Of a DNA stretch of 64,000 nt, positions 1-64,000 are shown piece by piece. This DNA comes from an uncultured Candidatus Rokubacteria bacterium (lineage in GTDB: Bacteria; Methylomirabilota; Methylomirabilia; Rokubacteriales; CSP1-6). The notes under the pieces were generated by a model. The model was not told the origin of the DNA and did not search any database. It saw only the letters and a list, made by a program, of their open reading frames with translations. The position numbers and the translations under genes are program-made. The DNA lies in NCBI GenBank assembly GCA_963747235.1, contig CAVVEU010000040.1, positions 384,001-448,000 of the forward strand, given 5' to 3'. The first letter of the stretch is position 1. Each line of letters begins with the position of its first letter.

Positions 1-289
1 GACTGCGCTCGAGGCGACTGATGAAGGTGTCGAGCGGGATGGCGGGCATCGTCATCATCTGCACCGAGCCGCGCGCTCCCATCTCGATGGAGATGGACGA
101 GACCGTCTCGTTGTCGGGCGCTTCCAGGATCGTCACGAAGTCGTAGGGGCCGAGCACCGCGTACTGGGCGATGACGCGGGCGCCGCGGCGGGACAGCTCG
201 CGATTGACCTTGCGGATCCAGCCGGGCCGGGCGTGGAGAACCTTGCGGCCTGCCTCGCTCAGCGTACTCAGCATCACGTAGTGAGCCAC
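1..289 (-). CDS. GYD-domain protein (3' end runs off window)
   Basis: Read manually: GGAGG RBS then GTG at 289. Translation VAHYVMLSTLSEAGRK...QYAVLGPYDFVTILEAPDNE...; the G-x-YD motif and size fit the GYD family. Confidence 0.7.
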   Translation of the reverse strand, partial: MAHYVMLSTLSEAGRKVLHARPGWIRKVNRELSRRGARVIAQYAVLGPYDFVTILEAPDNETVSSISIEMGARGSVQMMTMPAIPLDTFISRLERS

Positions 290-338
290 CGCGCACCTCC
301 TCGGAGCGACGAACGGCGCGCGTAGTATAGCAGAACGC

Positions 339-3300
339 TCAGTCGACCTCCCCGCCGATGCCGAACTCCACGCGCCCGCCCGCCGACGGCGACGCGGCGC
401 CCGCCGCCGCCGCGCTCGGCGCGTCCGCGGGCGCGGGGGTCGCGGCGGCCGCGGGCGCGGCCAGCGCCTGCACCCGCGCCTCCGGAATGCCCTCCACCTT
501 GGTGAGCCGCTCGCGGGTCACGTCGAGCCGGCGCTGGCGCAGCTCGGCGAGCGGGCCGGTCGGCTCCGGCTCGCGCTTGCGCAGCAGCACGAGCTGCTCC
601 TCCACCGACATCGGGAGCTGGGCGTCCTTGACGATGACCTGGTAGTAGCGCCGCAGCGCGGCCGCCTGGTCCGCGATCCCCTGCTCCTGCTGGAACTTCT
701 GCAGGCGCGCCGCCACCGCGCGCTCCTTGAGCGTCTCGACGTCGGCGGGCGAGGTCACCGAGGCCAGGGTCAGGCTCACGTAGGGCGAGCGGCGGAGGAA
801 GTCGCCGACCCGGACGGTCTGGCGCTCCAGCTCCGGGCTCAGCACCGCGCTGCCCGCCGCGAAGACCACCGGATCCACCTTGATCTCGTCGATCTTGTCG
901 CCGCTCGGTGAAGAGGCCGCCGATGGCCCGGAAGGGCGCCTTCAGGATGTTGACGATGACGTTCCGGACCGCGGTCCAGATCGCGTCGCTGAAGTCGAAC
1001 TGCTTGTCGGTGAGGGTGCCGGTGATGGGCACGTTGACGTGGATGTTGCCGTCGCCGTCCTTGAGCAGGGCCACGACCAGCCCCAGCGGCAGGCCGATCC
1101 GCTTCTTGACCTCGTCGGATTCCTTGGCGGGCGCGACCCGCAGGTTGCCGACCAGGATGTCGTTCTTGGCGTCGAGCTTGTCCTGCTCGATCTTGTACTC
1201 GAGCTTGGTGGTCAGCTCGCCGCGCCGGATGATCCAGCCGATCATGCCCTCCACGTAGGGATTGGCGGCGGGCAGGGCCAGCTTCTTCAGCTCGCCCACC
1301 ATGTCCACGTAGGTGGGCGCGCCGATCGCGGACAGGTCGCCGCGGAGGTCCAGCGCCGAGTCGCCGCCGATGAGCGCCTGCACGAGCAGGTTGGCCCGCT
1401 GGCTCTTCTTGTTGGAGAGGTCCTTGACCGTCACGGTCAGCTTGGAGATGTCCTGGGAGAACGGCGGCTGGGTCGTGCGGTCGAGGAACCGCACGTACCC
1501 GTCCTCGACCACGATCTCCTTGAAGTAGAGCTCCATCGTCTCCAGCAGCCCCGGCGACTTGGCAGTCGCGCTGGAAGTCGAAGCGGCAGGAGGCGCGGCA
1601 GTTGCCTGGGGAGGCGCAGCCGAAGGCGAGCCGACCGGATTCGAGACCATGAAGAGCTTCTGCACGTTGATGCCGTCGGGCCCGCGGTCCAGCTCGGCCA
1701 CCGGGGCCTTCAGGCGCACCTTCGCCACGCGCGCGTGGGTCGGCCAGCCGAAGTCGATGCCGGTGATCTCCATCCGCTCGAGCCGCAGCGGGGCCTCCTT
1801 GCCGTCGGGGGTCTTCACGGCCAGGTCGGTGGCCCAGCTATTGCCGCGAGAGAGCGCGGTCAGCTTGCCGTTGGTGATGCGCACCCGGTTCTGGCTGTCC
1901 GAGTTGAACCGGCCCGAGAAGCTCGCCGGAAACGGAAAGTACGCGCGATACGGCTCGATCGGCGCGTTGCGGGTGGTGAGCGTCAGGGTCAGGTCGAGCG
2001 GCTCGATCTTCACCGCCCCCTTCGCGTTGACCTTCCCTCCACCGGGCAGGTCCACCGCGACCGCGAGCTTCATGGGCCGGATGTTCGGCCAGGTCACGTC
2101 GTCGACCTGCACGCCGAGGTTGCTCAGCTTCAGCACCGTGGGCGGCGTCGATATCGCCTCGTCGGTGAACGTCGCTCCGCCCTTCAGCGTGACCTTCTCG
2201 ACCGTGATCTTGAACTCCGGCTCGGCCTTGGCCGGAGCGGGCGAGCGGGTGGACCGGGAGCGGGGGCCGCCGGCTTCGCGGGACGCCGCCTGCGAGCCGC
2301 CGCGCGGCTTCCGGCTTCTTGGTCAGCTCGAGCAAATCGATCTGCTCCTGCTTGTCGCGCACCGCCTTGAGGTCGAGCCCTTCGATGTCCACGCTCGAGA
2401 TCGTGACGACGCGGGACACCAGGTTGACCTCCTTGAGCCCCACCGCGATGCGCGGCACGGTGAGGAACGGGACCGGCTTCCCGGGCTGGGCCAGCGCCAG
2501 GCTGGTCAGCGTCAGGTCGCCCGTGATGAGACCGACCGCGAGCCCACCCTTCCCCAGCTCGAGCTTGAGCGCCATGGTGATGCCCGCGATGCCCGACTCC
2601 AGCGAAGCCGGCAGCGTGGGCGGAAGATAGGGTCGCACCTGCAGCAGGCTGAAGTTCTGGATGGAGAACTTCCCACCGAAGGAGGTCGGGGTCAGGTCGA
2701 TGTCCTGGGCCGAGAACTCGACCGGCGAGTTGTTGAGCGCGCCGTGCACCGCCAGCTTGCCGACCGGCCCCGACGGCTTCGTCGTGAGATTGCCGGCCTC
2801 GATCGAGAGGTCCTGCACCTTCCACTCGCTCACCGGCGTGACCGCGCGATCGGTGCCGGTGAGATTGGCCCGGATCAGGGCGAACCGCTCGATCCCGATC
2901 GTCCAGCGCGACTTGGCCGGGGGCTCGGTGGGCGGCGGCGGCGGCGGCCCCGCGGTGGTGGCGAGCCGGGCCAGGATGTCGGAGAAGTTGAACACGGTCG
3001 GGCTCACGCGCACCAGCTTCACGGTGGGGGCGGTGAGCACCAGCTCCGCGACCCGGATGTGGCCGAAGATCGACGACCACGGGACGACGCGCACGTCCAG
3101 CCGCTCGAACTCGACGAAGGCCTGGGCCGGGTCCGGCTCGGCGAGCCGGAACTTCTTGATCGCCACCCGCCCGGTGAACAGGTTGATGTCGATGTCCTCG
3201 ATGGCGACGACCCGCCCGGTGATCGCGGGGATCTGCTTGAGCGCCTGCCACTTCACGATCTCGGGCAGCGTCCAGATGAAGGCGATGCCCACCACCAGCA

Positions 3301-3352
3301 GGGCGGCCAGGACGATCAGCCAGCGCTTCAGCCGGCGGCTCAGCTCGCGCAT
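339..3352 (-). CDS. DUF748 / AsmA-like envelope protein (frameshifted across 3 ORFs)
   Basis: N-terminal TM anchor (ORF 1838..3352), repeated beta-rich segments, LPLGLVVALLKDGDGNIHVNVPITG..FDF..AIW..V.NVI....KAPF (ORF 274..2136) and an OmpA-like C-terminal part (ORF 339..878). Confidence 0.75.
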
Positions 3353-3358
3353 GGCCGC

Positions 3359-4264
3359 CTAGACCGGGGCCTGGCCCGAGGACGGCTTGAGGAAGGCGTA
3401 GACGCTCGTGAAGTCGCGGCGCCCGAGGCCGTGGGACGACGCGAGGCGGTAGACCTGCTGCGCCGCGGGGGTCACGAAGAGCGGCACCCGGAGATTCCGC
3501 GCCGCGTCCACCGCCAACCCCAGGTCCTTGCACATGAGATCGGTCATGAAGCCCGGCTTGTACTCGTTGCTGGAGGCCGCGGTCGGCATCATGCCCGGCA
3601 CCGGGTGCATGAAGCCCATCAGGAACGTGTTGCCGGAGGACTTGGAGATGACGTCGGTGACCACCTTGGGGTCCATGCCGAAGCCCTCCGCGATGCGGAA
3701 CGCCTCGCTCACCGCGACCCCGCAGACACCCGCGATCAGGTTGTTGCAGAGCTTGACGACCTCGCCGCTGCCGACCGCGCCCACGTGGATGACGTTGGTG
3801 CCCATCGCGGCCAGCGCGGGCTTGGCGTCCTCGAAATCGGTGGCGGCCCCGCCCACCATGATCGCGAGCGTGCCGTCGGTGGCCCGCGGCGTCCCGCCCG
3901 AGACCGGCGCGTCCATGAAGCGCACGCCCCGCTCCTGCGCGGCCTTCGCCACCCGCTGCGACACCGCGGGGTCGATGGTGGACATGTCCACGCACAGCGT
4001 GCCCCGGCGCGCGGCGGCCAGCACGCCGCCGTCGCCGGTGTACACCGATTCCACGTGCGGCGAGGACGGCAGCATGGTCACCACGATGTCCGCGGTGGCC
4101 ACCGCCTCCGCCGCGCTCGCCGCGGCGGTCATGCCCGCCGCGGCGGCGGCCTTCACCGCCTCCGGGTTGGCGTCGAACGCGGTCACGATGAAGCCCTTCT
4201 TCACGAGGTTCTTCGCCATGGGCAGCCCCATGGTGCCCACGCCGATGAAGCCGATGCGCGTCAT
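3359..4264 (-). CDS. 3-hydroxyisobutyrate dehydrogenase family NAD(P)-dependent oxidoreductase
   Basis: MTRIGFIGVGTMGLPMA, DAPVSGG, GTLAIMVGG, KLCNN and KDL motifs. Start ATG overlaps the upstream stop. Confidence 0.9.
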   Translation of the reverse strand: MTRIGFIGVGTMGLPMAKNLVKKGFIVTAFDANPEAVKAAAAAGMTAAASAAEAVATADIVVTMLPSSPHVESVYTGDGGVLAAARRGTLCVDMSTIDPAVSQRVAKAAQERGVRFMDAPVSGGTPRATDGTLAIMVGGAATDFEDAKPALAAMGTNVIHVGAVGSGEVVKLCNNLIAGVCGVAVSEAFRIAEGFGMDPKVVTDVISKSSGNTFLMGFMHPVPGMMPTAASSNEYKPGFMTDLMCKDLGLAVDAARNLRVPLFVTPAAQQVYRLASSHGLGRRDFTSVYAFLKPSSGQAPV

Positions 4265-5169
4265 GCCTGGCCTCCCTGGGATCGGAGCGAGACGCCCGCC
4301 CACTCCTCGATGATGCGGGCGATCGCGGTGTGGTCCTGCTCGGCCATGCCGCGGGCCATGGCGACACGGTAGACCTCGGCGGCGGCGCGGGCCACCGGCG
4401 AGGGCACCCCCACCTCCTGGGCGAGACGGCCGTAGCCGTCGAGGTCCTTCATCATGAGACGGATCGCGAAGCCCGCGTCGAAGGCGCCGTTGAGGATGAA
4501 CCGGGGGAACTTGTTGTCGCTCGCGTTGGAGCGCCCGCTCGAGGCCTGGAGGATCTCCACCGCGCGCGTCGGATCCACCCCGGCCCGGGCCGCCACCGCG
4601 ACCGCCTCGATGGTCAGCGCGAGGATGCCGCCCGAGCACATGTTGTTCACCAGCTTGATCGCGTGCCCCGCGCCGACCGGACCGGCGTGGAAGATGTTCT
4701 TGCCCATGCAGGCCAGCACCGGGCGCGCGCGCTCGAGCAGCGCGGGGTCGCCGCCGACCATGATGGCGAGCGTGCCCTCGACCGCGCCGCGCACACCGCC
4801 GGAGACCGGCGCGTCGATGAGCGCGGACCCGCGCGCGACCACCTCGCGCTCGAGCTCGCGCGTGAGCGACGGATCGGCCGAGGTCATCTCGAGCACGAGG
4901 CTCCCGGGCCGGAGCGCGTCCAGCAGGCCCTTGGCGCCCAGCAGCACCTCGCGCACCTCCCGCGAGGTCGGCAGGATCGTGATGACGGTCTGCGCGGCCG
5001 CCGCGACCTCGGCGGGCGAGGCGGCCCAGGTGGCGCCGCGGGCCAGCAGCGCGCGCGCCGCGTCCTGGCGAAGATCGTTGACCACCAGAGAATACCCGCC
5101 GTCTATCAGGCGGCCCGCCATCGGCACGCCCATGTTGCCAAGCCCGATGAACCCGATCGTCTCACTCAT
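4261..5169 (-). CDS. 3-hydroxyisobutyrate/2-hydroxy-3-oxopropionate reductase family dehydrogenase
   Basis: IGFIGLGNMG, DAPVSGG, GTLAIMVGG, KLVNN and MKDL motifs. Confidence 0.9.
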   Translation of the reverse strand: MSETIGFIGLGNMGVPMAGRLIDGGYSLVVNDLRQDAARALLARGATWAASPAEVAAAAQTVITILPTSREVREVLLGAKGLLDALRPGSLVLEMTSADPSLTRELEREVVARGSALIDAPVSGGVRGAVEGTLAIMVGGDPALLERARPVLACMGKNIFHAGPVGAGHAIKLVNNMCSGGILALTIEAVAVAARAGVDPTRAVEILQASSGRSNASDNKFPRFILNGAFDAGFAIRLMMKDLDGYGRLAQEVGVPSPVARAAAEVYRVAMARGMAEQDHTAIARIIEEWAGVSLRSQGGQA

Positions 5170-5204
5170 CTTCGAGGTCGTGCCTCCTGTATGCTCGTGC
5201 CGGT

Positions 5205-6113
5205 ATGTTGCTCGGTCTTGTTCTCATCGCGATCGCCGCCGCGTCGTGGGGCACGACCGGCGCCACCATGACTCTACTCTCGCGCGAGGCCGCCGTGTCG
5301 CCGCTTCTCGTCGGCTGGAGCCGCCTCGCCATCGCGGCGCCGGTCCTCGTGCTGGCCGCCGCCGGCGTCGGCCGCTTCGGCGCGCGCCATCCTCGACGAA
5401 GCTCCTGGCCCTCGCTCGCCGACCTGCCGCTCTGCGCCGCACTCGGCCTGGCCATGGCCGCGTACCAGGTCTGCTACTTCCGCGCGGTCACCCTCGTCGG
5501 CGTGGCGCCCGCCGCGCTCCTCGCCATCTGCTCCGCCCCGCTCCTGATCGCGGTGCTGGCCGCCCTCTTCCTCGGCGAGCGGCTGACCCCACTCGTGCGG
5601 CTATCGCTCGGAATGGCGGTCGCCGGGACCACGCTGCTCGTGGTCGGCCCGCGCGGATTCGGCGAGATCGCGGGCCACTTCGGGCTGGGGGCGCTGCTCG
5701 CGCTCGGCGCGGGGGTATCTTACGCCGTGTACGCGGTGGCCGCAAAGGGGCTTCTGGCTCGCGTGACACCGCTCGCGGTGTCCGCGATCACGTTCGCGCT
5801 GGCCGCGCTGTTCCTCGCGCCCGCGCTGCTCGGCGAGACGGCGCCCGCGCGCGCGCTGGCGGCGGGCTGGCCGCTGCTGCTCTACCTGGGAATCGGGCCC
5901 ACCGCGGTGGCCTACGTGATGTTCACCGCGGGGCTGGGCCGCGTGCCCGCCACCGCGGCCGGCATCGTGTCGCTACTGGAGCCGCTCACCGCCACCACGC
6001 TCGGCCTGCTGGTCTTCGGCGAGCGCCTGGGGCCGATCGGCATCGCGGGCGCCGTCCTCCTCCTGGCCGCCCTGGCTCTCCTCACCCTCGCGCGCTCTGG
6101 GGTCAGGTCTTGA
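5205..6113 (+). CDS. EamA/DMT family transporter
   Basis: About 10 hydrophobic helices in two EamA repeats (SWGTTG, FLGERL, LLEPL..GERLG). Confidence 0.9.
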   Translation: MLLGLVLIAIAAASWGTTGATMTLLSREAAVSPLLVGWSRLAIAAPVLVLAAAGVGRFGARHPRRSSWPSLADLPLCAALGLAMAAYQVCYFRAVTLVGVAPAALLAICSAPLLIAVLAALFLGERLTPLVRLSLGMAVAGTTLLVVGPRGFGEIAGHFGLGALLALGAGVSYAVYAVAAKGLLARVTPLAVSAITFALAALFLAPALLGETAPARALAAGWPLLLYLGIGPTAVAYVMFTAGLGRVPATAAGIVSLLEPLTATTLGLLVFGERLGPIGIAGAVLLLAALALLTLARSGVRS

Positions 6114-6183
6114 AATACGGCATTTCCGCGCGCGCCGGCTGCACCTGGCGCGATGAAAATGTCGTATTTCAAGACCTGACCCC
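6099..6183. repeat. Palindromic REP/MITE-like element, copy 1
   Basis: GGGGTCAGGTCTTGAAATACGGCATTT...AAATGTCGTATTTCAAGACCTGACCCC, a near-perfect ~27 bp inverted repeat between convergent genes. Confidence 0.8.
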
Positions 6184-6185
6184 GA

Positions 6186-7237
6186 TCAGATGCGGTCGAG
6201 GACGCGGCTGACCGCGCGGCTGAACGTGCAGTTGGGCACCACGCAGGAGTGCTTGCCCGAGCCGCCGCCGACCATCACGTAGATGTCGTCGGCCGAGGGC
6301 ACCCGCGGCAGCCGCACCGACTCGTCGGTCTCCTTCGGCCATCCACGTGGGCCAGTCGTGCATGCCCCACATGCCGCCGAGCTTCATGCGGCCGAGCGGC
6401 ATGCGCGCGTTCTCGAAGACGAAGCGCTGCACGTCGGCGCGGGTGAACCCGTCGGCCGCGATGGTCGCGGCGTGCTCGGGCCCGAGCACGACCAGGATCT
6501 GGCTCTGCGAGAGGTACCAGCCCACGTTGGAGCCCAGCGAGGTGGCCACGTCGGCCACGTTGTTGAGGATGCCGGGCGCGGTGGTGGACACGTGGTCGTT
6601 GACGTTGTGCGGGCCCTCGCCGCCGAACACGGTGACCACGCTCTGGTCCGCCTTGAAGCCGAGCGCCACGTGCAGCGGCTCCCACGGCGAGTCCTCGCGC
6701 TCGGTGATCGCGTAGGAGAACTTGGCCGGGCTGCCCTGGGTGGCCATGTCGCCGCGGCCCGGCCAGCCGCCGCCCACGTTCATCAGGATCAGCCGGATCG
6801 CGCGCCCGATGGTGGCATTGGCGCGGAAGCCGGGCCCGAAGAGGCCGGAGCCCGAGTGCAGCCCGATCGTGCGCGCGTAGGGACCGCTCACCACGATCAG
6901 CGGCGCCACCGGATGCGTGGTGGCCTGCACGCCGTACAGATTGAAGGCGGGATCGAGCAGGGCCTGGACGGCGGCCACGATCACCGGGAAGTAGGCAGGC
7001 TCGCAGCCGGCCATGACCGCGTTGATCGCGAGCTTCTCGACCGCGCACTCGCGCCAGAGCGGCGGCATCACCCCGAGCGACTCGGCGGGCTTGCGTCCGG
7101 GCCCCCGCCAGCATCGCGCGCACGCGCTCCGCGGTGGGCGGCACGAACGGGAGCCCGTCGCACCACTCCCGCTTGCAGAATTCCGCGTAGACGTCCTCTT
7201 CCGGCAGGGTCAGCGCCGTCTCGACCACCTCGCCCAT
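6186..7237 (-). CDS. Conserved hypothetical protein, partner of UGSC-family (seleno)proteins (frameshifted)
   Basis: WCDGLPFVPPTAERV, EKLAINAVMAGCEPAYFPVIVAAV, QATTH, FGPGFRANATIGRA. C-terminus ...VMVGGGSGKHSCVVPNCTFSRAVSRVLDRI* lies in another frame, stop 6186-6188. Confidence 0.7.
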
Positions 7238-7243
7238 CGCGGC

Positions 7244-7774
7244 TCACCGCGGGCCGAGCATGGCGTCGATCTGCTCCACCGCCTGCGCGATCCGGCGGCT
7301 CACGCCCTCCGGCGCCTCACCGCCCAGCGGATGCTGGACGACCAGCAGCGGCAGCCCGGTGGCGCCGAGCGCGGCCATCTCGCCCAGGGCCAGGCGCTGG
7401 AACACGGTGGTGGTGATCAGTCCCGCGGGCGTGCCCGCCTTCGCCAGCTCCAGCGAGTCGTGGAGACTCCACGACGTGCAGGAGCCTCAGTCCGCGGATC
7501 CGGCGAAGACGAGATCACACTCCTTCGCCAGCTCCTCGATGATCGAGTGGGCGGCCCCGGTGGCCGCGTTGGCCTTCCGGAGGATCACCACGCGCTCGAC
7601 GCCGTGGCGCTCCTTGAGCGCCTCGCCGATGCCGGTGACCAGGCGGTCGAAGTTGTGCTTGGTGTTGTCGAGGAAGCCCACCGTGAGGCCGCGCAGATCG
7701 GCGGGCAGCGACGGAATCGCCGTGGTCGCCGTCCGCAGCTCGGCCACCGGGCTCAGCACCGTGATGAGGGACAT
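7244..7774 (-). CDS. UGSC-family selenoprotein (in-frame TGA at 7487-7489 read as Sec), 176 aa
   Basis: ORF 7487..7774 ends ...FAGSAD-TGA and continues in frame GSCTSWSLHDSLELAKAGTP...HPLGG...LGPR* to 7244. This gives a U-G-S-C (UxxC) motif with a hairpin just downstream. Confidence 0.85.
7447..7485 (-). promoter_or_regulatory. Candidate bacterial SECIS element
   Basis: Immediately 3' of the UGA: GCTCC-TGCAC-GTCGTGGA-GTC-TCCACGAC-TCGCT-GGAGC. Perfect 8 bp upper stem, G in the apical loop, loop ~19 nt from the UGA. Confidence 0.65.
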
Positions 7775-7823
7775 GTCGGTCTCCTACCTGTCGGGTGAAC
7801 GGCGTGGCGCTATAGTACCGCAC

Positions 7824-9296
7824 ATGCTCGTCCTGGCGCTGGACGTCGGCACCAGCTCCGCCCGCGCCCGCGTCTTCGACGAGGCCGGCCGCGCGCAGCC
7901 GGGCGCGGAGGGCCAGGTCGCCTACGAGCCGCGCACCACGCCGGACGGCGGCGTCGAGCTGGACGCCGACGCCCTGCTCGCCGCGGTGACGCGCGCGCTC
8001 GACGCCTGCCTCGCGGGCTGCGGCGCGCGCGCGGCCGAGATCGCGGCGGTGGGCGCCTCTGTCTTCTGGCACAGCCTGCTCGCCCTCGACCGCGCGGGCC
8101 GCCCGCTCACCCCGGTCATCACCTGGGCCGACACCCGCAGCGCGACCGCCGCCGCCGCGCTCCGCCGCGAGCACGACGAGCGCCGCATTCACGCGCGCAC
8201 CGGCGCGCCCTTGCACTCCGCGTTCTTCCCCGCCAAGCTCCGCTGGCTGCGCGACGCGCCGCCCCGAGGTCTTCGCGCGCGCCGCCGTCTGGTGTGGCTT
8301 CGGGGAGTACCTGCACGCGCAGCTCACCGGGCATCCGGCCGCGAGCCTCTCGATGGCCTCCGGCACCGGCCTCCTCGATCAGATCGCGGGCGGCTGGGAC
8401 GCCGACATGCTGGCCGTGTCCGGGATCGCCGCCGCGCAGCTCCCGCCCATCGACGACACCGCCGCGCCCGGGCCTGATCGCCCCGCACGCCGCGCGCTGG
8501 CCCGCGCTCGCGCGCGCGCCCTGGCATCCCGCGCGCGGGGACGGGGCGTGCTCGAACGTGGGCTCCGACTGCTGGAGCCCGCGGCGCGTCGCGCTCAATG
8601 TCGGGACCTCCGCCGCGCTCCGCGTCATCCTGCCCGAGCCGCTGGGGCCGCACGCGGCCACGCCGTGGGGGCTCTGGCGCTACCGGGTGGACGCCCGGCG
8701 CGCGCTGGTCGGGGGCGCGACGTCGGAGGGCGGCAACGTGCTGGCCTGGTGCCGCCGGCACCTGGCCCTGCCCGGCGATCCCGCGGCCCTCGAGGCCGCG
8801 CTCGGCGCGGCCGAGCCGGACGGGCACGGGCTCACCGCGCTGCCCTTCCTGGCCGGCGAGCGGAGCCCGGGCTGGCGGCCGGAGGCGCGGGCCGCCGTGA
8901 CGGGCCTCTCCCTGGACACGGGGGCCGTCGAGATCGCCCGGGCGCTGCTCGAGAGCGTGGCGTTCCGCCTGGCCGAGGTCTACGACCGGCTGCGCCCGCT
9001 GGCCGCGCCCGATCACGTGCGTGGTGGCCTCCGGCGGGGCCCTGGCCCATTCACCGACCTGGGCGCGGATCGTGACCGACGCCCTCGGCGTCCCGGTGGC
9101 CCTGGGGGGTGACGCGGAGGCCTCGGCCCGGGGGGCGGCCCTGCTGGCCCTCGAGGCCCTGGGGGTGGCCGTCCCGGAGGCTCCGGCGCCCCTCCGGGTC
9201 CTCCAGCCGGCCCCCGACCGCCATGCCCGGTACCGGGCGGCGAGGGAGCGGCAGCGCCTGCTCTACGACAACATTGTCGGGTTTAAGCAGTCCTGA
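7824..9296 (+). CDS. gntK: Gluconokinase, FGGY carbohydrate kinase family (frameshifted)
   Basis: MLVLALDVGTSSARA, WHSLL, TWADTR, SMASGTGL, GDGACSNVG, LPFLAGERSPGW, EASARGAA spread over 4 frames. Lies upstream of pgi/zwf. Confidence 0.75.
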
Positions 9297-9317
9297 GAGA
9301 ATAGCCGCTGCGGGACC

Positions 9318-11648
9318 ATGCGAATCGCCATCGGCTGTGATGACACCGGCTTGGCCCTCAAGGAGCCCCTCGTGGCGGCGCTCGAGGCCGACGGGCATGA
9401 CGTCCTCGACCTCGGCACCTTCTCGACCGACCCGGTGGATTATCCGGACTACGCCCGGGCCGTCGGCCAGGCGGTGCTCCGGGGCTTCGTGGACGCGAGC
9501 CTGCTCCTCTGCGCCAGCGGGACCGGTGGGGTCATCGCGGCCAACAAGATGCGGGGCATCCGCGCGGCCATGTGCCACGACGTGGACTCCGCCCGCCGCA
9601 GCCGCGAGGAAGTGGACGCCAACGTGCTCTGCCTGGCCGCGGCCGGGCTCGAGCCCAAGACCGCCATCGAGATCGCCCAGACCTTCATCGGGACCCAGTT
9701 CCAGGCGGGCGACCCGCAGTCGCGGCAGGTGGCGAAGATCGGCCAGCTCGAGGCCGGCCTGCTCGGGGCCGACAAGGCGCCGCTGAAGCCGGCGGAGGAG
9801 AAGGGCGGCCCGAAGGCCACCACCCCCAGGCCGCCATCCGCGAAGCCGGCCGCGCCCTTGCGCGAAGCCGTATCGATGCGCGAGGCATCGGCGGGGCGCA
9901 CGGGGGCGGCGACCCCATCGCCCGCGCCCCGACCCACGGCGCCCGCGGTCACGGCGCCGGCGCTGGTGCTGCCGGACCCGCTCAAGCTGCCCGCGGTGGA
10001 GGAGACACTCCGCTTCCTCGAGCAGCACGAGTTCCTGGACCGCCTGTGGGTGAAGGACGCCACGCTGTGGAAGGGCGACGCGGCCACCGTGCGCAACCGG
10101 CTCGGCTGGCTCACCTCGCCCACCATCATGCGCAGCCACGCCGAGGACATCCGCACGTTCGCCGACGAGATCCGCCGGCTGCAGTACTCCCAGGTGGTCC
10201 TCCTCGGCATGGGCGGCTCCTCCCTGACCGGCGAGGTCCTGAACGAGACCTTCGGCTCCAAGATGGGCTTCCCGGACATGCTCATCCTCGACTCCACGGA
10301 CCCGGGCGCGGTCAAGCAGACCCTCGACGCCTGCAACCTGGGCCGCGCGCTCTTCGTGGTCTCGAGCAAGTCCGGCACCACCACGGAGACGCTGGCCGCC
10401 TACTCGTTCTTCCGCGGCCAGGTCGAGACCGCGGCGTCGCCGCGGCCCGGCATGCAGTTCGTCGCCATCACCGACCCGGGGCGCCCGCTCGACAAGCTGG
10501 CCACCGAGACCGGCTTCCGCCGCACCTTCCTCAATCCCGCGTCCATCGGCGGGCGCTTCTCCGCGCTGTCGTTCTTCGGGCTGGTGCCGGCGGCCCTGAT
10601 CGGCGTGGACATCAAGGTCCTGCTCGAGCGCGCCCACAGCATGGTGGAGACGTGCGGCAACGAGGTGGGCGTGCGCGGCAATCCCGCCGTGCAGCTCGGC
10701 GCGGTCCTGGCCGGACTGGCCCGGGCCGGCCGCGACAAGGTCACCCTGGTGCTCTCCGAGAAGATCCGCGCGCTCGGAAGCTGGATCGAGCAGCTCCTGG
10801 CCGAGTCGCTCGGCAAGGACGGCACCGGCCTCGTGCCGGTGGCGGACGAGCCGCTCGGCGCGCCGAACGTGTACGGGGACGACCGGATCTTCGTGTCCAT
10901 CGTGCTCGAGGGCGACCGGACCCACGACGCGGCCCTCGCGAAGCTCTCGGACGCCGGCCACCCCGTGCTGCGGCTGACCCTGAAAGATCCCATGGATCTC
11001 GGCGCCGAGTTCTTCCGGTGGGAGCTGGCCACCGCCACCGCGGGCGCCGTGCTCGGGGTGAATCCCTTCGACGAGCCGGACGTGGCGCGCGGCAAGGAGC
11101 AGACGAGCACGCTGCTCACCGAGTGGCGGCGCTCGCGGCGCCTGCCCGAGTGGCCCTCGGACGTCGAGGAAGACGGCCTCGTGCTCATGACCAAGTCGAA
11201 CAAGAAGGCGACGTCGGTCAGCAAGGGCCTGGCCGCGCACCTGGCCCAGGCGGTCCCGGGCGACTACCTGGCCATCCAGGCCTATCTCACGCCGACGCCG
11301 GAGGCGTGGCGGATCCTCCAGGAGATCCGAGTGGCCCTGCGCGACCGGCTGCGCATCGCGACCACGTTCGGCTGGGGCCCGCGCTACCTCCACTCGACGG
11401 GCCAGCTCCACAAGGGCGGGCCCACGAGCGGCCTGTTCATCCAGATCACCGGGGACGACCGTGAGGACCTGGCCATCCCGGGCGCGGGCTACGGATTCTC
11501 GACTCTCAAGGCCGCCCAGGCGCTGGGCGATCTCCAGAGTCTGCGCGACGGAGCGCGCCGGGTCATCCGGCTTCATCTCACCGGCAAGCAGTCCCAGGCC
11601 CTGCCGCAGCTCCTGCAGATGGTCCAGGGACTGACCAAGAGGCTCTGA
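9318..11648 (+). CDS. Fusion: RpiB/LacAB-like domain + Pro/Ala linker + glucose-6-phosphate isomerase (Tal-Pgi-type PGI domain)
   Basis: N-terminus MRIAIGCD..DLGT..VDYPDYA..AANKMRGIRAA..DANVLCL. C-terminus GMGGSS, SKSGTTTET, IGGRFSALS, EQLLAESLGK, GPRYLHSTGQLHKGG. Confidence 0.85.
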   Translation: MRIAIGCDDTGLALKEPLVAALEADGHDVLDLGTFSTDPVDYPDYARAVGQAVLRGFVDASLLLCASGTGGVIAANKMRGIRAAMCHDVDSARRSREEVDANVLCLAAAGLEPKTAIEIAQTFIGTQFQAGDPQSRQVAKIGQLEAGLLGADKAPLKPAEEKGGPKATTPRPPSAKPAAPLREAVSMREASAGRTGAATPSPAPRPTAPAVTAPALVLPDPLKLPAVEETLRFLEQHEFLDRLWVKDATLWKGDAATVRNRLGWLTSPTIMRSHAEDIRTFADEIRRLQYSQVVLLGMGGSSLTGEVLNETFGSKMGFPDMLILDSTDPGAVKQTLDACNLGRALFVVSSKSGTTTETLAAYSFFRGQVETAASPRPGMQFVAITDPGRPLDKLATETGFRRTFLNPASIGGRFSALSFFGLVPAALIGVDIKVLLERAHSMVETCGNEVGVRGNPAVQLGAVLAGLARAGRDKVTLVLSEKIRALGSWIEQLLAESLGKDGTGLVPVADEPLGAPNVYGDDRIFVSIVLEGDRTHDAALAKLSDAGHPVLRLTLKDPMDLGAEFFRWELATATAGAVLGVNPFDEPDVARGKEQTSTLLTEWRRSRRLPEWPSDVEEDGLVLMTKSNKKATSVSKGLAAHLAQAVPGDYLAIQAYLTPTPEAWRILQEIRVALRDRLRIATTFGWGPRYLHSTGQLHKGGPTSGLFIQITGDDREDLAIPGAGYGFSTLKAAQALGDLQSLRDGARRVIRLHLTGKQSQALPQLLQMVQGLTKRL

Positions 11649-11653
11649 CGCGC

Positions 11654-13162
11654 ATGACGACTCCCACGCACGACGAATCCTGCACCCTGGTCATCTTCGG
11701 CGCCTCGGGCGATCTCACCAAGCGCAAGCTGATCCCCGCGCTCTGGTCCATGTTCCAGAGCCGCGTGCTCCCCGAGCCGTTCGCGGTGGTCGGGGCGGCG
11801 CGCTCGGAGATGACCAACGAGCAGTTCCGCACGCGCATGCGCGAGGCCATCTCCGACTTCGCGCGCGTGCAGCCGCCCTCGGCGCGCGTGTGGGACCGCT
11901 TCGCGCAGGCCCTCTTCTACTATTCCGGGGACCCCGCCGACGCCGCGACGTATCCCGGCCTCGCCACCTACCTGAAGCAGGTCGAGCAGGAGCGCGGCAC
12001 CAGCGGCAACCGGCTCTTCTACGTGTCCACCCCGCCCTCGGTGTACCCGCACCTCGTCACGCGGCTGGGCGAGGCGGGGCTCAACCGGCCGACCGAGCCC
12101 ACCAACGGGTGGGTGCGCATCATCATCGAGAAGCCCTTCGGCCGCGACCTCGCGTCCGCGGCCTCGCTCAACCAGGTGGTCGCCTCCGCGTTCACCGAGG
12201 ACCAGGTCTACCGGATCGATCACTACCTGGGCAAGGAGACGGTCCAGAACATCCTCGTGTTCCGGTGGGCCAACGGCATCTTCGAGCCGCTCTGGAACCG
12301 CAACCACGTCGATCACGTGCAGATCACGGTGGGCGAGGCCATCGGGGTCGAGGGCCGCGGCGCCTACTACGAGGAATCGGGCGCGCTGCGCGACATGATC
12401 CAGAACCACATCCTGCAGCTCCTCTGCCTGGTCGCGATGGAGCCGCCGGTCACCTTCGACTCCGATCCGGTGCGCGACGAGAAGACCAAGGTGATGCGCG
12501 CGATCCGCCCCATCGCGGCGGACGAGGTGGACCGCGTCGCGGTGCGCGGCCAGTATGGGCCCGGCTTCGTGGGCGGGCAGCGGGTGGTGGGCTACCGCGA
12601 GGAGAAGGGCGTCTCCGCCGAGTCCCTCACCGAGTCCTACGCGGCCCTCCGGCTCGAGATCGAGAACTGGCGGTGGGCGGGCGTGCCGTTCTACCTGCGC
12701 ACCGGCAAGCGGCTGCCCAAGCGCGCGAGCGAGATCGCGGTGCAGTTCAAGCGGACTCCGCATCTGGTGTTCCGGCGCAACCCGGAGATCCTCGCCGAGC
12801 CCAACCTGCTCGTGCTCCGCATCCAGCCCGACGAGGGCATGTCGCTCTCGTTCGGGGCCAAGCTGCCGGGCTCCGAGCTGCGGATCAAGCCGGTGGAGAT
12901 GGAGTTCGACTACGGCAAGGCCTTCGGCGGCGAGCCGCCCGAAGCGTACGAGCGCCTGCTGCTGGACGCGATGAAGGGAGACGCGACGCTCTACGCGCGG
13001 GGCGACTGGGTCACGATGGCGTGGGAGCTGCTGCAGCCCGTGCTCGACACCTGGGCCGGCGGAGATCCGCGCAAGTTCCCCAACTACGAGGCGGGCACGT
13101 GGGGCCCGGCCGAGGCCGACACGCTGATCGAGCGCAGCGGACGGCGCTGGCGGCGCCCCTGA
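11654..13162 (+). CDS. zwf: Glucose-6-phosphate 1-dehydrogenase
   Basis: IFGASGDL, EKPFG, RIDHYLGKETVQN, RDMIQNH, WAGVPFYLRTGK, EAYERLL. Confidence 0.97.
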   Translation: MTTPTHDESCTLVIFGASGDLTKRKLIPALWSMFQSRVLPEPFAVVGAARSEMTNEQFRTRMREAISDFARVQPPSARVWDRFAQALFYYSGDPADAATYPGLATYLKQVEQERGTSGNRLFYVSTPPSVYPHLVTRLGEAGLNRPTEPTNGWVRIIIEKPFGRDLASAASLNQVVASAFTEDQVYRIDHYLGKETVQNILVFRWANGIFEPLWNRNHVDHVQITVGEAIGVEGRGAYYEESGALRDMIQNHILQLLCLVAMEPPVTFDSDPVRDEKTKVMRAIRPIAADEVDRVAVRGQYGPGFVGGQRVVGYREEKGVSAESLTESYAALRLEIENWRWAGVPFYLRTGKRLPKRASEIAVQFKRTPHLVFRRNPEILAEPNLLVLRIQPDEGMSLSFGAKLPGSELRIKPVEMEFDYGKAFGGEPPEAYERLLLDAMKGDATLYARGDWVTMAWELLQPVLDTWAGGDPRKFPNYEAGTWGPAEADTLIERSGRRWRRP

Positions 13163-13189
13163 GCGGGCGCCGCCGCCGTGGCGCCGGGA

Positions 13190-13600
13190 CTACGGCTTGA
13201 GCTGCGCCGACGCCTGACCGACCATCCGCGTCGCCGACATCTCGACCCAGGTGTAGTACCAGCTCTCGTAGATCAGGACCTGGAGCGAGCTGCCGGTCTT
13301 CTCGTACACCTGCGTGGTGCCCTTGTCGGACGCGGTCGTCGACGACAGGTGCTTCCAGCCGTTGGCCTCGAGCGTGGTGCGGAACGCGACCGAGAGGCTA
13401 TCCGGCTCGATGCGGCCCTTGTAGAAGATGCGGGCCGCCTTCACCGACGGCGACTCGATGATCGTGGAGCGGTTCAGGTCCACCGCGAGGCCCTTGGGCA
13501 CCGGGATGTCCTCGAACTCGCTGCGCTGCACCTTGGGCGGCGTCGACGCGCACGCGGTCAGCGCGAGAACGGTCACGGACAGGACGACAAAACGTCGCAT
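13190..13600 (-). CDS. Hypothetical lipoprotein
   Basis: MRRFVVLSVTVLALTAC lipobox, GGAGG RBS, FEDIPVP motif. Corresponds to the 3' part of ORF 13190..14308. Confidence 0.75.
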   Translation of the reverse strand: MRRFVVLSVTVLALTACASTPPKVQRSEFEDIPVPKGLAVDLNRSTIIESPSVKAARIFYKGRIEPDSLSVAFRTTLEANGWKHLSSTTASDKGTTQVYEKTGSSLQVLIYESWYYTWVEMSATRMVGQASAQLKP

Positions 13601-13687
13601 GGGTAGTACCTCCTGCGGGTCATCGTACAGTCCGTGGGGGGTCCGCCCCAAGCTTTTGGAAGCGCGAAGGGCGCGCGAGCCCCGCCG

Positions 13688-14329
13688 GTGACCCGGCGCA
13701 CGGTCCGGGTCGCGCTGATCGCCCTGCTCGCGCTCGCGGGCCTGGCCGCGCTCGCCCACCGTCCCCTGCTGCGCGCGACCGGCCAGGCCCTCGTGGTGGA
13801 CGATCCGCGCGAGCGGGCCGACGCGATCGTGGTGGTGGCGGGCAGCACGCCCAGCCGCGAGGAGACGGCCGCGGGGCTCTACCGCGAGGGCTGGGCTCCG
13901 CGGGTGCTGGTCTCGCGCCAGCTCGTGCCCGGCCGCACCCAGCGGCTCATCGACATGGGGGTCCGCCGGCTCGACTTCCAGGGCGAATCGGTGGCCGCGC
14001 TGGAGAAGTACGGCGTGCCCCGGGACGCCATCGTCACCCTCGACCAGCCGGTGGAGATCACGGAGACGGAGCTGCGCGCGGTGGCCGCGGCGGCCCGGGA
14101 CCGCGGCTGGCGACGGGTCATCCTGGTCACGAGCGCGTTCCACGCCCGCCGCGTGCAGCTCATCTGGCGGCGCGAGAGCGGCGGCATCGAGGGGCGCCTG
14201 GCGGCGGTGCCGGACGAGTGCGCCGGCGGCGACGCCTGGTGGCGCCGCCGCCGCTGCAGCGAATCCGTGCTGCACGAGTACCTGGGACTCCTCGCGCTCT
14301 ACCTCCACATCTCGAGCTTGATGCGCTGA
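13688..14329 (+). CDS. YdcF/DUF218 (ElyC/SanA-like) protein
   Basis: N-terminal TM helix, ADAIVVVAG, T..E, VILVTSAFHARR, E...HEY motifs. Confidence 0.8.
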   Translation: MTRRTVRVALIALLALAGLAALAHRPLLRATGQALVVDDPRERADAIVVVAGSTPSREETAAGLYREGWAPRVLVSRQLVPGRTQRLIDMGVRRLDFQGESVAALEKYGVPRDAIVTLDQPVEITETELRAVAAAARDRGWRRVILVTSAFHARRVQLIWRRESGGIEGRLAAVPDECAGGDAWWRRRRCSESVLHEYLGLLALYLHISSLMR

Positions 14330-14336
14330 TCCCGCG

Positions 14337-14693
14337 TCAGGACCCGATGCGGCGATAGAGGATGTGCTGGCGATTGCGCGTGTGCGGCCGCACCTGGGCC
14401 GGCCAGCGCCCCTTCTCGACCGCCTTGGCCCACGCCTCGGTCACCAGCACGTCGGGCGTCTCGATTTCGTAGAGGGCGCCGTACTTTGGCGCGCCCTCGA
14501 TCACGATGGTCTTGAGCTGCCCGCCGATGCTCATGGTGAGCGGCTGCATCTCGTAGCGCGACACCGCGATGACCCCGGGCACGGTGAGCAGGCTCGGCAC
14601 GTGCTCCTGGTCGTAGACCTCGTTGAAGAGGCGCTCCTGGGCGGGCTCGACGTCCATGGCGGCGCTGAACAGGTAGCGGGTCTTGATGGGCAT
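14337..14693 (-). CDS. EthD-like / dimeric alpha-beta barrel hypothetical protein
   Basis: MDVEPAQERLFNEVYDQEHVPSLLTVPGV...KYGALYEIE pattern. Confidence 0.6.
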   Translation of the reverse strand: MPIKTRYLFSAAMDVEPAQERLFNEVYDQEHVPSLLTVPGVIAVSRYEMQPLTMSIGGQLKTIVIEGAPKYGALYEIETPDVLVTEAWAKAVEKGRWPAQVRPHTRNRQHILYRRIGS

Positions 14694-14712
14694 CGTGGTG
14701 GCTCCGTGTCTC

Positions 14713-14749
14713 CCCCTCTCCCCTCAGGGGAGAGGGCTGGGGTGAGGGG
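14713..14749. repeat. CCCTCTCCC...GGGAGAGGG-GGGTGAGGG interspersed palindromic repeat
   Basis: CCCCTCTCCCCTCAGGGGAGAGGGCTGGGGTGAGGGG, a hairpin of the widespread REP-like class that translates as PSPQPSP..GE. Confidence 0.6.
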
Positions 14750-14792
14750 TGAAGGGTGGGTGGTGAGGGTGGATGGTGAGCGGGCGGGTCGG

Positions 14793-15231
14793 TCAGGCCG
14801 ACTCGCGCGCGCTGCGCCGCGCGCTTGGGCGCCGGAGTGGCCTTGGCCGCGCCGGCGCGGCCGTAGTCGTCCTGGCGGCGGATGATGTCGTCCTCGCCGA
14901 GGTACGGCCCGTGCTGGACCTCGATGAGGATGGCCGGGACGCGGCCGGGGTTCTCGATGCGGTGCCAGGCCCCGCGCGGGACGTCCACCGCGCCCCGGGG
15001 CTTGAGCCGCTTCGGGCGGCCCGCGATGATCACGCGCGGCGAGCCCGAGACCACCACCCAGTGCTCGGCGCGGAACCGGTGCCGCTGCAGGCTCAACCGC
15101 TGGCCGGGCCGGACGAACAGCCGCTTGACCTTGTAGCCGCGGCCCTCCTCCACCGTGATGAACCCACCCCAGGGCCGCGTCTCGAAGACGCCGACCGGGG
15201 TCTCGTCCGCGCGCTTCCGGGGCACCTTCAC
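14793..15231 (-). CDS. Cupin, mannose-6-phosphate isomerase type II C-terminal domain-like (3' end uncertain)
   Basis: RPWGGF, YKVKRL.V.PGQRLSLQRHRFRAEHWVVVSG, HRIENPG, IEVQHGPYLGEDDIIR. GTG start overlaps the serA stop. Confidence 0.8.
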
Positions 15232-16816
15232 AGCCGGATCACCCGCGCGAAATCGGCCTCCACGCTCTTGCTCACCTCTTCCATGACCTCCGTGGGAACG
15301 TCGTCGTCCAGCAGCAGCACCACGATGGCACGGCCCCGGCGCGTGCGCCGGCCCACGTGCATCGAGGCGATGTTGACGTTGTGGCGGCCCAGGATCGACC
15401 CGATCCGGCCCACCATGCCGGGCCGATCCTCGTAGGCCAGCACCAGGATATGCCCCTCCGGGATGAACTCGATATGAAGATCGCGCAGGCGCACGATGCG
15501 GGGCACCCCGTCGAACACGGTGCCCGCGATGATCTTCCGCCCGTCGCCCGCCTGGGTCGTGACCGTGATGAGGTTGGTGTAGCCGGAGGCGGCCTCCGCA
15601 TCGGCCCGCACCTCCACCACGAGCCCCCGGTCGCGCGCGATCAGGTGGGCATTGACCAGGTTCACCGCCTGCACCGTCACGCCTTCGAGGAGCCCCTTCA
15701 GCACCGCGCGGCCCAGCAGCTCGGTGTCCACGCGGGCCAGGTGCCCGGCGACCTCGATCTCCACCCGCTCGACGTTCTCCGGCTCGAGCTGCAGGCAGAA
15801 GCGGCCCAGCACCTCGGCCAGGCGCAGGAACGGGCGCTGCTCGGCCATGGTCTCGCGGTCGCCCACCGGGATGTTCACCGCGTGCTCGACCAGCTCGCCG
15901 TCGCGGAAGGCCACGAGCTGCCGGGCCACGTCCACCGCCACGTTGACCTGCGCCTCCTGGGTGTTGGCGCCCAGGTGCGGCGTGACCACCACGCGCGGAT
16001 GCTGGATCAGGCGCTTGACCGCGGGCGACTGCGGCGGCTCCTCGCTCCACACGTCCACCGCGGCGCCCGCCACGTGGCCCGAGTCGAGCGCGGCCAGCAG
16101 GTCCACCTCGTTGACGATGCCGCCGCGCGCGCAGTTGACGACGCGCGCGCCCGGCTTGAGCGCGGCGAGCTCGCGCGCCCCGATCATGTTCTCGGTCTCG
16201 TCGGTGAGCGGCACGTGCACGGTCAGGATGTCGGCCCGGCTCAGCACCGTCTGCAGGTCGGTCAGCCGCACGCCCAGGTCCCGCGCCCGGCTCTCCGGAA
16301 TGAACGGATCGTAGACCAGGATCTCCATGTCGAAGGCCCGCAGCCGGGCCGCCACCCGCGAGCCCACCTTGCCGAGCCCGAGCACGCCCGCCGTCTTGCG
16401 ATAGAGCTCGGAACCGTAGATGCCCCGGTCCCACTGGAGCTGCTTGAGCGAGTCGTGGGCGGCCGGGATCTTGCGCACGAGGGCCAGCAGCATGCCCACG
16501 GTGTGCTCGGCCGCGGAGACCACGTTGCCGTAGGGCGCGTTGACCACCACCACGCCCTGGCGCGAGCAGGCGTCCACGTCGATGTTGTCCACGCCGACCC
16601 CGGCCCGCCCCAGGATGCGCAGCCGGCGGGCCCGGCCCAGGAACTCCGGGGTCACCGCGGTGGAGGAGCGCGTGACGATCGCCTCGTAGTCCGCCGAGCC
16701 GCGCGTGCAGCTCCTCCTTCGGCAGCTTGCTCGAGACCTGGTCCACCTGGAACCCGCGCTCGGCGAGATACGCGATGCCCTCGGCGCGCGATGGTGTCGA
16801 TCACGAGCACTTTCAT
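15228..16816 (-). CDS. serA: D-3-phosphoglycerate dehydrogenase with ASB/ACT domains (5' frameshifts)
   Basis: GRAGVGVDNID, AEHT, GLGKVG, NCARGG, TPHLGANTQEAQ, ACT domain DRPGMVG..LG..NVNIA. N-terminus MKVLVID at 16816. Confidence 0.9.
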
Positions 16817-18235
16817 GTGCGGTGCGAGCGCAGGAACTTCAGGAAGTCGCGGCCCTCCGCGAGGCGGCGCTTCATGACCTGGCGGTCGCGGAGCATCTCG
16901 GCGCCGAGGGAGAGCATCTTGCGGGGGCGGAAGTAGAAGCGGCGGTAGAACTGGTCCACCGAGCGGAAGATCTCGGTGCGCGAGAGGTGCGGGTAGCCGA
17001 TCGCGCTCACCTGCACCCCGGCGCCGTCCACCAGCTCGTCGGACTCGAGCCAGCCGTTGCGCTGCGCTTCCTCGTAGAGCGCGGTGCCCGGATAGGGCGC
17101 GGCCAGCGAGACCTGGATGGTGCCGGGATCGATCTCGGTCGCGAAGCGGATGGTCTCCGCGATGGTCTCGCGCGTCTCGCCGGGCAGGCCCAGGATGAAG
17201 GTGCCGTGGATCGCGATGCCGAGCGACCGGGCGTCGCGCGTGAACCGCCGCGCCACGTCGAGGCGCACGCCCTTCTTCACGTTGTTGAGGATGGCCTGGT
17301 TGCCCGACTCGTAGCCCACGAGGAGGAGCCGGAGCCCGTTGTCCTTGAGCACCTTGAGGGTCGCGTACGGCACGTTGGCCTTGGCGTTGACCGACCAGGT
17401 GATGCCGAGCCGGCCGAGCCGCTTCGCGATGGCCTCGGCGCGCGGCAGGTCGTCGGTGAACGTGTCGTCGTCGAAGAAGAACTCGCGCACCTGCGGGAAC
17501 AGCCGGGCCGCCTGCGCCATCTCCTCGGCCACGTGCTCGGGGCTGCGGGTGCGGTAGCGCTGCCCGCCCACCGTCTGCGGCCAGAGGCAGAAGGTGCACT
17601 TCGATCGGCAGCCGCGCCCGGTGTAGAGCGAGACGTACGGATGCTGGAGGTAGCCGATGGCGTAGTGCTCGACGGTGAGGTCGCGCTTGTAGACCGGCGT
17701 CACGAAGGGCAGCGCGTCCATGTTCTCGAGCGTCGGGCGCTCCGGCGTGTGCTCCACGTGGCCGTTGACCCGGTAGGAGAGCCCGCGCACGTCGGCGAAG
17801 CGGCCGGCCCTGCGCCACCTCCTGGATCGTGAAATCGAACTCGTTCCGGGCCACGAACGCCAGCGCGGCGCTCGCGCGGAGCGAGGCCTCCGGGGCCACC
17901 GCCACCGCGGCCCCCACGAGCCCGATGACGAGCGCGGGGTTCTCGGCCTTGAGCGCCTCGGCCACCCGCACGTCGGAGGCGAACGAGGGCGTGCTGGTGT
18001 GCATGACGCAGAGGTCGTAGCGCTTGGCGAGCGGCCGCACGTCGTCCACGGTGAGGCCGTCCGGCGGGGCGTCCACGAGCCGCGAGCCCGGCACCAGCGC
18101 GGCGGGCTGGGCCAGCCAGGTCGGGTACCAGAACGACCGGATCTCGCGCTTGGCCTGATAGCGCGAGCCCGCTCCGCCGTCGAAGCCGGCTACCGCGGGC
18201 GGATGGAGAAACAGCGTGCGCAGGTAGTCGGTCAC
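16813..18235 (-). CDS. hpnJ: Hopanoid-biosynthesis-associated radical SAM protein HpnJ-like (frameshifted)
   Basis: TLFLHPP..GFDGGAGSRYQAKREIRSFWYPTWLAQPAALV, GRGCRSKCTFCLWPQT (CxxxCxxC), FFDDDTFTD, IQVSLAAPYPGT. Confidence 0.85.
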
Positions 18236-18285
18236 GATTGGCTCACGATACCACAGCGGCCGGCGCGGCTCCGCGGGCCGCCCGG

Positions 18286-18873
18286 CTAGCCGCGGCGCCG
18301 TCGGCGCCAGAGCACCACGAGCCACCCCGCCGCGACCAGCAGGACCGTACCGCCGATCCAGAGCTGCAGCTCGTGCACGCGGGCGAGCGCCACCGCCACC
18401 GAGTCCGCGACCGCGTAGGCCAGGCCGAACGCCAGCGGCACGCTCAGCAGCACCGCGGCCACGTCCACCAGGAGAAACCGGGGAAACGGGACCCGGACCA
18501 GCCCCGCGGTCAGGAAGGCGGCCGCGCGCAGCCCCATGACGAGCCGGGCCATGATCACGAACTTCAGGCCGTGGCGGTGGTAGGCCTCCATCACGCGGGT
18601 CTCGCGCTCCGGGGTCAGGATGCGCCGCGCCGTCGGCCACTCGAGGATGCGGCGGCCGAAGTGCCGGCCCACCCAGTAGAGCAGCATGTCGCCGGCGAGC
18701 ACGCCGCCCAGGCAGGAGAGCAGCGCGCCCCACCAGTGCATCACCTGCCAGCGCGACATCATGGCCGCGATGACGATCGGCAGCTCCTCCGGGATCGGCA
18801 GCCCCAGGCCGGTGGCGAGGAGGACCAGGAACACGCCCGGATAGCTGAACTGGATGATCAGATCGGTCAGCAT
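18286..18873 (-). CDS. DedA family membrane protein
   Basis: GLGLPIPEE, GDMLLYWVGR..G, ARLVMGLRA..AG motifs. ATG at 18873 overlaps the upstream TGA. Confidence 0.85.
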   Translation of the reverse strand: MLTDLIIQFSYPGVFLVLLATGLGLPIPEELPIVIAAMMSRWQVMHWWGALLSCLGGVLAGDMLLYWVGRHFGRRILEWPTARRILTPERETRVMEAYHRHGLKFVIMARLVMGLRAAAFLTAGLVRVPFPRFLLVDVAAVLLSVPLAFGLAYAVADSVAVALARVHELQLWIGGTVLLVAAGWLVVLWRRRRRG

Positions 18874-20626
18874 CAGCGCGAGCCCGGCCCCGCGTCGGCG
18901 GGAGCGCGGCCGTACAGCCAGCGGCCGTTGTGGGCGAAGAGCAGCCGGGCGCTCCGCGGCGGCAGCGAGGCCACGATGCTCTGCGCGGGCTCGCGGGTGG
19001 TCAGGAGATAGGGCGGCCGGGCCGAGGCCCAGGCCTCCGCGAAGCGCGGCGGCGCTCCAGAAGGTCCCCGCCGCGTCGGCGAAGGTGGCGCCGATGCCGA
19101 GCACGCTGCGGGCCGCGTCGAGCAGGACCGGACGATGCCCCGAGTAGAATTCCACCGCGCCCGCGTTCTCGATGGGCCCTTCGAGCACGAGCAGATCCCC
19201 GGGCCCGAGCCGCGCCCGGATCTCCGCGGCCATCACCGTGACCGCGCGGGCCGAGGAGGTCACCGCGAGCCCGATCGCCACCACCGGCACCAGCAGGAGC
19301 ATCACCGCCACCACCGTCCACGCGCCCAGGCGCGCGGAGCGGCGCGCCGCCGCGGCGGCCAGAACCGCGGCGCCCGCGAGCAGCACCACCGCCGCCCACG
19401 CCACCAGCGGCTGCAGCGACGACCACGCGGGATAGGGCGAGGCCTGCCCGAGCGCCGCCTCCTTCCGCGAGTACACGTCGGAGACGCCGAACACCGCCTC
19501 GGTGAAGACCCGCCCATCGCCCGCCGCGGCCCACGCGCAGCCCGCCCCCGCGAGCGCGAAGAGGACGAGATGCGCCGCGATCAGCCCGCGCGGGCGCGGC
19601 GCCACGTCGCGCCACGCGCGCGCCGCGAGCAGCGCCAGCGCGGGATAGGCGGGCAGGCCGTAGTGCGGCAGCTTGAACGGCGAGACCGTGAAGAAGGCCA
19701 GCACGCCCACCGCCCAGACCGCCAGCGCCACCCACGGCAGCTCGTCGCGATCACGCCAGGCGCGCGCGCGAACGAGCGCGCCCACCGCCACCACCGCGGC
19801 CAGGATCCACGGGAAGGCCCCGAAGCCCGCCGCGGTGAGGAACTCGAGCGCGGAGAGCGGCACGTCCTCGTCGGGGAACTGCCGCATGCGCGCGACGTTC
19901 AGCACGTGGTTGTCCACCACCGTGTACCAGAGGAACGCGGGCTCGCGCACCGCGGCCACCACGTACCAGCCGAAGCCGATGACGACCATGAGCGCGACGC
20001 CGACGGGCGGCAGCCACGCGCGCACCGGCCGGAGCCGCCCCGCCAGCGCCGCCGCGATCGCGATGGTCACGAGCGGCCCGAGCAATCCCAGCGGATCCTT
20101 CGCGAGGGCCGCGATACCGAGCGCCGCGCAGCCGAGAACCGGCCAGACCCCGCCGGAACGAGTGCCCGCCAAGAGCAGCCCCGCGAAACCCCAGGCAATA
20201 GCCGCCACGAACAAACTTTCCGGCCTCACGTACCGACCGAACGCCACGAACAGCGCGCAGGACAGCAACGCGAGACCGCCGAGCGCGCCCCCAGCCGGGT
20301 CCGAGTAGTCTGACGCCCAGCAGCGCGGTCCCCGCCACGGCGAGCAGCGCGCCCAGCAGCGGGGCCAGGCGCGCCGCGCCCTCGGTGAGGCCGAAGAGGT
20401 GGAAGGACACCGCGGTCAGCCAGTAGAGCAGCGGCGGCTTGTCGAAGTAGCGCACGCCGTTCAGGCGCAGCGTGAGCCAGCTTCCGCCCAGCAGCTCCCG
20501 GGCGATCTCGGCGTGCTGGCCCTCGCCGGGATCGTCGAACGGAGCCCGGCCCAGCCCCGGGGCCAGCAGCACCGCGGCCAGGGTCACGACCAGGAGGACG
20601 GCGACACTGCCGTCACGCCACCCCAC
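18873..20626 (-). CDS. ArnT/PMT-family (GT-C, GT39/GT83) polytopic glycosyltransferase (frameshifted)
   Basis: DPGEGQHAEIARE, NGVRYFDKPPLLYWL, AKDPLG, PW, KLPHYGLPAYPALALL. Confidence 0.85.
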
Positions 20627-20642
20627 TAGAGGCTGCGGCCGA

Positions 20643-21335
20643 TCATGAGTGCCCGTCGCCCCCTTGCGATTCGAGCCGGCCCTCGCGCATATGGAGGGCG
20701 CGATCCGCGCGGGCGGCCGCGTCGGCCCGGTGCGTGACGAGGATCACCGAGGTCCCGCGGTCCCGGCAGAGCGCGCGCAGCTCGGCCAGGATCACCGCGG
20801 CGTGGCCTTCGTCCAGGTTGCCGGTCGGCTCGTCGGCCAGCACGAGGGGCGGCGCGTTGAGGACCGCGCGGCAGTAGGCCACCCGCTGCTGCTCGCCGCC
20901 CGAGAGCTGCGCCGGGTAGTGATCCGCTCGATGCGCGACCCCGAGCCGGTCCATGAGGACGCGCGCCTCCGACAGCGCCGACGGCCGCGGGCGCCCGACG
21001 TAGCGCGCCGCGAGCAGCACGTTCTCGAGCGCGGTGAGCCCGGCGATCAGCATGAACGACTGGAAGACGTACCCGATGGAGCGCCCCCGCACCCCGCACT
21101 GGGCGCGGCGTGAGAGCCGGCTCACGCACACGTCGTCGAGCCAGATCTCGCCCGCGTCGAGCGGCTCGAGCAGCCCGAGCAGGTTCAGCAGGGTGGACTT
21201 GCCGCAGCCCGACGGTCCGGCCACCGCCACGAACTCGCCCGCCTTCACCTCCACGTCCACGCCGCGAAGCACCGGGACCGGCCGGCCGTCGGGGCCGCGG
21301 AACGTCTTGGTGAGCCCGCGCGCGCGGACGATCAC
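20643..21335 (-). CDS. ABC transporter ATP-binding protein (LolD/MacB type)
   Basis: GPSGCGKST, LSGGEQQRVA, LADEPTGNLD, VTH. Confidence 0.92.
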   Translation of the reverse strand: MIVRARGLTKTFRGPDGRPVPVLRGVDVEVKAGEFVAVAGPSGCGKSTLLNLLGLLEPLDAGEIWLDDVCVSRLSRRAQCGVRGRSIGYVFQSFMLIAGLTALENVLLAARYVGRPRPSALSEARVLMDRLGVAHRADHYPAQLSGGEQQRVAYCRAVLNAPPLVLADEPTGNLDEGHAAVILAELRALCRDRGTSVILVTHRADAAARADRALHMREGRLESQGGDGHS

Positions 21336-21337
21336 CT

Positions 21338-22528
21338 CTAGGCCCCGCGCCGGATGGCCTCGGCGGGCGACAGGCGCACGATCCGGAGGGTGGCGTAGGT
21401 GGCGGCGAGCCCGCCCAGGATGATCGAGAAGCCGAGCGAGAAGCCGAGCAGGCGCGGCGAGAAGAGGAAGAGCTGCTGGCCGTCCCCGCGCGCGTCCACG
21501 AGGATGCCGACCGCGAGGGCCAGCCCCACCCCGAGCAGCCCGCCCGAGACGGACACCCCGAGGGCTTCGCCCAGGATCTCGCGCAGGAGCTGCCCGTCGG
21601 TGGCCCCGAGGGCGCGCTTGATGCCGAAATCGCGGATGCGCTCGAAGACCGCCGCGGTCACCGTGTTGGAGAGGGAGAGCCCGCCGATGACGAGGCCGAG
21701 CGCGCCGACGCCGAAGAGCAGCGCCGAGAAGAACGCGGTGGACTGCCGGAGCAGGCGGCTCAGCTCACCGGGGATCGTCACGTTGAGGCCGGGCACCTCG
21801 GCCTGGATCCGTCGCGCGAGCGTGTCCGGATCCACCCCGTCCGCCCACGCGACCGCGGCCCCCGTGTTCAGATCGCGCCGCCCGAGGCCCCCGGCGCCGC
21901 CCGCGAAGACCTGGACCAGCAGCGGGTCGCGCCGCAGCCAGAGGTCGCGCGCGTCGTCCAGCGGCACGATCGCGAACCGATCGGGGGCGGTCAGCGTCTT
22001 GTCGAGCACGCCCACCACCTGGAACGTCCGGCCGGTCGCCAGGTCGAGCGTCCCGCCCGGCCGCAGGCGGCGCGAGGCCGCGAAGTCGGCGCCGACCACC
22101 ACCACCCCCCGATCGCCCGGCCGAAGGAAGCGCCCGTCGCGCACCGGGAGCTCGCGGAACTCGCGATTGGACATGCGCACCGCCGGATCCACGCCCAGGA
22201 TCAGCTCCTGGGTGAGGGTCAGGAACTGCGACGTGGTGGGATTGAGCGGCAGCATCACCTGCCCCTGCACCGCGGCCACCCCGGGCACCCGCGCGATCTG
22301 CTCGATCTTGGACGCGCGCAGCAGGCCGCCCGCGGTGAAGCCGGTGCCCATGCCCATGCCCTCGCCCGCCACCGAGATCTGGCCCAGCACGAAGCGGTCG
22401 CCGCCGTCGATGAAGCGCGTGATGCGCTCGGCCATGGCGCCCAGCGCGACCAGGCCGGCCACGCCGACCGCGATCCCCAGCACCGTGAAGAGGTAGCCCC
22501 GCGGGAGGAGCCGGCGGATCGCTACCAT
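21338..22528 (-). CDS. ABC transporter permease (FtsX/MacB/LolC type)
   Basis: FTVLGIAVGV, periplasmic core GRFL, ERIRDFGIKRALGA, C-terminal LSPAEAIR. Confidence 0.85.
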   Translation of the reverse strand: MVAIRRLLPRGYLFTVLGIAVGVAGLVALGAMAERITRFIDGGDRFVLGQISVAGEGMGMGTGFTAGGLLRASKIEQIARVPGVAAVQGQVMLPLNPTTSQFLTLTQELILGVDPAVRMSNREFRELPVRDGRFLRPGDRGVVVVGADFAASRRLRPGGTLDLATGRTFQVVGVLDKTLTAPDRFAIVPLDDARDLWLRRDPLLVQVFAGGAGGLGRRDLNTGAAVAWADGVDPDTLARRIQAEVPGLNVTIPGELSRLLRQSTAFFSALLFGVGALGLVIGGLSLSNTVTAAVFERIRDFGIKRALGATDGQLLREILGEALGVSVSGGLLGVGLALAVGILVDARGDGQQLFLFSPRLLGFSLGFSIILGGLAATYATLRIVRLSPAEAIRRGA

Positions 22529-24873
22529 TCGACGCGGGATTCCGTGGTCAGGCCCCGGCGGCGACGGACGAAGCGATTGATGCGGACGATGATGAAGAAG
22601 ACCTCGAGGCCGACCTTCAGCTTGAGCGAGCGGCGCACGAAGGCGCCCCCCGCCAGCACCGCGATGACCGCGTCCACCATGCCCACGATCTCGCGCGGCT
22701 TGAGAAAGATCTCGATGAACGAGGGATCGTAGAAGCTCCGGATGAAGCGCTGGAAGGAGCCGACGCCGTTGCGGACGCGGCGCTGGTAGCCGCGGAAGCG
22801 GCGCTCGACGAAGCGGTTCTCCCGGAACGCCTTCAGGATCTCCACCGACGCCATCTCGGCCGACTGGGACGAGACGTAGACCCCGGAGGAGAAGATCGGG
22901 TCCACGAAGGCGAGGGCGTCCCCCACGCACACGAAGCGGTCGCCGATGGCGGGATCGGTCCGGTACGAGAAGTTGGCCGCGCTGTGCACCTTCGTGATGC
23001 GGGGCGCGTCGCCGAGCGCCTCCTGGAGCGCGCGGCACTGCGGGAATCATGGAGTCGTAGAGCTGCTCCAGGTCCCCGTCGCGCCCGCGCACCGTCCGCG
23101 CGTGGAGCACGCAGCCCACGCTGCGTCGTCCCGTCGGCGAACGGGATGTACCAGAACCAGCCCGCCGGGAAGATGAGGATGCGGATATTGCCCTCCTCCA
23201 GTCCGGGCCAGCGGCGCCCCCCGCGGAAGTGGGCGAAGAGCGCGACCTTGCCGAGCCCCGGGATCGGGCGGCGGTGGCCGTGGCGGGCGGCCAGGAAGGA
23301 GTCGCGCCCGCTCGCGTCCACGAGGAAGCGCGCGCGCACCTCGCGCGGGCCGGCGGCGTCGGTGACCTGCGCGGTCACCCCGTCGGCGTCGAAGGCCACG
23401 CGCTCCACCGTCGCGGGCTGGAGCAGCGTCACGTTCGGCTGGCGGGCCGCGTGGTCGAGCAGGATCTTGTCGAAGTCGCCGCGCTGGACCTCGAAGGCGT
23501 GGGAGGGCCACGGCTTGCCTTCCCGGAACATGAAGTGATGGCCCAGGTCCATGTCCTGGTCGTGGAAGTAGGCCCCGTACTTCGGGATGAAGCCGTGCTG
23601 CTTGACCGCGTCGAGGACGCCGAGACGCTCCAGGACCGTCACGTTGCAGGGCAGGAGCGACTCGCCCACGTGAAAGCGCGGGAAGACCTCGCGCTCGACC
23701 ACCGCCACCGTGAGGCCGCCGCGCGAGAGGAAGGTCGCCGCGCTCGACCCGCCGGGGCCGCCGCCCACCACCAGCACGTCGTAGTCCGCGGAGCGCGCGG
23801 CCGCCGCGGTCCGGGCCGCCGGGACCTCCAGGGTGGCGCCGAGCTCCTCCTGGCGGTAGAGCCGCCGCACCGCCGGGCTGAGCCAGTCGATGCCGACGGC
23901 GGCGAGCGCGCTCCGGCTCAGCGCGAGCGCGAGCATGAGCGGGGTCGCCGCGGTGGCCAGGGCGGCGAGGCGCAGGCCGCGCGCGTGCGGGGAGCGCCAG
24001 CCGTCCTCGACGGACCGGATCGCCCGATCCGCGATGAACGTGCCGATGGCCAGCGCCCAGCCGGGCGGGTTGGAGCGGTGCGGCGCCGCGAACGCGTACA
24101 TCTCCCGGTGCCGCGCCCGGAGGCGCGGGGGGCTGAAGATCCCGATCACGTAGAGCGCGCCCGCGGCGGCCTCGCGCGCCCAGCGCGTCACGATGCGGCG
24201 GGCCAGGAAGGCGCCGACCGCGAGGCCGTCGCGTCCCGGGCGGAAGCGGCTCCGCCGATCCTCGAAGTGGATCGGCGTGATGGGCACCTCGATGATCCGG
24301 CACCCCAGCGCGGCGGCGCGCAGCAGCATCTCGCTCTCCAGCACGAACCCGCCGTGACGCGGCGCCACCGCGGCGAGGAGGCGCGCCGGGTAGACGCGGA
24401 AGCCGGACTGGGTGTCGGCGACCGGGACGCCCGCCCAGCCAGTCGATGAAGAAGCCCGCCACGCGCAGCGCCGCGAGCCGGCCGGCGGGCATCACCTTCG
24501 CCGGCGCGTCCGCGAGCCGGCCCAGGCGCCCGCCGATGACGAAGGCCCCGGGCTCCTCCACCGCGGCCTTGAGCAGGCGCGGGATGTCGTCGGGATCGTG
24601 CTGGCCGTCGCCGTCGAGCGTCACCAGCCACTCGACCCCGCGCTTCCGCCCCTCGGCGAAGGCGTGACGCAGCGCCGCGCCCTTGCCCCGCCGCCGGCCC
24701 AGCGAGACGACCTCCGCTCCGGCCGCGGCGGCCACCGCGGCACTCCGGTCGGTCGAGCCGTCGTCCACCACCAGCACCGGGCCGTGCAGCCGGGCCCGCT
24801 CCACGATGTCGCCGATGGTGGCGGCCTCGTTGAAGACCGGGATCACGATCAGGCGCTCGCTGACTGGATTCAC
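22522..24873 (-). CDS. GT2 glycosyltransferase fused to flavin-dependent halogenase-like oxidoreductase (frameshifted)
   Basis: GT2: IPVFNEA, VDDGSTD, LDGDGQHDP, DTQSGFR. Halogenase-like: VVGGGPGGS, FPRFHVGESL, PKYGA, DASGR, GWFWYIP, GDALAFVDPIFSSGV. Confidence 0.8.
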
Positions 24874-26003
24874 GCGGCCGGCTCCACCACCAGCGCGGTC
24901 CGGCAGCCGCCGCGCGCGATGCCGTGCACGAGCACCGCGGACGTGCCGCGCGCCGCGTCCAGCGCGGCCGCGCCCACGCGCAGCGCGCCGAGCCCGCCGT
25001 GCTGGCCGAAGAGCGGCGCCAGCGAGACCGGCGGCACCAGGTCGTCGGGCGCGGCCAGCTCGCGGCCCAGCAGCGCGCGCTCCCAGTCGTCCACCGCGGG
25101 ATCGCCGTTGCCGGCGCCGTAGCAGCGCGCGACGCCGGTCTTCCCACGCTCGCGGATCAGCCGCGCCACCGGGGAGCCCGGATCCCTCCGCCCCGGGTGG
25201 CCGGTGTGGGGCGCGACCGGCACGTTGCCCCAGGCGGTCGCCGCGATCTCGGCGATGATCCGCGCACCGCGCGCCCGCGCCCCCTCCCGCTCCTCGAGCA
25301 CCAGGAAGGTGGCGCCCTCGCCCAGCACCGGGCCATTGTGATCGGCCGCGAAGGGCCGGCAGCCCTCGGCCCCGCGCCCGCGCATCGGGGAGAGCGCGCC
25401 CATCTGGGCCAGCCGCTCGTACACGTCGTGGAACAGCTCGTCCACGCCGCCCGCCACCACCGCCTCCGCGCGGCCGTCGGCGACCAGGCGCGCGCCGCGC
25501 GCGATCGCGAGATCGCCCGCGAGGGTGGCCTGGTTCACCGTGATGGACGGGGCCTTGGCGCCGATCGCGATGGCCGCGATGGAGGCCATCGTGTTCATCA
25601 CGGTGTTGGGGAAGATCATCGGCGAGAGGCCGGCCGGGCCCCGGCGCAGGAAGCCCAGGGCGAAGTCGCGGCTCGAGGTGAAGTCGCCGTGCTCGGTGCC
25701 CACCACGATGCCGAGGCCGGGCCCGCCCGGCACGTCGGCGTCGCGCACCGCGAGGAGACAGGCGCCGAGGGCGAGGCGGCAGATGCGGGAGAGGCGTCGG
25801 GCCGCGTCCCGATCCACGAGGGACGCGAGCGTGGCCTCGTCCACCTCGGCGGCGAGGCGGCTCGACATCGCCGCGGTGTCGAACGCGCGGACCGGACCGA
25901 TCGCGGAGCGGCCGAGGGCCAGCGCGCCCGCGAGCGCGTCCCGCCCGCCCGCGGTGGACGCGTTGACGGTGCCGATCCCGGTGACGACCACGCGGCGGAT
26001 CAT
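24870..26003 (-). CDS. Ketosynthase-like protein lacking the catalytic triad (chain-length-factor-like)
   Basis: KS fold (VVVTGIG, FPNTVMN, GEGA), but TVNQATLAG replaces the Cys site and both His sites are absent. Confidence 0.75.
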   Translation of the reverse strand: MIRRVVVTGIGTVNASTAGGRDALAGALALGRSAIGPVRAFDTAAMSSRLAAEVDEATLASLVDRDAARRLSRICRLALGACLLAVRDADVPGGPGLGIVVGTEHGDFTSSRDFALGFLRRGPAGLSPMIFPNTVMNTMASIAAIAIGAKAPSITVNQATLAGDLAIARGARLVADGRAEAVVAGGVDELFHDVYERLAQMGALSPMRGRGAEGCRPFAADHNGPVLGEGATFLVLEEREGARARGARIIAEIAATAWGNVPVAPHTGHPGRRDPGSPVARLIRERGKTGVARCYGAGNGDPAVDDWERALLGRELAAPDDLVPPVSLAPLFGQHGGLGALRVGAAALDAARGTSAVLVHGIARGGCRTALVVEPAA

Positions 26004-27256
26004 GTATCCGCTCGGCTCGCCTTCGGCTGCGCCTCGCCCAACTCGGCTTCTCGAAGATCGAGGCTCACGTTCTGGCCGCCGAAGCCGAACGAGTTCGACA
26101 GCGCGGCGGTCACATCGGCGGGGCGCGCGACGCCGGGCAGGCAGTCGAAGGGCACGTCGGGATCCACCTGCTCGAGGTTCGCGGTCGGCGGCAGCAGCCC
26201 GTGCTGGAGCGCCAGGATCGTGGCGGTCGCCTCCACGCTGCCCGCCGCCGCCATCGTGTGGCCCACCAGCGACTTGGTGGAGCTGACCAGCACGCCGCCC
26301 TCGCCGAAGACGCGGCGGAGGGCCAGCGCCTCCGCGCGGTCGTTCTGCGGAGTGCCGGTGCCGTGGGCGTTGACGTAGCCGACCTCGCGGGCGTCGAGCC
26401 CGGCGGCGTCCAGGGCCTGCTGCATCGCGTGGATCATCCCCTCACCTTCGGGATGCGGCGCGGTGACGTGATACGCGTCGGTGGTCATCCCGTAGCCGGC
26501 GAGCCGCGCGTGGACACGCCCGCCGCGCGCCCGGCAGTGCTCCGCGTCCTCGATGACCAGGAACGCGGCGGCCTCCCCGATGGACATCCCGCGCCGATCG
26601 CGGTCGAACGGGCGACACGGCGTGGGATCGAGCAGCTTGAGCGCGTTGAAGCCCATGAAGCAGATGTGGGTCAGCGCGTCCACGCCCCCCACCAGCGCGG
26701 TCGGCGTCACGCCGGCGCGGATGAGATCGGCGCCCAGCGCGATCGAGGCCGCGCCGGAGGCGCAGGCCATGACCACCGTCTCCTTCGGCCCGGTGAGGCC
26801 GAGGCGCCAGCCGAGGGTCTCGGCGTGCGAGAACGGCAGGATCGAGCGCAGCGCGCCCATCCGCGAGGAGGGGCGGCCGCGCGCGACGTCCCAGTACCAG
26901 CCCTCGCCCTCGAGCATGCCGCCGCCGACCGCGCCGACGAGCAGCGCGGCCTCCCGGCGCGCGGCGCCCTCGAGGCCCGCGTCGGCCAGGGCCTCGCCCG
27001 CGGCCGCGAGCGCGATCCGGTCCGCGCGCGAGCGGCGGCGCGACGAGCCGAGCGTGGCGATGACCTCGGCGGGAATCTCGGCCGCGATGCGCGAGCGAAA
27101 GCCCTCGGTCTCGATGACGGTGATGGGCTTGATCGCGCAGGTGCCGGCGGCGAGCCCGCTCCAGAAGCTCTTCACCCCGGCCCCGTAGGGACTCACGATC
27201 CCGAGGCCGCTGACCACGACCTCCGCCCGGCCGTCGCGGGCCGCCGACCGGCTCAT
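26000..27256 (-). CDS. Beta-ketoacyl-ACP synthase (FabF/type II KS)
   Basis: MACASG (Cys), NAHGTGT (His), KSLVGHT (His), SNSFGFGG. Confidence 0.92.
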   Translation of the reverse strand: MSRSAARDGRAEVVVSGLGIVSPYGAGVKSFWSGLAAGTCAIKPITVIETEGFRSRIAAEIPAEVIATLGSSRRRSRADRIALAAAGEALADAGLEGAARREAALLVGAVGGGMLEGEGWYWDVARGRPSSRMGALRSILPFSHAETLGWRLGLTGPKETVVMACASGAASIALGADLIRAGVTPTALVGGVDALTHICFMGFNALKLLDPTPCRPFDRDRRGMSIGEAAAFLVIEDAEHCRARGGRVHARLAGYGMTTDAYHVTAPHPEGEGMIHAMQQALDAAGLDAREVGYVNAHGTGTPQNDRAEALALRRVFGEGGVLVSSTKSLVGHTMAAAGSVEATATILALQHGLLPPTANLEQVDPDVPFDCLPGVARPADVTAALSNSFGFGGQNVSLDLREAELGEAQPKASRADT

Positions 27257-27291
27257 GCCACGCTCATCGCCCGGGGCTGGGCCTCGAGCCC

Positions 27292-27573
27292 TCAGGCCTG
27301 GCCGTTCTTGGCCAGGATGAACCGGGACAGGGAATCCAGCGAGAGGAACTCGTCCGTGAGGTCGTGGGCCTCGTCGATCGTGATCCCGAAGCGCTCCTCG
27401 ATGGCCACCGACAGCTCGATGAAATCGAGCGAGTCCAGGCCCAGCGAGCCGTCGACGCCCTTGGGGAGCGTCGTCTCGAGCGTCATCTCGGCCGCCCGGC
27501 GCGGGTCGAACTTGAGCCGCTCGACGACGAGCCCCTTCAGCTCGTCCAGGACTTCCTTCTGCGTCATCGACAC
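27292..27573 (-). CDS. Acyl carrier protein
   Basis: LGLDSLDFIELSVAIEERFGI phosphopantetheine attachment motif; acidic, ~91 aa. Confidence 0.92.
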   Translation of the reverse strand: MSMTQKEVLDELKGLVVERLKFDPRRAAEMTLETTLPKGVDGSLGLDSLDFIELSVAIEERFGITIDEAHDLTDEFLSLDSLSRFILAKNGQA

Positions 27574-27583
27574 AACCTCCGTT

Positions 27584-28393
27584 TCACGCCGCGCTGCCGC
27601 GCGCGTGGGATTTCTCCGGGCTCCAGTGGAGCCGCGCCTGCTCTCCCCGCCAGCGTCCCGACAGCTCGACCGGCCCCGTCGTCCCTCGCGCGCGCCAGTC
27701 GCGCAGATCCGCGAGCGGGCCCGCCGCGAAGCGCTCGCCCGGCCCGGCGGCTCCGGCCACCCGCCGGCCGTCGCGCGCCGACTCGAACGAGATCGCGCCC
27801 GCGCCCCGCTCCAGCCACAGGCACGCCGCGGTCTCCACCAGCGGCCACCGATAGGAACGGCGGTGGCGCGCGTAGAGGTCCGCGCACTCCTCGAAGATCT
27901 CGACCGCCAGGACCAGGGCCCGGTCGCAGGTGCCGGCCTCCAGCAGCCGGGCCGCCTGCTCGATGGCCCTGAGCGTCGCGGGCGCCCCGCCGATCAGGAT
28001 CCCGTACGGGCCGGCCACCCCGAACTCGATCGCCACCTCCGCCGGCACCACCGCGGGCGCGGTGTAGGCGAAGTGCATCACCCCGCCCCGGCGCTCGATG
28101 AACGCGCGGTTGGAGGCGCCGTAGGCGGCGGCGGTCACGTACAGCAGCGCCGTCCGCTCGCCCGCGATGGCCTCCCGCGAAGCCTTCCCATCTTCAAGCA
28201 TCGCGTCCACGGCCGCAAGGGCCAGGAGGCATTCGCGGGTGGCGCGCCGGAAGCGGTCGCCGGGGCGGTCCGGACGGGGGAGGGCGAGACGCGGTCACCG
28301 TTTCGTTCGGCTCATGCGGGCGCCCGGAATGGCCACAGCGCCTTGCCTCGGCCGGACAGGATGCCCAGGCCGCGGATCGCGGGGGCGGCGCAT
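27584..28393 (-). CDS. Truncated KS N-terminal domain protein (second chain-length-factor-like; 5' frameshifts)
   Basis: RFRRATRECLLALAAV..., HFAYTAPAVVPAEVAIEFG..GP, no catalytic Cys. Lies between KS and ACP. Confidence 0.6.
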
Positions 28394-29574
28394 CAGGCGG
28401 CCTCGAGGACGAGGGCGCCGTTGCAGCCGCCGAAGCCCATGGACGTGCTCAGCATCACGCGGGGCCGTCCGGGGCGCGCCCGGCCGGGCACGTAGTCGAG
28501 ATCGCACTCCGGATCGGGCTCCTCCAGGTGCAGCGTGGGTGGAATCAGGCCCCGCTGCGCCGAGAGCAGGCACATGAAGGCCTCGAGCGCGGCGGCGGCC
28601 CCCATGGTGTGCCCGAGGCTGCCCTTGATGGAGTTGATCGGGATCTCGTGCGCCCGGCGTCCCAGCGCGCGCTTGAGCGCGGCCGTCTCGATCCGGTCGT
28701 TGAGCTGCGTGGCGGTGCCGTGCGCGCTCACCAGGTCGATGTCCGCGGCCGACACCCGCGCGTCCGCGAGCGCGGCCCGGATGGCCCGCTCGAGGCCGCG
28801 GCCCTCGGGCTCGGGCGCCGCGATGTGGAAGCCGTCGCTGGCGCTGCCGTAGCCCAGGAGCGTGCCGAGCCGCGGGCCCCGCGCGTCGCGCTCGCGGACC
28901 AGCAGGGCGAGCGCGCCCGCCTCGCCCAGGAGCAGGCCGCTGCGGCGCCGGTCGAACGGCCGGACCTCGTCGCGGGTGAGCGAGCGCAGGGCGTCGAAGC
29001 CGCGCAGCACGAAGCGGCAGAGCGCGTCGTAGCCGCCCGCCACCACCGCGTCCGCCTCGCCCGAGCGCAGCAGATCGGCGCCGACCGCCATCGCGGTGGC
29101 GCCGGACGCGCACGCGGTGGACACCGTGATCACCGGGCCGCGCGCGCCGAGCCAGCGCGCGAGGGCCCAGCCCGGGCCGTCGTAGAGCGCCTGGGACAGC
29201 CGGCGGCGGTCCCGGTCGCCCGCGAGCGCCTTCTCGCCTTCCTCCACGCCGCCGAGGGCGGTGCCCACCACCACCCCGACCCGCGCCGGATCGAGCGGCA
29301 GTGGGCGGAACGCGGCCTGCGCGCAGAGGTCGTCGGCCGCCGCGATCAGCAGGCGGCTCGCGCGACAGTCGGGCACGCCGCGCCAGTCCTTGATGCGGCC
29401 GAGCTTCTTGACCTCGCCGCCGCGCTGCACGCGCAGGTCGGCCACCGGCACGCGCTCGATCTGCGAGATGCCCGAGGCGCCGGTGACCAGCGACGACCAG
29501 AAGGCCTCGAGGTCCTGGCCGATCGGGGTCACCACCCCGGCGGCGGCGATCACCACGCGCTCAGGCGTGGCCAC
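28393..29574 (-). CDS. Beta-ketoacyl-ACP synthase (FabF/type II KS)
   Basis: STACASG, SAHGTAT, KGSLGHT, STSMGFGG. Confidence 0.92.
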   Translation of the reverse strand: MATPERVVIAAAGVVTPIGQDLEAFWSSLVTGASGISQIERVPVADLRVQRGGEVKKLGRIKDWRGVPDCRASRLLIAAADDLCAQAAFRPLPLDPARVGVVVGTALGGVEEGEKALAGDRDRRRLSQALYDGPGWALARWLGARGPVITVSTACASGATAMAVGADLLRSGEADAVVAGGYDALCRFVLRGFDALRSLTRDEVRPFDRRRSGLLLGEAGALALLVRERDARGPRLGTLLGYGSASDGFHIAAPEPEGRGLERAIRAALADARVSAADIDLVSAHGTATQLNDRIETAALKRALGRRAHEIPINSIKGSLGHTMGAAAALEAFMCLLSAQRGLIPPTLHLEEPDPECDLDYVPGRARPGRPRVMLSTSMGFGGCNGALVLEAA

Positions 29575-30467
29575 CGGGCGGGCTCCAGGCGTCGAAGAAG
29601 TTGAACCACTGGGTCGGGTAGGCGCGGATCACGCGCTCGAGCGCGGCGACCACGGTGGCGAGGCCGGCCTGCTCTTCCCCGGGCTTCACCCAGATCGGCG
29701 GATCGATCTCGAGCCGGTAGCGTCCGCCCGGCGCCATCGCGCAGAAGGCGGGGACCACCGCCGCGCCCGCCGCGCGCGCCAGCACGAAGGGCCCCAGCGG
29801 GAACGCGGCGGGCTCGCCGAAGAAGGGCACGATCGCGTCGCCGCGCCCGCCGCTGGGCCGGTCCGCCTGCATCGCCACCAGCTCGCCGCGCCGGAGCGCG
29901 GCCAGCAGCCCGAGGGTGGACGTCGCGTGATGCCGCGTCACGAAGCGGAGCTGCGGGCTGTCGAGCCGCAGGTAGCGCTCGAGCGCCGCGTCCTGCTCGG
30001 CGGAGAGCACCACGTGGGCGGTGCGGCCACCCCGGGAGGAGAGGAGCCGCCCCGCGAACTCCCAGTTGCCGAGGTGCGCGGTGAGCAGGACCACGCCCCG
30101 CCCCGCCGCGATGGCCGCGTCGAGATGATGCTCACCCTCCGCGGAGGCGACGTAGTCGCGGAGATCGGCGCCAGGGCGGCGATTGAGCGTCAGCAGATCC
30201 GCGAAGAACGCGCCGAAGTTGGCGAAGGTCTCGCGCACCCGCGCGTCGATCACGCCCGGCGGCGCGCCCGCGAGCACGCGGCCGAGATTGCTCCGCACCG
30301 CGCGGCGCTCGGCGGGCAGGGCGCGCGCGAGCAGCCGGCCGAGGCCGCGCGCGAGGCGCAGGCGCGCGGGCCGCGGCAGCGCCGCCGCGGCGGCGGTGGC
30401 CAGCCGGTAGTAGCGCGACACGGTTCAGCCCGTGCGAGTACCAGTCGGGCGCGGGCTCGCTCGCCAT
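29561..30467 (-). CDS. LpxL/LpxP-family (lysophospholipid) acyltransferase (5' frameshift)
   Basis: GRGVVLLTAHLGNWE, MQADR, VPFFG..A.FP.GP, YPTQWFNF. Confidence 0.88.
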
Positions 30468-30471
30468 CAGC

Positions 30472-31246
30472 CTAGAGCAGCGCCCAGTAGTACATGCGGA
30501 ACGCCCGGATCGGCCCCGGCTCGGTGTCGTGGAGCCGGCTCGCCTCGAAGCGGCGCTCGACCCGATCGAAGGTGACGCGCCCGGGCTCGGCGGGATCGTT
30601 CGGATCGTAGACCGAGAAGCGCACGTTGCCGGCCGCGTCGAGCGTGTACGCGTACGCGAGCACGGTGTGGTTGAGCTCCCACGTGGGGAAGTTCGTCACG
30701 AGAAACTGCACCGGCCGACCCTCGGCCAGCTCGGCGAGCGTCTCGCGCGCGACCCGCTCCTGCTGCCAGCGCGGCATCGGGAACACCACGCGCCAGTTGG
30801 TCCAGTGCACGAGGGTCCAGAATCGCCCGACCATCCCCTCCTTCACCGCCGCCTCCTGGGCGCGGGAGAACTCGTGCAGCGAGGCGTAGCCGGGGATCAC
30901 GATCCGCCGGTCGGCGGGCCACGGCTCGTCCCAGGGAGCGATGGCGACCACCTGCTTGACGCGCGCGACGTACTCCTCGGGCGTCGAGCCGGGGCGCGGC
31001 GGGCTCGAAGCGGGCGAAGCGCTGGAACTGCGTGACCGCCCGCACCATCACGAAGCAGTAGTTGGCGTAGAGGTCGGGCTTGCCGGGATTCTTGCTGCGG
31101 CTCTCGTTGGCGAACGCGAAGGTGTCCACCCCGAAGCGCAGCAGGTCGGGCGGGGCCGGGCGGCGCACCGCCGCGTCGATCGGGGCGACCGACGCGCAGC
31201 CGGACACCGCCAGAGCCACCAGGAAGAGTCGCGTCGACGCCCACAT
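30472..31246 (-). CDS. Hypothetical lipoprotein (frameshifted)
   Basis: Lipobox LAVSGC, then DTFAFANE, YANYCFVM, LNHTVLAY, VYDPNDP. The Cys/His/Asp arrangement is reminiscent of papain-like folds. Confidence 0.6.
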
Positions 31247-31271
31247 CACGCGTCGTGCAGTGTACCGCACT

Positions 31272-32036
31272 TCAGCCCTGGATCGAATAGCCTCCGTCCA
31301 CCGGAATCGCGGTTCCGGTGACGAAATCGGAGGCGGGCCCGCCGAGAAACACCGCGACGCCGGAGAGATCGTCGGGCACGCCCCAGCGCGCGGCGGGCGT
31401 GCGCGCGAGCACGCGGTCGTGGAGGCCCGCGACCTCGCGGCGCGCGTTGGTGGTGAGCTCGGTGTCGATCCAGCCGGGCAGCACCGCGTTGACCTGGATG
31501 TTGTCGCGGGCCCACGCGGACGCGGTCGCCTTGGTGAGCTGCACGATGCCGCCCTTGGAGGCGGCGTAGGCGGGCGCGAACGAGGTGCCGAAGATGGACA
31601 TCATCGAGCCGATGTTGATGATCTTCCCGCCCCCGTTCTTCTTCATGATCGGGTAGACCGCGCGGCTCGTGAGGAACGCGCTCGTGAGGTTGGTGTCGAG
31701 CACCTGGCGCCACTCCGCGAGGGTCAGCTCGTGCACCGGCTTGCGGATGTTCATGCCCGCGTTGTTGACGAGGATGTCGAGGCGGCCGAAGCGATCCACG
31801 GTGGCGCGCACCAGCGCGTTCACCGCCGCCTCGTCGGCCACGTCGGCCTCGATCGCCACCGCGGCGGCCCCGAGCTTGACGAGCTCGGCGACCGCGCCCC
31901 GGCTCTTCTCCGCGTTGCGGCCCGACACCACGACCGCCGCGCCGGCGCCGGCGAGCCCGCGCGCCATCCCGAGGCCGATCCCGCCGTTGCCGCCCGTCAC
32001 CACCGCCACCCGCCCCTTGAGCGCTCCGTCCGCCAC
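31272..32036 (-). CDS. Short-chain dehydrogenase/reductase (KduD/glucose dehydrogenase-like)
   Basis: TGGNGGIG, NNAG, YAASKGG, VNAVLPG, VDGG. Confidence 0.92.
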   Translation of the reverse strand: MADGALKGRVAVVTGGNGGIGLGMARGLAGAGAAVVVSGRNAEKSRGAVAELVKLGAAAVAIEADVADEAAVNALVRATVDRFGRLDILVNNAGMNIRKPVHELTLAEWRQVLDTNLTSAFLTSRAVYPIMKKNGGGKIINIGSMMSIFGTSFAPAYAASKGGIVQLTKATASAWARDNIQVNAVLPGWIDTELTTNARREVAGLHDRVLARTPAARWGVPDDLSGVAVFLGGPASDFVTGTAIPVDGGYSIQG

Positions 32037-32084
32037 GATGCCCGCCTCCTCGCCAGTGTGGTGTGCCGCGCGTGGCAGTCTACA

Positions 32085-32170
32085 GGGGTCAGGTCTTGAA
32101 TTCCGACATTTTCGCCTGGCGCGACATCAGCCCTCGCGTTCCAAAATGTCGGAATTCAAGACCTGACCCC
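32085..32170. repeat. Palindromic REP/MITE-like element, copy 2
   Basis: GGGGTCAGGTCTTGAATTCCGACATTTT...AAAATGTCGGAATTCAAGACCTGACCCC, a perfect 28 bp inverted repeat. Confidence 0.8.
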
Positions 32171-32184
32171 AGATCACTACCAGA

Positions 32185-33141
32185 TCAGCGGCGGGCGTGG
32201 ATGAACTCGTGCCAGGTGACCCGGTGGCCGCGGAGGAAGTAGCCCATCATCACGAGCACGGCCAGGAGATTGCCCGCCAGGATGGTCCACCAGGGAACCG
32301 CCTCCAGCAGCCACTCGGCGAGGATCGCCACCATCGCGGCGAAGAAGACCTCGAAGCAGCAGAGCAGCATGACGAAGGCGAAGAGCAGGCGCGGCTCGCG
32401 GTCGGCGAGCGCCAGCATGCCCGCCGCGGCCAGGCCGAAGAGCACGAAGGCGGCGCCGTGGATCACGGTGTACTGCAGCACGAGGGGCATCGTGATCACC
32501 AGCGCCCCCGGCTCGCGCAGGCCGTGGAAGAGCGCGGCGCCCAGCAGGGCCGGGGTGCGCAGGGGCACCCCCGCGGCCGCGTCGTAGGCGAGGAACCAGA
32601 GCGCGACCGCGACGGCGCCCAGGAGCCCGGCCACGAGACCCTCGCGCACCACGCGCGTCCAGAGCGGCCCCAGCAGGGCGCGCCCGAGCGCGCGGTGGCC
32701 GACGAAGAAGTAGATGAGCATGCCGCCGGCGGCGAGCGCGTTGGCGACGAGGATCGCCCACCAGGCGAGCTCGCCGAGCACCGGATGCGCGAGCCACGTC
32801 AGCACCGCCAGGAAGAACACCTCGAAGCACATCAGCGCGATGAACAGGATCAGCACGCGGCTCGGCTCGCGCTGGGCCGAGGCGATCAGGTAGGCGATGA
32901 GCACGCCGATCAGAGCGAAGACCACCCCGTGCAGCACCGTGTACTGCACCACCAGGCTGGTCGCGGTGGGCACCGCGGCCGGATCCTTCACGCCCTGGAA
33001 CGTGGCGGCGCCGAGCAACGCGGGCGTGCGGAACGGCTGCCCCATCGCCGCGTCGTAGATGAGGAACCAGACCGCCACGAGCGCGGCCCCGATCAGGCCG
33101 GCGATGATCCCTTCGCGAAGGTAGCGGGAATCGGAGGCCAT
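32185..33141 (-). CDS. Hypothetical membrane protein with internal tandem duplication
   Basis: Two ~155 aa repeats, each REG..AGL.GA..VA.WFL.YDAA.G.P.RTPALLGAA.F.G...QYTV.HG...CFEVFF...WW.IL..N.LA. Confidence 0.8.
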   Translation of the reverse strand: MASDSRYLREGIIAGLIGAALVAVWFLIYDAAMGQPFRTPALLGAATFQGVKDPAAVPTATSLVVQYTVLHGVVFALIGVLIAYLIASAQREPSRVLILFIALMCFEVFFLAVLTWLAHPVLGELAWWAILVANALAAGGMLIYFFVGHRALGRALLGPLWTRVVREGLVAGLLGAVAVALWFLAYDAAAGVPLRTPALLGAALFHGLREPGALVITMPLVLQYTVIHGAAFVLFGLAAAGMLALADREPRLLFAFVMLLCCFEVFFAAMVAILAEWLLEAVPWWTILAGNLLAVLVMMGYFLRGHRVTWHEFIHARR

Positions 33142-33252
33142 GGGGACCCTCCCTTCCGATCTGGATCTGCTGATGCGAGCGCGACCGATCCAGACCTGAC
33201 CTCAGCGGTACCACCAACCGGTACCGAGAGCAAGCCGGCCCCGCCGGGAGCG

Positions 33253-34389
33253 TCAGGCGATCGCGAGCGCCTTCAGCAGATCCGCGCCGAAGAGGCCCAC
33301 GCGCCAGTCGCGCACGCCCTCGACCTGTCGCAGCGCGGCAAGATCGGCGGGCGGGGCCGCGGCGAGCCGGTCGATGAGGCGCTGGGGAAAGAGCACGCCC
33401 GGATCGAGGCCGATCTCCTTCGAGGCCTTGGTGCGCCACTCGCGCAGCGCCTCCCCGCGCCTCCGCTGGGCCGCGGGCACGTGGGGCCGCGGGGTCGGGC
33501 GGTAGGCGGGCAGCTCCGCGTCGGGCAGCGCGAGCGCGCGCGTGATCGCCTCGAGGATGGCGGGCCCGGCGCGCCGTACCACCGGCGGCGTGCAGCCCGG
33601 CACCGCCAGGATGCCCTCCGCGTCCAGGGGCCGGCGGGCCGCGAGCACGACGAGGCTCTCGTTGCCCACGATCATGAACGGCGGGCGATCGAGCCGCAGC
33701 GCCAGCGTCTCGCGCGCGGCGTACAGCTCGCGCAGCACCGCGAGCCCGCGCGCGTCCAGCTCGCGCGCGCCCTTGATCTTCATGTACGCGTCGGGGTCCA
33801 CCGGCTTCTCGGGCACCACCAGCGCGGCGAGCCCGGCGCATTCCTCCTCCACCCACTGCGCGCGCCCGATCGCGTCGAGGGCTTCCAGCAGGCGCTCGCG
33901 CAGCGGGATGAGATGGAGCACGTCGTCGAGGGCGTAGGCCTCCTGGTCCGCGGTGAGCGGCCGCCGGGACCAGTCGTCCTTCTGGCGCGACTTCACCGCG
34001 GTGACGCCGAGGTACTGGGTGAGCAGCCCCTCGAGCCCGAGCGCGGGCGCGCCGAGGAAGCGGGCCGCGACCGCGGTGTCGAAGAGCGAGGCCACCGACA
34101 CTCCGTACAGGCGCTTGAGGTAGGCCAGATCGTTGTCGGCAGCGTGCAGCACCTTGAGCGTGCCCGGATCGGCCAGCGCCGGCCCCAGCGGCGAGAGATC
34201 GCGCAGCGCGAGTGGATCCACGAGGTGCCCGCGTCCGCGCTCGTCGGCGATCTGCACCAGGCAGAGCTTGCCCGGGTAGTGATGCAGGCTGTCGGCCTCG
34301 GTGTCGATGGCCAGGGCCCCCGCGCCTTCGAGCTGGCGGGCCAGGGCCTGCAGGTCGTCAGGGGTCCGGATCCAGAGGGGAAGCGGCAT
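33253..34389 (-). CDS. rnd: Ribonuclease D (3'-5' exonuclease + HRDC)
   Basis: AIDTEAD, LHAADND, FDT..AA, DWSRRPL..Q..YA.DD, C-terminal HRDC. Confidence 0.9.
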
Positions 34390-34460
34390 GGTCGGCTCGG
34401 TTATACTACACCGTCGGCGACGGTACCCTGCCCGACGGCACTCTGGAGGAGGAGGACGGC

Positions 34461-35228
<768 letters not shown>

Positions 35229-35242
35229 CCAGAGGAGCGACC

Positions 35243-35494
35243 ATGTACCATCCCCCGATCTTCTTCGATCCGCAGTTCACGATGGGCGTGATGGCGGGCT
35301 GGCTGCTCCAGGCCGCGGGCGTCGGCGCGCTGCTGCTGGCCGGCCTCTGGTTCTCGATCGCGGGCGAGTGGCGCCGCGGGACCCCGGCGCCCACCGCGTT
35401 CCGGGCACTCACCGGCCTCGGGCTCGTGATGTTCCTGGGCGGGATCGTCTGGCAGTTCGTCGGCTACTTCCGGACCGGCACGCTCAGCTGGTAA
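35243..35494 (+). CDS. Small hypothetical membrane protein (2 TM)
   Basis: GAGGAG RBS then ATG; MYHPPIFFDPQF..., two hydrophobic helices, 83 aa. Confidence 0.65.
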   Translation: MYHPPIFFDPQFTMGVMAGWLLQAAGVGALLLAGLWFSIAGEWRRGTPAPTAFRALTGLGLVMFLGGIVWQFVGYFRTGTLSW

Positions 35495-35871
35495 GGCAGT
35501 CGCGCACCTTCCGCATCAGCACGTCGGGCGTGAAGGGTTTCTGCAGCCAGGCGTCCCACCCGGCCGCGCCGTCGATCGCGCCCGTCCATGTTCTCCGGAT
35601 AGCCCGACATGCAGAGCACGCGCAGGCCCGGCCGGTGCGCGCGCAGCCGCCGCGCCAGCTCCGGGCCGCTGGTGCCCGGCATCACCACGTCGGTGATCAG
35701 CAGGTCGATCGTCCCGGGATGCGTCTGCGCGAGGCGGGTGGCGTCGGCCACGTCGAGGGCCTCCAGCACCTGGAAGCCGTTCATCTCGAGAACGTCGCGC
35801 GCGAGCGCGCGCACTTCTTCCTCGTCTTCGACGACCAGGATCGTGGCCGGAGGAGTCTCCGGATCAGGCAT
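35484..35871 (-). CDS. Single-domain response regulator receiver (3' frameshift)
   Basis: ILVVEDE, LLITDVVMPG.SG, MSGY; QKPF in the shifted frame. Confidence 0.85.
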
Positions 35872-35977
35872 CGGGGAGCCGGCGCGTAGCCGAGGCTCGG
35901 ATTAGCACTATCGCGACGATGCGCGTCCGACGGTACTTTCGTCTATTCGTACAGGTACGTAATTTCCGGCGCGCGGC

Positions 35978-36634
35978 TCAACCGTCGACCGTGAGGATGC
36001 CCCGCCCCACCGCGTAGCGGACCAGATCGCTCTGGCCCCGCAGCCGCAGCTTGCGTAGCAGGTTGGCCCGGTGGACCTCGACCGTGCGCGGGCTGATGTT
36101 CAGCCGCGCCCCGATCTGGCCGCTGGTCTGCCCCTCCGCGGCCAGGTGCAGGACCTCGCGCTCCCGCTGGGTGAGCGTGCGGTAGAGATCGAGACCGGTG
36201 GGCACCGCGCGCTGCGCGTAGGCCTCCACCATCTCTTCCGAGAGCGGCGGGCTCAGGTGCCGGAAGCCGTCCGCCACCGCCCGGATCGCCCGCACCAGCT
36301 CCGCCGCGCTCGAGCCCTTGAGCACGTACCCGGCGGCCCCGCTCTGCATGGCCTCGACGACGTAGGCCGGGTTCGCGTGCATGGACAGCACGAGCGCGCG
36401 CGTGCGCGGGGAGACCCGGGCCACCCGCCGGATGATGTCGGGCGCGTTCAGCCCGGGCATCACGAAGTCCACCACCAGCACGTCCGGCTTCACGCGCTCG
36501 ACGAGATCGCCCACGTCGAGGCCGCTCGCCGCCTCGCCCACCACCTCGAGGTCGGGCTCGGCCGCGAGCAGGGCGCGCAGGCCCTGCCGGACGACATGGT
36601 GATCCTCGGCCAGCACCACGCTGATCGTCTTCAT
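35978..36634 (-). CDS. NarL/LuxR-family response regulator
   Basis: AEDH, VVDFVMPG, LSMH, GYVLK, LTQREREVL...ISPRTVEVHRAN HTH. Confidence 0.95.
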   Translation of the reverse strand: MKTISVVLAEDHHVVRQGLRALLAAEPDLEVVGEAASGLDVGDLVERVKPDVLVVDFVMPGLNAPDIIRRVARVSPRTRALVLSMHANPAYVVEAMQSGAAGYVLKGSSAAELVRAIRAVADGFRHLSPPLSEEMVEAYAQRAVPTGLDLYRTLTQREREVLHLAAEGQTSGQIGARLNISPRTVEVHRANLLRKLRLRGQSDLVRYAVGRGILTVDG

Positions 36635-39353
36635 CAGTCACCGGCCCTTCGCAAGGACCCGTTGAGCGGGACCTCGGCGGTCAGTCGCACGCCGCGGCCC
36701 GGATGCGTCTCCACCGTGAGGTGCCCGTTGAGCAGGGCGGCCCGCTCGCGCAGACCCGCGAGCCCGCCGCCCCGGCCCGCGCCGAGCACCGCGTCCGGGT
36801 CGAAGCCGGCGCCGTGGTCCTCGACCTGGACGCCCAGCACGTCGTCGGTGGCCCAGAGGCGCACCGTCACCTCGTCCACGTGGCCGTGCCGCGCCACGTT
36901 GGTCAGCGCCTCCTGGACGATGCGGTAGACGCCGGTCTCGGTCTCCGGGGCGAAGCGCCGGTCGAGCCCGCTGTGCTCCAGGTGGACGCGGATCTTGGTC
37001 TGGCTCATGTAGCGCTCGATGTTGTCGAGCAGCGCGGGCAGCACCCCCAGATCGTCCAGGATGCTCGGGCGCAGGTCGAGCGAGAGCGCGCGGATGCGCT
37101 CGAGCAGCTCCTGCACGAGGGCCTGGGCCTGCCCGAGCCGCTCGGCCAGCGCGGGCGACGGCGGCTCGGGCACGTCGAGGGTGAGGCGCAGCCCGGTGAG
37201 GAGCTGGCCGATCTCGTCGTGGAGCTCGCGGGCCAGGTGGCGCCGCTCCGCCTCCTGCACCTCCATCAGGCGCCCGGAGAGCCCCTGCAGGCGGCTGTAG
37301 AGGGTGGCGTTCTGGATCGCGATGGCCGCGTGGTCGGCCAGGCGGATCAGGATCGCCTCGTCGCGGTCGGTGAAGGGGCGATCGGCGCGGTTGGAGACGT
37401 AGAGGAGGCCCTCGACCTGCCCGCTGATCCAGATCGGGACCACGAGGGTGGCGATGACGCCTTCCCGCCTGGCCGCCTCGGGGTAGTCGTCGCGCACCCG
37501 CGGGTCGTCGGGCCGGTTCGCGGTGCGGAAGGGCCGGCCCGTGCTCCACGCCTGGCCCCCCGCACCCCGGCCGCGCACGATGCGCGGCGCGTCCGCCTCG
37601 CCCACCGCGTGGCCCACCCCGTAGCGGGCGAACATCGTGTCGGACTCGACATCCCGGAGCAGGATGTGGGCGATATCGCTCCCGCACAGCTCCCGGGCGG
37701 CGACCGCCACCCGGCGCAGCACCGAGGTGGGATCGAGCGTGGCGGTGATGGTGCGCACCAGCCCGGACAGCGTCTCGGCCTCGACCCGGCGCCGCTCGGC
37801 GTCCGCGTAGAGCCTCGCGTTCTCCAGCGCCACCGCCGCCTGGTCCGCGAAGGCCTGGACGAGGCGCACGTCGTCCTCGGTGAAGACCCGGCCGCTCACG
37901 TCCACCAGGCCGAGCGCGCCGATCACCTGCTCCTTCACGATGAGCGGGACCGCGAGGATGGCCCGGATCGGCGAGGCCTCGAGGAACGCGCGCACGTCCG
38001 GGGAGAACTGCAGGCGCGGGTCGGCCAGGACATTGTTCGAGACCACCGCCCGTCGCTCCGTCACCGCCAGCCCCACCGCCCCGGTGCCGCGCGGAAACCG
38101 CGGCCGCCGGTCGCGAAACGGGCGACAGCCCCGAGAACGCCGTCTGCTCCAGCACGCCCGACTCGGCATCGAGGCGGAACACGGAGGCCGCGAGCCCGCC
38201 GACCAGCTCCCGCACGCAGTCCACCACCCGCTGGGCGACCCCGCCGGGATGGAGGGACTGGGCGAGGGTCTGGCTCACGTTGCCGAGCGCCAGGCTCTCG
38301 CGACGCCGCCGCTCGGTCTCCGCGAAGAGCCGCGCGTTCTCGAGCGCCACCGCGGCCTGGTCCGCGAAGGTCTGGGCCAGCAGAAGATCGTCGTCGGTGT
38401 AGACGCGGCCGAGAGAATCGCCCACCGTGAAGCCGCCCACCACCTGCCCCTTCACCACCAGCGGCAGCGAGAGCACCGACGGGCACAGGGTCTGCCCCGG
38501 GCGCATGCTCGCGGTGGACGCGATCCGGGTATCCACCCGCACGTCGGGCGTGACCACCGGCTGCCGGCGGTTCACGGCCAGGCCGACCACGCCGTGGCCC
38601 GCGGGAATCACGACGCCCGGGTCCCAGAAGCGCTCCGCCTCCCCTGCGCGGCCGATCACCTCGAGATCGCCCGAGCCCGGGCTGGAGGCGGTAGAGCACG
38701 GCGGCGCGCACGCGCAGGGCGCGCAGCACCACGTCGGCGATGCGCTGGCCGAGCGCGACCACGTCGAAGGTCTCGGAGAGGAACCGCCACACCTCCGCGA
38801 GGGCCTCCGCGGTCCGGCGCCGGGTCTCGCTCTCCGCGAAGAGCCGCGCGTTGCCGATCGCCACCGCGGCGTGGCTCGCGAGCAGGTCCACGATCTCGCG
38901 CTCCTCCGCGGTGGGCGGCGCGGTCTCGGAGAGGGCCACGCTGAGCACGCCCATCAGCTCCCCGCCCGCGCTGATCGGCACCCCGTAGTAGACCTTGAGG
39001 CCTCGCTCCTCCCGCCACATCGCGGACACCAGCCGCGGATCGCCGAGCGCGTCGGGCAGCAGCACCGGCTGCCCGCTCTGCGCGACCGCGTGGGTGATCC
39101 CGCTCCCGAAGGGGATGACCTCGGCCACGGTCTCGACGTCAGCGTCGTCGTCGTGCACGCCGCCCTTGGCCGCGAGCCGGTACCCGCCCCGCTCGATGTC
39201 CACCAGGCGCACCACGCAGAAGGCGCGCGGCCGCAGCGAGAGCACCGCCTCCACGACCTGCCGGAGGACGGTGTCCACGTCGAGCGCGCTGGCCACCGAA
39301 CGGGCCAGGTTCGCCACCTGCCGGAGTCGATCGAGGGAAACGTTCTGCATCAC
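36634..39353 (-). CDS. Cytoplasmic sensor histidine kinase with four GAF domains (HisKA_3; frameshifted)
   Basis: Four repeats ending A..AA(V/I)A(I/L).NA.L; ERRHLARELHDEIGQ, QEALTNVARH, DHGAGF, GL.GLRER. Confidence 0.85.
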
Positions 39354-39389
39354 TGCGGATTTGGACGTTAGCGGCCCGCTGCCGCCGTG

Positions 39390-40521
39390 TCAAGCCGTAG
39401 GAAACCGGCCGAGACGCAGGTCCTGGATGTCGAGCGTCGAGCGGCCGTCGAGCAGCACCTCGGCCACCGTCTCGCCCACCCCGGGGGAATGCTGAAACCC
39501 GTGGCCGCAGAAACCGACCGCGAGGTACAGGCCCTCCACGCCCGGGGCCCAGTCGAGGATGGCGCGGCCGTCCGGCGTGAGCGGCCGCAGCCCGGCCCAC
39601 GCGTGGCGCACCTGGGCGCCCTCGAGCGCGGGGATGCGCCGCATCGCCTTCTCGACCGCCACCTCCAGCATGGCCCAGTCCACCTGCGCCTCGTACTCGG
39701 TGGTGGCCCCGATGTCGCCCGGGCTCATCAGGATGGCCCCCTGCTCGCTCCGGCAGTAGAACCCGCTGCCGGTGTCGGTGACGAGCGGCATCGGATGGCG
39801 GATCCCGTCGAAGGCGTCGGTCACGAAGATGTGGCGCCGCCGCGGATCCACCGGCAGCGTCGAGGCCGGCCATCCGGCCGACCAGCGGCGCCCAGGGTCC
39901 GGCCGCGTTGACCACGAGCCGCGTCGCGATGGTGCCCGCCGGGGTGACGACACCCGTCACCCGGCCGTGCTCCAGCGTGATCCCGGTCACCGGCGTGTCC
40001 TCCACGATGCGCACGCCGCGGGCCCGCGCCTGGGCCGCGTAGGCCTGCACCACGTCGTTGGGCGAGGCGTGGCCGTCCATGGGCCCCCACACCGCGGCGA
40101 TGGCGTCGTCCACGTTGAGCGACGGCACCAGGGCGCGCGCGTCGTCCGGCGCGATCACCCGCACGTCTCCGCCCATGCTCCGCTGGAGGGCGACGTTGTC
40201 GCGAAAGCGGGCCAGGGTCGGCTCGTCGGTGATCACGAAGAGGTAGCCCTCCTGGTGGAAATCGCAGGGCACCCCCATCTCGTCCTCGAAGCGCTTGAAG
40301 AAGGCGATGCCGCGGAGGGAGAGCTCGATCTCCACGCGCGTCGCGAACTGCACGCGGATGCCGCCCGCCGCCTTGCTGGTCGAGCCGGCGCCAATAGTGT
40401 CGCGCTCGAGCACCACCACGTCGCGCGCTCCGCGCCGGCCGAGCTGGTAGGCGATGCTGGCGCCGATGGCGCCGGCCCCGATGATCACGATGTCGGCGCT
40501 GCGCGGGAGCGCGGGGCTCAT
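39390..40521 (-). CDS. FAD-dependent oxidoreductase (DAO/sarcosine oxidase beta family; frameshifted)
   Basis: IIGAGAIG, GSTSKAAGG, VNAAGPW, WAGLRPLTPDG, GHGFQHSP. Confidence 0.88.
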
Positions 40522-40533
40522 CGAGCGGTCAGA

Positions 40534-41166
40534 TCAGTACAGCGTCTTCCGCAGGCGCTCCTGCTGGTCGCGCTCGTAGTCCTCGACGCAGGCGTGCCCG
40601 GTCGGCTTGGCCTCGATCTGGTCCCACAGCATGCGGGCCATCGACGGCAGCCCGGCCACGTCGGGCCAGCGCTCCCGCTCCCAGAGGCCGGAGCGCTTGA
40701 AGGCCTTCGCGCAGTGGAGAAAACACTCCTCCACCTCGACCCCGATCGCGACCTTGGGCCGCTTGCCCTGGACCTCGAGGCGGTCGAGGATCTCCGCGTC
40801 GCGCACGATGGAAGCGCGTCCGTTGACGCGCAACGTATCCTCGCGGCCGGGGATCAGGAAGATCATCCCCACGTGCGGGTTCTCCACGATATTGGTGAAC
40901 CCGTCGATGCGGTTGTTGCCGGGCCGGTCGGGCACCACCAGGTGGTGGTCGTCCAGCACCAGCACGAAGCCGGGCGCGTCGCCCTTGGGCGAGACGTCGC
41001 AGCGTCCGGCCGCGCCCGCGGTGGCGATCAGCACGAACGGCGCGCTCGCGATGAAGGCGCGGGAGTGGACGTCGAGGCTCGCCCGCTCCTTGAGCACCGC
41101 GCGCTCCATGGGCGCGCCGAAGATGGCCCGCAGCTCCTCCCGGGACGTCACGGTGTCCTTGAACAA
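40534..41166 (-). CDS. Pyridoxamine 5'-phosphate oxidase-family FMN-binding protein
   Basis: CDVSPKGD.PGFV, PDRPGNNRID, LRVNGRA, FLHCAKAF.RS.LW. TTG start after GAGGAGG. Confidence 0.85.
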   Translation of the reverse strand: MFKDTVTSREELRAIFGAPMERAVLKERASLDVHSRAFIASAPFVLIATAGAAGRCDVSPKGDAPGFVLVLDDHHLVVPDRPGNNRIDGFTNIVENPHVGMIFLIPGREDTLRVNGRASIVRDAEILDRLEVQGKRPKVAIGVEVEECFLHCAKAFKRSGLWERERWPDVAGLPSMARMLWDQIEAKPTGHACVEDYERDQQERLRKTLY

Positions 41167-41186
41167 GGCGCGGTCCTCCTCGCGGG

Positions 41187-42866
<1,680 letters not shown>

Positions 42867-42902
42867 AGACCCCGGATGATACCAGCGAAGTGGCGTTTAG
42901 GA

Positions 42903-42934
42903 TTGACAAAAGCGCCGCCCACCACCTATAAGAT
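42903..42934 (+). promoter_or_regulatory. Putative sigma70 promoter of the liv operon
   Basis: TTGACA (42903-8), 18 nt spacer, TATAAG/TAAGAT just upstream of GTG 42942. Confidence 0.5.
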
Positions 42935-42941
42935 ACGAACC

Positions 42942-43725
42942 GTGAATGCGGCCGTGGGCGCCGATATTCTGTCCGTGCGGAACGTCTCGATGCGCTTCGG
43001 GGGTATCGTCGCCCTCGACGACGTCTCCTTCGACATGGCGCCGGGCCACATCGTCGGGCTGATCGGCCCCAACGGCGCGGGCAAGACCACGCTGTTCAAC
43101 TGCGTGAGCCGGCTCTACACGCCGAACAGCGGCGACCTGCTCTACGAGGGCCAGCTCGATCATCCGCGACACCCCGCATCACGTGGCCGCGCTCGGCATC
43201 GGCCGCACGTTCCAGAACCTCGCGCTGTTCCCCAGCATGACCGTGCTCCAGAACGTGATGGTGGGCGTGCACGCGCGCACCGGGAGCGACTTCCTGAGCA
43301 ACGCGCTCCGCCTGCCGTCGGTGCGGCGCGAGGAGCGGATGATGCGCGACGCCGCGATGGAGGTCATCGGCTTCCTCGAGCTCGAGCGCGTCGCCGCGCA
43401 TCCCGCCGCGGGCCTGCCGTTCGGCACGCTCAAGCGCGTGGAGCTGGCGCGCGCCCTCGCGGGCAATCCCAAGCTCCTGCTGGTGGACGAGCCGGCGGGC
43501 GGCCTCAACCACGAAGAGGTCGGGACGCTCGGCGGCATCCTGCGCGCCATCCGGGACCGGCGAGGCGTGACCGTGCTCCTGGTGGAGCATCACATGAGCC
43601 TGGTCATGCAGGTGTCCGACCGGGTGGTGGTGCTCGACTTCGGCCGGAAGATCGCGGAGGGGCCGCCCGCCGCGATCCAGCGCGATCCCGAAGTGATCCG
43701 CGCCTATCTCGGGAGCGCGGCCTGA
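42942..43725 (+). CDS. Branched-chain amino acid ABC ATP-binding protein LivG-like (frameshifted)
   Basis: [28 protein letters not shown]. Confidence 0.88.
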
Positions 43726-44441
43726 TGCCCGCCCTGCTGGAGGCGCAGGACCTGGAGGCGCAGTACGGGTGGACCAAGGTCCTGCACGGCCTCTCGTTCG
43801 CGGTGGAGACGGGCGGGATCACCACCATCCTGGGCGCCAACGGAGCCGGCAAGACGACGACGCTCCGGGCCGTCTGTCAGATGGTCAAGACCAGCGGCCA
43901 GGTGCGCTTCGACGGCCAGCGCATCGACGGCAAGACCACCGAGGACATCGTCCGCCTCGGCATCGCCCACACCCCGGAGGGACGCGGCACCTTCGTGGAC
44001 CTGACGGTGGAGGAGAACCTCCGGCTCGGCGCCTACGCGCGCCGGGACAAGTCCAGGCTCGCGGAGCGACTACGAGAAGATCTACGAGTACTTCCCGGTG
44101 CTCGCGCAGCGGCGCCGGCAGCAGGCGGGCACGCTCTCCGGGCGGCGAGCAGCAGATGCTCGCGGTGGCGCGCGAGCCTCATGTCGCGCCCGCGACTCCT
44201 GCTGCTGGACGAGCCCTCCCTGGGCCTGGCCCCGCTCGTGGTCCGGGAGATCTTTCGCATCGTGCGAACCATCAATCAGGAGGAAAGCGTGAGTGTGCTA
44301 CTGGTGGAACAGAACGCGGCCATGGCGCTCGATCTGGCCGACCACGCTTACCTGCTCGAGACGGGCCGGGTGGTCATGTCGGGCCCGGCCGCCGATCTGA
44401 AGAAGGACGATGCGATCCGCCGCTCCTACCTGGGATACTGA
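43725..44441 (+). CDS. Branched-chain amino acid ABC ATP-binding protein LivF-like (frameshifted)
   Basis: GANGAGKTT, PEGRG.F, DEPSLGLAP, VEQN, YLG. Confidence 0.88.
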   Translation: MPALLEAQDLEAQYGWTKVLHGLSFAVETGGITTILGANGAGKTTTLRAVCQMVKTSGQVRFDGQRIDGKTTEDIVRLGIAHTPEGRGTFVDLTVEENLRLGAYARRDKSRLAERLREDLRVLPGARAAAPAAGGHALRAASSRCSRWRASLMSRPRLLLLDEPSLGLAPLVVREIFRIVRTINQEESVSVLLVEQNAAMALDLADHAYLLETGRVVMSGPAADLKKDDAIRRSYLGY

Positions 44442-44444
44442 CCC

Positions 44445-45326
44445 GTGGACATCCTGATCCAGCAGATCGTGTCGGGGCTGGCCACCGGCGGCATCTACGC
44501 GAGCCTCGCCCTGGCTCTCGTGATGATCTACCAGGCCACCGACGTCGTGAACTTCGCTCAGGGCAACATGGCCATGTTCAGCACCTATCTCGCCTGGTCC
44601 CTGCTGCAGGCGGGCCTGCCCTACTGGGTGACGTTCGGCGCGACGGTGATCATCGCCTTCGTGGGCGGACTCCTGATCGAGCGCGTGGTGATCCGGCCGG
44701 TGGAGGGCGCCCCCATCCTCACCATCGTGATCGTGACCCTGGGACTGCTCGTCATCTTCACCAGCGTGGCCGGCTGGATCTACTCCTATATCCAGAAGCC
44801 GTTCCCGAGCCCCTTCCCGGACAAGCCGATCAAGATCGGCAACATCGTCTTCGGCGCCCATGACCTGGGGGCGATCGGCATCACCTTGATCGTCCTGCTC
44901 CTGCTCTTCCTCTTCTTCCGCTTCACGACGCTCGGACTGGCCATGCGCGCCGCCGCGCAGAATCCGGTCTCGAGCCGGCTGTGCGGCATCCGCGTGAGCT
45001 GGATGCTCGGGCTCGGGTGGGGGCTGGCCGCCGCCTTCGGGGCGGTGGCGGGCATGATGGTGGCGCCGGTGGTCTTCCTCGACCCGAACATGATGGGCGG
45101 CATCCAGATCTACGCCTTCGCGGCGGCGACGGTGGGCGGCTTCACGAGCCCGATGGGCGCCGTGGTCGGCGGCTTCCTGGTGGGCGTGACCGAGAACCTC
45201 GTGGGAACCTACGTCTCGTTCATCGGCACCGAGCTCAAGCTCACGGTGGCGCTGGCCATGATCATCATCGTGCTGCTCGTGAGGCCCACCGGTCTCTTCG
45301 GCCGCACCACCGTGCGCCGGGTCTAG
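44445..45326 (+). CDS. Branched-chain amino acid ABC permease LivH-like
   Basis: GL..GGIYA, VNFAQG, G.AMRA.AQN, RPTGLFG. Confidence 0.9.
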   Translation: MDILIQQIVSGLATGGIYASLALALVMIYQATDVVNFAQGNMAMFSTYLAWSLLQAGLPYWVTFGATVIIAFVGGLLIERVVIRPVEGAPILTIVIVTLGLLVIFTSVAGWIYSYIQKPFPSPFPDKPIKIGNIVFGAHDLGAIGITLIVLLLLFLFFRFTTLGLAMRAAAQNPVSSRLCGIRVSWMLGLGWGLAAAFGAVAGMMVAPVVFLDPNMMGGIQIYAFAAATVGGFTSPMGAVVGGFLVGVTENLVGTYVSFIGTELKLTVALAMIIIVLLVRPTGLFGRTTVRRV

Positions 45327-45329
45327 CTG

Positions 45330-46348
45330 GCGGGCCCGGCTGGCGGCGAAGCGGTCGGCGGGCGGTCGCGCCGCATCCGGCGCCGCAGTCGCCCCTGGCT
45401 GGTCGCGTGTCGCGGTCCTGCGTGGCGGCAACGCTCCCCTTCTTCGTGAGCGGCTTCCGGCTCTTCCAGTTCACCCAGGTCCTGACCTACGCCATCGCGC
45501 TCCTCGGACTCAACATGCTGACCGGCTACAACGGCCAGTTCTCGCTCGGGCCACGGCGCCTTCTACGGGATCGGAGCCTACACCACCGCCATCATGATCG
45601 ACCGCTGGGACATCGGGTACGGCTGGACGATTCTCGCCGCCGGGATCGTCTGCCTGGTCGTCGGGTTCCTCTTCGGCCGGCCCGCCCTGCGGCTGGAAGG
45701 CCTCTACCTCGCCCTCGCCACCTTCTCGCTGGCTCTGGCGGTGCCGCAGATCCTCAAGTACTTCGAGCACTGGACCGGCGGCTCCCAGGGGATCGTGCTG
45801 AGCAAGCCCAAGGCGCCCTTCGGCCTGCGGCTCACCGAGGACCAGTGGCTCTACTTCCTGACGCTCGCGGTGACGATCGTGCTCTTCGTCCTGGCCCGGA
45901 ACCTCCTGCGGCGGGCGCGTCGGGCGCGCCATCGTGGCCATCCGGGACAACCACATCGCCGCCGAGGCCATGGGTGTCGACAACGCCCTCTACAAGTCGG
46001 TGGTGTTCGGGGTCAGCGCGGCCTACACCGGGATCGCGGGGCGCCCTCAGCGCGCTCGCCATCGCCTTCGTGGCGCCCGACACCTTCGACGTCTTCCTGT
46101 CCATCACGCTCCTGACCGGGATCGTCATCGGCGGATTCGGCGACGATCTCGGGCGCCATCTACGGCGCCTGTTCATCCAGTTCGTGCCCAACTGGGCCCA
46201 GGACATCTCCAAGGCCGCTCCCTGGGCCATCTTCGGCGTCTTCCTGATCCTCTTCATGTACGTGATGCCCCGCGGCATCGCCGGCTTCCTGCACCTGGTG
46301 TGGATCCGGCTGACCGCGTCGGCAGTTTCAAGAGAGCAGGGCCGGTGA
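45330..46348 (+). CDS. Branched-chain amino acid ABC permease LivM-like (several frameshifts; start uncertain)
   Basis: LNMLTGYNGQFSLG, RLEGLYLALAT, AIRDN..AAEAMG, MPRGI. Confidence 0.8.
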
Positions 46349-46402
46349 GCGGAGGCCAGGGGCCCGCCCGGCAGTCACCCTCAACCTGAACGGGAGGCAA
46401 AC

Positions 46403-47617
46403 ATGAGTGCTATTCACGCGGTTCATTGCGCTGCTGCTGGTGGGCGGCCTGGCCGGCGCCGGCGGGGCGGCGGCCCAGACGGTGGTCGGCGTCACCGCCA
46501 CCGAGATCAAGATCGGCAACACCAACCCCTACAGCGGTCCGGCGTCCGCCTACGGGACCATCGGCAAGGTCATCGGCGCCTACTTCAAGAAGGTCAACGA
46601 CGAGGGCGGGGTCAACGGCCGCAAGATCAACTACATCACCCTCGACGACGAGTACAGCCCGCCCAAGACGGTGGAGATGGTCCGGCGGCTCGTCGAGCAG
46701 GACCAGGTGGCGCTCCTCTTCCAGACCCTGGGCACGCCTCCCAACAGCGCCATCCACAAGTACGTGAACCAGCAGAAGGTGCCGCACCTCTTCGTGGCCA
46801 CCGGCGCCACCAAGTGGAACGACCCGAAGAACTTCCCGTGGACCATGGGCTACCAGCCCAACTACCAGACCGAGGGCCGGATCTACGCGGCGTACGTGCT
46901 CAAGAACGTGCCCGACGCCAAGGTCGGCATCCTGTACCAGAACGACGACTACGGGAAGGACTACCTGAAGGGCTTCGAGGACGGACTCGGGGACGCGGCC
47001 AAGAAGCTGATCGTGATGAAGCAGAGCTACGAGGTGACCGATCCCACGATCGACTCGCAGATCGTGAACCTCAAGAACAGCGGCGCCAACGTGTTCTTCA
47101 ACATCACGATCCCGAAGTTCGCGGTGCAGGCCATCAAGAAGGCCACACGACATCGGCTGGAAGCCGCTGCACTTCCTGAACAACGTGTCGAGCTCGCTCG
47201 GCACCGTGCTGAAGCCGGCCGGCCTCGAGGCCTCCCGGGGCCTGATCACCGCGCTCTACATGAAGGAGATCACCGACCCTCAGTGGAAGAACGACAAGGG
47301 CTTCACCGACTGGGTCGCCTTCATGAAGAAGTACTATCCGGAGGGCGCGATGGACGACCAGGCCAACGCCTTCGGCTACAACGTGGCGATCCTGATGACC
47401 CAGGTGCTCAAGCAGTGCGGCAACGACCTGTCCCGCGAGAACATCATGAGGCAGGCGGCCAACGTGAAGAACTTCGAGCTGCCGCTCCTGCTGCCCGGCA
47501 TCAAGGTCAACACGAGCCCGACCGACTCACGCCCCCATCGAGCAGGAGCAGCTCGCCAAGTTCGACGGCGAGAAGTGGGCGCTATTCGGCGAGGTGCTCG
47601 ACGCCTTCCGCAAGTAA
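46403..47617 (+). CDS. Periplasmic substrate-binding protein, LivJ/PBP1 type (frameshifted)
   Basis: Signal peptide, GVTATEIKIG..PYSGPASAYG, VNDEGGVNGRKI, YQNDDYGKDY; stop TAA 47615-47617. Confidence 0.88.
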
Positions 47618-47641
47618 GCAGTCTGCTGGACGGCAACACAA

Positions 47642-47672
47642 GACCGGCGGGGTCACCCCCGCCGGTCGTTTC
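47642..47672 (+). terminator. Intrinsic terminator-like hairpin between convergent genes
   Basis: GACCGGCGGGG-TCAC-CCCCGCCGGTC followed by GTTTC. Confidence 0.65.
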
Positions 47673-47686
47673 TTGCCCGGATCCGG

Positions 47687-48184
47687 TTACTGGCCCTGGA
47701 CCGCGGAGGGGAGCACGGCGGGAGCGGGGGCGGCCGACGCATGGCCGGGCTCGAGGCCCATCGGGCCGCCGCAGCCCATCGGGCCGGAGGCCTGCCCGGA
47801 CGGGCACGACCCCAGCGCGGCGAGCGCGGTCGGTCGCGGAGCATTGCCACCGTCGGTGGCCATGGGGCTCTCCGGCGCGGCGGTGGTCGCGAACGCGGCG
47901 GGGACCGATTTGTCCGAGCCCGGACCGCCACAACCCATCGGACCGGACGCCTCCCGCTCGCTGCAGGTATAGATGCCCTCCAGCGAGGCGGCGCGCTGCT
48001 TCTCGCGGCCGTTGGCCACGATGAGGTAGCCCACGATCAGCGCGATGGCGCCCGCCGCGGAGGCCATGGCCAGCATGAGCTGGGGATCCATGGCGTGCGC
48101 CGGGGCCGGCGCGGCCAGCGTCAGCAGCCCGACCAGGACCAGGGCCACGGCCACGAGCTGGAACCAGGGGGTGTGGCGTTCCAT
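47687..48184 (-). CDS. Small membrane-anchored protein with a duplicated C-x5-ASGPMGCGGP motif
   Basis: Signal peptide (..APAPAHA), TM helix, then CSEREASGPMGCGGP and CPSGQASGPMGCGGP. Confidence 0.65.
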   Translation of the reverse strand: MERHTPWFQLVAVALVLVGLLTLAAPAPAHAMDPQLMLAMASAAGAIALIVGYLIVANGREKQRAASLEGIYTCSEREASGPMGCGGPGSDKSVPAAFATTAAPESPMATDGGNAPRPTALAALGSCPSGQASGPMGCGGPMGLEPGHASAAPAPAVLPSAVQGQ

Positions 48185-48248
48185 GCCCCCGAGTATATGC
48201 CAGGCTCTTTTTCTCTCCACCAGGGAAAGCACCAGCCCTGGCGGGGGC

Positions 48249-49205
48249 CTAGAAGACGGCGATCGGGTTGACCGGGGAGCCGGTCACGCCCTTGAGCCGG
48301 AGCGGGGCGATGGTCAGCAGGAACTCCCAGCGCTTGAGCCGGACCGCCGTCCGGGCCAGGTCCTCCAGGTTGGCGTTGTCGATCAGCCAGAGGCCCATGG
48401 CCACCAGGCAGACCACGTGGAAGGAGTTACCCATCGACGGGTACGGCAGCGGGGTGACGTCGTTGTGGGTGTCGGTGCCGACCATGGCCACCCCCCGCTC
48501 GCGCAGCCAGGGGCAGCACGCCGCGTGGAGCGCCGGGTTGCCGGCCTGGAGCGGGTTCACCGGGCCCTCCGCGAGCCGCCGGCCATAGTAGCCGGTGCGC
48601 ACCAGGAGGATATCGCCCGGCTCCACGCGGACCCCGGCGGCCTTCTCGGCCGCCTCGAGATCCTCCGGCATCACGCCCACCCCCGCCTCGAGCCACGGCA
48701 CGCCCTTCGTTCGCGCGACATCCAGCAGCACCCCGCGGCTGACTACCCCGTCGCGCAGCACCTCCACCGAGTTCACGGTGGCCCCCTCGCGCGAGGTCAC
48801 CGCGTTGCACGAGCGGCCGTTGTAGAGCTTGCCGTCCCAGAAGTAGTGCGACGGCGCGTCCACGTGGGTGATGGAGTAGCCGTGGAAGACCATGCCGATG
48901 AACTCGGCCGCCCCGCGGCGCTGCAGCGCGCGCTCCGGGGACACGGTGTCGCGGCCCTCGCCGGAGTCGACCATGAAGCGCATGGGCTGGACGGTGGTGT
49001 CGGCGGCGATGTCGGTGGTGATGGGGCGGGCGCAGGTGACGCTCTCGCCGTGGGTGACGAGGCGCCCCGCGGCCTGGCGCTTGGCGGGGGTGATGAGATT
49101 GATGGTGCCCAGCTCGTCCTCGCTCCCCCAGCGGCCCCAGTTCGAGAGCGTCTTCAGGTACTCGCGGACTTCTGATTCCGAGGGCGCCTCCGGGGGAGCG
49201 GGCAC
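48249..49205 (-). CDS. Cyclase family (kynurenine formamidase-like) metal hydrolase
   Basis: NWGRWG.EDELGTIN, HGYSITHVDAPSH, GDILLVRTG, GTD, GSPVNPIA. Confidence 0.88.
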   Translation of the reverse strand: MPAPPEAPSESEVREYLKTLSNWGRWGSEDELGTINLITPAKRQAAGRLVTHGESVTCARPITTDIAADTTVQPMRFMVDSGEGRDTVSPERALQRRGAAEFIGMVFHGYSITHVDAPSHYFWDGKLYNGRSCNAVTSREGATVNSVEVLRDGVVSRGVLLDVARTKGVPWLEAGVGVMPEDLEAAEKAAGVRVEPGDILLVRTGYYGRRLAEGPVNPLQAGNPALHAACCPWLRERGVAMVGTDTHNDVTPLPYPSMGNSFHVVCLVAMGLWLIDNANLEDLARTAVRLKRWEFLLTIAPLRLKGVTGSPVNPIAVF

Positions 49206-49222
49206 GATGGCCGGGCCGGGCG

Positions 49223-50149
49223 CTACTTCTTCTCGCCCGAGTAGATCTTCATCACGGTGTCCAGGAACCGCAGCGCGTGGTCGCGCGGCCGCTGGAACGA
49301 GTTGCGCCCGATGATGGAGCCGAAGCCGCCGCCGTCGCGGATGCCGCGGCACTCGTCGAAGATCGCCTCGTCGTTCTCCTTGGTGGCTCCGCCCGAGAAG
49401 ATCACGATGCGGCGTCCGTTGAAGGAGGACTGCACCACGTGCCGCACCCGCTCGCTGAGGGTGGCCATCGGCACCTTGGCCTTCTCGTAGGCCTTCTTGG
49501 CCTCGGCCTGCTCGATGTGATCGGTGGGCGGCTTCACCTTGATGACGTGGGCGCCGAGCTGGGCCGCGATCTGGGCCGCGTAGGCCACCACGTCCAGCCC
49601 GGTTTCACCGGCCTTGCTCACGTCCGTGCCGCGCGGATAGGACCACACCACCGCGGCGAGCCCGCTGGCCTTGGCCTCCTGGATCATCTCGCGGCACTGC
49701 TGGTACATGATCTGGGCCTGCGACGAGCCCGGGTAGATCGTGAAGCCCACCGCCACGCAGCCGAGCCGGAGCGCGTCCTTGACCGAGCCGGTCACCGCGG
49801 AGAGCGGGTCCTTCTCGTCGTGGAGCACGTCGTGGTTGTTCATCTTGAGGATCAGCGGCACCTCGCCCGCGAACTCGGCGGCCCCCGCCTCCAGGAAGCC
49901 GAGCGGCGCCGCGTAGGCGTTGCAGCCGGCGTCGATGGCGAGCTGGAAGTGATACGACGGGTCGTAGCCGGCGGGGTTCACCGCGAAGCTGCGCGCGGGG
50001 CCGTGCTCGAAGCCCTGGTCCACCGGCAGGATGACCAGCTTCCCGGTGCCGGCCAGGCGTCCGTGATTCAGCAGCCGCGCGATGTTGGTGCGCGTGCCCG
50101 GGCTGTCGCTGCTGTACCAGCTCAGGATCTCCTTCACTCGCGATTCCAT
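49223..50149 (-). CDS. fbaB: Class I fructose-bisphosphate aldolase (FbaB/DhnA type)
   Basis: ILPVDQGFEHGP, GFTIYPGS, WSYPRG, IKVK, GSIIGRNSFQR; own AAAGGAG RBS before ATG 50149. Confidence 0.9.
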   Translation of the reverse strand: MESRVKEILSWYSSDSPGTRTNIARLLNHGRLAGTGKLVILPVDQGFEHGPARSFAVNPAGYDPSYHFQLAIDAGCNAYAAPLGFLEAGAAEFAGEVPLILKMNNHDVLHDEKDPLSAVTGSVKDALRLGCVAVGFTIYPGSSQAQIMYQQCREMIQEAKASGLAAVVWSYPRGTDVSKAGETGLDVVAYAAQIAAQLGAHVIKVKPPTDHIEQAEAKKAYEKAKVPMATLSERVRHVVQSSFNGRRIVIFSGGATKENDEAIFDECRGIRDGGGFGSIIGRNSFQRPRDHALRFLDTVMKIYSGEKK

Positions 50150-50177
50150 GGTGCCCGCTCCTTTCCCGACCCGGAGG

Positions 50178-51181
50178 TCAGCGACGGTAGATACGTCGTC
50201 GGCCGTCGCCACGTCCTCGGAGCTGCCGAGGATGACCGCCGCGCGCTGGTGATATTCGGTGGCGACCAGATCGAGCACGCGCTCGAGCCCGGTGCTCGCG
50301 CGGCCGCCCGCCTGCTCGCAGATCAGGGCCATCGGCGCGACCTCGTAGAGCAGCCGCAGCTTGGCCTTCGGCTTCTTCGGATCGCTCCAGTCCGCGGGGT
50401 ACATGAAGAGCCCGCCGTCCAGCAGGGTGCGGTGCACGTCGGCGACCATCGCCCCCGAGTAGCGGAGCGAGTAGGGCCGGCCCGCCGCCTTGTCCGGCGT
50501 CTTCAGATGCTCGACGAAGGCGCGCTGGCCCGGATGCCACGAGTGGAGGTTGCCCTCGTTGATCCCGTAGGTCTTGCCGCGCCGGGGAATCCGCATGTCG
50601 GGATGCGTGAGCAGGAACTCGCCGGACTCCCGATCGAGGGTGAAGCCGTGCGTGCCCTGCCCCACCGTGTAGACGAGCGTGGTGGCGGGCCCGTACATCA
50701 CGTAGCCGGCCGCGATCTGATCGGTGCCGCGCCCGAGCGCGGCCGGCCCCGCGGGCGTCTTGCCCCTCGACGGCCGCAGCGAGAAGATCGTGCCCACCGC
50801 CCCGTTGACGTCGAGGTTCGAGGAGCCGTCCACCGGATCCGCGCAGACCACGAGGGCGTGCGTGCCGCCCGCGTCCATCTCGACCGGCTCGGCGGCTTCC
50901 TCGGAGATCAGCGCGGCGCACGCGCCGGTCTCCCGGAGCGCGCTCACCATGGTGTCGTGGCCCCAGACGTCGAGCTTCTTGACCTGGTCGCCGGTGGCGT
51001 TGTCGCCGCCCACGTAGCCGAGCTGATCGCGGAGCGCGGCGTGGGCCAGCTCCTGCGCGATCACGGCGGCGACGCGCCCGATACGACCGACGACGGCGGC
51101 CACGTTCCGGGCATGCTCGGTCGAGAGCGAGGCTTGCTGGGTCGAGAGATGTTCCGATAGCGTCATCGGCGAGTCGGCCAT
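50178..51181 (-). CDS. fbp: Class 1 fructose-1,6-bisphosphatase
   Basis: GDQVKKLD, SEE, DPVDGSSNLD, RYSG.MVADVHR, KLRLLYEV.PMA, HQR. Confidence 0.92.
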
Positions 51182-51282
51182 GGAATCCTCTCGTCGTTGA
51201 GTCGGATGGCGCGATGCAGAGCGCCTCTCGACGATGCTAGACGATCACCCGTACTCAGTCAACACACGCAGGTCTTGCGGAC

Positions 51283-51300
51283 TTGTGCTTAGATGCACAA
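51283..51300. promoter_or_regulatory. Palindromic operator TTGTGC-N6-GCACAA (CRP/FNR-like geometry)
   Basis: Perfect palindrome in the AT-richer divergent fbp/MFS intergenic region, 3 nt before ATG 51304. Confidence 0.45.
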
Positions 51301-51303
51301 ATC

Positions 51304-52521
<1,218 letters not shown>

Positions 52522-52589
52522 GGCATTCGTATCCCGGGCGCATCCCGGGGCATCCCCGGGGCATCATAGGGAACGGGAGGCGATCATCC

Positions 52590-52982
52590 ATGAAGACGAT
52601 CACGGCGCTCGGGCTGGTGGCGGCGGTGATCATGGCCCTGGGCCTGACCACGATGCCGACGCCCGCGGCGGCGGTGAGCGCGCCGTCGGGCATCGATTCG
52701 CGGATCCGGCTCGACTGGGAGGCGGGAACCCGGCGCGGGGGCAAGCCGGCGATCCAGGGCTACGTCTACAACGACTACGGCCGCCCGGCGACGGACGTCC
52801 ACCTGCTGGTGGAGACGCTCGACGCCTCCGGCGCGGTGATCGCGAAGACGATCGGCTTCGTGCAGGGCGTCGTCCAGTTCAACGATCGCGTCTACTTCGA
52901 GGTGCCGCTCAAGGCGACCGGCGCATCCTACCGGGTCACCGTGACCTCGTTCGACTGGAAGGGCGGCGGCGGCGGGATGTAA
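52590..52982 (+). CDS. Secreted FxLYD-like domain protein
   Basis: GGAGG RBS, signal peptide, GYVYND...V.L.VE.LDASG.V...VYFEVP. Confidence 0.7.
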   Translation: MKTITALGLVAAVIMALGLTTMPTPAAAVSAPSGIDSRIRLDWEAGTRRGGKPAIQGYVYNDYGRPATDVHLLVETLDASGAVIAKTIGFVQGVVQFNDRVYFEVPLKATGASYRVTVTSFDWKGGGGGM

Positions 52983-54575
52983 TCAGGTGACTTTGCTGTA
53001 CACGCCGGGGGGGATCACCCGGTAGATCGGGAGCGGCTGCGAGACGTTCTTGAAGCTGCGCTCGCCGAGCGATTCCAGCACGAAGAGCCCGGCGATGCGG
53101 TCCGCGGTCACCTGGCCCACCACGATGTCGCCGCCCTCCGCGGCGCCCGCGAACCGCGCCGCGATGTTGGTGGTGGGGCCGGTCGCGGTGAACGTCCAGC
53201 GCTCCGACGCCGCCCCGCTCAGCTTGGTGGCGCCCACCAGCGCCTGGCCGGTATTGATCCCCATGTGCAGCGCGATGGCCGGGAACACGCCCTCGTACTC
53301 CTCGTTCAGCGCGGTGGTCTTCTGGCGGATCGCGAAGGCGGCCCGGGTCGCGTTGAGCGCGTGGTCCTCGTCGCCCCCGCCGGGCCCGCGCGGCTGCTTC
53401 TGGAAGATCACCATGAGCCCGTCGCCCGCGGTCTCGTTCACGTCTCCGTGGTGCCGGCGGATGATCTCGAGGAAGCTCGAGAAGTAGGTCTGGACGAGCT
53501 GGTTGAGCCGCTTGGCCTCGAGCTGCTCGGAGAGCCGCGTGTAGCCCGCGATGTCGAGGAAGAGCACCGAGACCTCCTCGTTGCGCTTCTCCAGCGCGGT
53601 CGCGCTGGGATCCCGCTCCAGCAGCTCCTTGACCGCGTCGGGCACGAACTTGGAGAGCTCGCCCTTGAGCTGCTCGAGCACCTCGAGCCGCTGCCGCGAG
53701 GCCTGCAGGTTCTCGAGCGCGGTGGCCAGCTCGGTATTGCGGGCCGCCAAGCTCTGCTGGGCGAGTTCAAGGTGGCCGGTCATGTCGTTGAGCGCGCCCC
53801 CGAGCTCGGCCACCTCGTCGCCGGAGCCGGCGCGCGCCCGCACCGCGAAGTCGCCCCCGCCGATGCGCCGGGCCACCGCGGCCAGCTCGTGGATCGGCCG
53901 CACCACCACGTAGCGCATGGCCACCGCGAGCACCGCGGCCGCCGCCACGATGGTCAGGAGCCCGATCATGATCTGCCGATTCCGCTGCATGCGCACCTCG
54001 GCCATCACCGGCTCCATGGAGGTCGCCGCCTGGATGACCGCGCGCACCTTGTGGTCCGAGCCGTGGCAGCCCTGGCAGCGCTCCTGGTTGGGGATCGGCT
54101 GGTACACCGTGAACATGGTGACGCCGTCGCGGGACTCGAGCGCCTCCTGGGTCTGCAGCGTCTCGAGCGCCCGGCTGAAGAGCGGCCCCGCCATCGTGCG
54201 ACCCGGCTCGCGGCGCATCTTCTCGATCGAGGCCATCACGTCCTTCGGGAGCTCGGCTTCCTTCGAGACCTCGCGTAGCGTCGCCAGGTCGGTGAAGGCT
54301 TCCACCCCGTTACGCCGATAGACGACCAGGCCCTGGACGAGCTTTGAATTGCGTAGATCGTCGATGAGGCCGCGGGTGATGTCGGGCCGCTCGGAGAGCA
54401 TGGCGGTCTCGATGCTCGAGACCAGGGTGCCGATGAGCTGGCGCGCCGACATCTTGTTCTGCTCGACGAGCAGCTCGCTCTCCCGCTTGATGGTCAGGAC
54501 GGTCGCGATCCCGAACCCGACGATCAACACCAGGATGATCAGGACGGTGATCTTGGCGGTGAGCCGGATGCGCAT
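52983..54575 (-). CDS. Class III nucleotide cyclase with periplasmic c-type heme (CxxCH) sensor and HAMP domain
   Basis: TM - periplasmic domain with CQGCH - TM - HAMP (RPI..L...GDF...DEV.EL) - cyclase (FLDIAGYT, VNETAGDGLM, GINTG, TNIAARF). Confidence 0.88.
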   Translation of the reverse strand: MRIRLTAKITVLIILVLIVGFGIATVLTIKRESELLVEQNKMSARQLIGTLVSSIETAMLSERPDITRGLIDDLRNSKLVQGLVVYRRNGVEAFTDLATLREVSKEAELPKDVMASIEKMRREPGRTMAGPLFSRALETLQTQEALESRDGVTMFTVYQPIPNQERCQGCHGSDHKVRAVIQAATSMEPVMAEVRMQRNRQIMIGLLTIVAAAAVLAVAMRYVVVRPIHELAAVARRIGGGDFAVRARAGSGDEVAELGGALNDMTGHLELAQQSLAARNTELATALENLQASRQRLEVLEQLKGELSKFVPDAVKELLERDPSATALEKRNEEVSVLFLDIAGYTRLSEQLEAKRLNQLVQTYFSSFLEIIRRHHGDVNETAGDGLMVIFQKQPRGPGGGDEDHALNATRAAFAIRQKTTALNEEYEGVFPAIALHMGINTGQALVGATKLSGAASERWTFTATGPTTNIAARFAGAAEGGDIVVGQVTADRIAGLFVLESLGERSFKNVSQPLPIYRVIPPGVYSKVT

Positions 54576-54586
54576 GCGGGTGGGCC

Positions 54587-56116
54587 TCAGACGCGCGACG
54601 CGCGCCCGGCCCAGTAGGGCTCGCGGAGCTGGCGCTTGAGCAGCTTGCCCGCCGCGTCGCGCGGGAAGACGTCGTGGAAGGAGACCTCGCGGGGCACCTT
54701 GTAGCCGGCCATGTGCTCCCGGCAGAACGCGCTGATCGCCTCGGCGGTCAGGGTCTCCCCGGGGCGCACGTGGAGGGCGGCGTGCACGCGCTCGCCCCAC
54801 TCGTCGTCGGGCACCCCGAAGACGGCCGCGTCGAGCACCTTGGGGTGACGGTGCAGCACGTCCTCGATCTCGGCCGGGTAGATGTTGACGCCCGCCGAGA
54901 TGATCATGTCGCGCTTGCGGTCGCAGATGTAGTAGAAGCCGTCCGCGTCCACGTAGGCCACGTCGCCCACCGTGTACCAGTCGCCCCGGCGCATCTTCTC
55001 GGTCGCGTCGGGATCGCGGTAGTACTCGTCGAGGATGCCGGGGAACCGGCGCACGTAGAGCTCGCCCGGCTCGCCGGTCGGCACCGGCCGGCCGTCGTCG
55101 TCGAGCAGCGCGATCTCCTTGCCCGGCGCCGCGCGCCCGCAGGAGCCCGGCTTGCGCAGCACGTCCTCGGGCCGCAGCACCGTGTTCACCCCGAGCTCGC
55201 TCGAGCCGTAGAACTCGTAGAGCGCGGGCCCGAAGTGCGCCACCACGCCCTCCTTCACGCGCATCGGGCACGGCGCCGCCGCCACGATGATGGCGCGCAT
55301 CGAGGACACGTCGTAGCGCGCCCGCACCGCCGCGGGCAGGTCCACGATGCGCTTGAGCAGGGTCGGAGCCATGAAGGTGCTCGTGCAGCGGTGCCGCTCG
55401 ATCTCGGCCAGCGCCTGCTCCGGATCGAACTTCGGCATGATGACCACGGTGCCGCCGACCAGGTGCGTGTAGAGCGCGAACCCGCCCGGCGCCGAGTGGT
55501 ACATGGGGCCGGCCACCAGGTGCACATGGGCCGGATCGAGCAGGTCCATGGCTCCCAGCGTGTCCATCAAGTCTTGGGGATTGATCCCGCGCCGCAGGGC
55601 CCCCTTGGGCTTCCCGGTGGTCCCGCCGGTATAGATGATGGACGCGCCGAAGCCCTCGCCCCCCCGGGGCTCCACCGGATCGGGCCGTCCCGCGGCCAGC
55701 AGGTCGTCCACGTGCACGCCCCAGGGCCGGCGCGCCGACCCCAGCAGGATCCACTGCCGCACCTTCCTGGCCTGGGCGCGGATGGCCTCGACCACGGGCA
55801 GGAAGCGATCGCTCACCAGCACCGCGACCGCGTCGGAGTGCTCGAGGATGTAGAGCGCCTCCTCGGCCACGAGGCGGTGATTCATCGGCGCCGGGATCAA
55901 CCCCGCCGCGCGCGCGGCGACGCCGGCCAGGTAGTGCTCCAGCGAGTTCTCCGCGTAGACGATGACGTGGCCGCCGGGCGGCAGGCCCAGGCCGATGAGG
56001 CCGTGGGCCAGCCGGTTGCGCCGGGCGACGAGCTCGGCCCAGCTCCAGGCGCGCTCGCCTTCGAGGAGAGCCGGCTTCTCGGGATGCCGGGCGGCGTGCG
56101 CGGCGAGAACGTCCAT
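54587..56116 (-). CDS. AMP-binding acyl-CoA synthetase
   Basis: YTGGTTGKPKG, FYGSSE, GD....D.DG...ICDRKRDMIISAGVNIYP.EIE, GKLLK. Confidence 0.92.
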   Translation of the reverse strand: MDVLAAHAARHPEKPALLEGERAWSWAELVARRNRLAHGLIGLGLPPGGHVIVYAENSLEHYLAGVAARAAGLIPAPMNHRLVAEEALYILEHSDAVAVLVSDRFLPVVEAIRAQARKVRQWILLGSARRPWGVHVDDLLAAGRPDPVEPRGGEGFGASIIYTGGTTGKPKGALRRGINPQDLMDTLGAMDLLDPAHVHLVAGPMYHSAPGGFALYTHLVGGTVVIMPKFDPEQALAEIERHRCTSTFMAPTLLKRIVDLPAAVRARYDVSSMRAIIVAAAPCPMRVKEGVVAHFGPALYEFYGSSELGVNTVLRPEDVLRKPGSCGRAAPGKEIALLDDDGRPVPTGEPGELYVRRFPGILDEYYRDPDATEKMRRGDWYTVGDVAYVDADGFYYICDRKRDMIISAGVNIYPAEIEDVLHRHPKVLDAAVFGVPDDEWGERVHAALHVRPGETLTAEAISAFCREHMAGYKVPREVSFHDVFPRDAAGKLLKRQLREPYWAGRASRV

Positions 56117-56231
56117 CGCTTCCGCGTGTGTAGCATGAATCGGGCGGGGGCGGCAACCGATGGGCGCTTCACACGCGCCCCCGGTCGGTGTCACAATGGC
56201 GTGGGCTCCATCACAGCGAGGGAGGATGCCC

Positions 56232-56690
56232 ATGGCGGCGGATCGATCGTACGTGGCGGAGAACCAGGCGCAGCTCGAGCGGCTCCGCGCCCTCATCGAC
56301 AAGCTGAGCGACCAGCAGCTCGCCGGGCCGATGGAGGCGGGCTGGACGGTGGCCGGCGTCCTGGCCCACCTCGCCTTCTGGGACGAGCGGATCGTGACCC
56401 TGCATCGACGCGCTGGGACGGAGGACGCGGCACTCCGCCGCCGGGCTACGACGAGGCGGGGGTGGACTGGATCAACGACGCGGGCAAGCCGCTCTGCCTG
56501 GCGCTGCCGCCGCGGGTCGCCGCGCGGATGGCGGTGGAGGCGGCGGTCGCCGCGGACGAGCGGCGTGGCCGGCCTGTCGGAGGCGCAGCTCGCGGCGAAC
56601 GCGGCCGCGGGCAGCCCGATCAGCGTGCTGCGCGCCGAGCACCGGCGCGAGCACCTGGACGAGATCGAGCACATCCTGGCGCGCCGCTAG
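56232..56690 (+). CDS. DinB/MDMPI-family protein (frameshifted)
   Basis: GWTVAGVLAHLAFWD and C-terminal EHRREHLDEI metal-binding His pattern. Confidence 0.75.
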   Translation: MAADRSYVAENQAQLERLRALIDKLSDQQLAGPMEAGWTVAGVLAHLAFWDERIVTLHRRAGTEDAALRRRATTRRGWTGSTTRASRSAWRCRRGSPRGWRWRRRSPRTSGVAGLSEAQLAANAAAGSPISVLRAEHRREHLDEIEHILARR

Positions 56691-56773
56691 CGGCGGGCCG
56701 GGACGCGAGGCCTACCAGCCGGTAACCGCACTCGTCAGCCGGACTACCGGGCGATCGACCGACCTGATGCGAC

Positions 56774-57676
56774 TTACCAGCCCGCGTAGATCCCCTCGCG
56801 GGTGGTGGGCGCGGTCCCGCGCGTCTGGTCCCACTGCTTCTGCATCAGGATCTGGTAGAGGCCGATCGAGCCGGTCGCGAAGGCCGCCGACGAGCACGTG
56901 AGGTAGAGGAGCCAGGTCCGGTAGACCTGCTCGCCCACGATCGCGCGCGCCTCGTCCGCGCGGGCCTTGAGACGCTCCGCCCACTGCCGGCACGTGCGCG
57001 CGTAGTGCGGCCGCAGGTTCTCCAGATCGAGCAGCTCCCAGCCCGCCCGCTCCATCTCGGTGAGCGTCTCGGTCACGCCGGAGAGATCGCCGTTGGGGAA
57101 GACGTGGCGATAGAGGAAGTCGGTCTGGCTGGTGCGCTTCCAGTGGAACTCGTGGTGGATGCCGTGGTTGAGGTAGAGGCCCCCGTCCACCAGCATCTCC
57201 TTCACCCGCGCGAAGAACGACGGGTAGTTCGGGATGCCCACGTGCTCGATCACCCCGATGGCCGCGACCTTGTCGTAGCGCGCGTCCGCGGGCAGGTCCC
57301 GCACGTCGCGGTACTCGACGAGGCACCGGTCCTCGAGCCCTTCCCGCTTGATCCGCGCGGTCGCCCACTCCGCCTGCGCCCTGGAGAGCGTGACCCCGTG
57401 GGCGCGGACGCCGTAGTGCTGGGCGGCCCAGATGCTGAAGCCGCCCCAGCCGCAGCCGATGTCGAGCACCCGCTCGCCCGGCTGCAGTCGCAGCTTCCGG
57501 CAGACCAGGTCGAGCTTGTCCTCCTGCGCCTGCTCGAGCTTGCCGTCCGCGTCGCGGTAGTACGCGCACGTGTAGACCATCAGCGGGTCCAGGAACAGCG
57601 CGTAGAAGTCATTCGAGACGTCGTAGTGATGCGCGATCGATCGGGCGTCGTGATCCTTGGATCGAGCCTGTGTCAT
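56774..57676 (-). CDS. Cyclopropane-fatty-acyl-phospholipid synthase family methyltransferase (catalytic domain only)
   Basis: HYDVSNDFY..FLD..MVYTCAY, LEQAQ..KL, LDIGCGWG, IEHVG, HYARTC..W, W..YL..S...F. Confidence 0.9.
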   Translation of the reverse strand: MTQARSKDHDARSIAHHYDVSNDFYALFLDPLMVYTCAYYRDADGKLEQAQEDKLDLVCRKLRLQPGERVLDIGCGWGGFSIWAAQHYGVRAHGVTLSRAQAEWATARIKREGLEDRCLVEYRDVRDLPADARYDKVAAIGVIEHVGIPNYPSFFARVKEMLVDGGLYLNHGIHHEFHWKRTSQTDFLYRHVFPNGDLSGVTETLTEMERAGWELLDLENLRPHYARTCRQWAERLKARADEARAIVGEQVYRTWLLYLTCSSAAFATGSIGLYQILMQKQWDQTRGTAPTTREGIYAGW

Positions 57677-58797
57677 GGCGCCACCTCTCGCATGCCGAAG
57701 ATGGAATCGAACACGATCCGTCGCCGCGCCGCCTCCGAGCCCAGGACCACCCGCACCCCGAGCCGGGCCAGCGCGTCGGGGAGATTCGAGAGCTTCCGCT
57801 GGAGCCAGCCGGCCTCACCGGGGCCATAGCGCGCCACGATCTCCCGCGCATAGCCGTCGAGCGGCGTGCCCTGGCGAATGAGCGCCGTCACGGCCGCCGC
57901 GGCCAGCCGGCCGCTCCGGATGGCGGGCCCGATCCCCTCGCCCGACAGGTCGCGGGCGAGCCCGGCCGCATCGCCGATGAGGCAGAACCGGCGGCCAGCC
58001 AGGCGCCGGGGCGCCTGCCGCCGCACCACGTACGCGTGCCCCTTGAACGGCTCGAGCGGGATCCCGTCCGGCAGGCGGCCCGACGCGCGCAAGCTCGCCA
58101 TCAGCGCGTCGCGCCGCCGGGGCAGGCTACCGTCGCCGCCCTGGGTGCAGCCGACGCCGATATTGATGAAGTCGCGCTTCGGGAAGTACCAGCCGTAGCC
58201 GCGCAGGTCGGGCTCGATGTAGAGCTCGGGCGCGTGCAGGAACGGCTCGAGGCGCGCGACCCACTCGGGCGGCAGCCGCGTTTCGCTCTCCTGCGCCACC
58301 ACGACCTCCTCGCGCCCGGAGACCTGCCCGAGCACGCGCGCCACCGGGCAGCGATGGCCGCCCGCGCCGATCACCACCGGCGCTTCGAAGGCCCCGCGAT
58401 CGGTCTCGACCCGGACCCGGTCCGCCTGCTCGGCCACGTCGGTCACCCGGACGCCCCAGCGCACGTCCGCCCCCGCGGCCGCGGCCCGCTCGAGCAGATA
58501 GTGATCGAACTCGCGGCGGATGATGCCGTAGCTGGTGGGCCGGCGCCAGCCCGTCTCGTGCCGGGCCCCCGCGAACTCCAGCACGCACTGGTCGAACGGC
58601 TGGATGGTCCTCGGGTACTTGTCGGGGTCCACCTCGAGGTCGACGAGCGCTTCCGGGGTCACCCAGCCCGCGCAGATCTTCACCCGCGGGAAGACCGCCG
58701 CGTCGAGCACGAGGGGGCGCAGGCCCGCCAGGGCCAGCCGCCAGGCCGCGGTGCTCCCGCCCGGCCCGCCCCCGACCACGATCGCGTCGTAACTCAT
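57673..58797 (-). CDS. Geranylgeranyl-reductase-family FAD-dependent oxidoreductase
   Basis: MSYDAIVVGGGPGGS, FPRVKICAG, RREFD..L, GYGWYFPK, IGDAAG....SGEGI.PAIRSG. Confidence 0.88.
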   Translation of the reverse strand: MSYDAIVVGGGPGGSTAAWRLALAGLRPLVLDAAVFPRVKICAGWVTPEALVDLEVDPDKYPRTIQPFDQCVLEFAGARHETGWRRPTSYGIIRREFDHYLLERAAAAGADVRWGVRVTDVAEQADRVRVETDRGAFEAPVVIGAGGHRCPVARVLGQVSGREEVVVAQESETRLPPEWVARLEPFLHAPELYIEPDLRGYGWYFPKRDFINIGVGCTQGGDGSLPRRRDALMASLRASGRLPDGIPLEPFKGHAYVVRRQAPRRLAGRRFCLIGDAAGLARDLSGEGIGPAIRSGRLAAAAVTALIRQGTPLDGYAREIVARYGPGEAGWLQRKLSNLPDALARLGVRVVLGSEAARRRIVFDSIFGMREVAP

Positions 58798-59147
58798 CAC
58801 CGCCTCCACAGCGACAGCAAGATCGACAACTTCTGGAGCGGCGTCACCTTCAGGTCCTCGACCACGTTGGCCACGTCCATCGCCCGGAACAGGTCGCCTT
58901 CCAGGTCGATCCGGCTCTGCACGTAGGCCTCGGCGAAATTGTACGGCGAAGGGTCCCGGATCAGGGCCAGGAACGTTTCCGGGCTCTTGATGACCGCGAT
59001 GCACTCGGGCCGGTCCGAGCCGAAGCGCACCTCCTGGCCGTCCCAGAGCCGGAAGGCGAACGCGGCGGGCAGGCTCCCGAAGACCCGTCGCAGGATCGCG
59101 GCGGCCCGGGCGGGAGTCGGGGTGGGGGTCAGGAAGGCCAGCATCAC
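58797..59147 (-). CDS. Stand-alone protein resembling the N-terminal (lipid-binding) domain of cyclopropane fatty acid synthase
   Basis: FRLWDG.EVRFG....IAVIKSP..F..L...P....FAEAYV..RIDLEGDL matches the pattern of Cfa N-termini. Confidence 0.7.
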   Translation of the reverse strand: MMLAFLTPTPTPARAAAILRRVFGSLPAAFAFRLWDGQEVRFGSDRPECIAVIKSPETFLALIRDPSPYNFAEAYVQSRIDLEGDLFRAMDVANVVEDLKVTPLQKLSILLSLWRR

Positions 59148-59863
59148 CCGCGGAGGGTCTTCATGACGTCGGGGTTCTCGAACGCACGCCTGGGCTCTCC
59201 TTCGAAGATGATCTCGCCGCGGTCGATAGCATACAACCGATCGGCCACCCGGGAGGCGGTCATCAAATTGGACTCGGCGATCAGGAGGGAGATGCCCATG
59301 GCCTTGATTTGCTTGACCGCGTCGATGAACCGGCTCACCACCACCGGGGCCAGCCCCTCGAACGGCTCGTCCAGCAGCAGGATGGACGGCGAGAGCGTCA
59401 TGGCCCGGCCGATCGCCACCATCTTCTTCTGGCCACCCGACAGGAAGAGCCCCCGCCGGCCCGTGAAATCGCCGATCTCGGGGAAGAGCCTCAGCACGCG
59501 CTCGTCGATGCCGTTGCCCGCCAGCACCGCGCCCCCCTTCCCGGCGGACCGGGCGAGCGACTGGCTGATGCGGAAATTCTCCGCGACGGTCAGATCGGGG
59601 AAGATCCCCGCGTCCTCCGGCGAGTAGCCGATGCCCGCGAGCGCCCGCCGATGCGTGGGCAGCTTCGTGATGTCGCGGCCCCCGAGGGCGACCCGGCCGC
59701 TGCGCACGGGCAGCAGGCCCATGATGCCGTCGATGGTGGTCGTCTTGCCCGCGCCGTTGCGCCCGACCAGGCAGACCGATTCGCGGTCCCCGACGGTCAG
59801 CGAGAGGTTCCGCAGCACCTGGGCGGGCCCGCGGAAGACGTTCAGCCCCTCGAGCTCGAGCAT
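59144..59863 (-). CDS. LivF-like ABC ATP-binding protein
   Basis: [26 protein letters not shown]. Confidence 0.9.
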   Translation of the reverse strand: MLELEGLNVFRGPAQVLRNLSLTVGDRESVCLVGRNGAGKTTTIDGIMGLLPVRSGRVALGGRDITKLPTHRRALAGIGYSPEDAGIFPDLTVAENFRISQSLARSAGKGGAVLAGNGIDERVLRLFPEIGDFTGRRGLFLSGGQKKMVAIGRAMTLSPSILLLDEPFEGLAPVVVSRFIDAVKQIKAMGISLLIAESNLMTASRVADRLYAIDRGEIIFEGEPRRAFENPDVMKTLRG

Positions 59864-59867
59864 TCGG

Positions 59868-60620
59868 TCAGGCGGTCGGGGCGCCGAGCAGGTTGGCGGT
59901 CACCTGGGGGTGGTTCCGGATCTGGTCCGGCGTGCCGTCGGCCAGGATGGCGCCCTGGTGCATGGCCACGATCCGGGGGCAATAGGTGAAGACCACGTCC
60001 ATGTCGTGCTCGACGATGACCGCGGTGATGCCGCCCGAGCGGACCACCGCGGTGATGATGTCCATGATCGGCGCCTTCTCGCGCGTGCTGACCCCGCTGG
60101 TCGGCTCGTCCAGGAAGAGGAGCTTGGGCCGGAGCGCGTAGGCCACCGCCACGTCGAGCAGCTTGCGCTCGCCCTGGGACAGGCCGCCCGCGGGCGACCC
60201 GGTGCGGGCGTCGAGCCCGAACTGCTTGAGCACCGCCACCGCCTCGTCCCGCACCGCGGTGTCGGCGGCGGCCAGCCTGAACAACCGCCGCGTGCGCCCT
60301 TCGCGGGAGAAGATGGCCAGCGTCACGTTGTCGTGCACGCTCAGCTGGTCGAACAGGTTGACGAGCTGGAAGCTGCGCGCGATCCCGAGCTCGATCTTGT
60401 GGTGGATGGAGGCCCGCGTGATGTCGGCCCCCTGGAACTCGATGCGGCCGGAGTCGGGCGGGATGAGCCCGCTGATCAGGTTGATCAGGGTCGTCTTCCC
60501 CGCGCCGTTGGAGCCGATGAGGGCCAGCACCTCGCCCGCGGTCACCGTGAAGTCCACGTGGTCCACCGCGTGGGTCTCCCCGAAGGACTTGCTGAGCTGG
60601 GTGGTCTTGAGGATGTCCAC
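59868..60620 (-). CDS. LivG-like ABC ATP-binding protein
   Basis: GSNGAGKTT, RSFQ, LSQGERK, DEPTSG, VEHDM. Confidence 0.9.
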   Translation of the reverse strand: MDILKTTQLSKSFGETHAVDHVDFTVTAGEVLALIGSNGAGKTTLINLISGLIPPDSGRIEFQGADITRASIHHKIELGIARSFQLVNLFDQLSVHDNVTLAIFSREGRTRRLFRLAAADTAVRDEAVAVLKQFGLDARTGSPAGGLSQGERKLLDVAVAYALRPKLLFLDEPTSGVSTREKAPIMDIITAVVRSGGITAVIVEHDMDVVFTYCPRIVAMHQGAILADGTPDQIRNHPQVTANLLGAPTA

Positions 60621-60622
60621 GC

Positions 60623-61597
60623 TCAGGCCGCCTTGGCCGGGCGCACCGCGAAGCGCCGCACGGTCCCCACGATCCCCGCGGGCAGTGCCAGCACCAGCAC
60701 CACCAGCACGATGCCCAGCACCATCTGCCAGTACACGGTGTGGCCCACCGCGTAGGTCTCGAGGTAGTTGAAGATGATCGCGCCGATGATCGGGCCGAAG
60801 AAGGTCTGGAAACCGCCCAGCACCGTGAAGAAGACCATCTTGCCCGAGAAGGTCCAGTGCAGGATGTCGGGGGTGGTGAGCCCGTTGAGCGGCACCCACA
60901 GCGCGCCGGCCAGCCCGGTGAAGATCCCGGAGATCAGGAAGGCCACCCAGCGGTAGTGCCAGACCTGCACGCCCACGAACTCGGCGCGCGTCTCGTTGTC
61001 GCGGATCGCCTGGAGCGCCTTGCCGAAGGGGGAGTGCACGATGACCCACATCACGGCCACGCAGACCACGAAGACCGCGAGGACGTAGAAGTAGTACCGG
61101 TGGGAGAGGAACTCGAACTTGTCGCCGCCCGCCCGCACGAATCCGCCGAGCAGGGTGGGCGTCGGCACGCGGAGGCCGTCGCTGCCGCCGGTCACCCAGA
61201 AGAACTTGAACGCGAGGCTCCACAGCACCTGCGACAGCGCCATCGTGAGAATGCCGAAGAAGATCTTGGTGTAGCGCACGCAGAGCAGCCCGAAGAGCGC
61301 GGCCACCGCTCCCGAGGCGAGGATGCCGGCCAGGAGGAAGGCCTCCATGGACTCGAGCTTGAGGTACTTGACGGTGAAGGCCACCGCGTAGGCGCCCATG
61401 CCGAAGTAGGCGGAGTGGCCGAAGGACAGCAGGCCGGTGTAGCCCAGCAGCAGGTTGAAGCCGAGCGCGGCGATCGCGAAGACCAGGCCGTAGGTGAGCA
61501 GCACGGTCTGGTACGGGGGCACCACGTACGGCAGGACGATCAGCGCGAGCAGCACCGGCGCCGACCAGGTGAGCACGCGGCGCGGCGGCCCCGTCAT
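60623..61597 (-). CDS. LivM-like ABC permease
   Basis: FNLLLGYTGLLSFGH, SPFGKAL.AIRDNE.RA, LGG...F.GP. Confidence 0.9.
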   Translation of the reverse strand: MTGPPRRVLTWSAPVLLALIVLPYVVPPYQTVLLTYGLVFAIAALGFNLLLGYTGLLSFGHSAYFGMGAYAVAFTVKYLKLESMEAFLLAGILASGAVAALFGLLCVRYTKIFFGILTMALSQVLWSLAFKFFWVTGGSDGLRVPTPTLLGGFVRAGGDKFEFLSHRYYFYVLAVFVVCVAVMWVIVHSPFGKALQAIRDNETRAEFVGVQVWHYRWVAFLISGIFTGLAGALWVPLNGLTTPDILHWTFSGKMVFFTVLGGFQTFFGPIIGAIIFNYLETYAVGHTVYWQMVLGIVLVVLVLALPAGIVGTVRRFAVRPAKAA

Positions 61598-61620
61598 GGG
61601 CCTGGCTCATGCCTGGGCCT

Positions 61621-62503
61621 TCATGCGCGGCCCAGGATCCCCGCGGGACGGATCATGAGCACGGCCGCCGCCATCAGGTAGAGCACGGCCAGCTCGACCT
61701 CCGGGAAGAACGTGATGCCGGCCTCGCGCACGAAGCCCACCATGAGCGCGCCGATCAGCGCGCCCTCGAGGCTGCCGAGCCCGCCGATGACCACCACCAC
61801 GAACGCGAGGATCAGCGCGTCCACCCCCATGCCGAGCACCGCGCCCTGCTGGGGCACGATCACCGACCCGCCGAGGCCCGCCATGAAGCAGCCGAGCGTG
61901 AAGGCCTGCACGTAGACGCGGTTGACGTTGACGCCGAGGGCGGAGGCCATGCGCATGTTCTGGGACGTGGCGCGCAGCACGACGCCGAACTGGGTGCGAT
62001 AGACGAAGGCCCAGAGCCCGGCGGCCGCGACCCCGCCGATGACGATCACCACCAGGTTGTAGGTCGGGTAGATGGACTCGCCGAAGGTGAGGCTGCCGAG
62101 GCCCTCGTAGAGCGCGCTCGCCTGCAGCGGATAGGGGCCCCAGATGAGCCGCATGAGGTCTTCCAGGATCAGGAGCAGGCCGAAGGTGATGAGGAGCTGA
62201 TACTCCTCCGCGCGGCGATAGAGCGGCCGCAGCAGCGTGGGCTCGAGCACCGCGCCCAGCGCGGCGGCGGCGATCGCGCCGACCGGCAGGAGCGCGTACA
62301 TCCAGATGCTGGCCTCGGTGGCGCCGCCGAGCGCGCGTGCCCACCGCCCACGCGGTCACGTAGGCGCCGAAGGCGTAGAGGTTGCCGTGCGCGAGATTGA
62401 CGATGCGCATGACCCCGTAGATCAGGCTCAACCCGCCCGCGATCAGGAACATCACCGACGCGTAGAGGAGCGCGTTGAGGACGTGGACGACCAGGGTGTC
62501 CAT
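61621..62503 (-). CDS. LivH-like ABC permease (frameshifted)
   Basis: GLSLIYGVMRIVNLAHG, FVVVVIGGLGS, RPAGILG. Confidence 0.88.
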
Positions 62504-62526
62504 GGGCCCCGATAAGATGCCCTAGT

Positions 62527-64000
62527 TCATGGGGCGGCATCAACCCGGAACTGCGCGGTCGCCACTTCCGGGCCGACGAGGTTGTCGCCCAGGGCCAGCG
62601 CCACCAGGGCCGTGTAGGCGCCCGGCCTGAGCCGGCCCTTGAGATCCACGATCAGGCGATGGGCCTGCACGTCGCGGGACACCCCGGCGGCGGCCACCGT
62701 GCCGTCGGCGCCCAGGATCACGTAGCGGCAGGCGGGCAGATCGGGGCGCTCCTCCTCGCCGCGGGAGCCCAGCGGCTCGCGGACGAGGCGGTACTCCCGG
62801 AGGAACTTCTCCAGCCGCTCGATCTCCGGCACGATCTCGAGGCGGTCGCCCCGCGCGGTGATGCGCGTAACGTAGGCACGCCGCGGGATCGCGAAGCGAT
62901 CGTAGCTGCCGACGCCGAGCGGGTTGTTCATGTCCCGGAAGACGCCGAGCACGACCGCCCCGTCGGTCCACTTCTCGAGCTGGTAGGGCCCGTTCGTGAC
63001 CAGGTAGTGCCCCCGGCGCTGGGCGAACTGGCGGAGCGCGGCCCAGCGGGCCTGCGCCTCGTCGGCCGCCACCAGCCGCTTGAGCGCCTCCGGGACGTAG
63101 TTCTGGCGCGCGAGGCCGTCCAGGATCGCGCCGAGCTCCTCGCGCGTCTTCGGGTCGCGCGCGAGATCGAGCCAGCGCACCCCGCGCCGGCGCGCCTCGG
63201 CCGCCGAGAACGCGCCGACGCCCCGCTTGACCGCTTCCTCCATCAGCACCATCACGTGCCAGGGCGTGGCGCTCCAGGGCGGCGCCAGCGCGGCCAGCTC
63301 CGCGGTGTCCGCGGTGGCCGCGTTGAGGTAGACCTCCACCACCGGCACCACGTAGGTGAACGTGATGTCGCTGTAGCGCCGCACCTCGCTGTCCACCTTC
63401 ACCAGCCGCACGCCGACGAGGGCCTGGCGCGCGGTCTCGGTGGCCGCCTCGACCGCGGGATCGTGCTCGACGTGGCCGGGCGCGCGCCGGGCGCTCCAGC
63501 GCGCGGCGAAGATGTACGGATAGAGCGCGTCGGCGGCCGAGACGCGCGTGTTGTCGTGGGCCGCCGAGCCCCAGAGGCGATAGGTCACGCGGGCCTTCGC
63601 GGTCTTCCCCTTCCCCACCGGCAGCAGCGCGCCGGTCCCGGCCTCCGGCAGCAGCGCGTCCTCGGGGATCTCGAAGCCCGACGGGCCCGCCACCGCGACC
63701 TGGGCGGGCACCGCGCGATGGGGAATGAACCCGGCCGCGTAGGGGGCCGGGATCAGGCCGGGATCGCCGACCGCGGCCCAGAGCAGCCGCCCGGGCGCGT
63801 CGGTGAAGCCCGCGACCGGATTCCAGGCCGCGGTGGCGCGCCCGGCCACGCCGACCTTGAGCCACCCGTTCCACGGAAAATCCTTGAGCTTGGCGGTGCG
63901 CACGAAGATCTCGGAGTTGAAGCCCCGCTGGGAATCCCAGCCGATGTTCTCGATGCCCTGCGAGAACTCCGAGTTGAAGGGCTCGCGCCGCACCGTGTAG
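62527..64000 (-). CDS. Large hypothetical protein, possibly a divergent solute-binding protein (5' end off window)
   Basis: Long ORF directly upstream of livH. WNPVAGFTD, TNGPY.L segments resemble family-5 SBP motifs (weak). Confidence 0.55.
   Translation of the reverse strand, partial: YTVRREPFNSEFSQGIENIGWDSQRGFNSEIFVRTAKLKDFPWNGWLKVGVAGRATAAWNPVAGFTDAPGRLLWAAVGDPGLIPAPYAAGFIPHRAVPAQVAVAGPSGFEIPEDALLPEAGTGALLPVGKGKTAKARVTYRLWGSAAHDNTRVSAADALYPYIFAARWSARRAPGHVEHDPAVEAATETARQALVGVRLVKVDSEVRRYSDITFTYVVPVVEVYLNAATADTAELAALAPPWSATPWHVMVLMEEAVKRGVGAFSAAEARRRGVRWLDLARDPKTREELGAILDGLARQNYVPEALKRLVAADEAQARWAALRQFAQRRGHYLVTNGPYQLEKWTDGAVVLGVFRDMNNPLGVGSYDRFAIPRRAYVTRITARGDRLEIVPEIERLEKFLREYRLVREPLGSRGEEERPDLPACRYVILGADGTVAAAGVSRDVQAHRLIVDLKGRLRPGAYTALVALALGDNLVGPEVATAQFRVDAAP

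Follow-up and report, generated by a model that had tools for sequence, protein, structure and literature searches.

The 64,000-nt stretch of DNA analysed here (the window) carries on its minus strand three consecutive genes, referred to below as A, B and C. Gene A (58797..59144) encodes a stand-alone Cfa N-terminal domain (DUF7884) of 115 aa when read from the ATG at 59144, or of 116 aa when read from the alternative in-frame GTG at 59147. It is followed by gene B (57673..58797), which encodes a 374-aa FAD protein of the geranylgeranyl reductase (GGR) family, more specifically of the TmpA family, and by gene C (56774..57676), which encodes a Cfa/CMAS catalytic domain of 300 aa without an N-domain. 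The stop codon of A and the start codon of B overlap in the sequence TGATG (58799-58795), the stop of B and the start of C overlap in ATGA (57676-57673), and A and C are separated by 1.1 kb occupied by B. The first-pass annotation had described three coupled genes at this position, and both the open reading frames and the two overlaps were confirmed. However, overlaps of this kind prove little and coupling alone does not define the unit, since a LivF-type ABC ATPase encoded upstream of A also overlaps A through a TGATG. To judge from N-terminal sequences rather than from profiles, no LivF-type ABC gene was seen directly upstream of A in any of the nine related split loci described below. A search of positions 56500-60200 found no promoter- or terminator-like sites. 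Elsewhere in the window many genes are interrupted by frame changes, so that independent recurrence of the split is needed before it can be taken at face value.

This recurrence was found in a GTDB scan with the family motif of B, which returned at least 120 stretches, 80 of them with flanks; as the scan was entered through B, it registers only those A/C splits that contain B. Among the matches listed, the order A-B-C, whose conservation had been proposed as a check, occurs in nine of the 80 flanked loci under several phylum labels: Rokuibacteriota (2), Methylomirabilota, Tectomicrobia, Nitrospinaceae, Binatia, 'delta proteobacterium', 'Proteobacteria' and Nitrosocosmicus. The locus labelled Nitrosocosmicus is probably mis-binned, to judge from its sequence, since it nests among Rokubacteria at 75-77% identity. 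In another 65 of the 80 listed flanked loci the cfa lies upstream in intact form and on the same strand, which is the tmpBA order (a count that takes in a few loci that contain a further gene in between or a frameshift, as well as one weak match of 94 bits), and in the remaining six no cfa is in view, three of these being shortened by contig ends. TmpA-family genes are thus found beside a cfa-type gene in 74 of the 80 flanked loci among the matches listed (65 intact and nine split), across many phyla and three Cfa lineages. The 40 short loci listed comprise one A-B junction, six with the end of a cfa upstream and 33 that are uninformative. In the nine split loci A is 108-123 aa and C 299-316 aa long, with gaps of -13 to +49 nt between the genes; A is present at full length next to B in all nine, at 27-56% identity. 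The genes flanking the split cassette differ between loci, and an all-against-all comparison of ORFs of at least 70 aa over the 80 flanked loci, a size below which small ferredoxins could fall, found no recurrent fourth gene such as a ferredoxin, desaturase or ACP.

Stand-alone homologues of A are also numerous and uniform in length. Matches to A were obtained for 569 of 603 candidate proteins of similar length, the stand-alone homologues are 113-115 aa long in 116 of 120 cases among the matches listed, and the ESM Atlas contains stand-alone DUF7884 clusters of 107-118 aa. Most of the named homologues of A, like those of B, belong to Candidatus Rokuibacteriota / Methylomirabilota. When longer forms of A were sought, only six hits came up among 8000 scored candidates. 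Two of them, P0397 and P0398, are intact Cfas; another two, P0396 and P0353, look like A-B runs with a frameshift; and in P0394 and P0395, each a single sequence, part of A is joined to unrelated domains. No convincing natural A-B fusion was therefore seen among these candidates, which is weak evidence of its absence. The broken genes elsewhere in the window are what an assembly or sequencing artefact would have in its favour, but the identical layout in nine other genomes (among the matches listed), together with the stand-alone homologues of uniform length, makes that explanation negligible. The split is real and conserved. The first-pass annotation had come to the same conclusion from clean overlaps and the 1.1-kb separation; the conclusion holds through recurrence in nine of the 80 listed flanked loci, whereas the argument from overlaps carries little weight.

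The identification of A as a Cfa N-terminal domain draws on profiles and on structure prediction. The protein contains the motifs RLWDG, FAEAYV and IDLEGDL, scores 32.6 bits against Pfam PF25371 (DUF7884; cut-off 27) and aligns with positions 5-80 of the NCBIfam CfaB profile (E=1.1e-6). Its AlphaFold model (pLDDT 84.6, from a 41-row alignment) has the Aquifex Cfa 7qos as its top Foldseek match (E=7e-4), and in a wide structure search it was superposed on residues 4-93 of the Lactobacillus acidophilus Cfa 5z9o with Z 8.0 and an rmsd of 2.3 over 82 aligned residues, a Z value that is not far above the reach of unrelated models but agrees with the sequence evidence. SCP2 lipid carriers rank below the Cfa N-domains as fold matches, with Z 4-6. 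A sequence search of the PDB with A found weak globin matches only and did not find Cfa. Taken together, profile scores and the predicted model identify gene A as a Cfa N-terminal lipid/membrane-binding domain with an SCP2-like fold, which bears out the resemblance claimed from the sequence at first. The FAEAY segment is kept in A and aligns with residues 57-68 of E. coli Cfa (a weak profile match, probability 4.5), residues that have been mapped to the interface of its N-terminal with its C-terminal domain (PMC11387697).

The protein encoded by C has a complete CMAS domain (PF02353, 306 bits). The motif IAHHYD, on which the first-pass annotation had placed the start of C, is present at residues 14-19, but the protein begins 13 residues ahead of it. 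Cys37, DIGCGWG, Glu144, His171 and Tyr225 align with the catalytic and bicarbonate positions of E. coli Cfa, in which the bicarbonate ligands are Glu/His/Tyr 239/266/317 (PMC11387697). The best family profile is CfaB, with 330 bits (below the cut-off of 650) over positions 96-393 (E=1.4e-98), while the score against the mycolic acid methyltransferase profile NF040660 is 182.7 bits, below the cut-off of 390. By these comparisons C is a SAM-dependent lipid methyltransferase of the CfaB/BfaB-type lineage. Whether its product is a cyclopropane or a methylene group cannot be read from the sequence, since the bicarbonate ligands are common to Cfa and BfaB.

Alignment to intact enzymes indicates that A and C derive from one ancestral Cfa, each representing one half of it. 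Gene A corresponds to residues 1-103 (28% identity, E=1e-15) and C to residues 126-421 (50% identity) of the intact Cfa L121 from a Methylophaga plasmid, which places the break in the linker. The same three intact enzymes top the scores for both halves: P0397, L121 and L122 reach 101, 79 and 63 bits with the N-domain, all others scoring 47 bits or less, and 770, 746 and 770 with the catalytic domain, the next scoring 671. This agreement points to separation of a single ancestral cfa at the linker by gene fission. This shared set of closest intact enzymes also led us to reject another origin, in which A would be what is left of a TmpB cut short and C would have been recruited later. In the window and in the nine split loci alike, the N-domain lies on a polypeptide of its own, and these proteins therefore depart from the canonical two-domain CFAS. 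The separately expressed domains of E. coli Cfa have been reported to co-purify (PMC9851988), and an engineered split of the same enzyme to lower its activity markedly (PMC11387697, citing Hari 2018).

Gene B passes as a member of the GGR family (TIGR02032, 178.6 bits; cut-off 158.8) and falls far below the cut-offs of the equivalogs ChlP (83.5 against 505), MenJ (78.1 against 700) and DGGR (60 against 580). Its closest solved relative is the Thermoplasma DGGR 3oz2 (E=4e-32), and it keeps GxGxxG, the active-site cysteine (Cys42) and YxWxFP, as these motifs and their roles are defined in PMC10821996 and PMC12004948. Comparisons to TmpA and TmpB by alignment tools used Marinobacter and Desulfobacterales loci from GTDB as stand-ins for the published proteins. 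B is 38% identical to the reductase of the Marinobacter locus L007, taken as a TmpA orthologue by its motifs and gene order (381 columns, E=1e-67), and comparison by eye with the published TmpA sequences found FPR.K.CAGW, GAGG..CPV, GH.Y and GDAAGL in common. No plasmid matches to B were found at E 1e-20. On this evidence B belongs to the TmpA family of GGR-type flavoproteins and is a putative reductase of a methylene-lipid intermediate.

Phylogenies of B (92 rows in FastTree, 38 of those rows in IQ-TREE, with an ingroup defined by the motif of B) resolve three subfamilies, the Marinobacter-type (support 99-100), the Desulfobacter-type (100) and the split type (93-94), whose branching order is unsettled; together they form one clade with support of 100 against 10 canonical-GGR representatives. 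All nine sampled members of the B subclade are split, as against none of the other 71 flanked loci (among the matches listed). The trees of C (88 rows and 34 rows, the latter used for AU tests under LG+G4) include a small outgroup of reductase-free Cfas, with 12 loci fetched and 11 in the tree. In these trees the split enzymes form a clade with the intact Binatia Cfa P0397 (98-99). This clade belongs to a group that also contains plasmid enzymes of the CfaB type and enzymes of the BfaB type (L124 and L126, called bfaAB by gene order and motifs), and it lies apart from both types of TmpB. C and BfaB share this wider group (97), mixed with CfaB-type enzymes that have no reductase neighbour, such as the nearest intact relatives of C, L121 and L122, which lack a GGR neighbour. 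A single clade of C with the Marinobacter-type TmpB was rejected (p-AU 1e-4), as was one with the Desulfobacter-type TmpB (p-AU 4e-6). Since a position of P0397 outside the split clade was not rejected (p 0.18), this protein may be either a retained intact form or a re-fusion. In the origin that we propose, a gene of the tmpA family would have come into the linker region of a CfaB/BfaB-type cfa, giving what would be a third independent pairing of the TmpA reductase family with a Cfa lineage.

The pairing of a Cfa-type methylase with a GGR-type flavoprotein, initially thought to be undescribed, has in fact been published: in Marinobacter, Thiohalospira, Desulfobacter and Desulfobacula, operons named tmpBA encode the Cfa-like TmpB and the GGR-like putative reductase TmpA (PMC7791843). 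Four of the five tmpBA operons tested yielded 10-methylene fatty acids made by TmpB, while TmpA, which resembles archaeal geranylgeranyl reductases and is not homologous to BfaA, was inactive in E. coli and yeast (PMC7791843). In the cassette, as in tmpBA, a Cfa-family methylase adjoins a TmpA-family flavoprotein. However, TmpB is one polypeptide encoded upstream of tmpA, whereas the methylase of the cassette is encoded by two genes on either side of the reductase; moreover, C is not orthologous to either tested TmpB type and B represents a third TmpA subfamily. The bfaAB/tmsAB system of actinomycetes, which makes tuberculostearic acid, offers a parallel in its methylenation followed by reduction and in the 45-47% identity between BfaB and C, but BfaB is intact and BfaA is unrelated to B. 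The best match of B to the BfaA-type ORF of L126 has E=1.6; the first-pass annotation had likewise placed the TmsA/BfaA reductase in a different flavoprotein family. The cassette is therefore a strict member of neither system, as it departs from tmpBA in gene structure and methylase orthology and from bfaAB in reductase family.

The Cfas themselves (E. coli 6bqc, L. acidophilus 5z9o, Aquifex 7qos and the CfaB type) have the fold of A as their N-domain and the catalytic domain of C with its Glu/His/Tyr ligands, but their domains are covalently linked and they need no reductase. The mycolic acid methyltransferases (CmaA/MmaA/UmaA) resemble C in being catalytic domains of about 290-300 aa without an N-domain, although C scores below the family cut-off and has its N-domain encoded two genes upstream. 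The archaeal DGGR/GGR enzymes include the closest solved relative of B and share its GxGxxG, active-site cysteine and YxWxFP, but B has CAGW where the canonical representatives have CGGG, besides scoring below the DGGR, ChlP and MenJ cut-offs. The literature search, which covered open-access papers, found neither a paper on DUF7884 nor any Cfa that is split in nature; the only split form found there is engineered (PMC9851988; PMC11387697). The pairing of Cfa with a GGR-like protein is on record already, but neither the natural split nor the third methylase lineage appears to have been described.

The cassette probably represents a rearrangement of tmpBA, a known pathway towards methyl-branched fatty acids. 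By analogy with tmpBA and bfaAB, we consider with moderate confidence that A and C reassemble as a methylenase whose product B reduces to a mid-chain methyl branch. In this pathway A and C would associate non-covalently to rebuild a Cfa-type enzyme, in which A would bind the membrane and phospholipid, and C would bind SAM and bicarbonate. C would then use SAM to methylate an acyl chain of a phospholipid at its cis double bond, and loss of a proton from the resulting carbocation would leave an exo-methylene branch, as with TmpB/BfaB, rather than a cyclopropane. B, with reduced FAD, would saturate the methylene group to a mid-chain (10-methyl-type) branch, its FAD being fed by an electron carrier of the host encoded outside the cassette. 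The tight gaps between A, B and C would allow all three proteins to be produced together. Methylene chemistry is favoured because the TmpA family lies beside cfa in 74 of the 80 listed flanked loci and because the tested partners, TmpBs belonging to two other Cfa lineages, gave 10-methylene products, so that adjacency to tmpA has so far tracked this chemistry. Methylenation followed by reduction, as suggested in the first-pass annotation, thus stays the most likely putative chemistry by likeness to tmpBA. Several points speak against this model: C is set apart from both types of TmpB, its nearest intact relatives have no GGR neighbour and resemble CfaB, which NCBIfam describes as a cyclopropane synthase, the engineered split of E. 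coli Cfa loses activity, and the reduction step is unproven even for the known tmpBA operons, since TmpA had no activity in E. coli or yeast. No lipid reports for the split-cassette lineages were found in the open-access literature. Rokubacteria share their phylum with Candidatus Methylomirabilis, in which 10-methylhexadecanoic acid is present (PMC6581649, citing Kool 2012); this would fit the phylum of the cassette.

A different assignment, which we regard as rather unlikely, is that A and C form an ordinary split cyclopropane synthase and that B acts on something else, such as an isoprenoid or quinone side chain or a simple unsaturated chain, or opens the cyclopropane ring by reduction. In its favour, CfaB is the best family profile for C (at 330 bits, below the cut-off of 650), the nearest intact relatives of C do without a reductase, the GGR family has enzymes for a variety of lipids, sterols among them (PMC12004948), and TmpA was inactive in the sole test found (PMC7791843). 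It is harder to reconcile with the tie of the TmpA family to cfa in 74 of the 80 listed flanked loci over many phyla and three Cfa lineages, with the methylene product of four of the five tested tmpBA operons (PMC7791843), or with the distance of B from the MenJ, ChlP and DGGR cut-offs. It is very improbable that C works alone on a carrier-bound acyl chain in the manner of the mycolic acid methyltransferases, leaving A as a relic or with an unrelated job. About 10% of CFAS-family proteins are 280-320 aa long and about 80% of those have no N-domain, and the section on them in the survey that reports this does not mention a separately encoded N-domain (PMC11387697). However, all nine split loci retain a full-length A beside B, and A is as constrained as tethered N-domains; C scores 183 bits against the mycolic family cut-off of 390, and neither an ACP nor any other gene was found repeatedly next to the cassette among ORFs of at least 70 aa in the 80 flanked loci.

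A further proposal concerns the split itself, which would serve to free A as a lipid carrier common to the methylase and the reductase, passing the methylene lipid from C to B. The SCP2-like carrier fold of A is in keeping with it, and it would explain why the split is kept though linkage helps E. coli Cfa. A is also slightly more conserved than tethered N-domains: when pairs with the same C identity are compared, conservation of the free A core equals or exceeds theirs (0.42 against 0.35 in the 55-65% bin, from 45 and 666 non-independent pairs), although its most conserved residues are those common to tethered N-domains. All nine sampled members of the B subclade are split and none of the 71 other listed flanked loci are, but this co-occurrence is explained by a single common origin. 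Complex prediction for A and B (alignments of 77 and 83 rows) returned no answer, with a score of 0.00 in two runs, and weighs neither way. We found no positive evidence for the shared lipid-binding subunit claimed in the first-pass annotation, and the TmpA family does not generally go with a free N-domain, since 65 of the 80 listed flanked genes adjoin an intact cfa with a tethered one. A sharing of A between the two enzymes is accordingly unlikely in our estimation, and equally doubtful is the wider three-protein pathway in which SCP2-like A would present the lipid to the methylase and then to the reductase in Rokubacteria, Tectomicrobia, Nitrospinota and Binatia.

The split, conserved across several lineages, is a natural test of the role of the linker, because linkage of the domains matters for the activity of E. 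coli Cfa (PMC11387697, citing Hari 2018). If A does serve both enzymes, the cassette would encode a naturally two-chained Cfa that does without the linker on which the E. coli enzyme depends, and would be a likely route to the first active TmpA-family reductase. The split cassette also gives stand-alone DUF7884 proteins a candidate role, the third TmpA subfamily supplies new candidates for TmpA reductase activity, and the 80 flanked loci (among the matches listed) show that loci of the tmpBA type extend to many more phyla than those published. The presence of actinomycetes and of sulfate reducers in soils and sediments is traced through 10-methyl fatty acids, and soil is also a common habitat of Rokubacteria. 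A cassette that makes such fatty acids by methylenation and reduction would therefore widen their possible sources.

Many genes in the window have broken reading frames, for example those at 277-3358, 22525-24491, 36637-39389, 39142-40533, 56160-56690 and 61607-62503, which suggests indel errors in the assembly. Genes A, B and C of the split cassette (Cfa N-domain, TmpA-family reductase and Cfa catalytic domain) are unbroken, unlike many of the other genes in the window. A single ORF at 49223-51181 (minus strand) encodes an FBPase domain and, after it, a class I aldolase domain; this ORF is either a true fusion or an indel-caused read-through. By gene content, a type II fatty acid/polyketide-like cluster lies on the minus strand at ~16800-32100 and includes several ketosynthase domains, an ACP, a FabG-like reductase and a lipid A-type acyltransferase, together with a glycosyltransferase, a halogenase-like flavoprotein, a MacB-type ABC transporter and a radical SAM gene. 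This cluster may resemble aryl-polyene or related lipid clusters.

The split cassette is also present in a record labelled Candidatus Nitrosocosmicus (L057), where B and C share 75-77% identity with the window proteins. This locus is placed within Rokubacteria, and the contig is probably bacterial and was binned with an archaeon. An intact Cfa of 394 aa from Binatia (P0397) is nested among the split enzymes and has Gln at the bicarbonate His position; it may have retained the ancestral form or arisen by re-fusion.

Among the matches listed (80 flanked loci), tmpBA-type loci, which pair a Cfa-like methylase (TmpB) with a putative reductase (TmpA), occur well outside the published taxa, with Planctomycetota, Acidobacteriota, Chloroflexota, Nitrospirota, KSB1, Calditrichota and Spirochaetota added. 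In one of them, cfa and a TmpA-type gene read as a single open frame (L062:3019-5445, minus strand), but a frameshift is more likely than a genuine TmpB-TmpA fusion because the cfa end looks garbled. In the plasmid collection, cfa lies beside an FAD-dependent monooxygenase gene in Mesorhizobium (L123:382-2870) and an FAD-binding oxidoreductase gene in Variovorax (L128:1674-4248), possibly representing additional methylase-redox pairings. Within the 80 flanked loci, some Desulfobacter-type reductases are partnered by Marinobacter-type or other methylases, as at L005, L008, L028 and L054, and reductases and methylases have therefore exchanged partners repeatedly.
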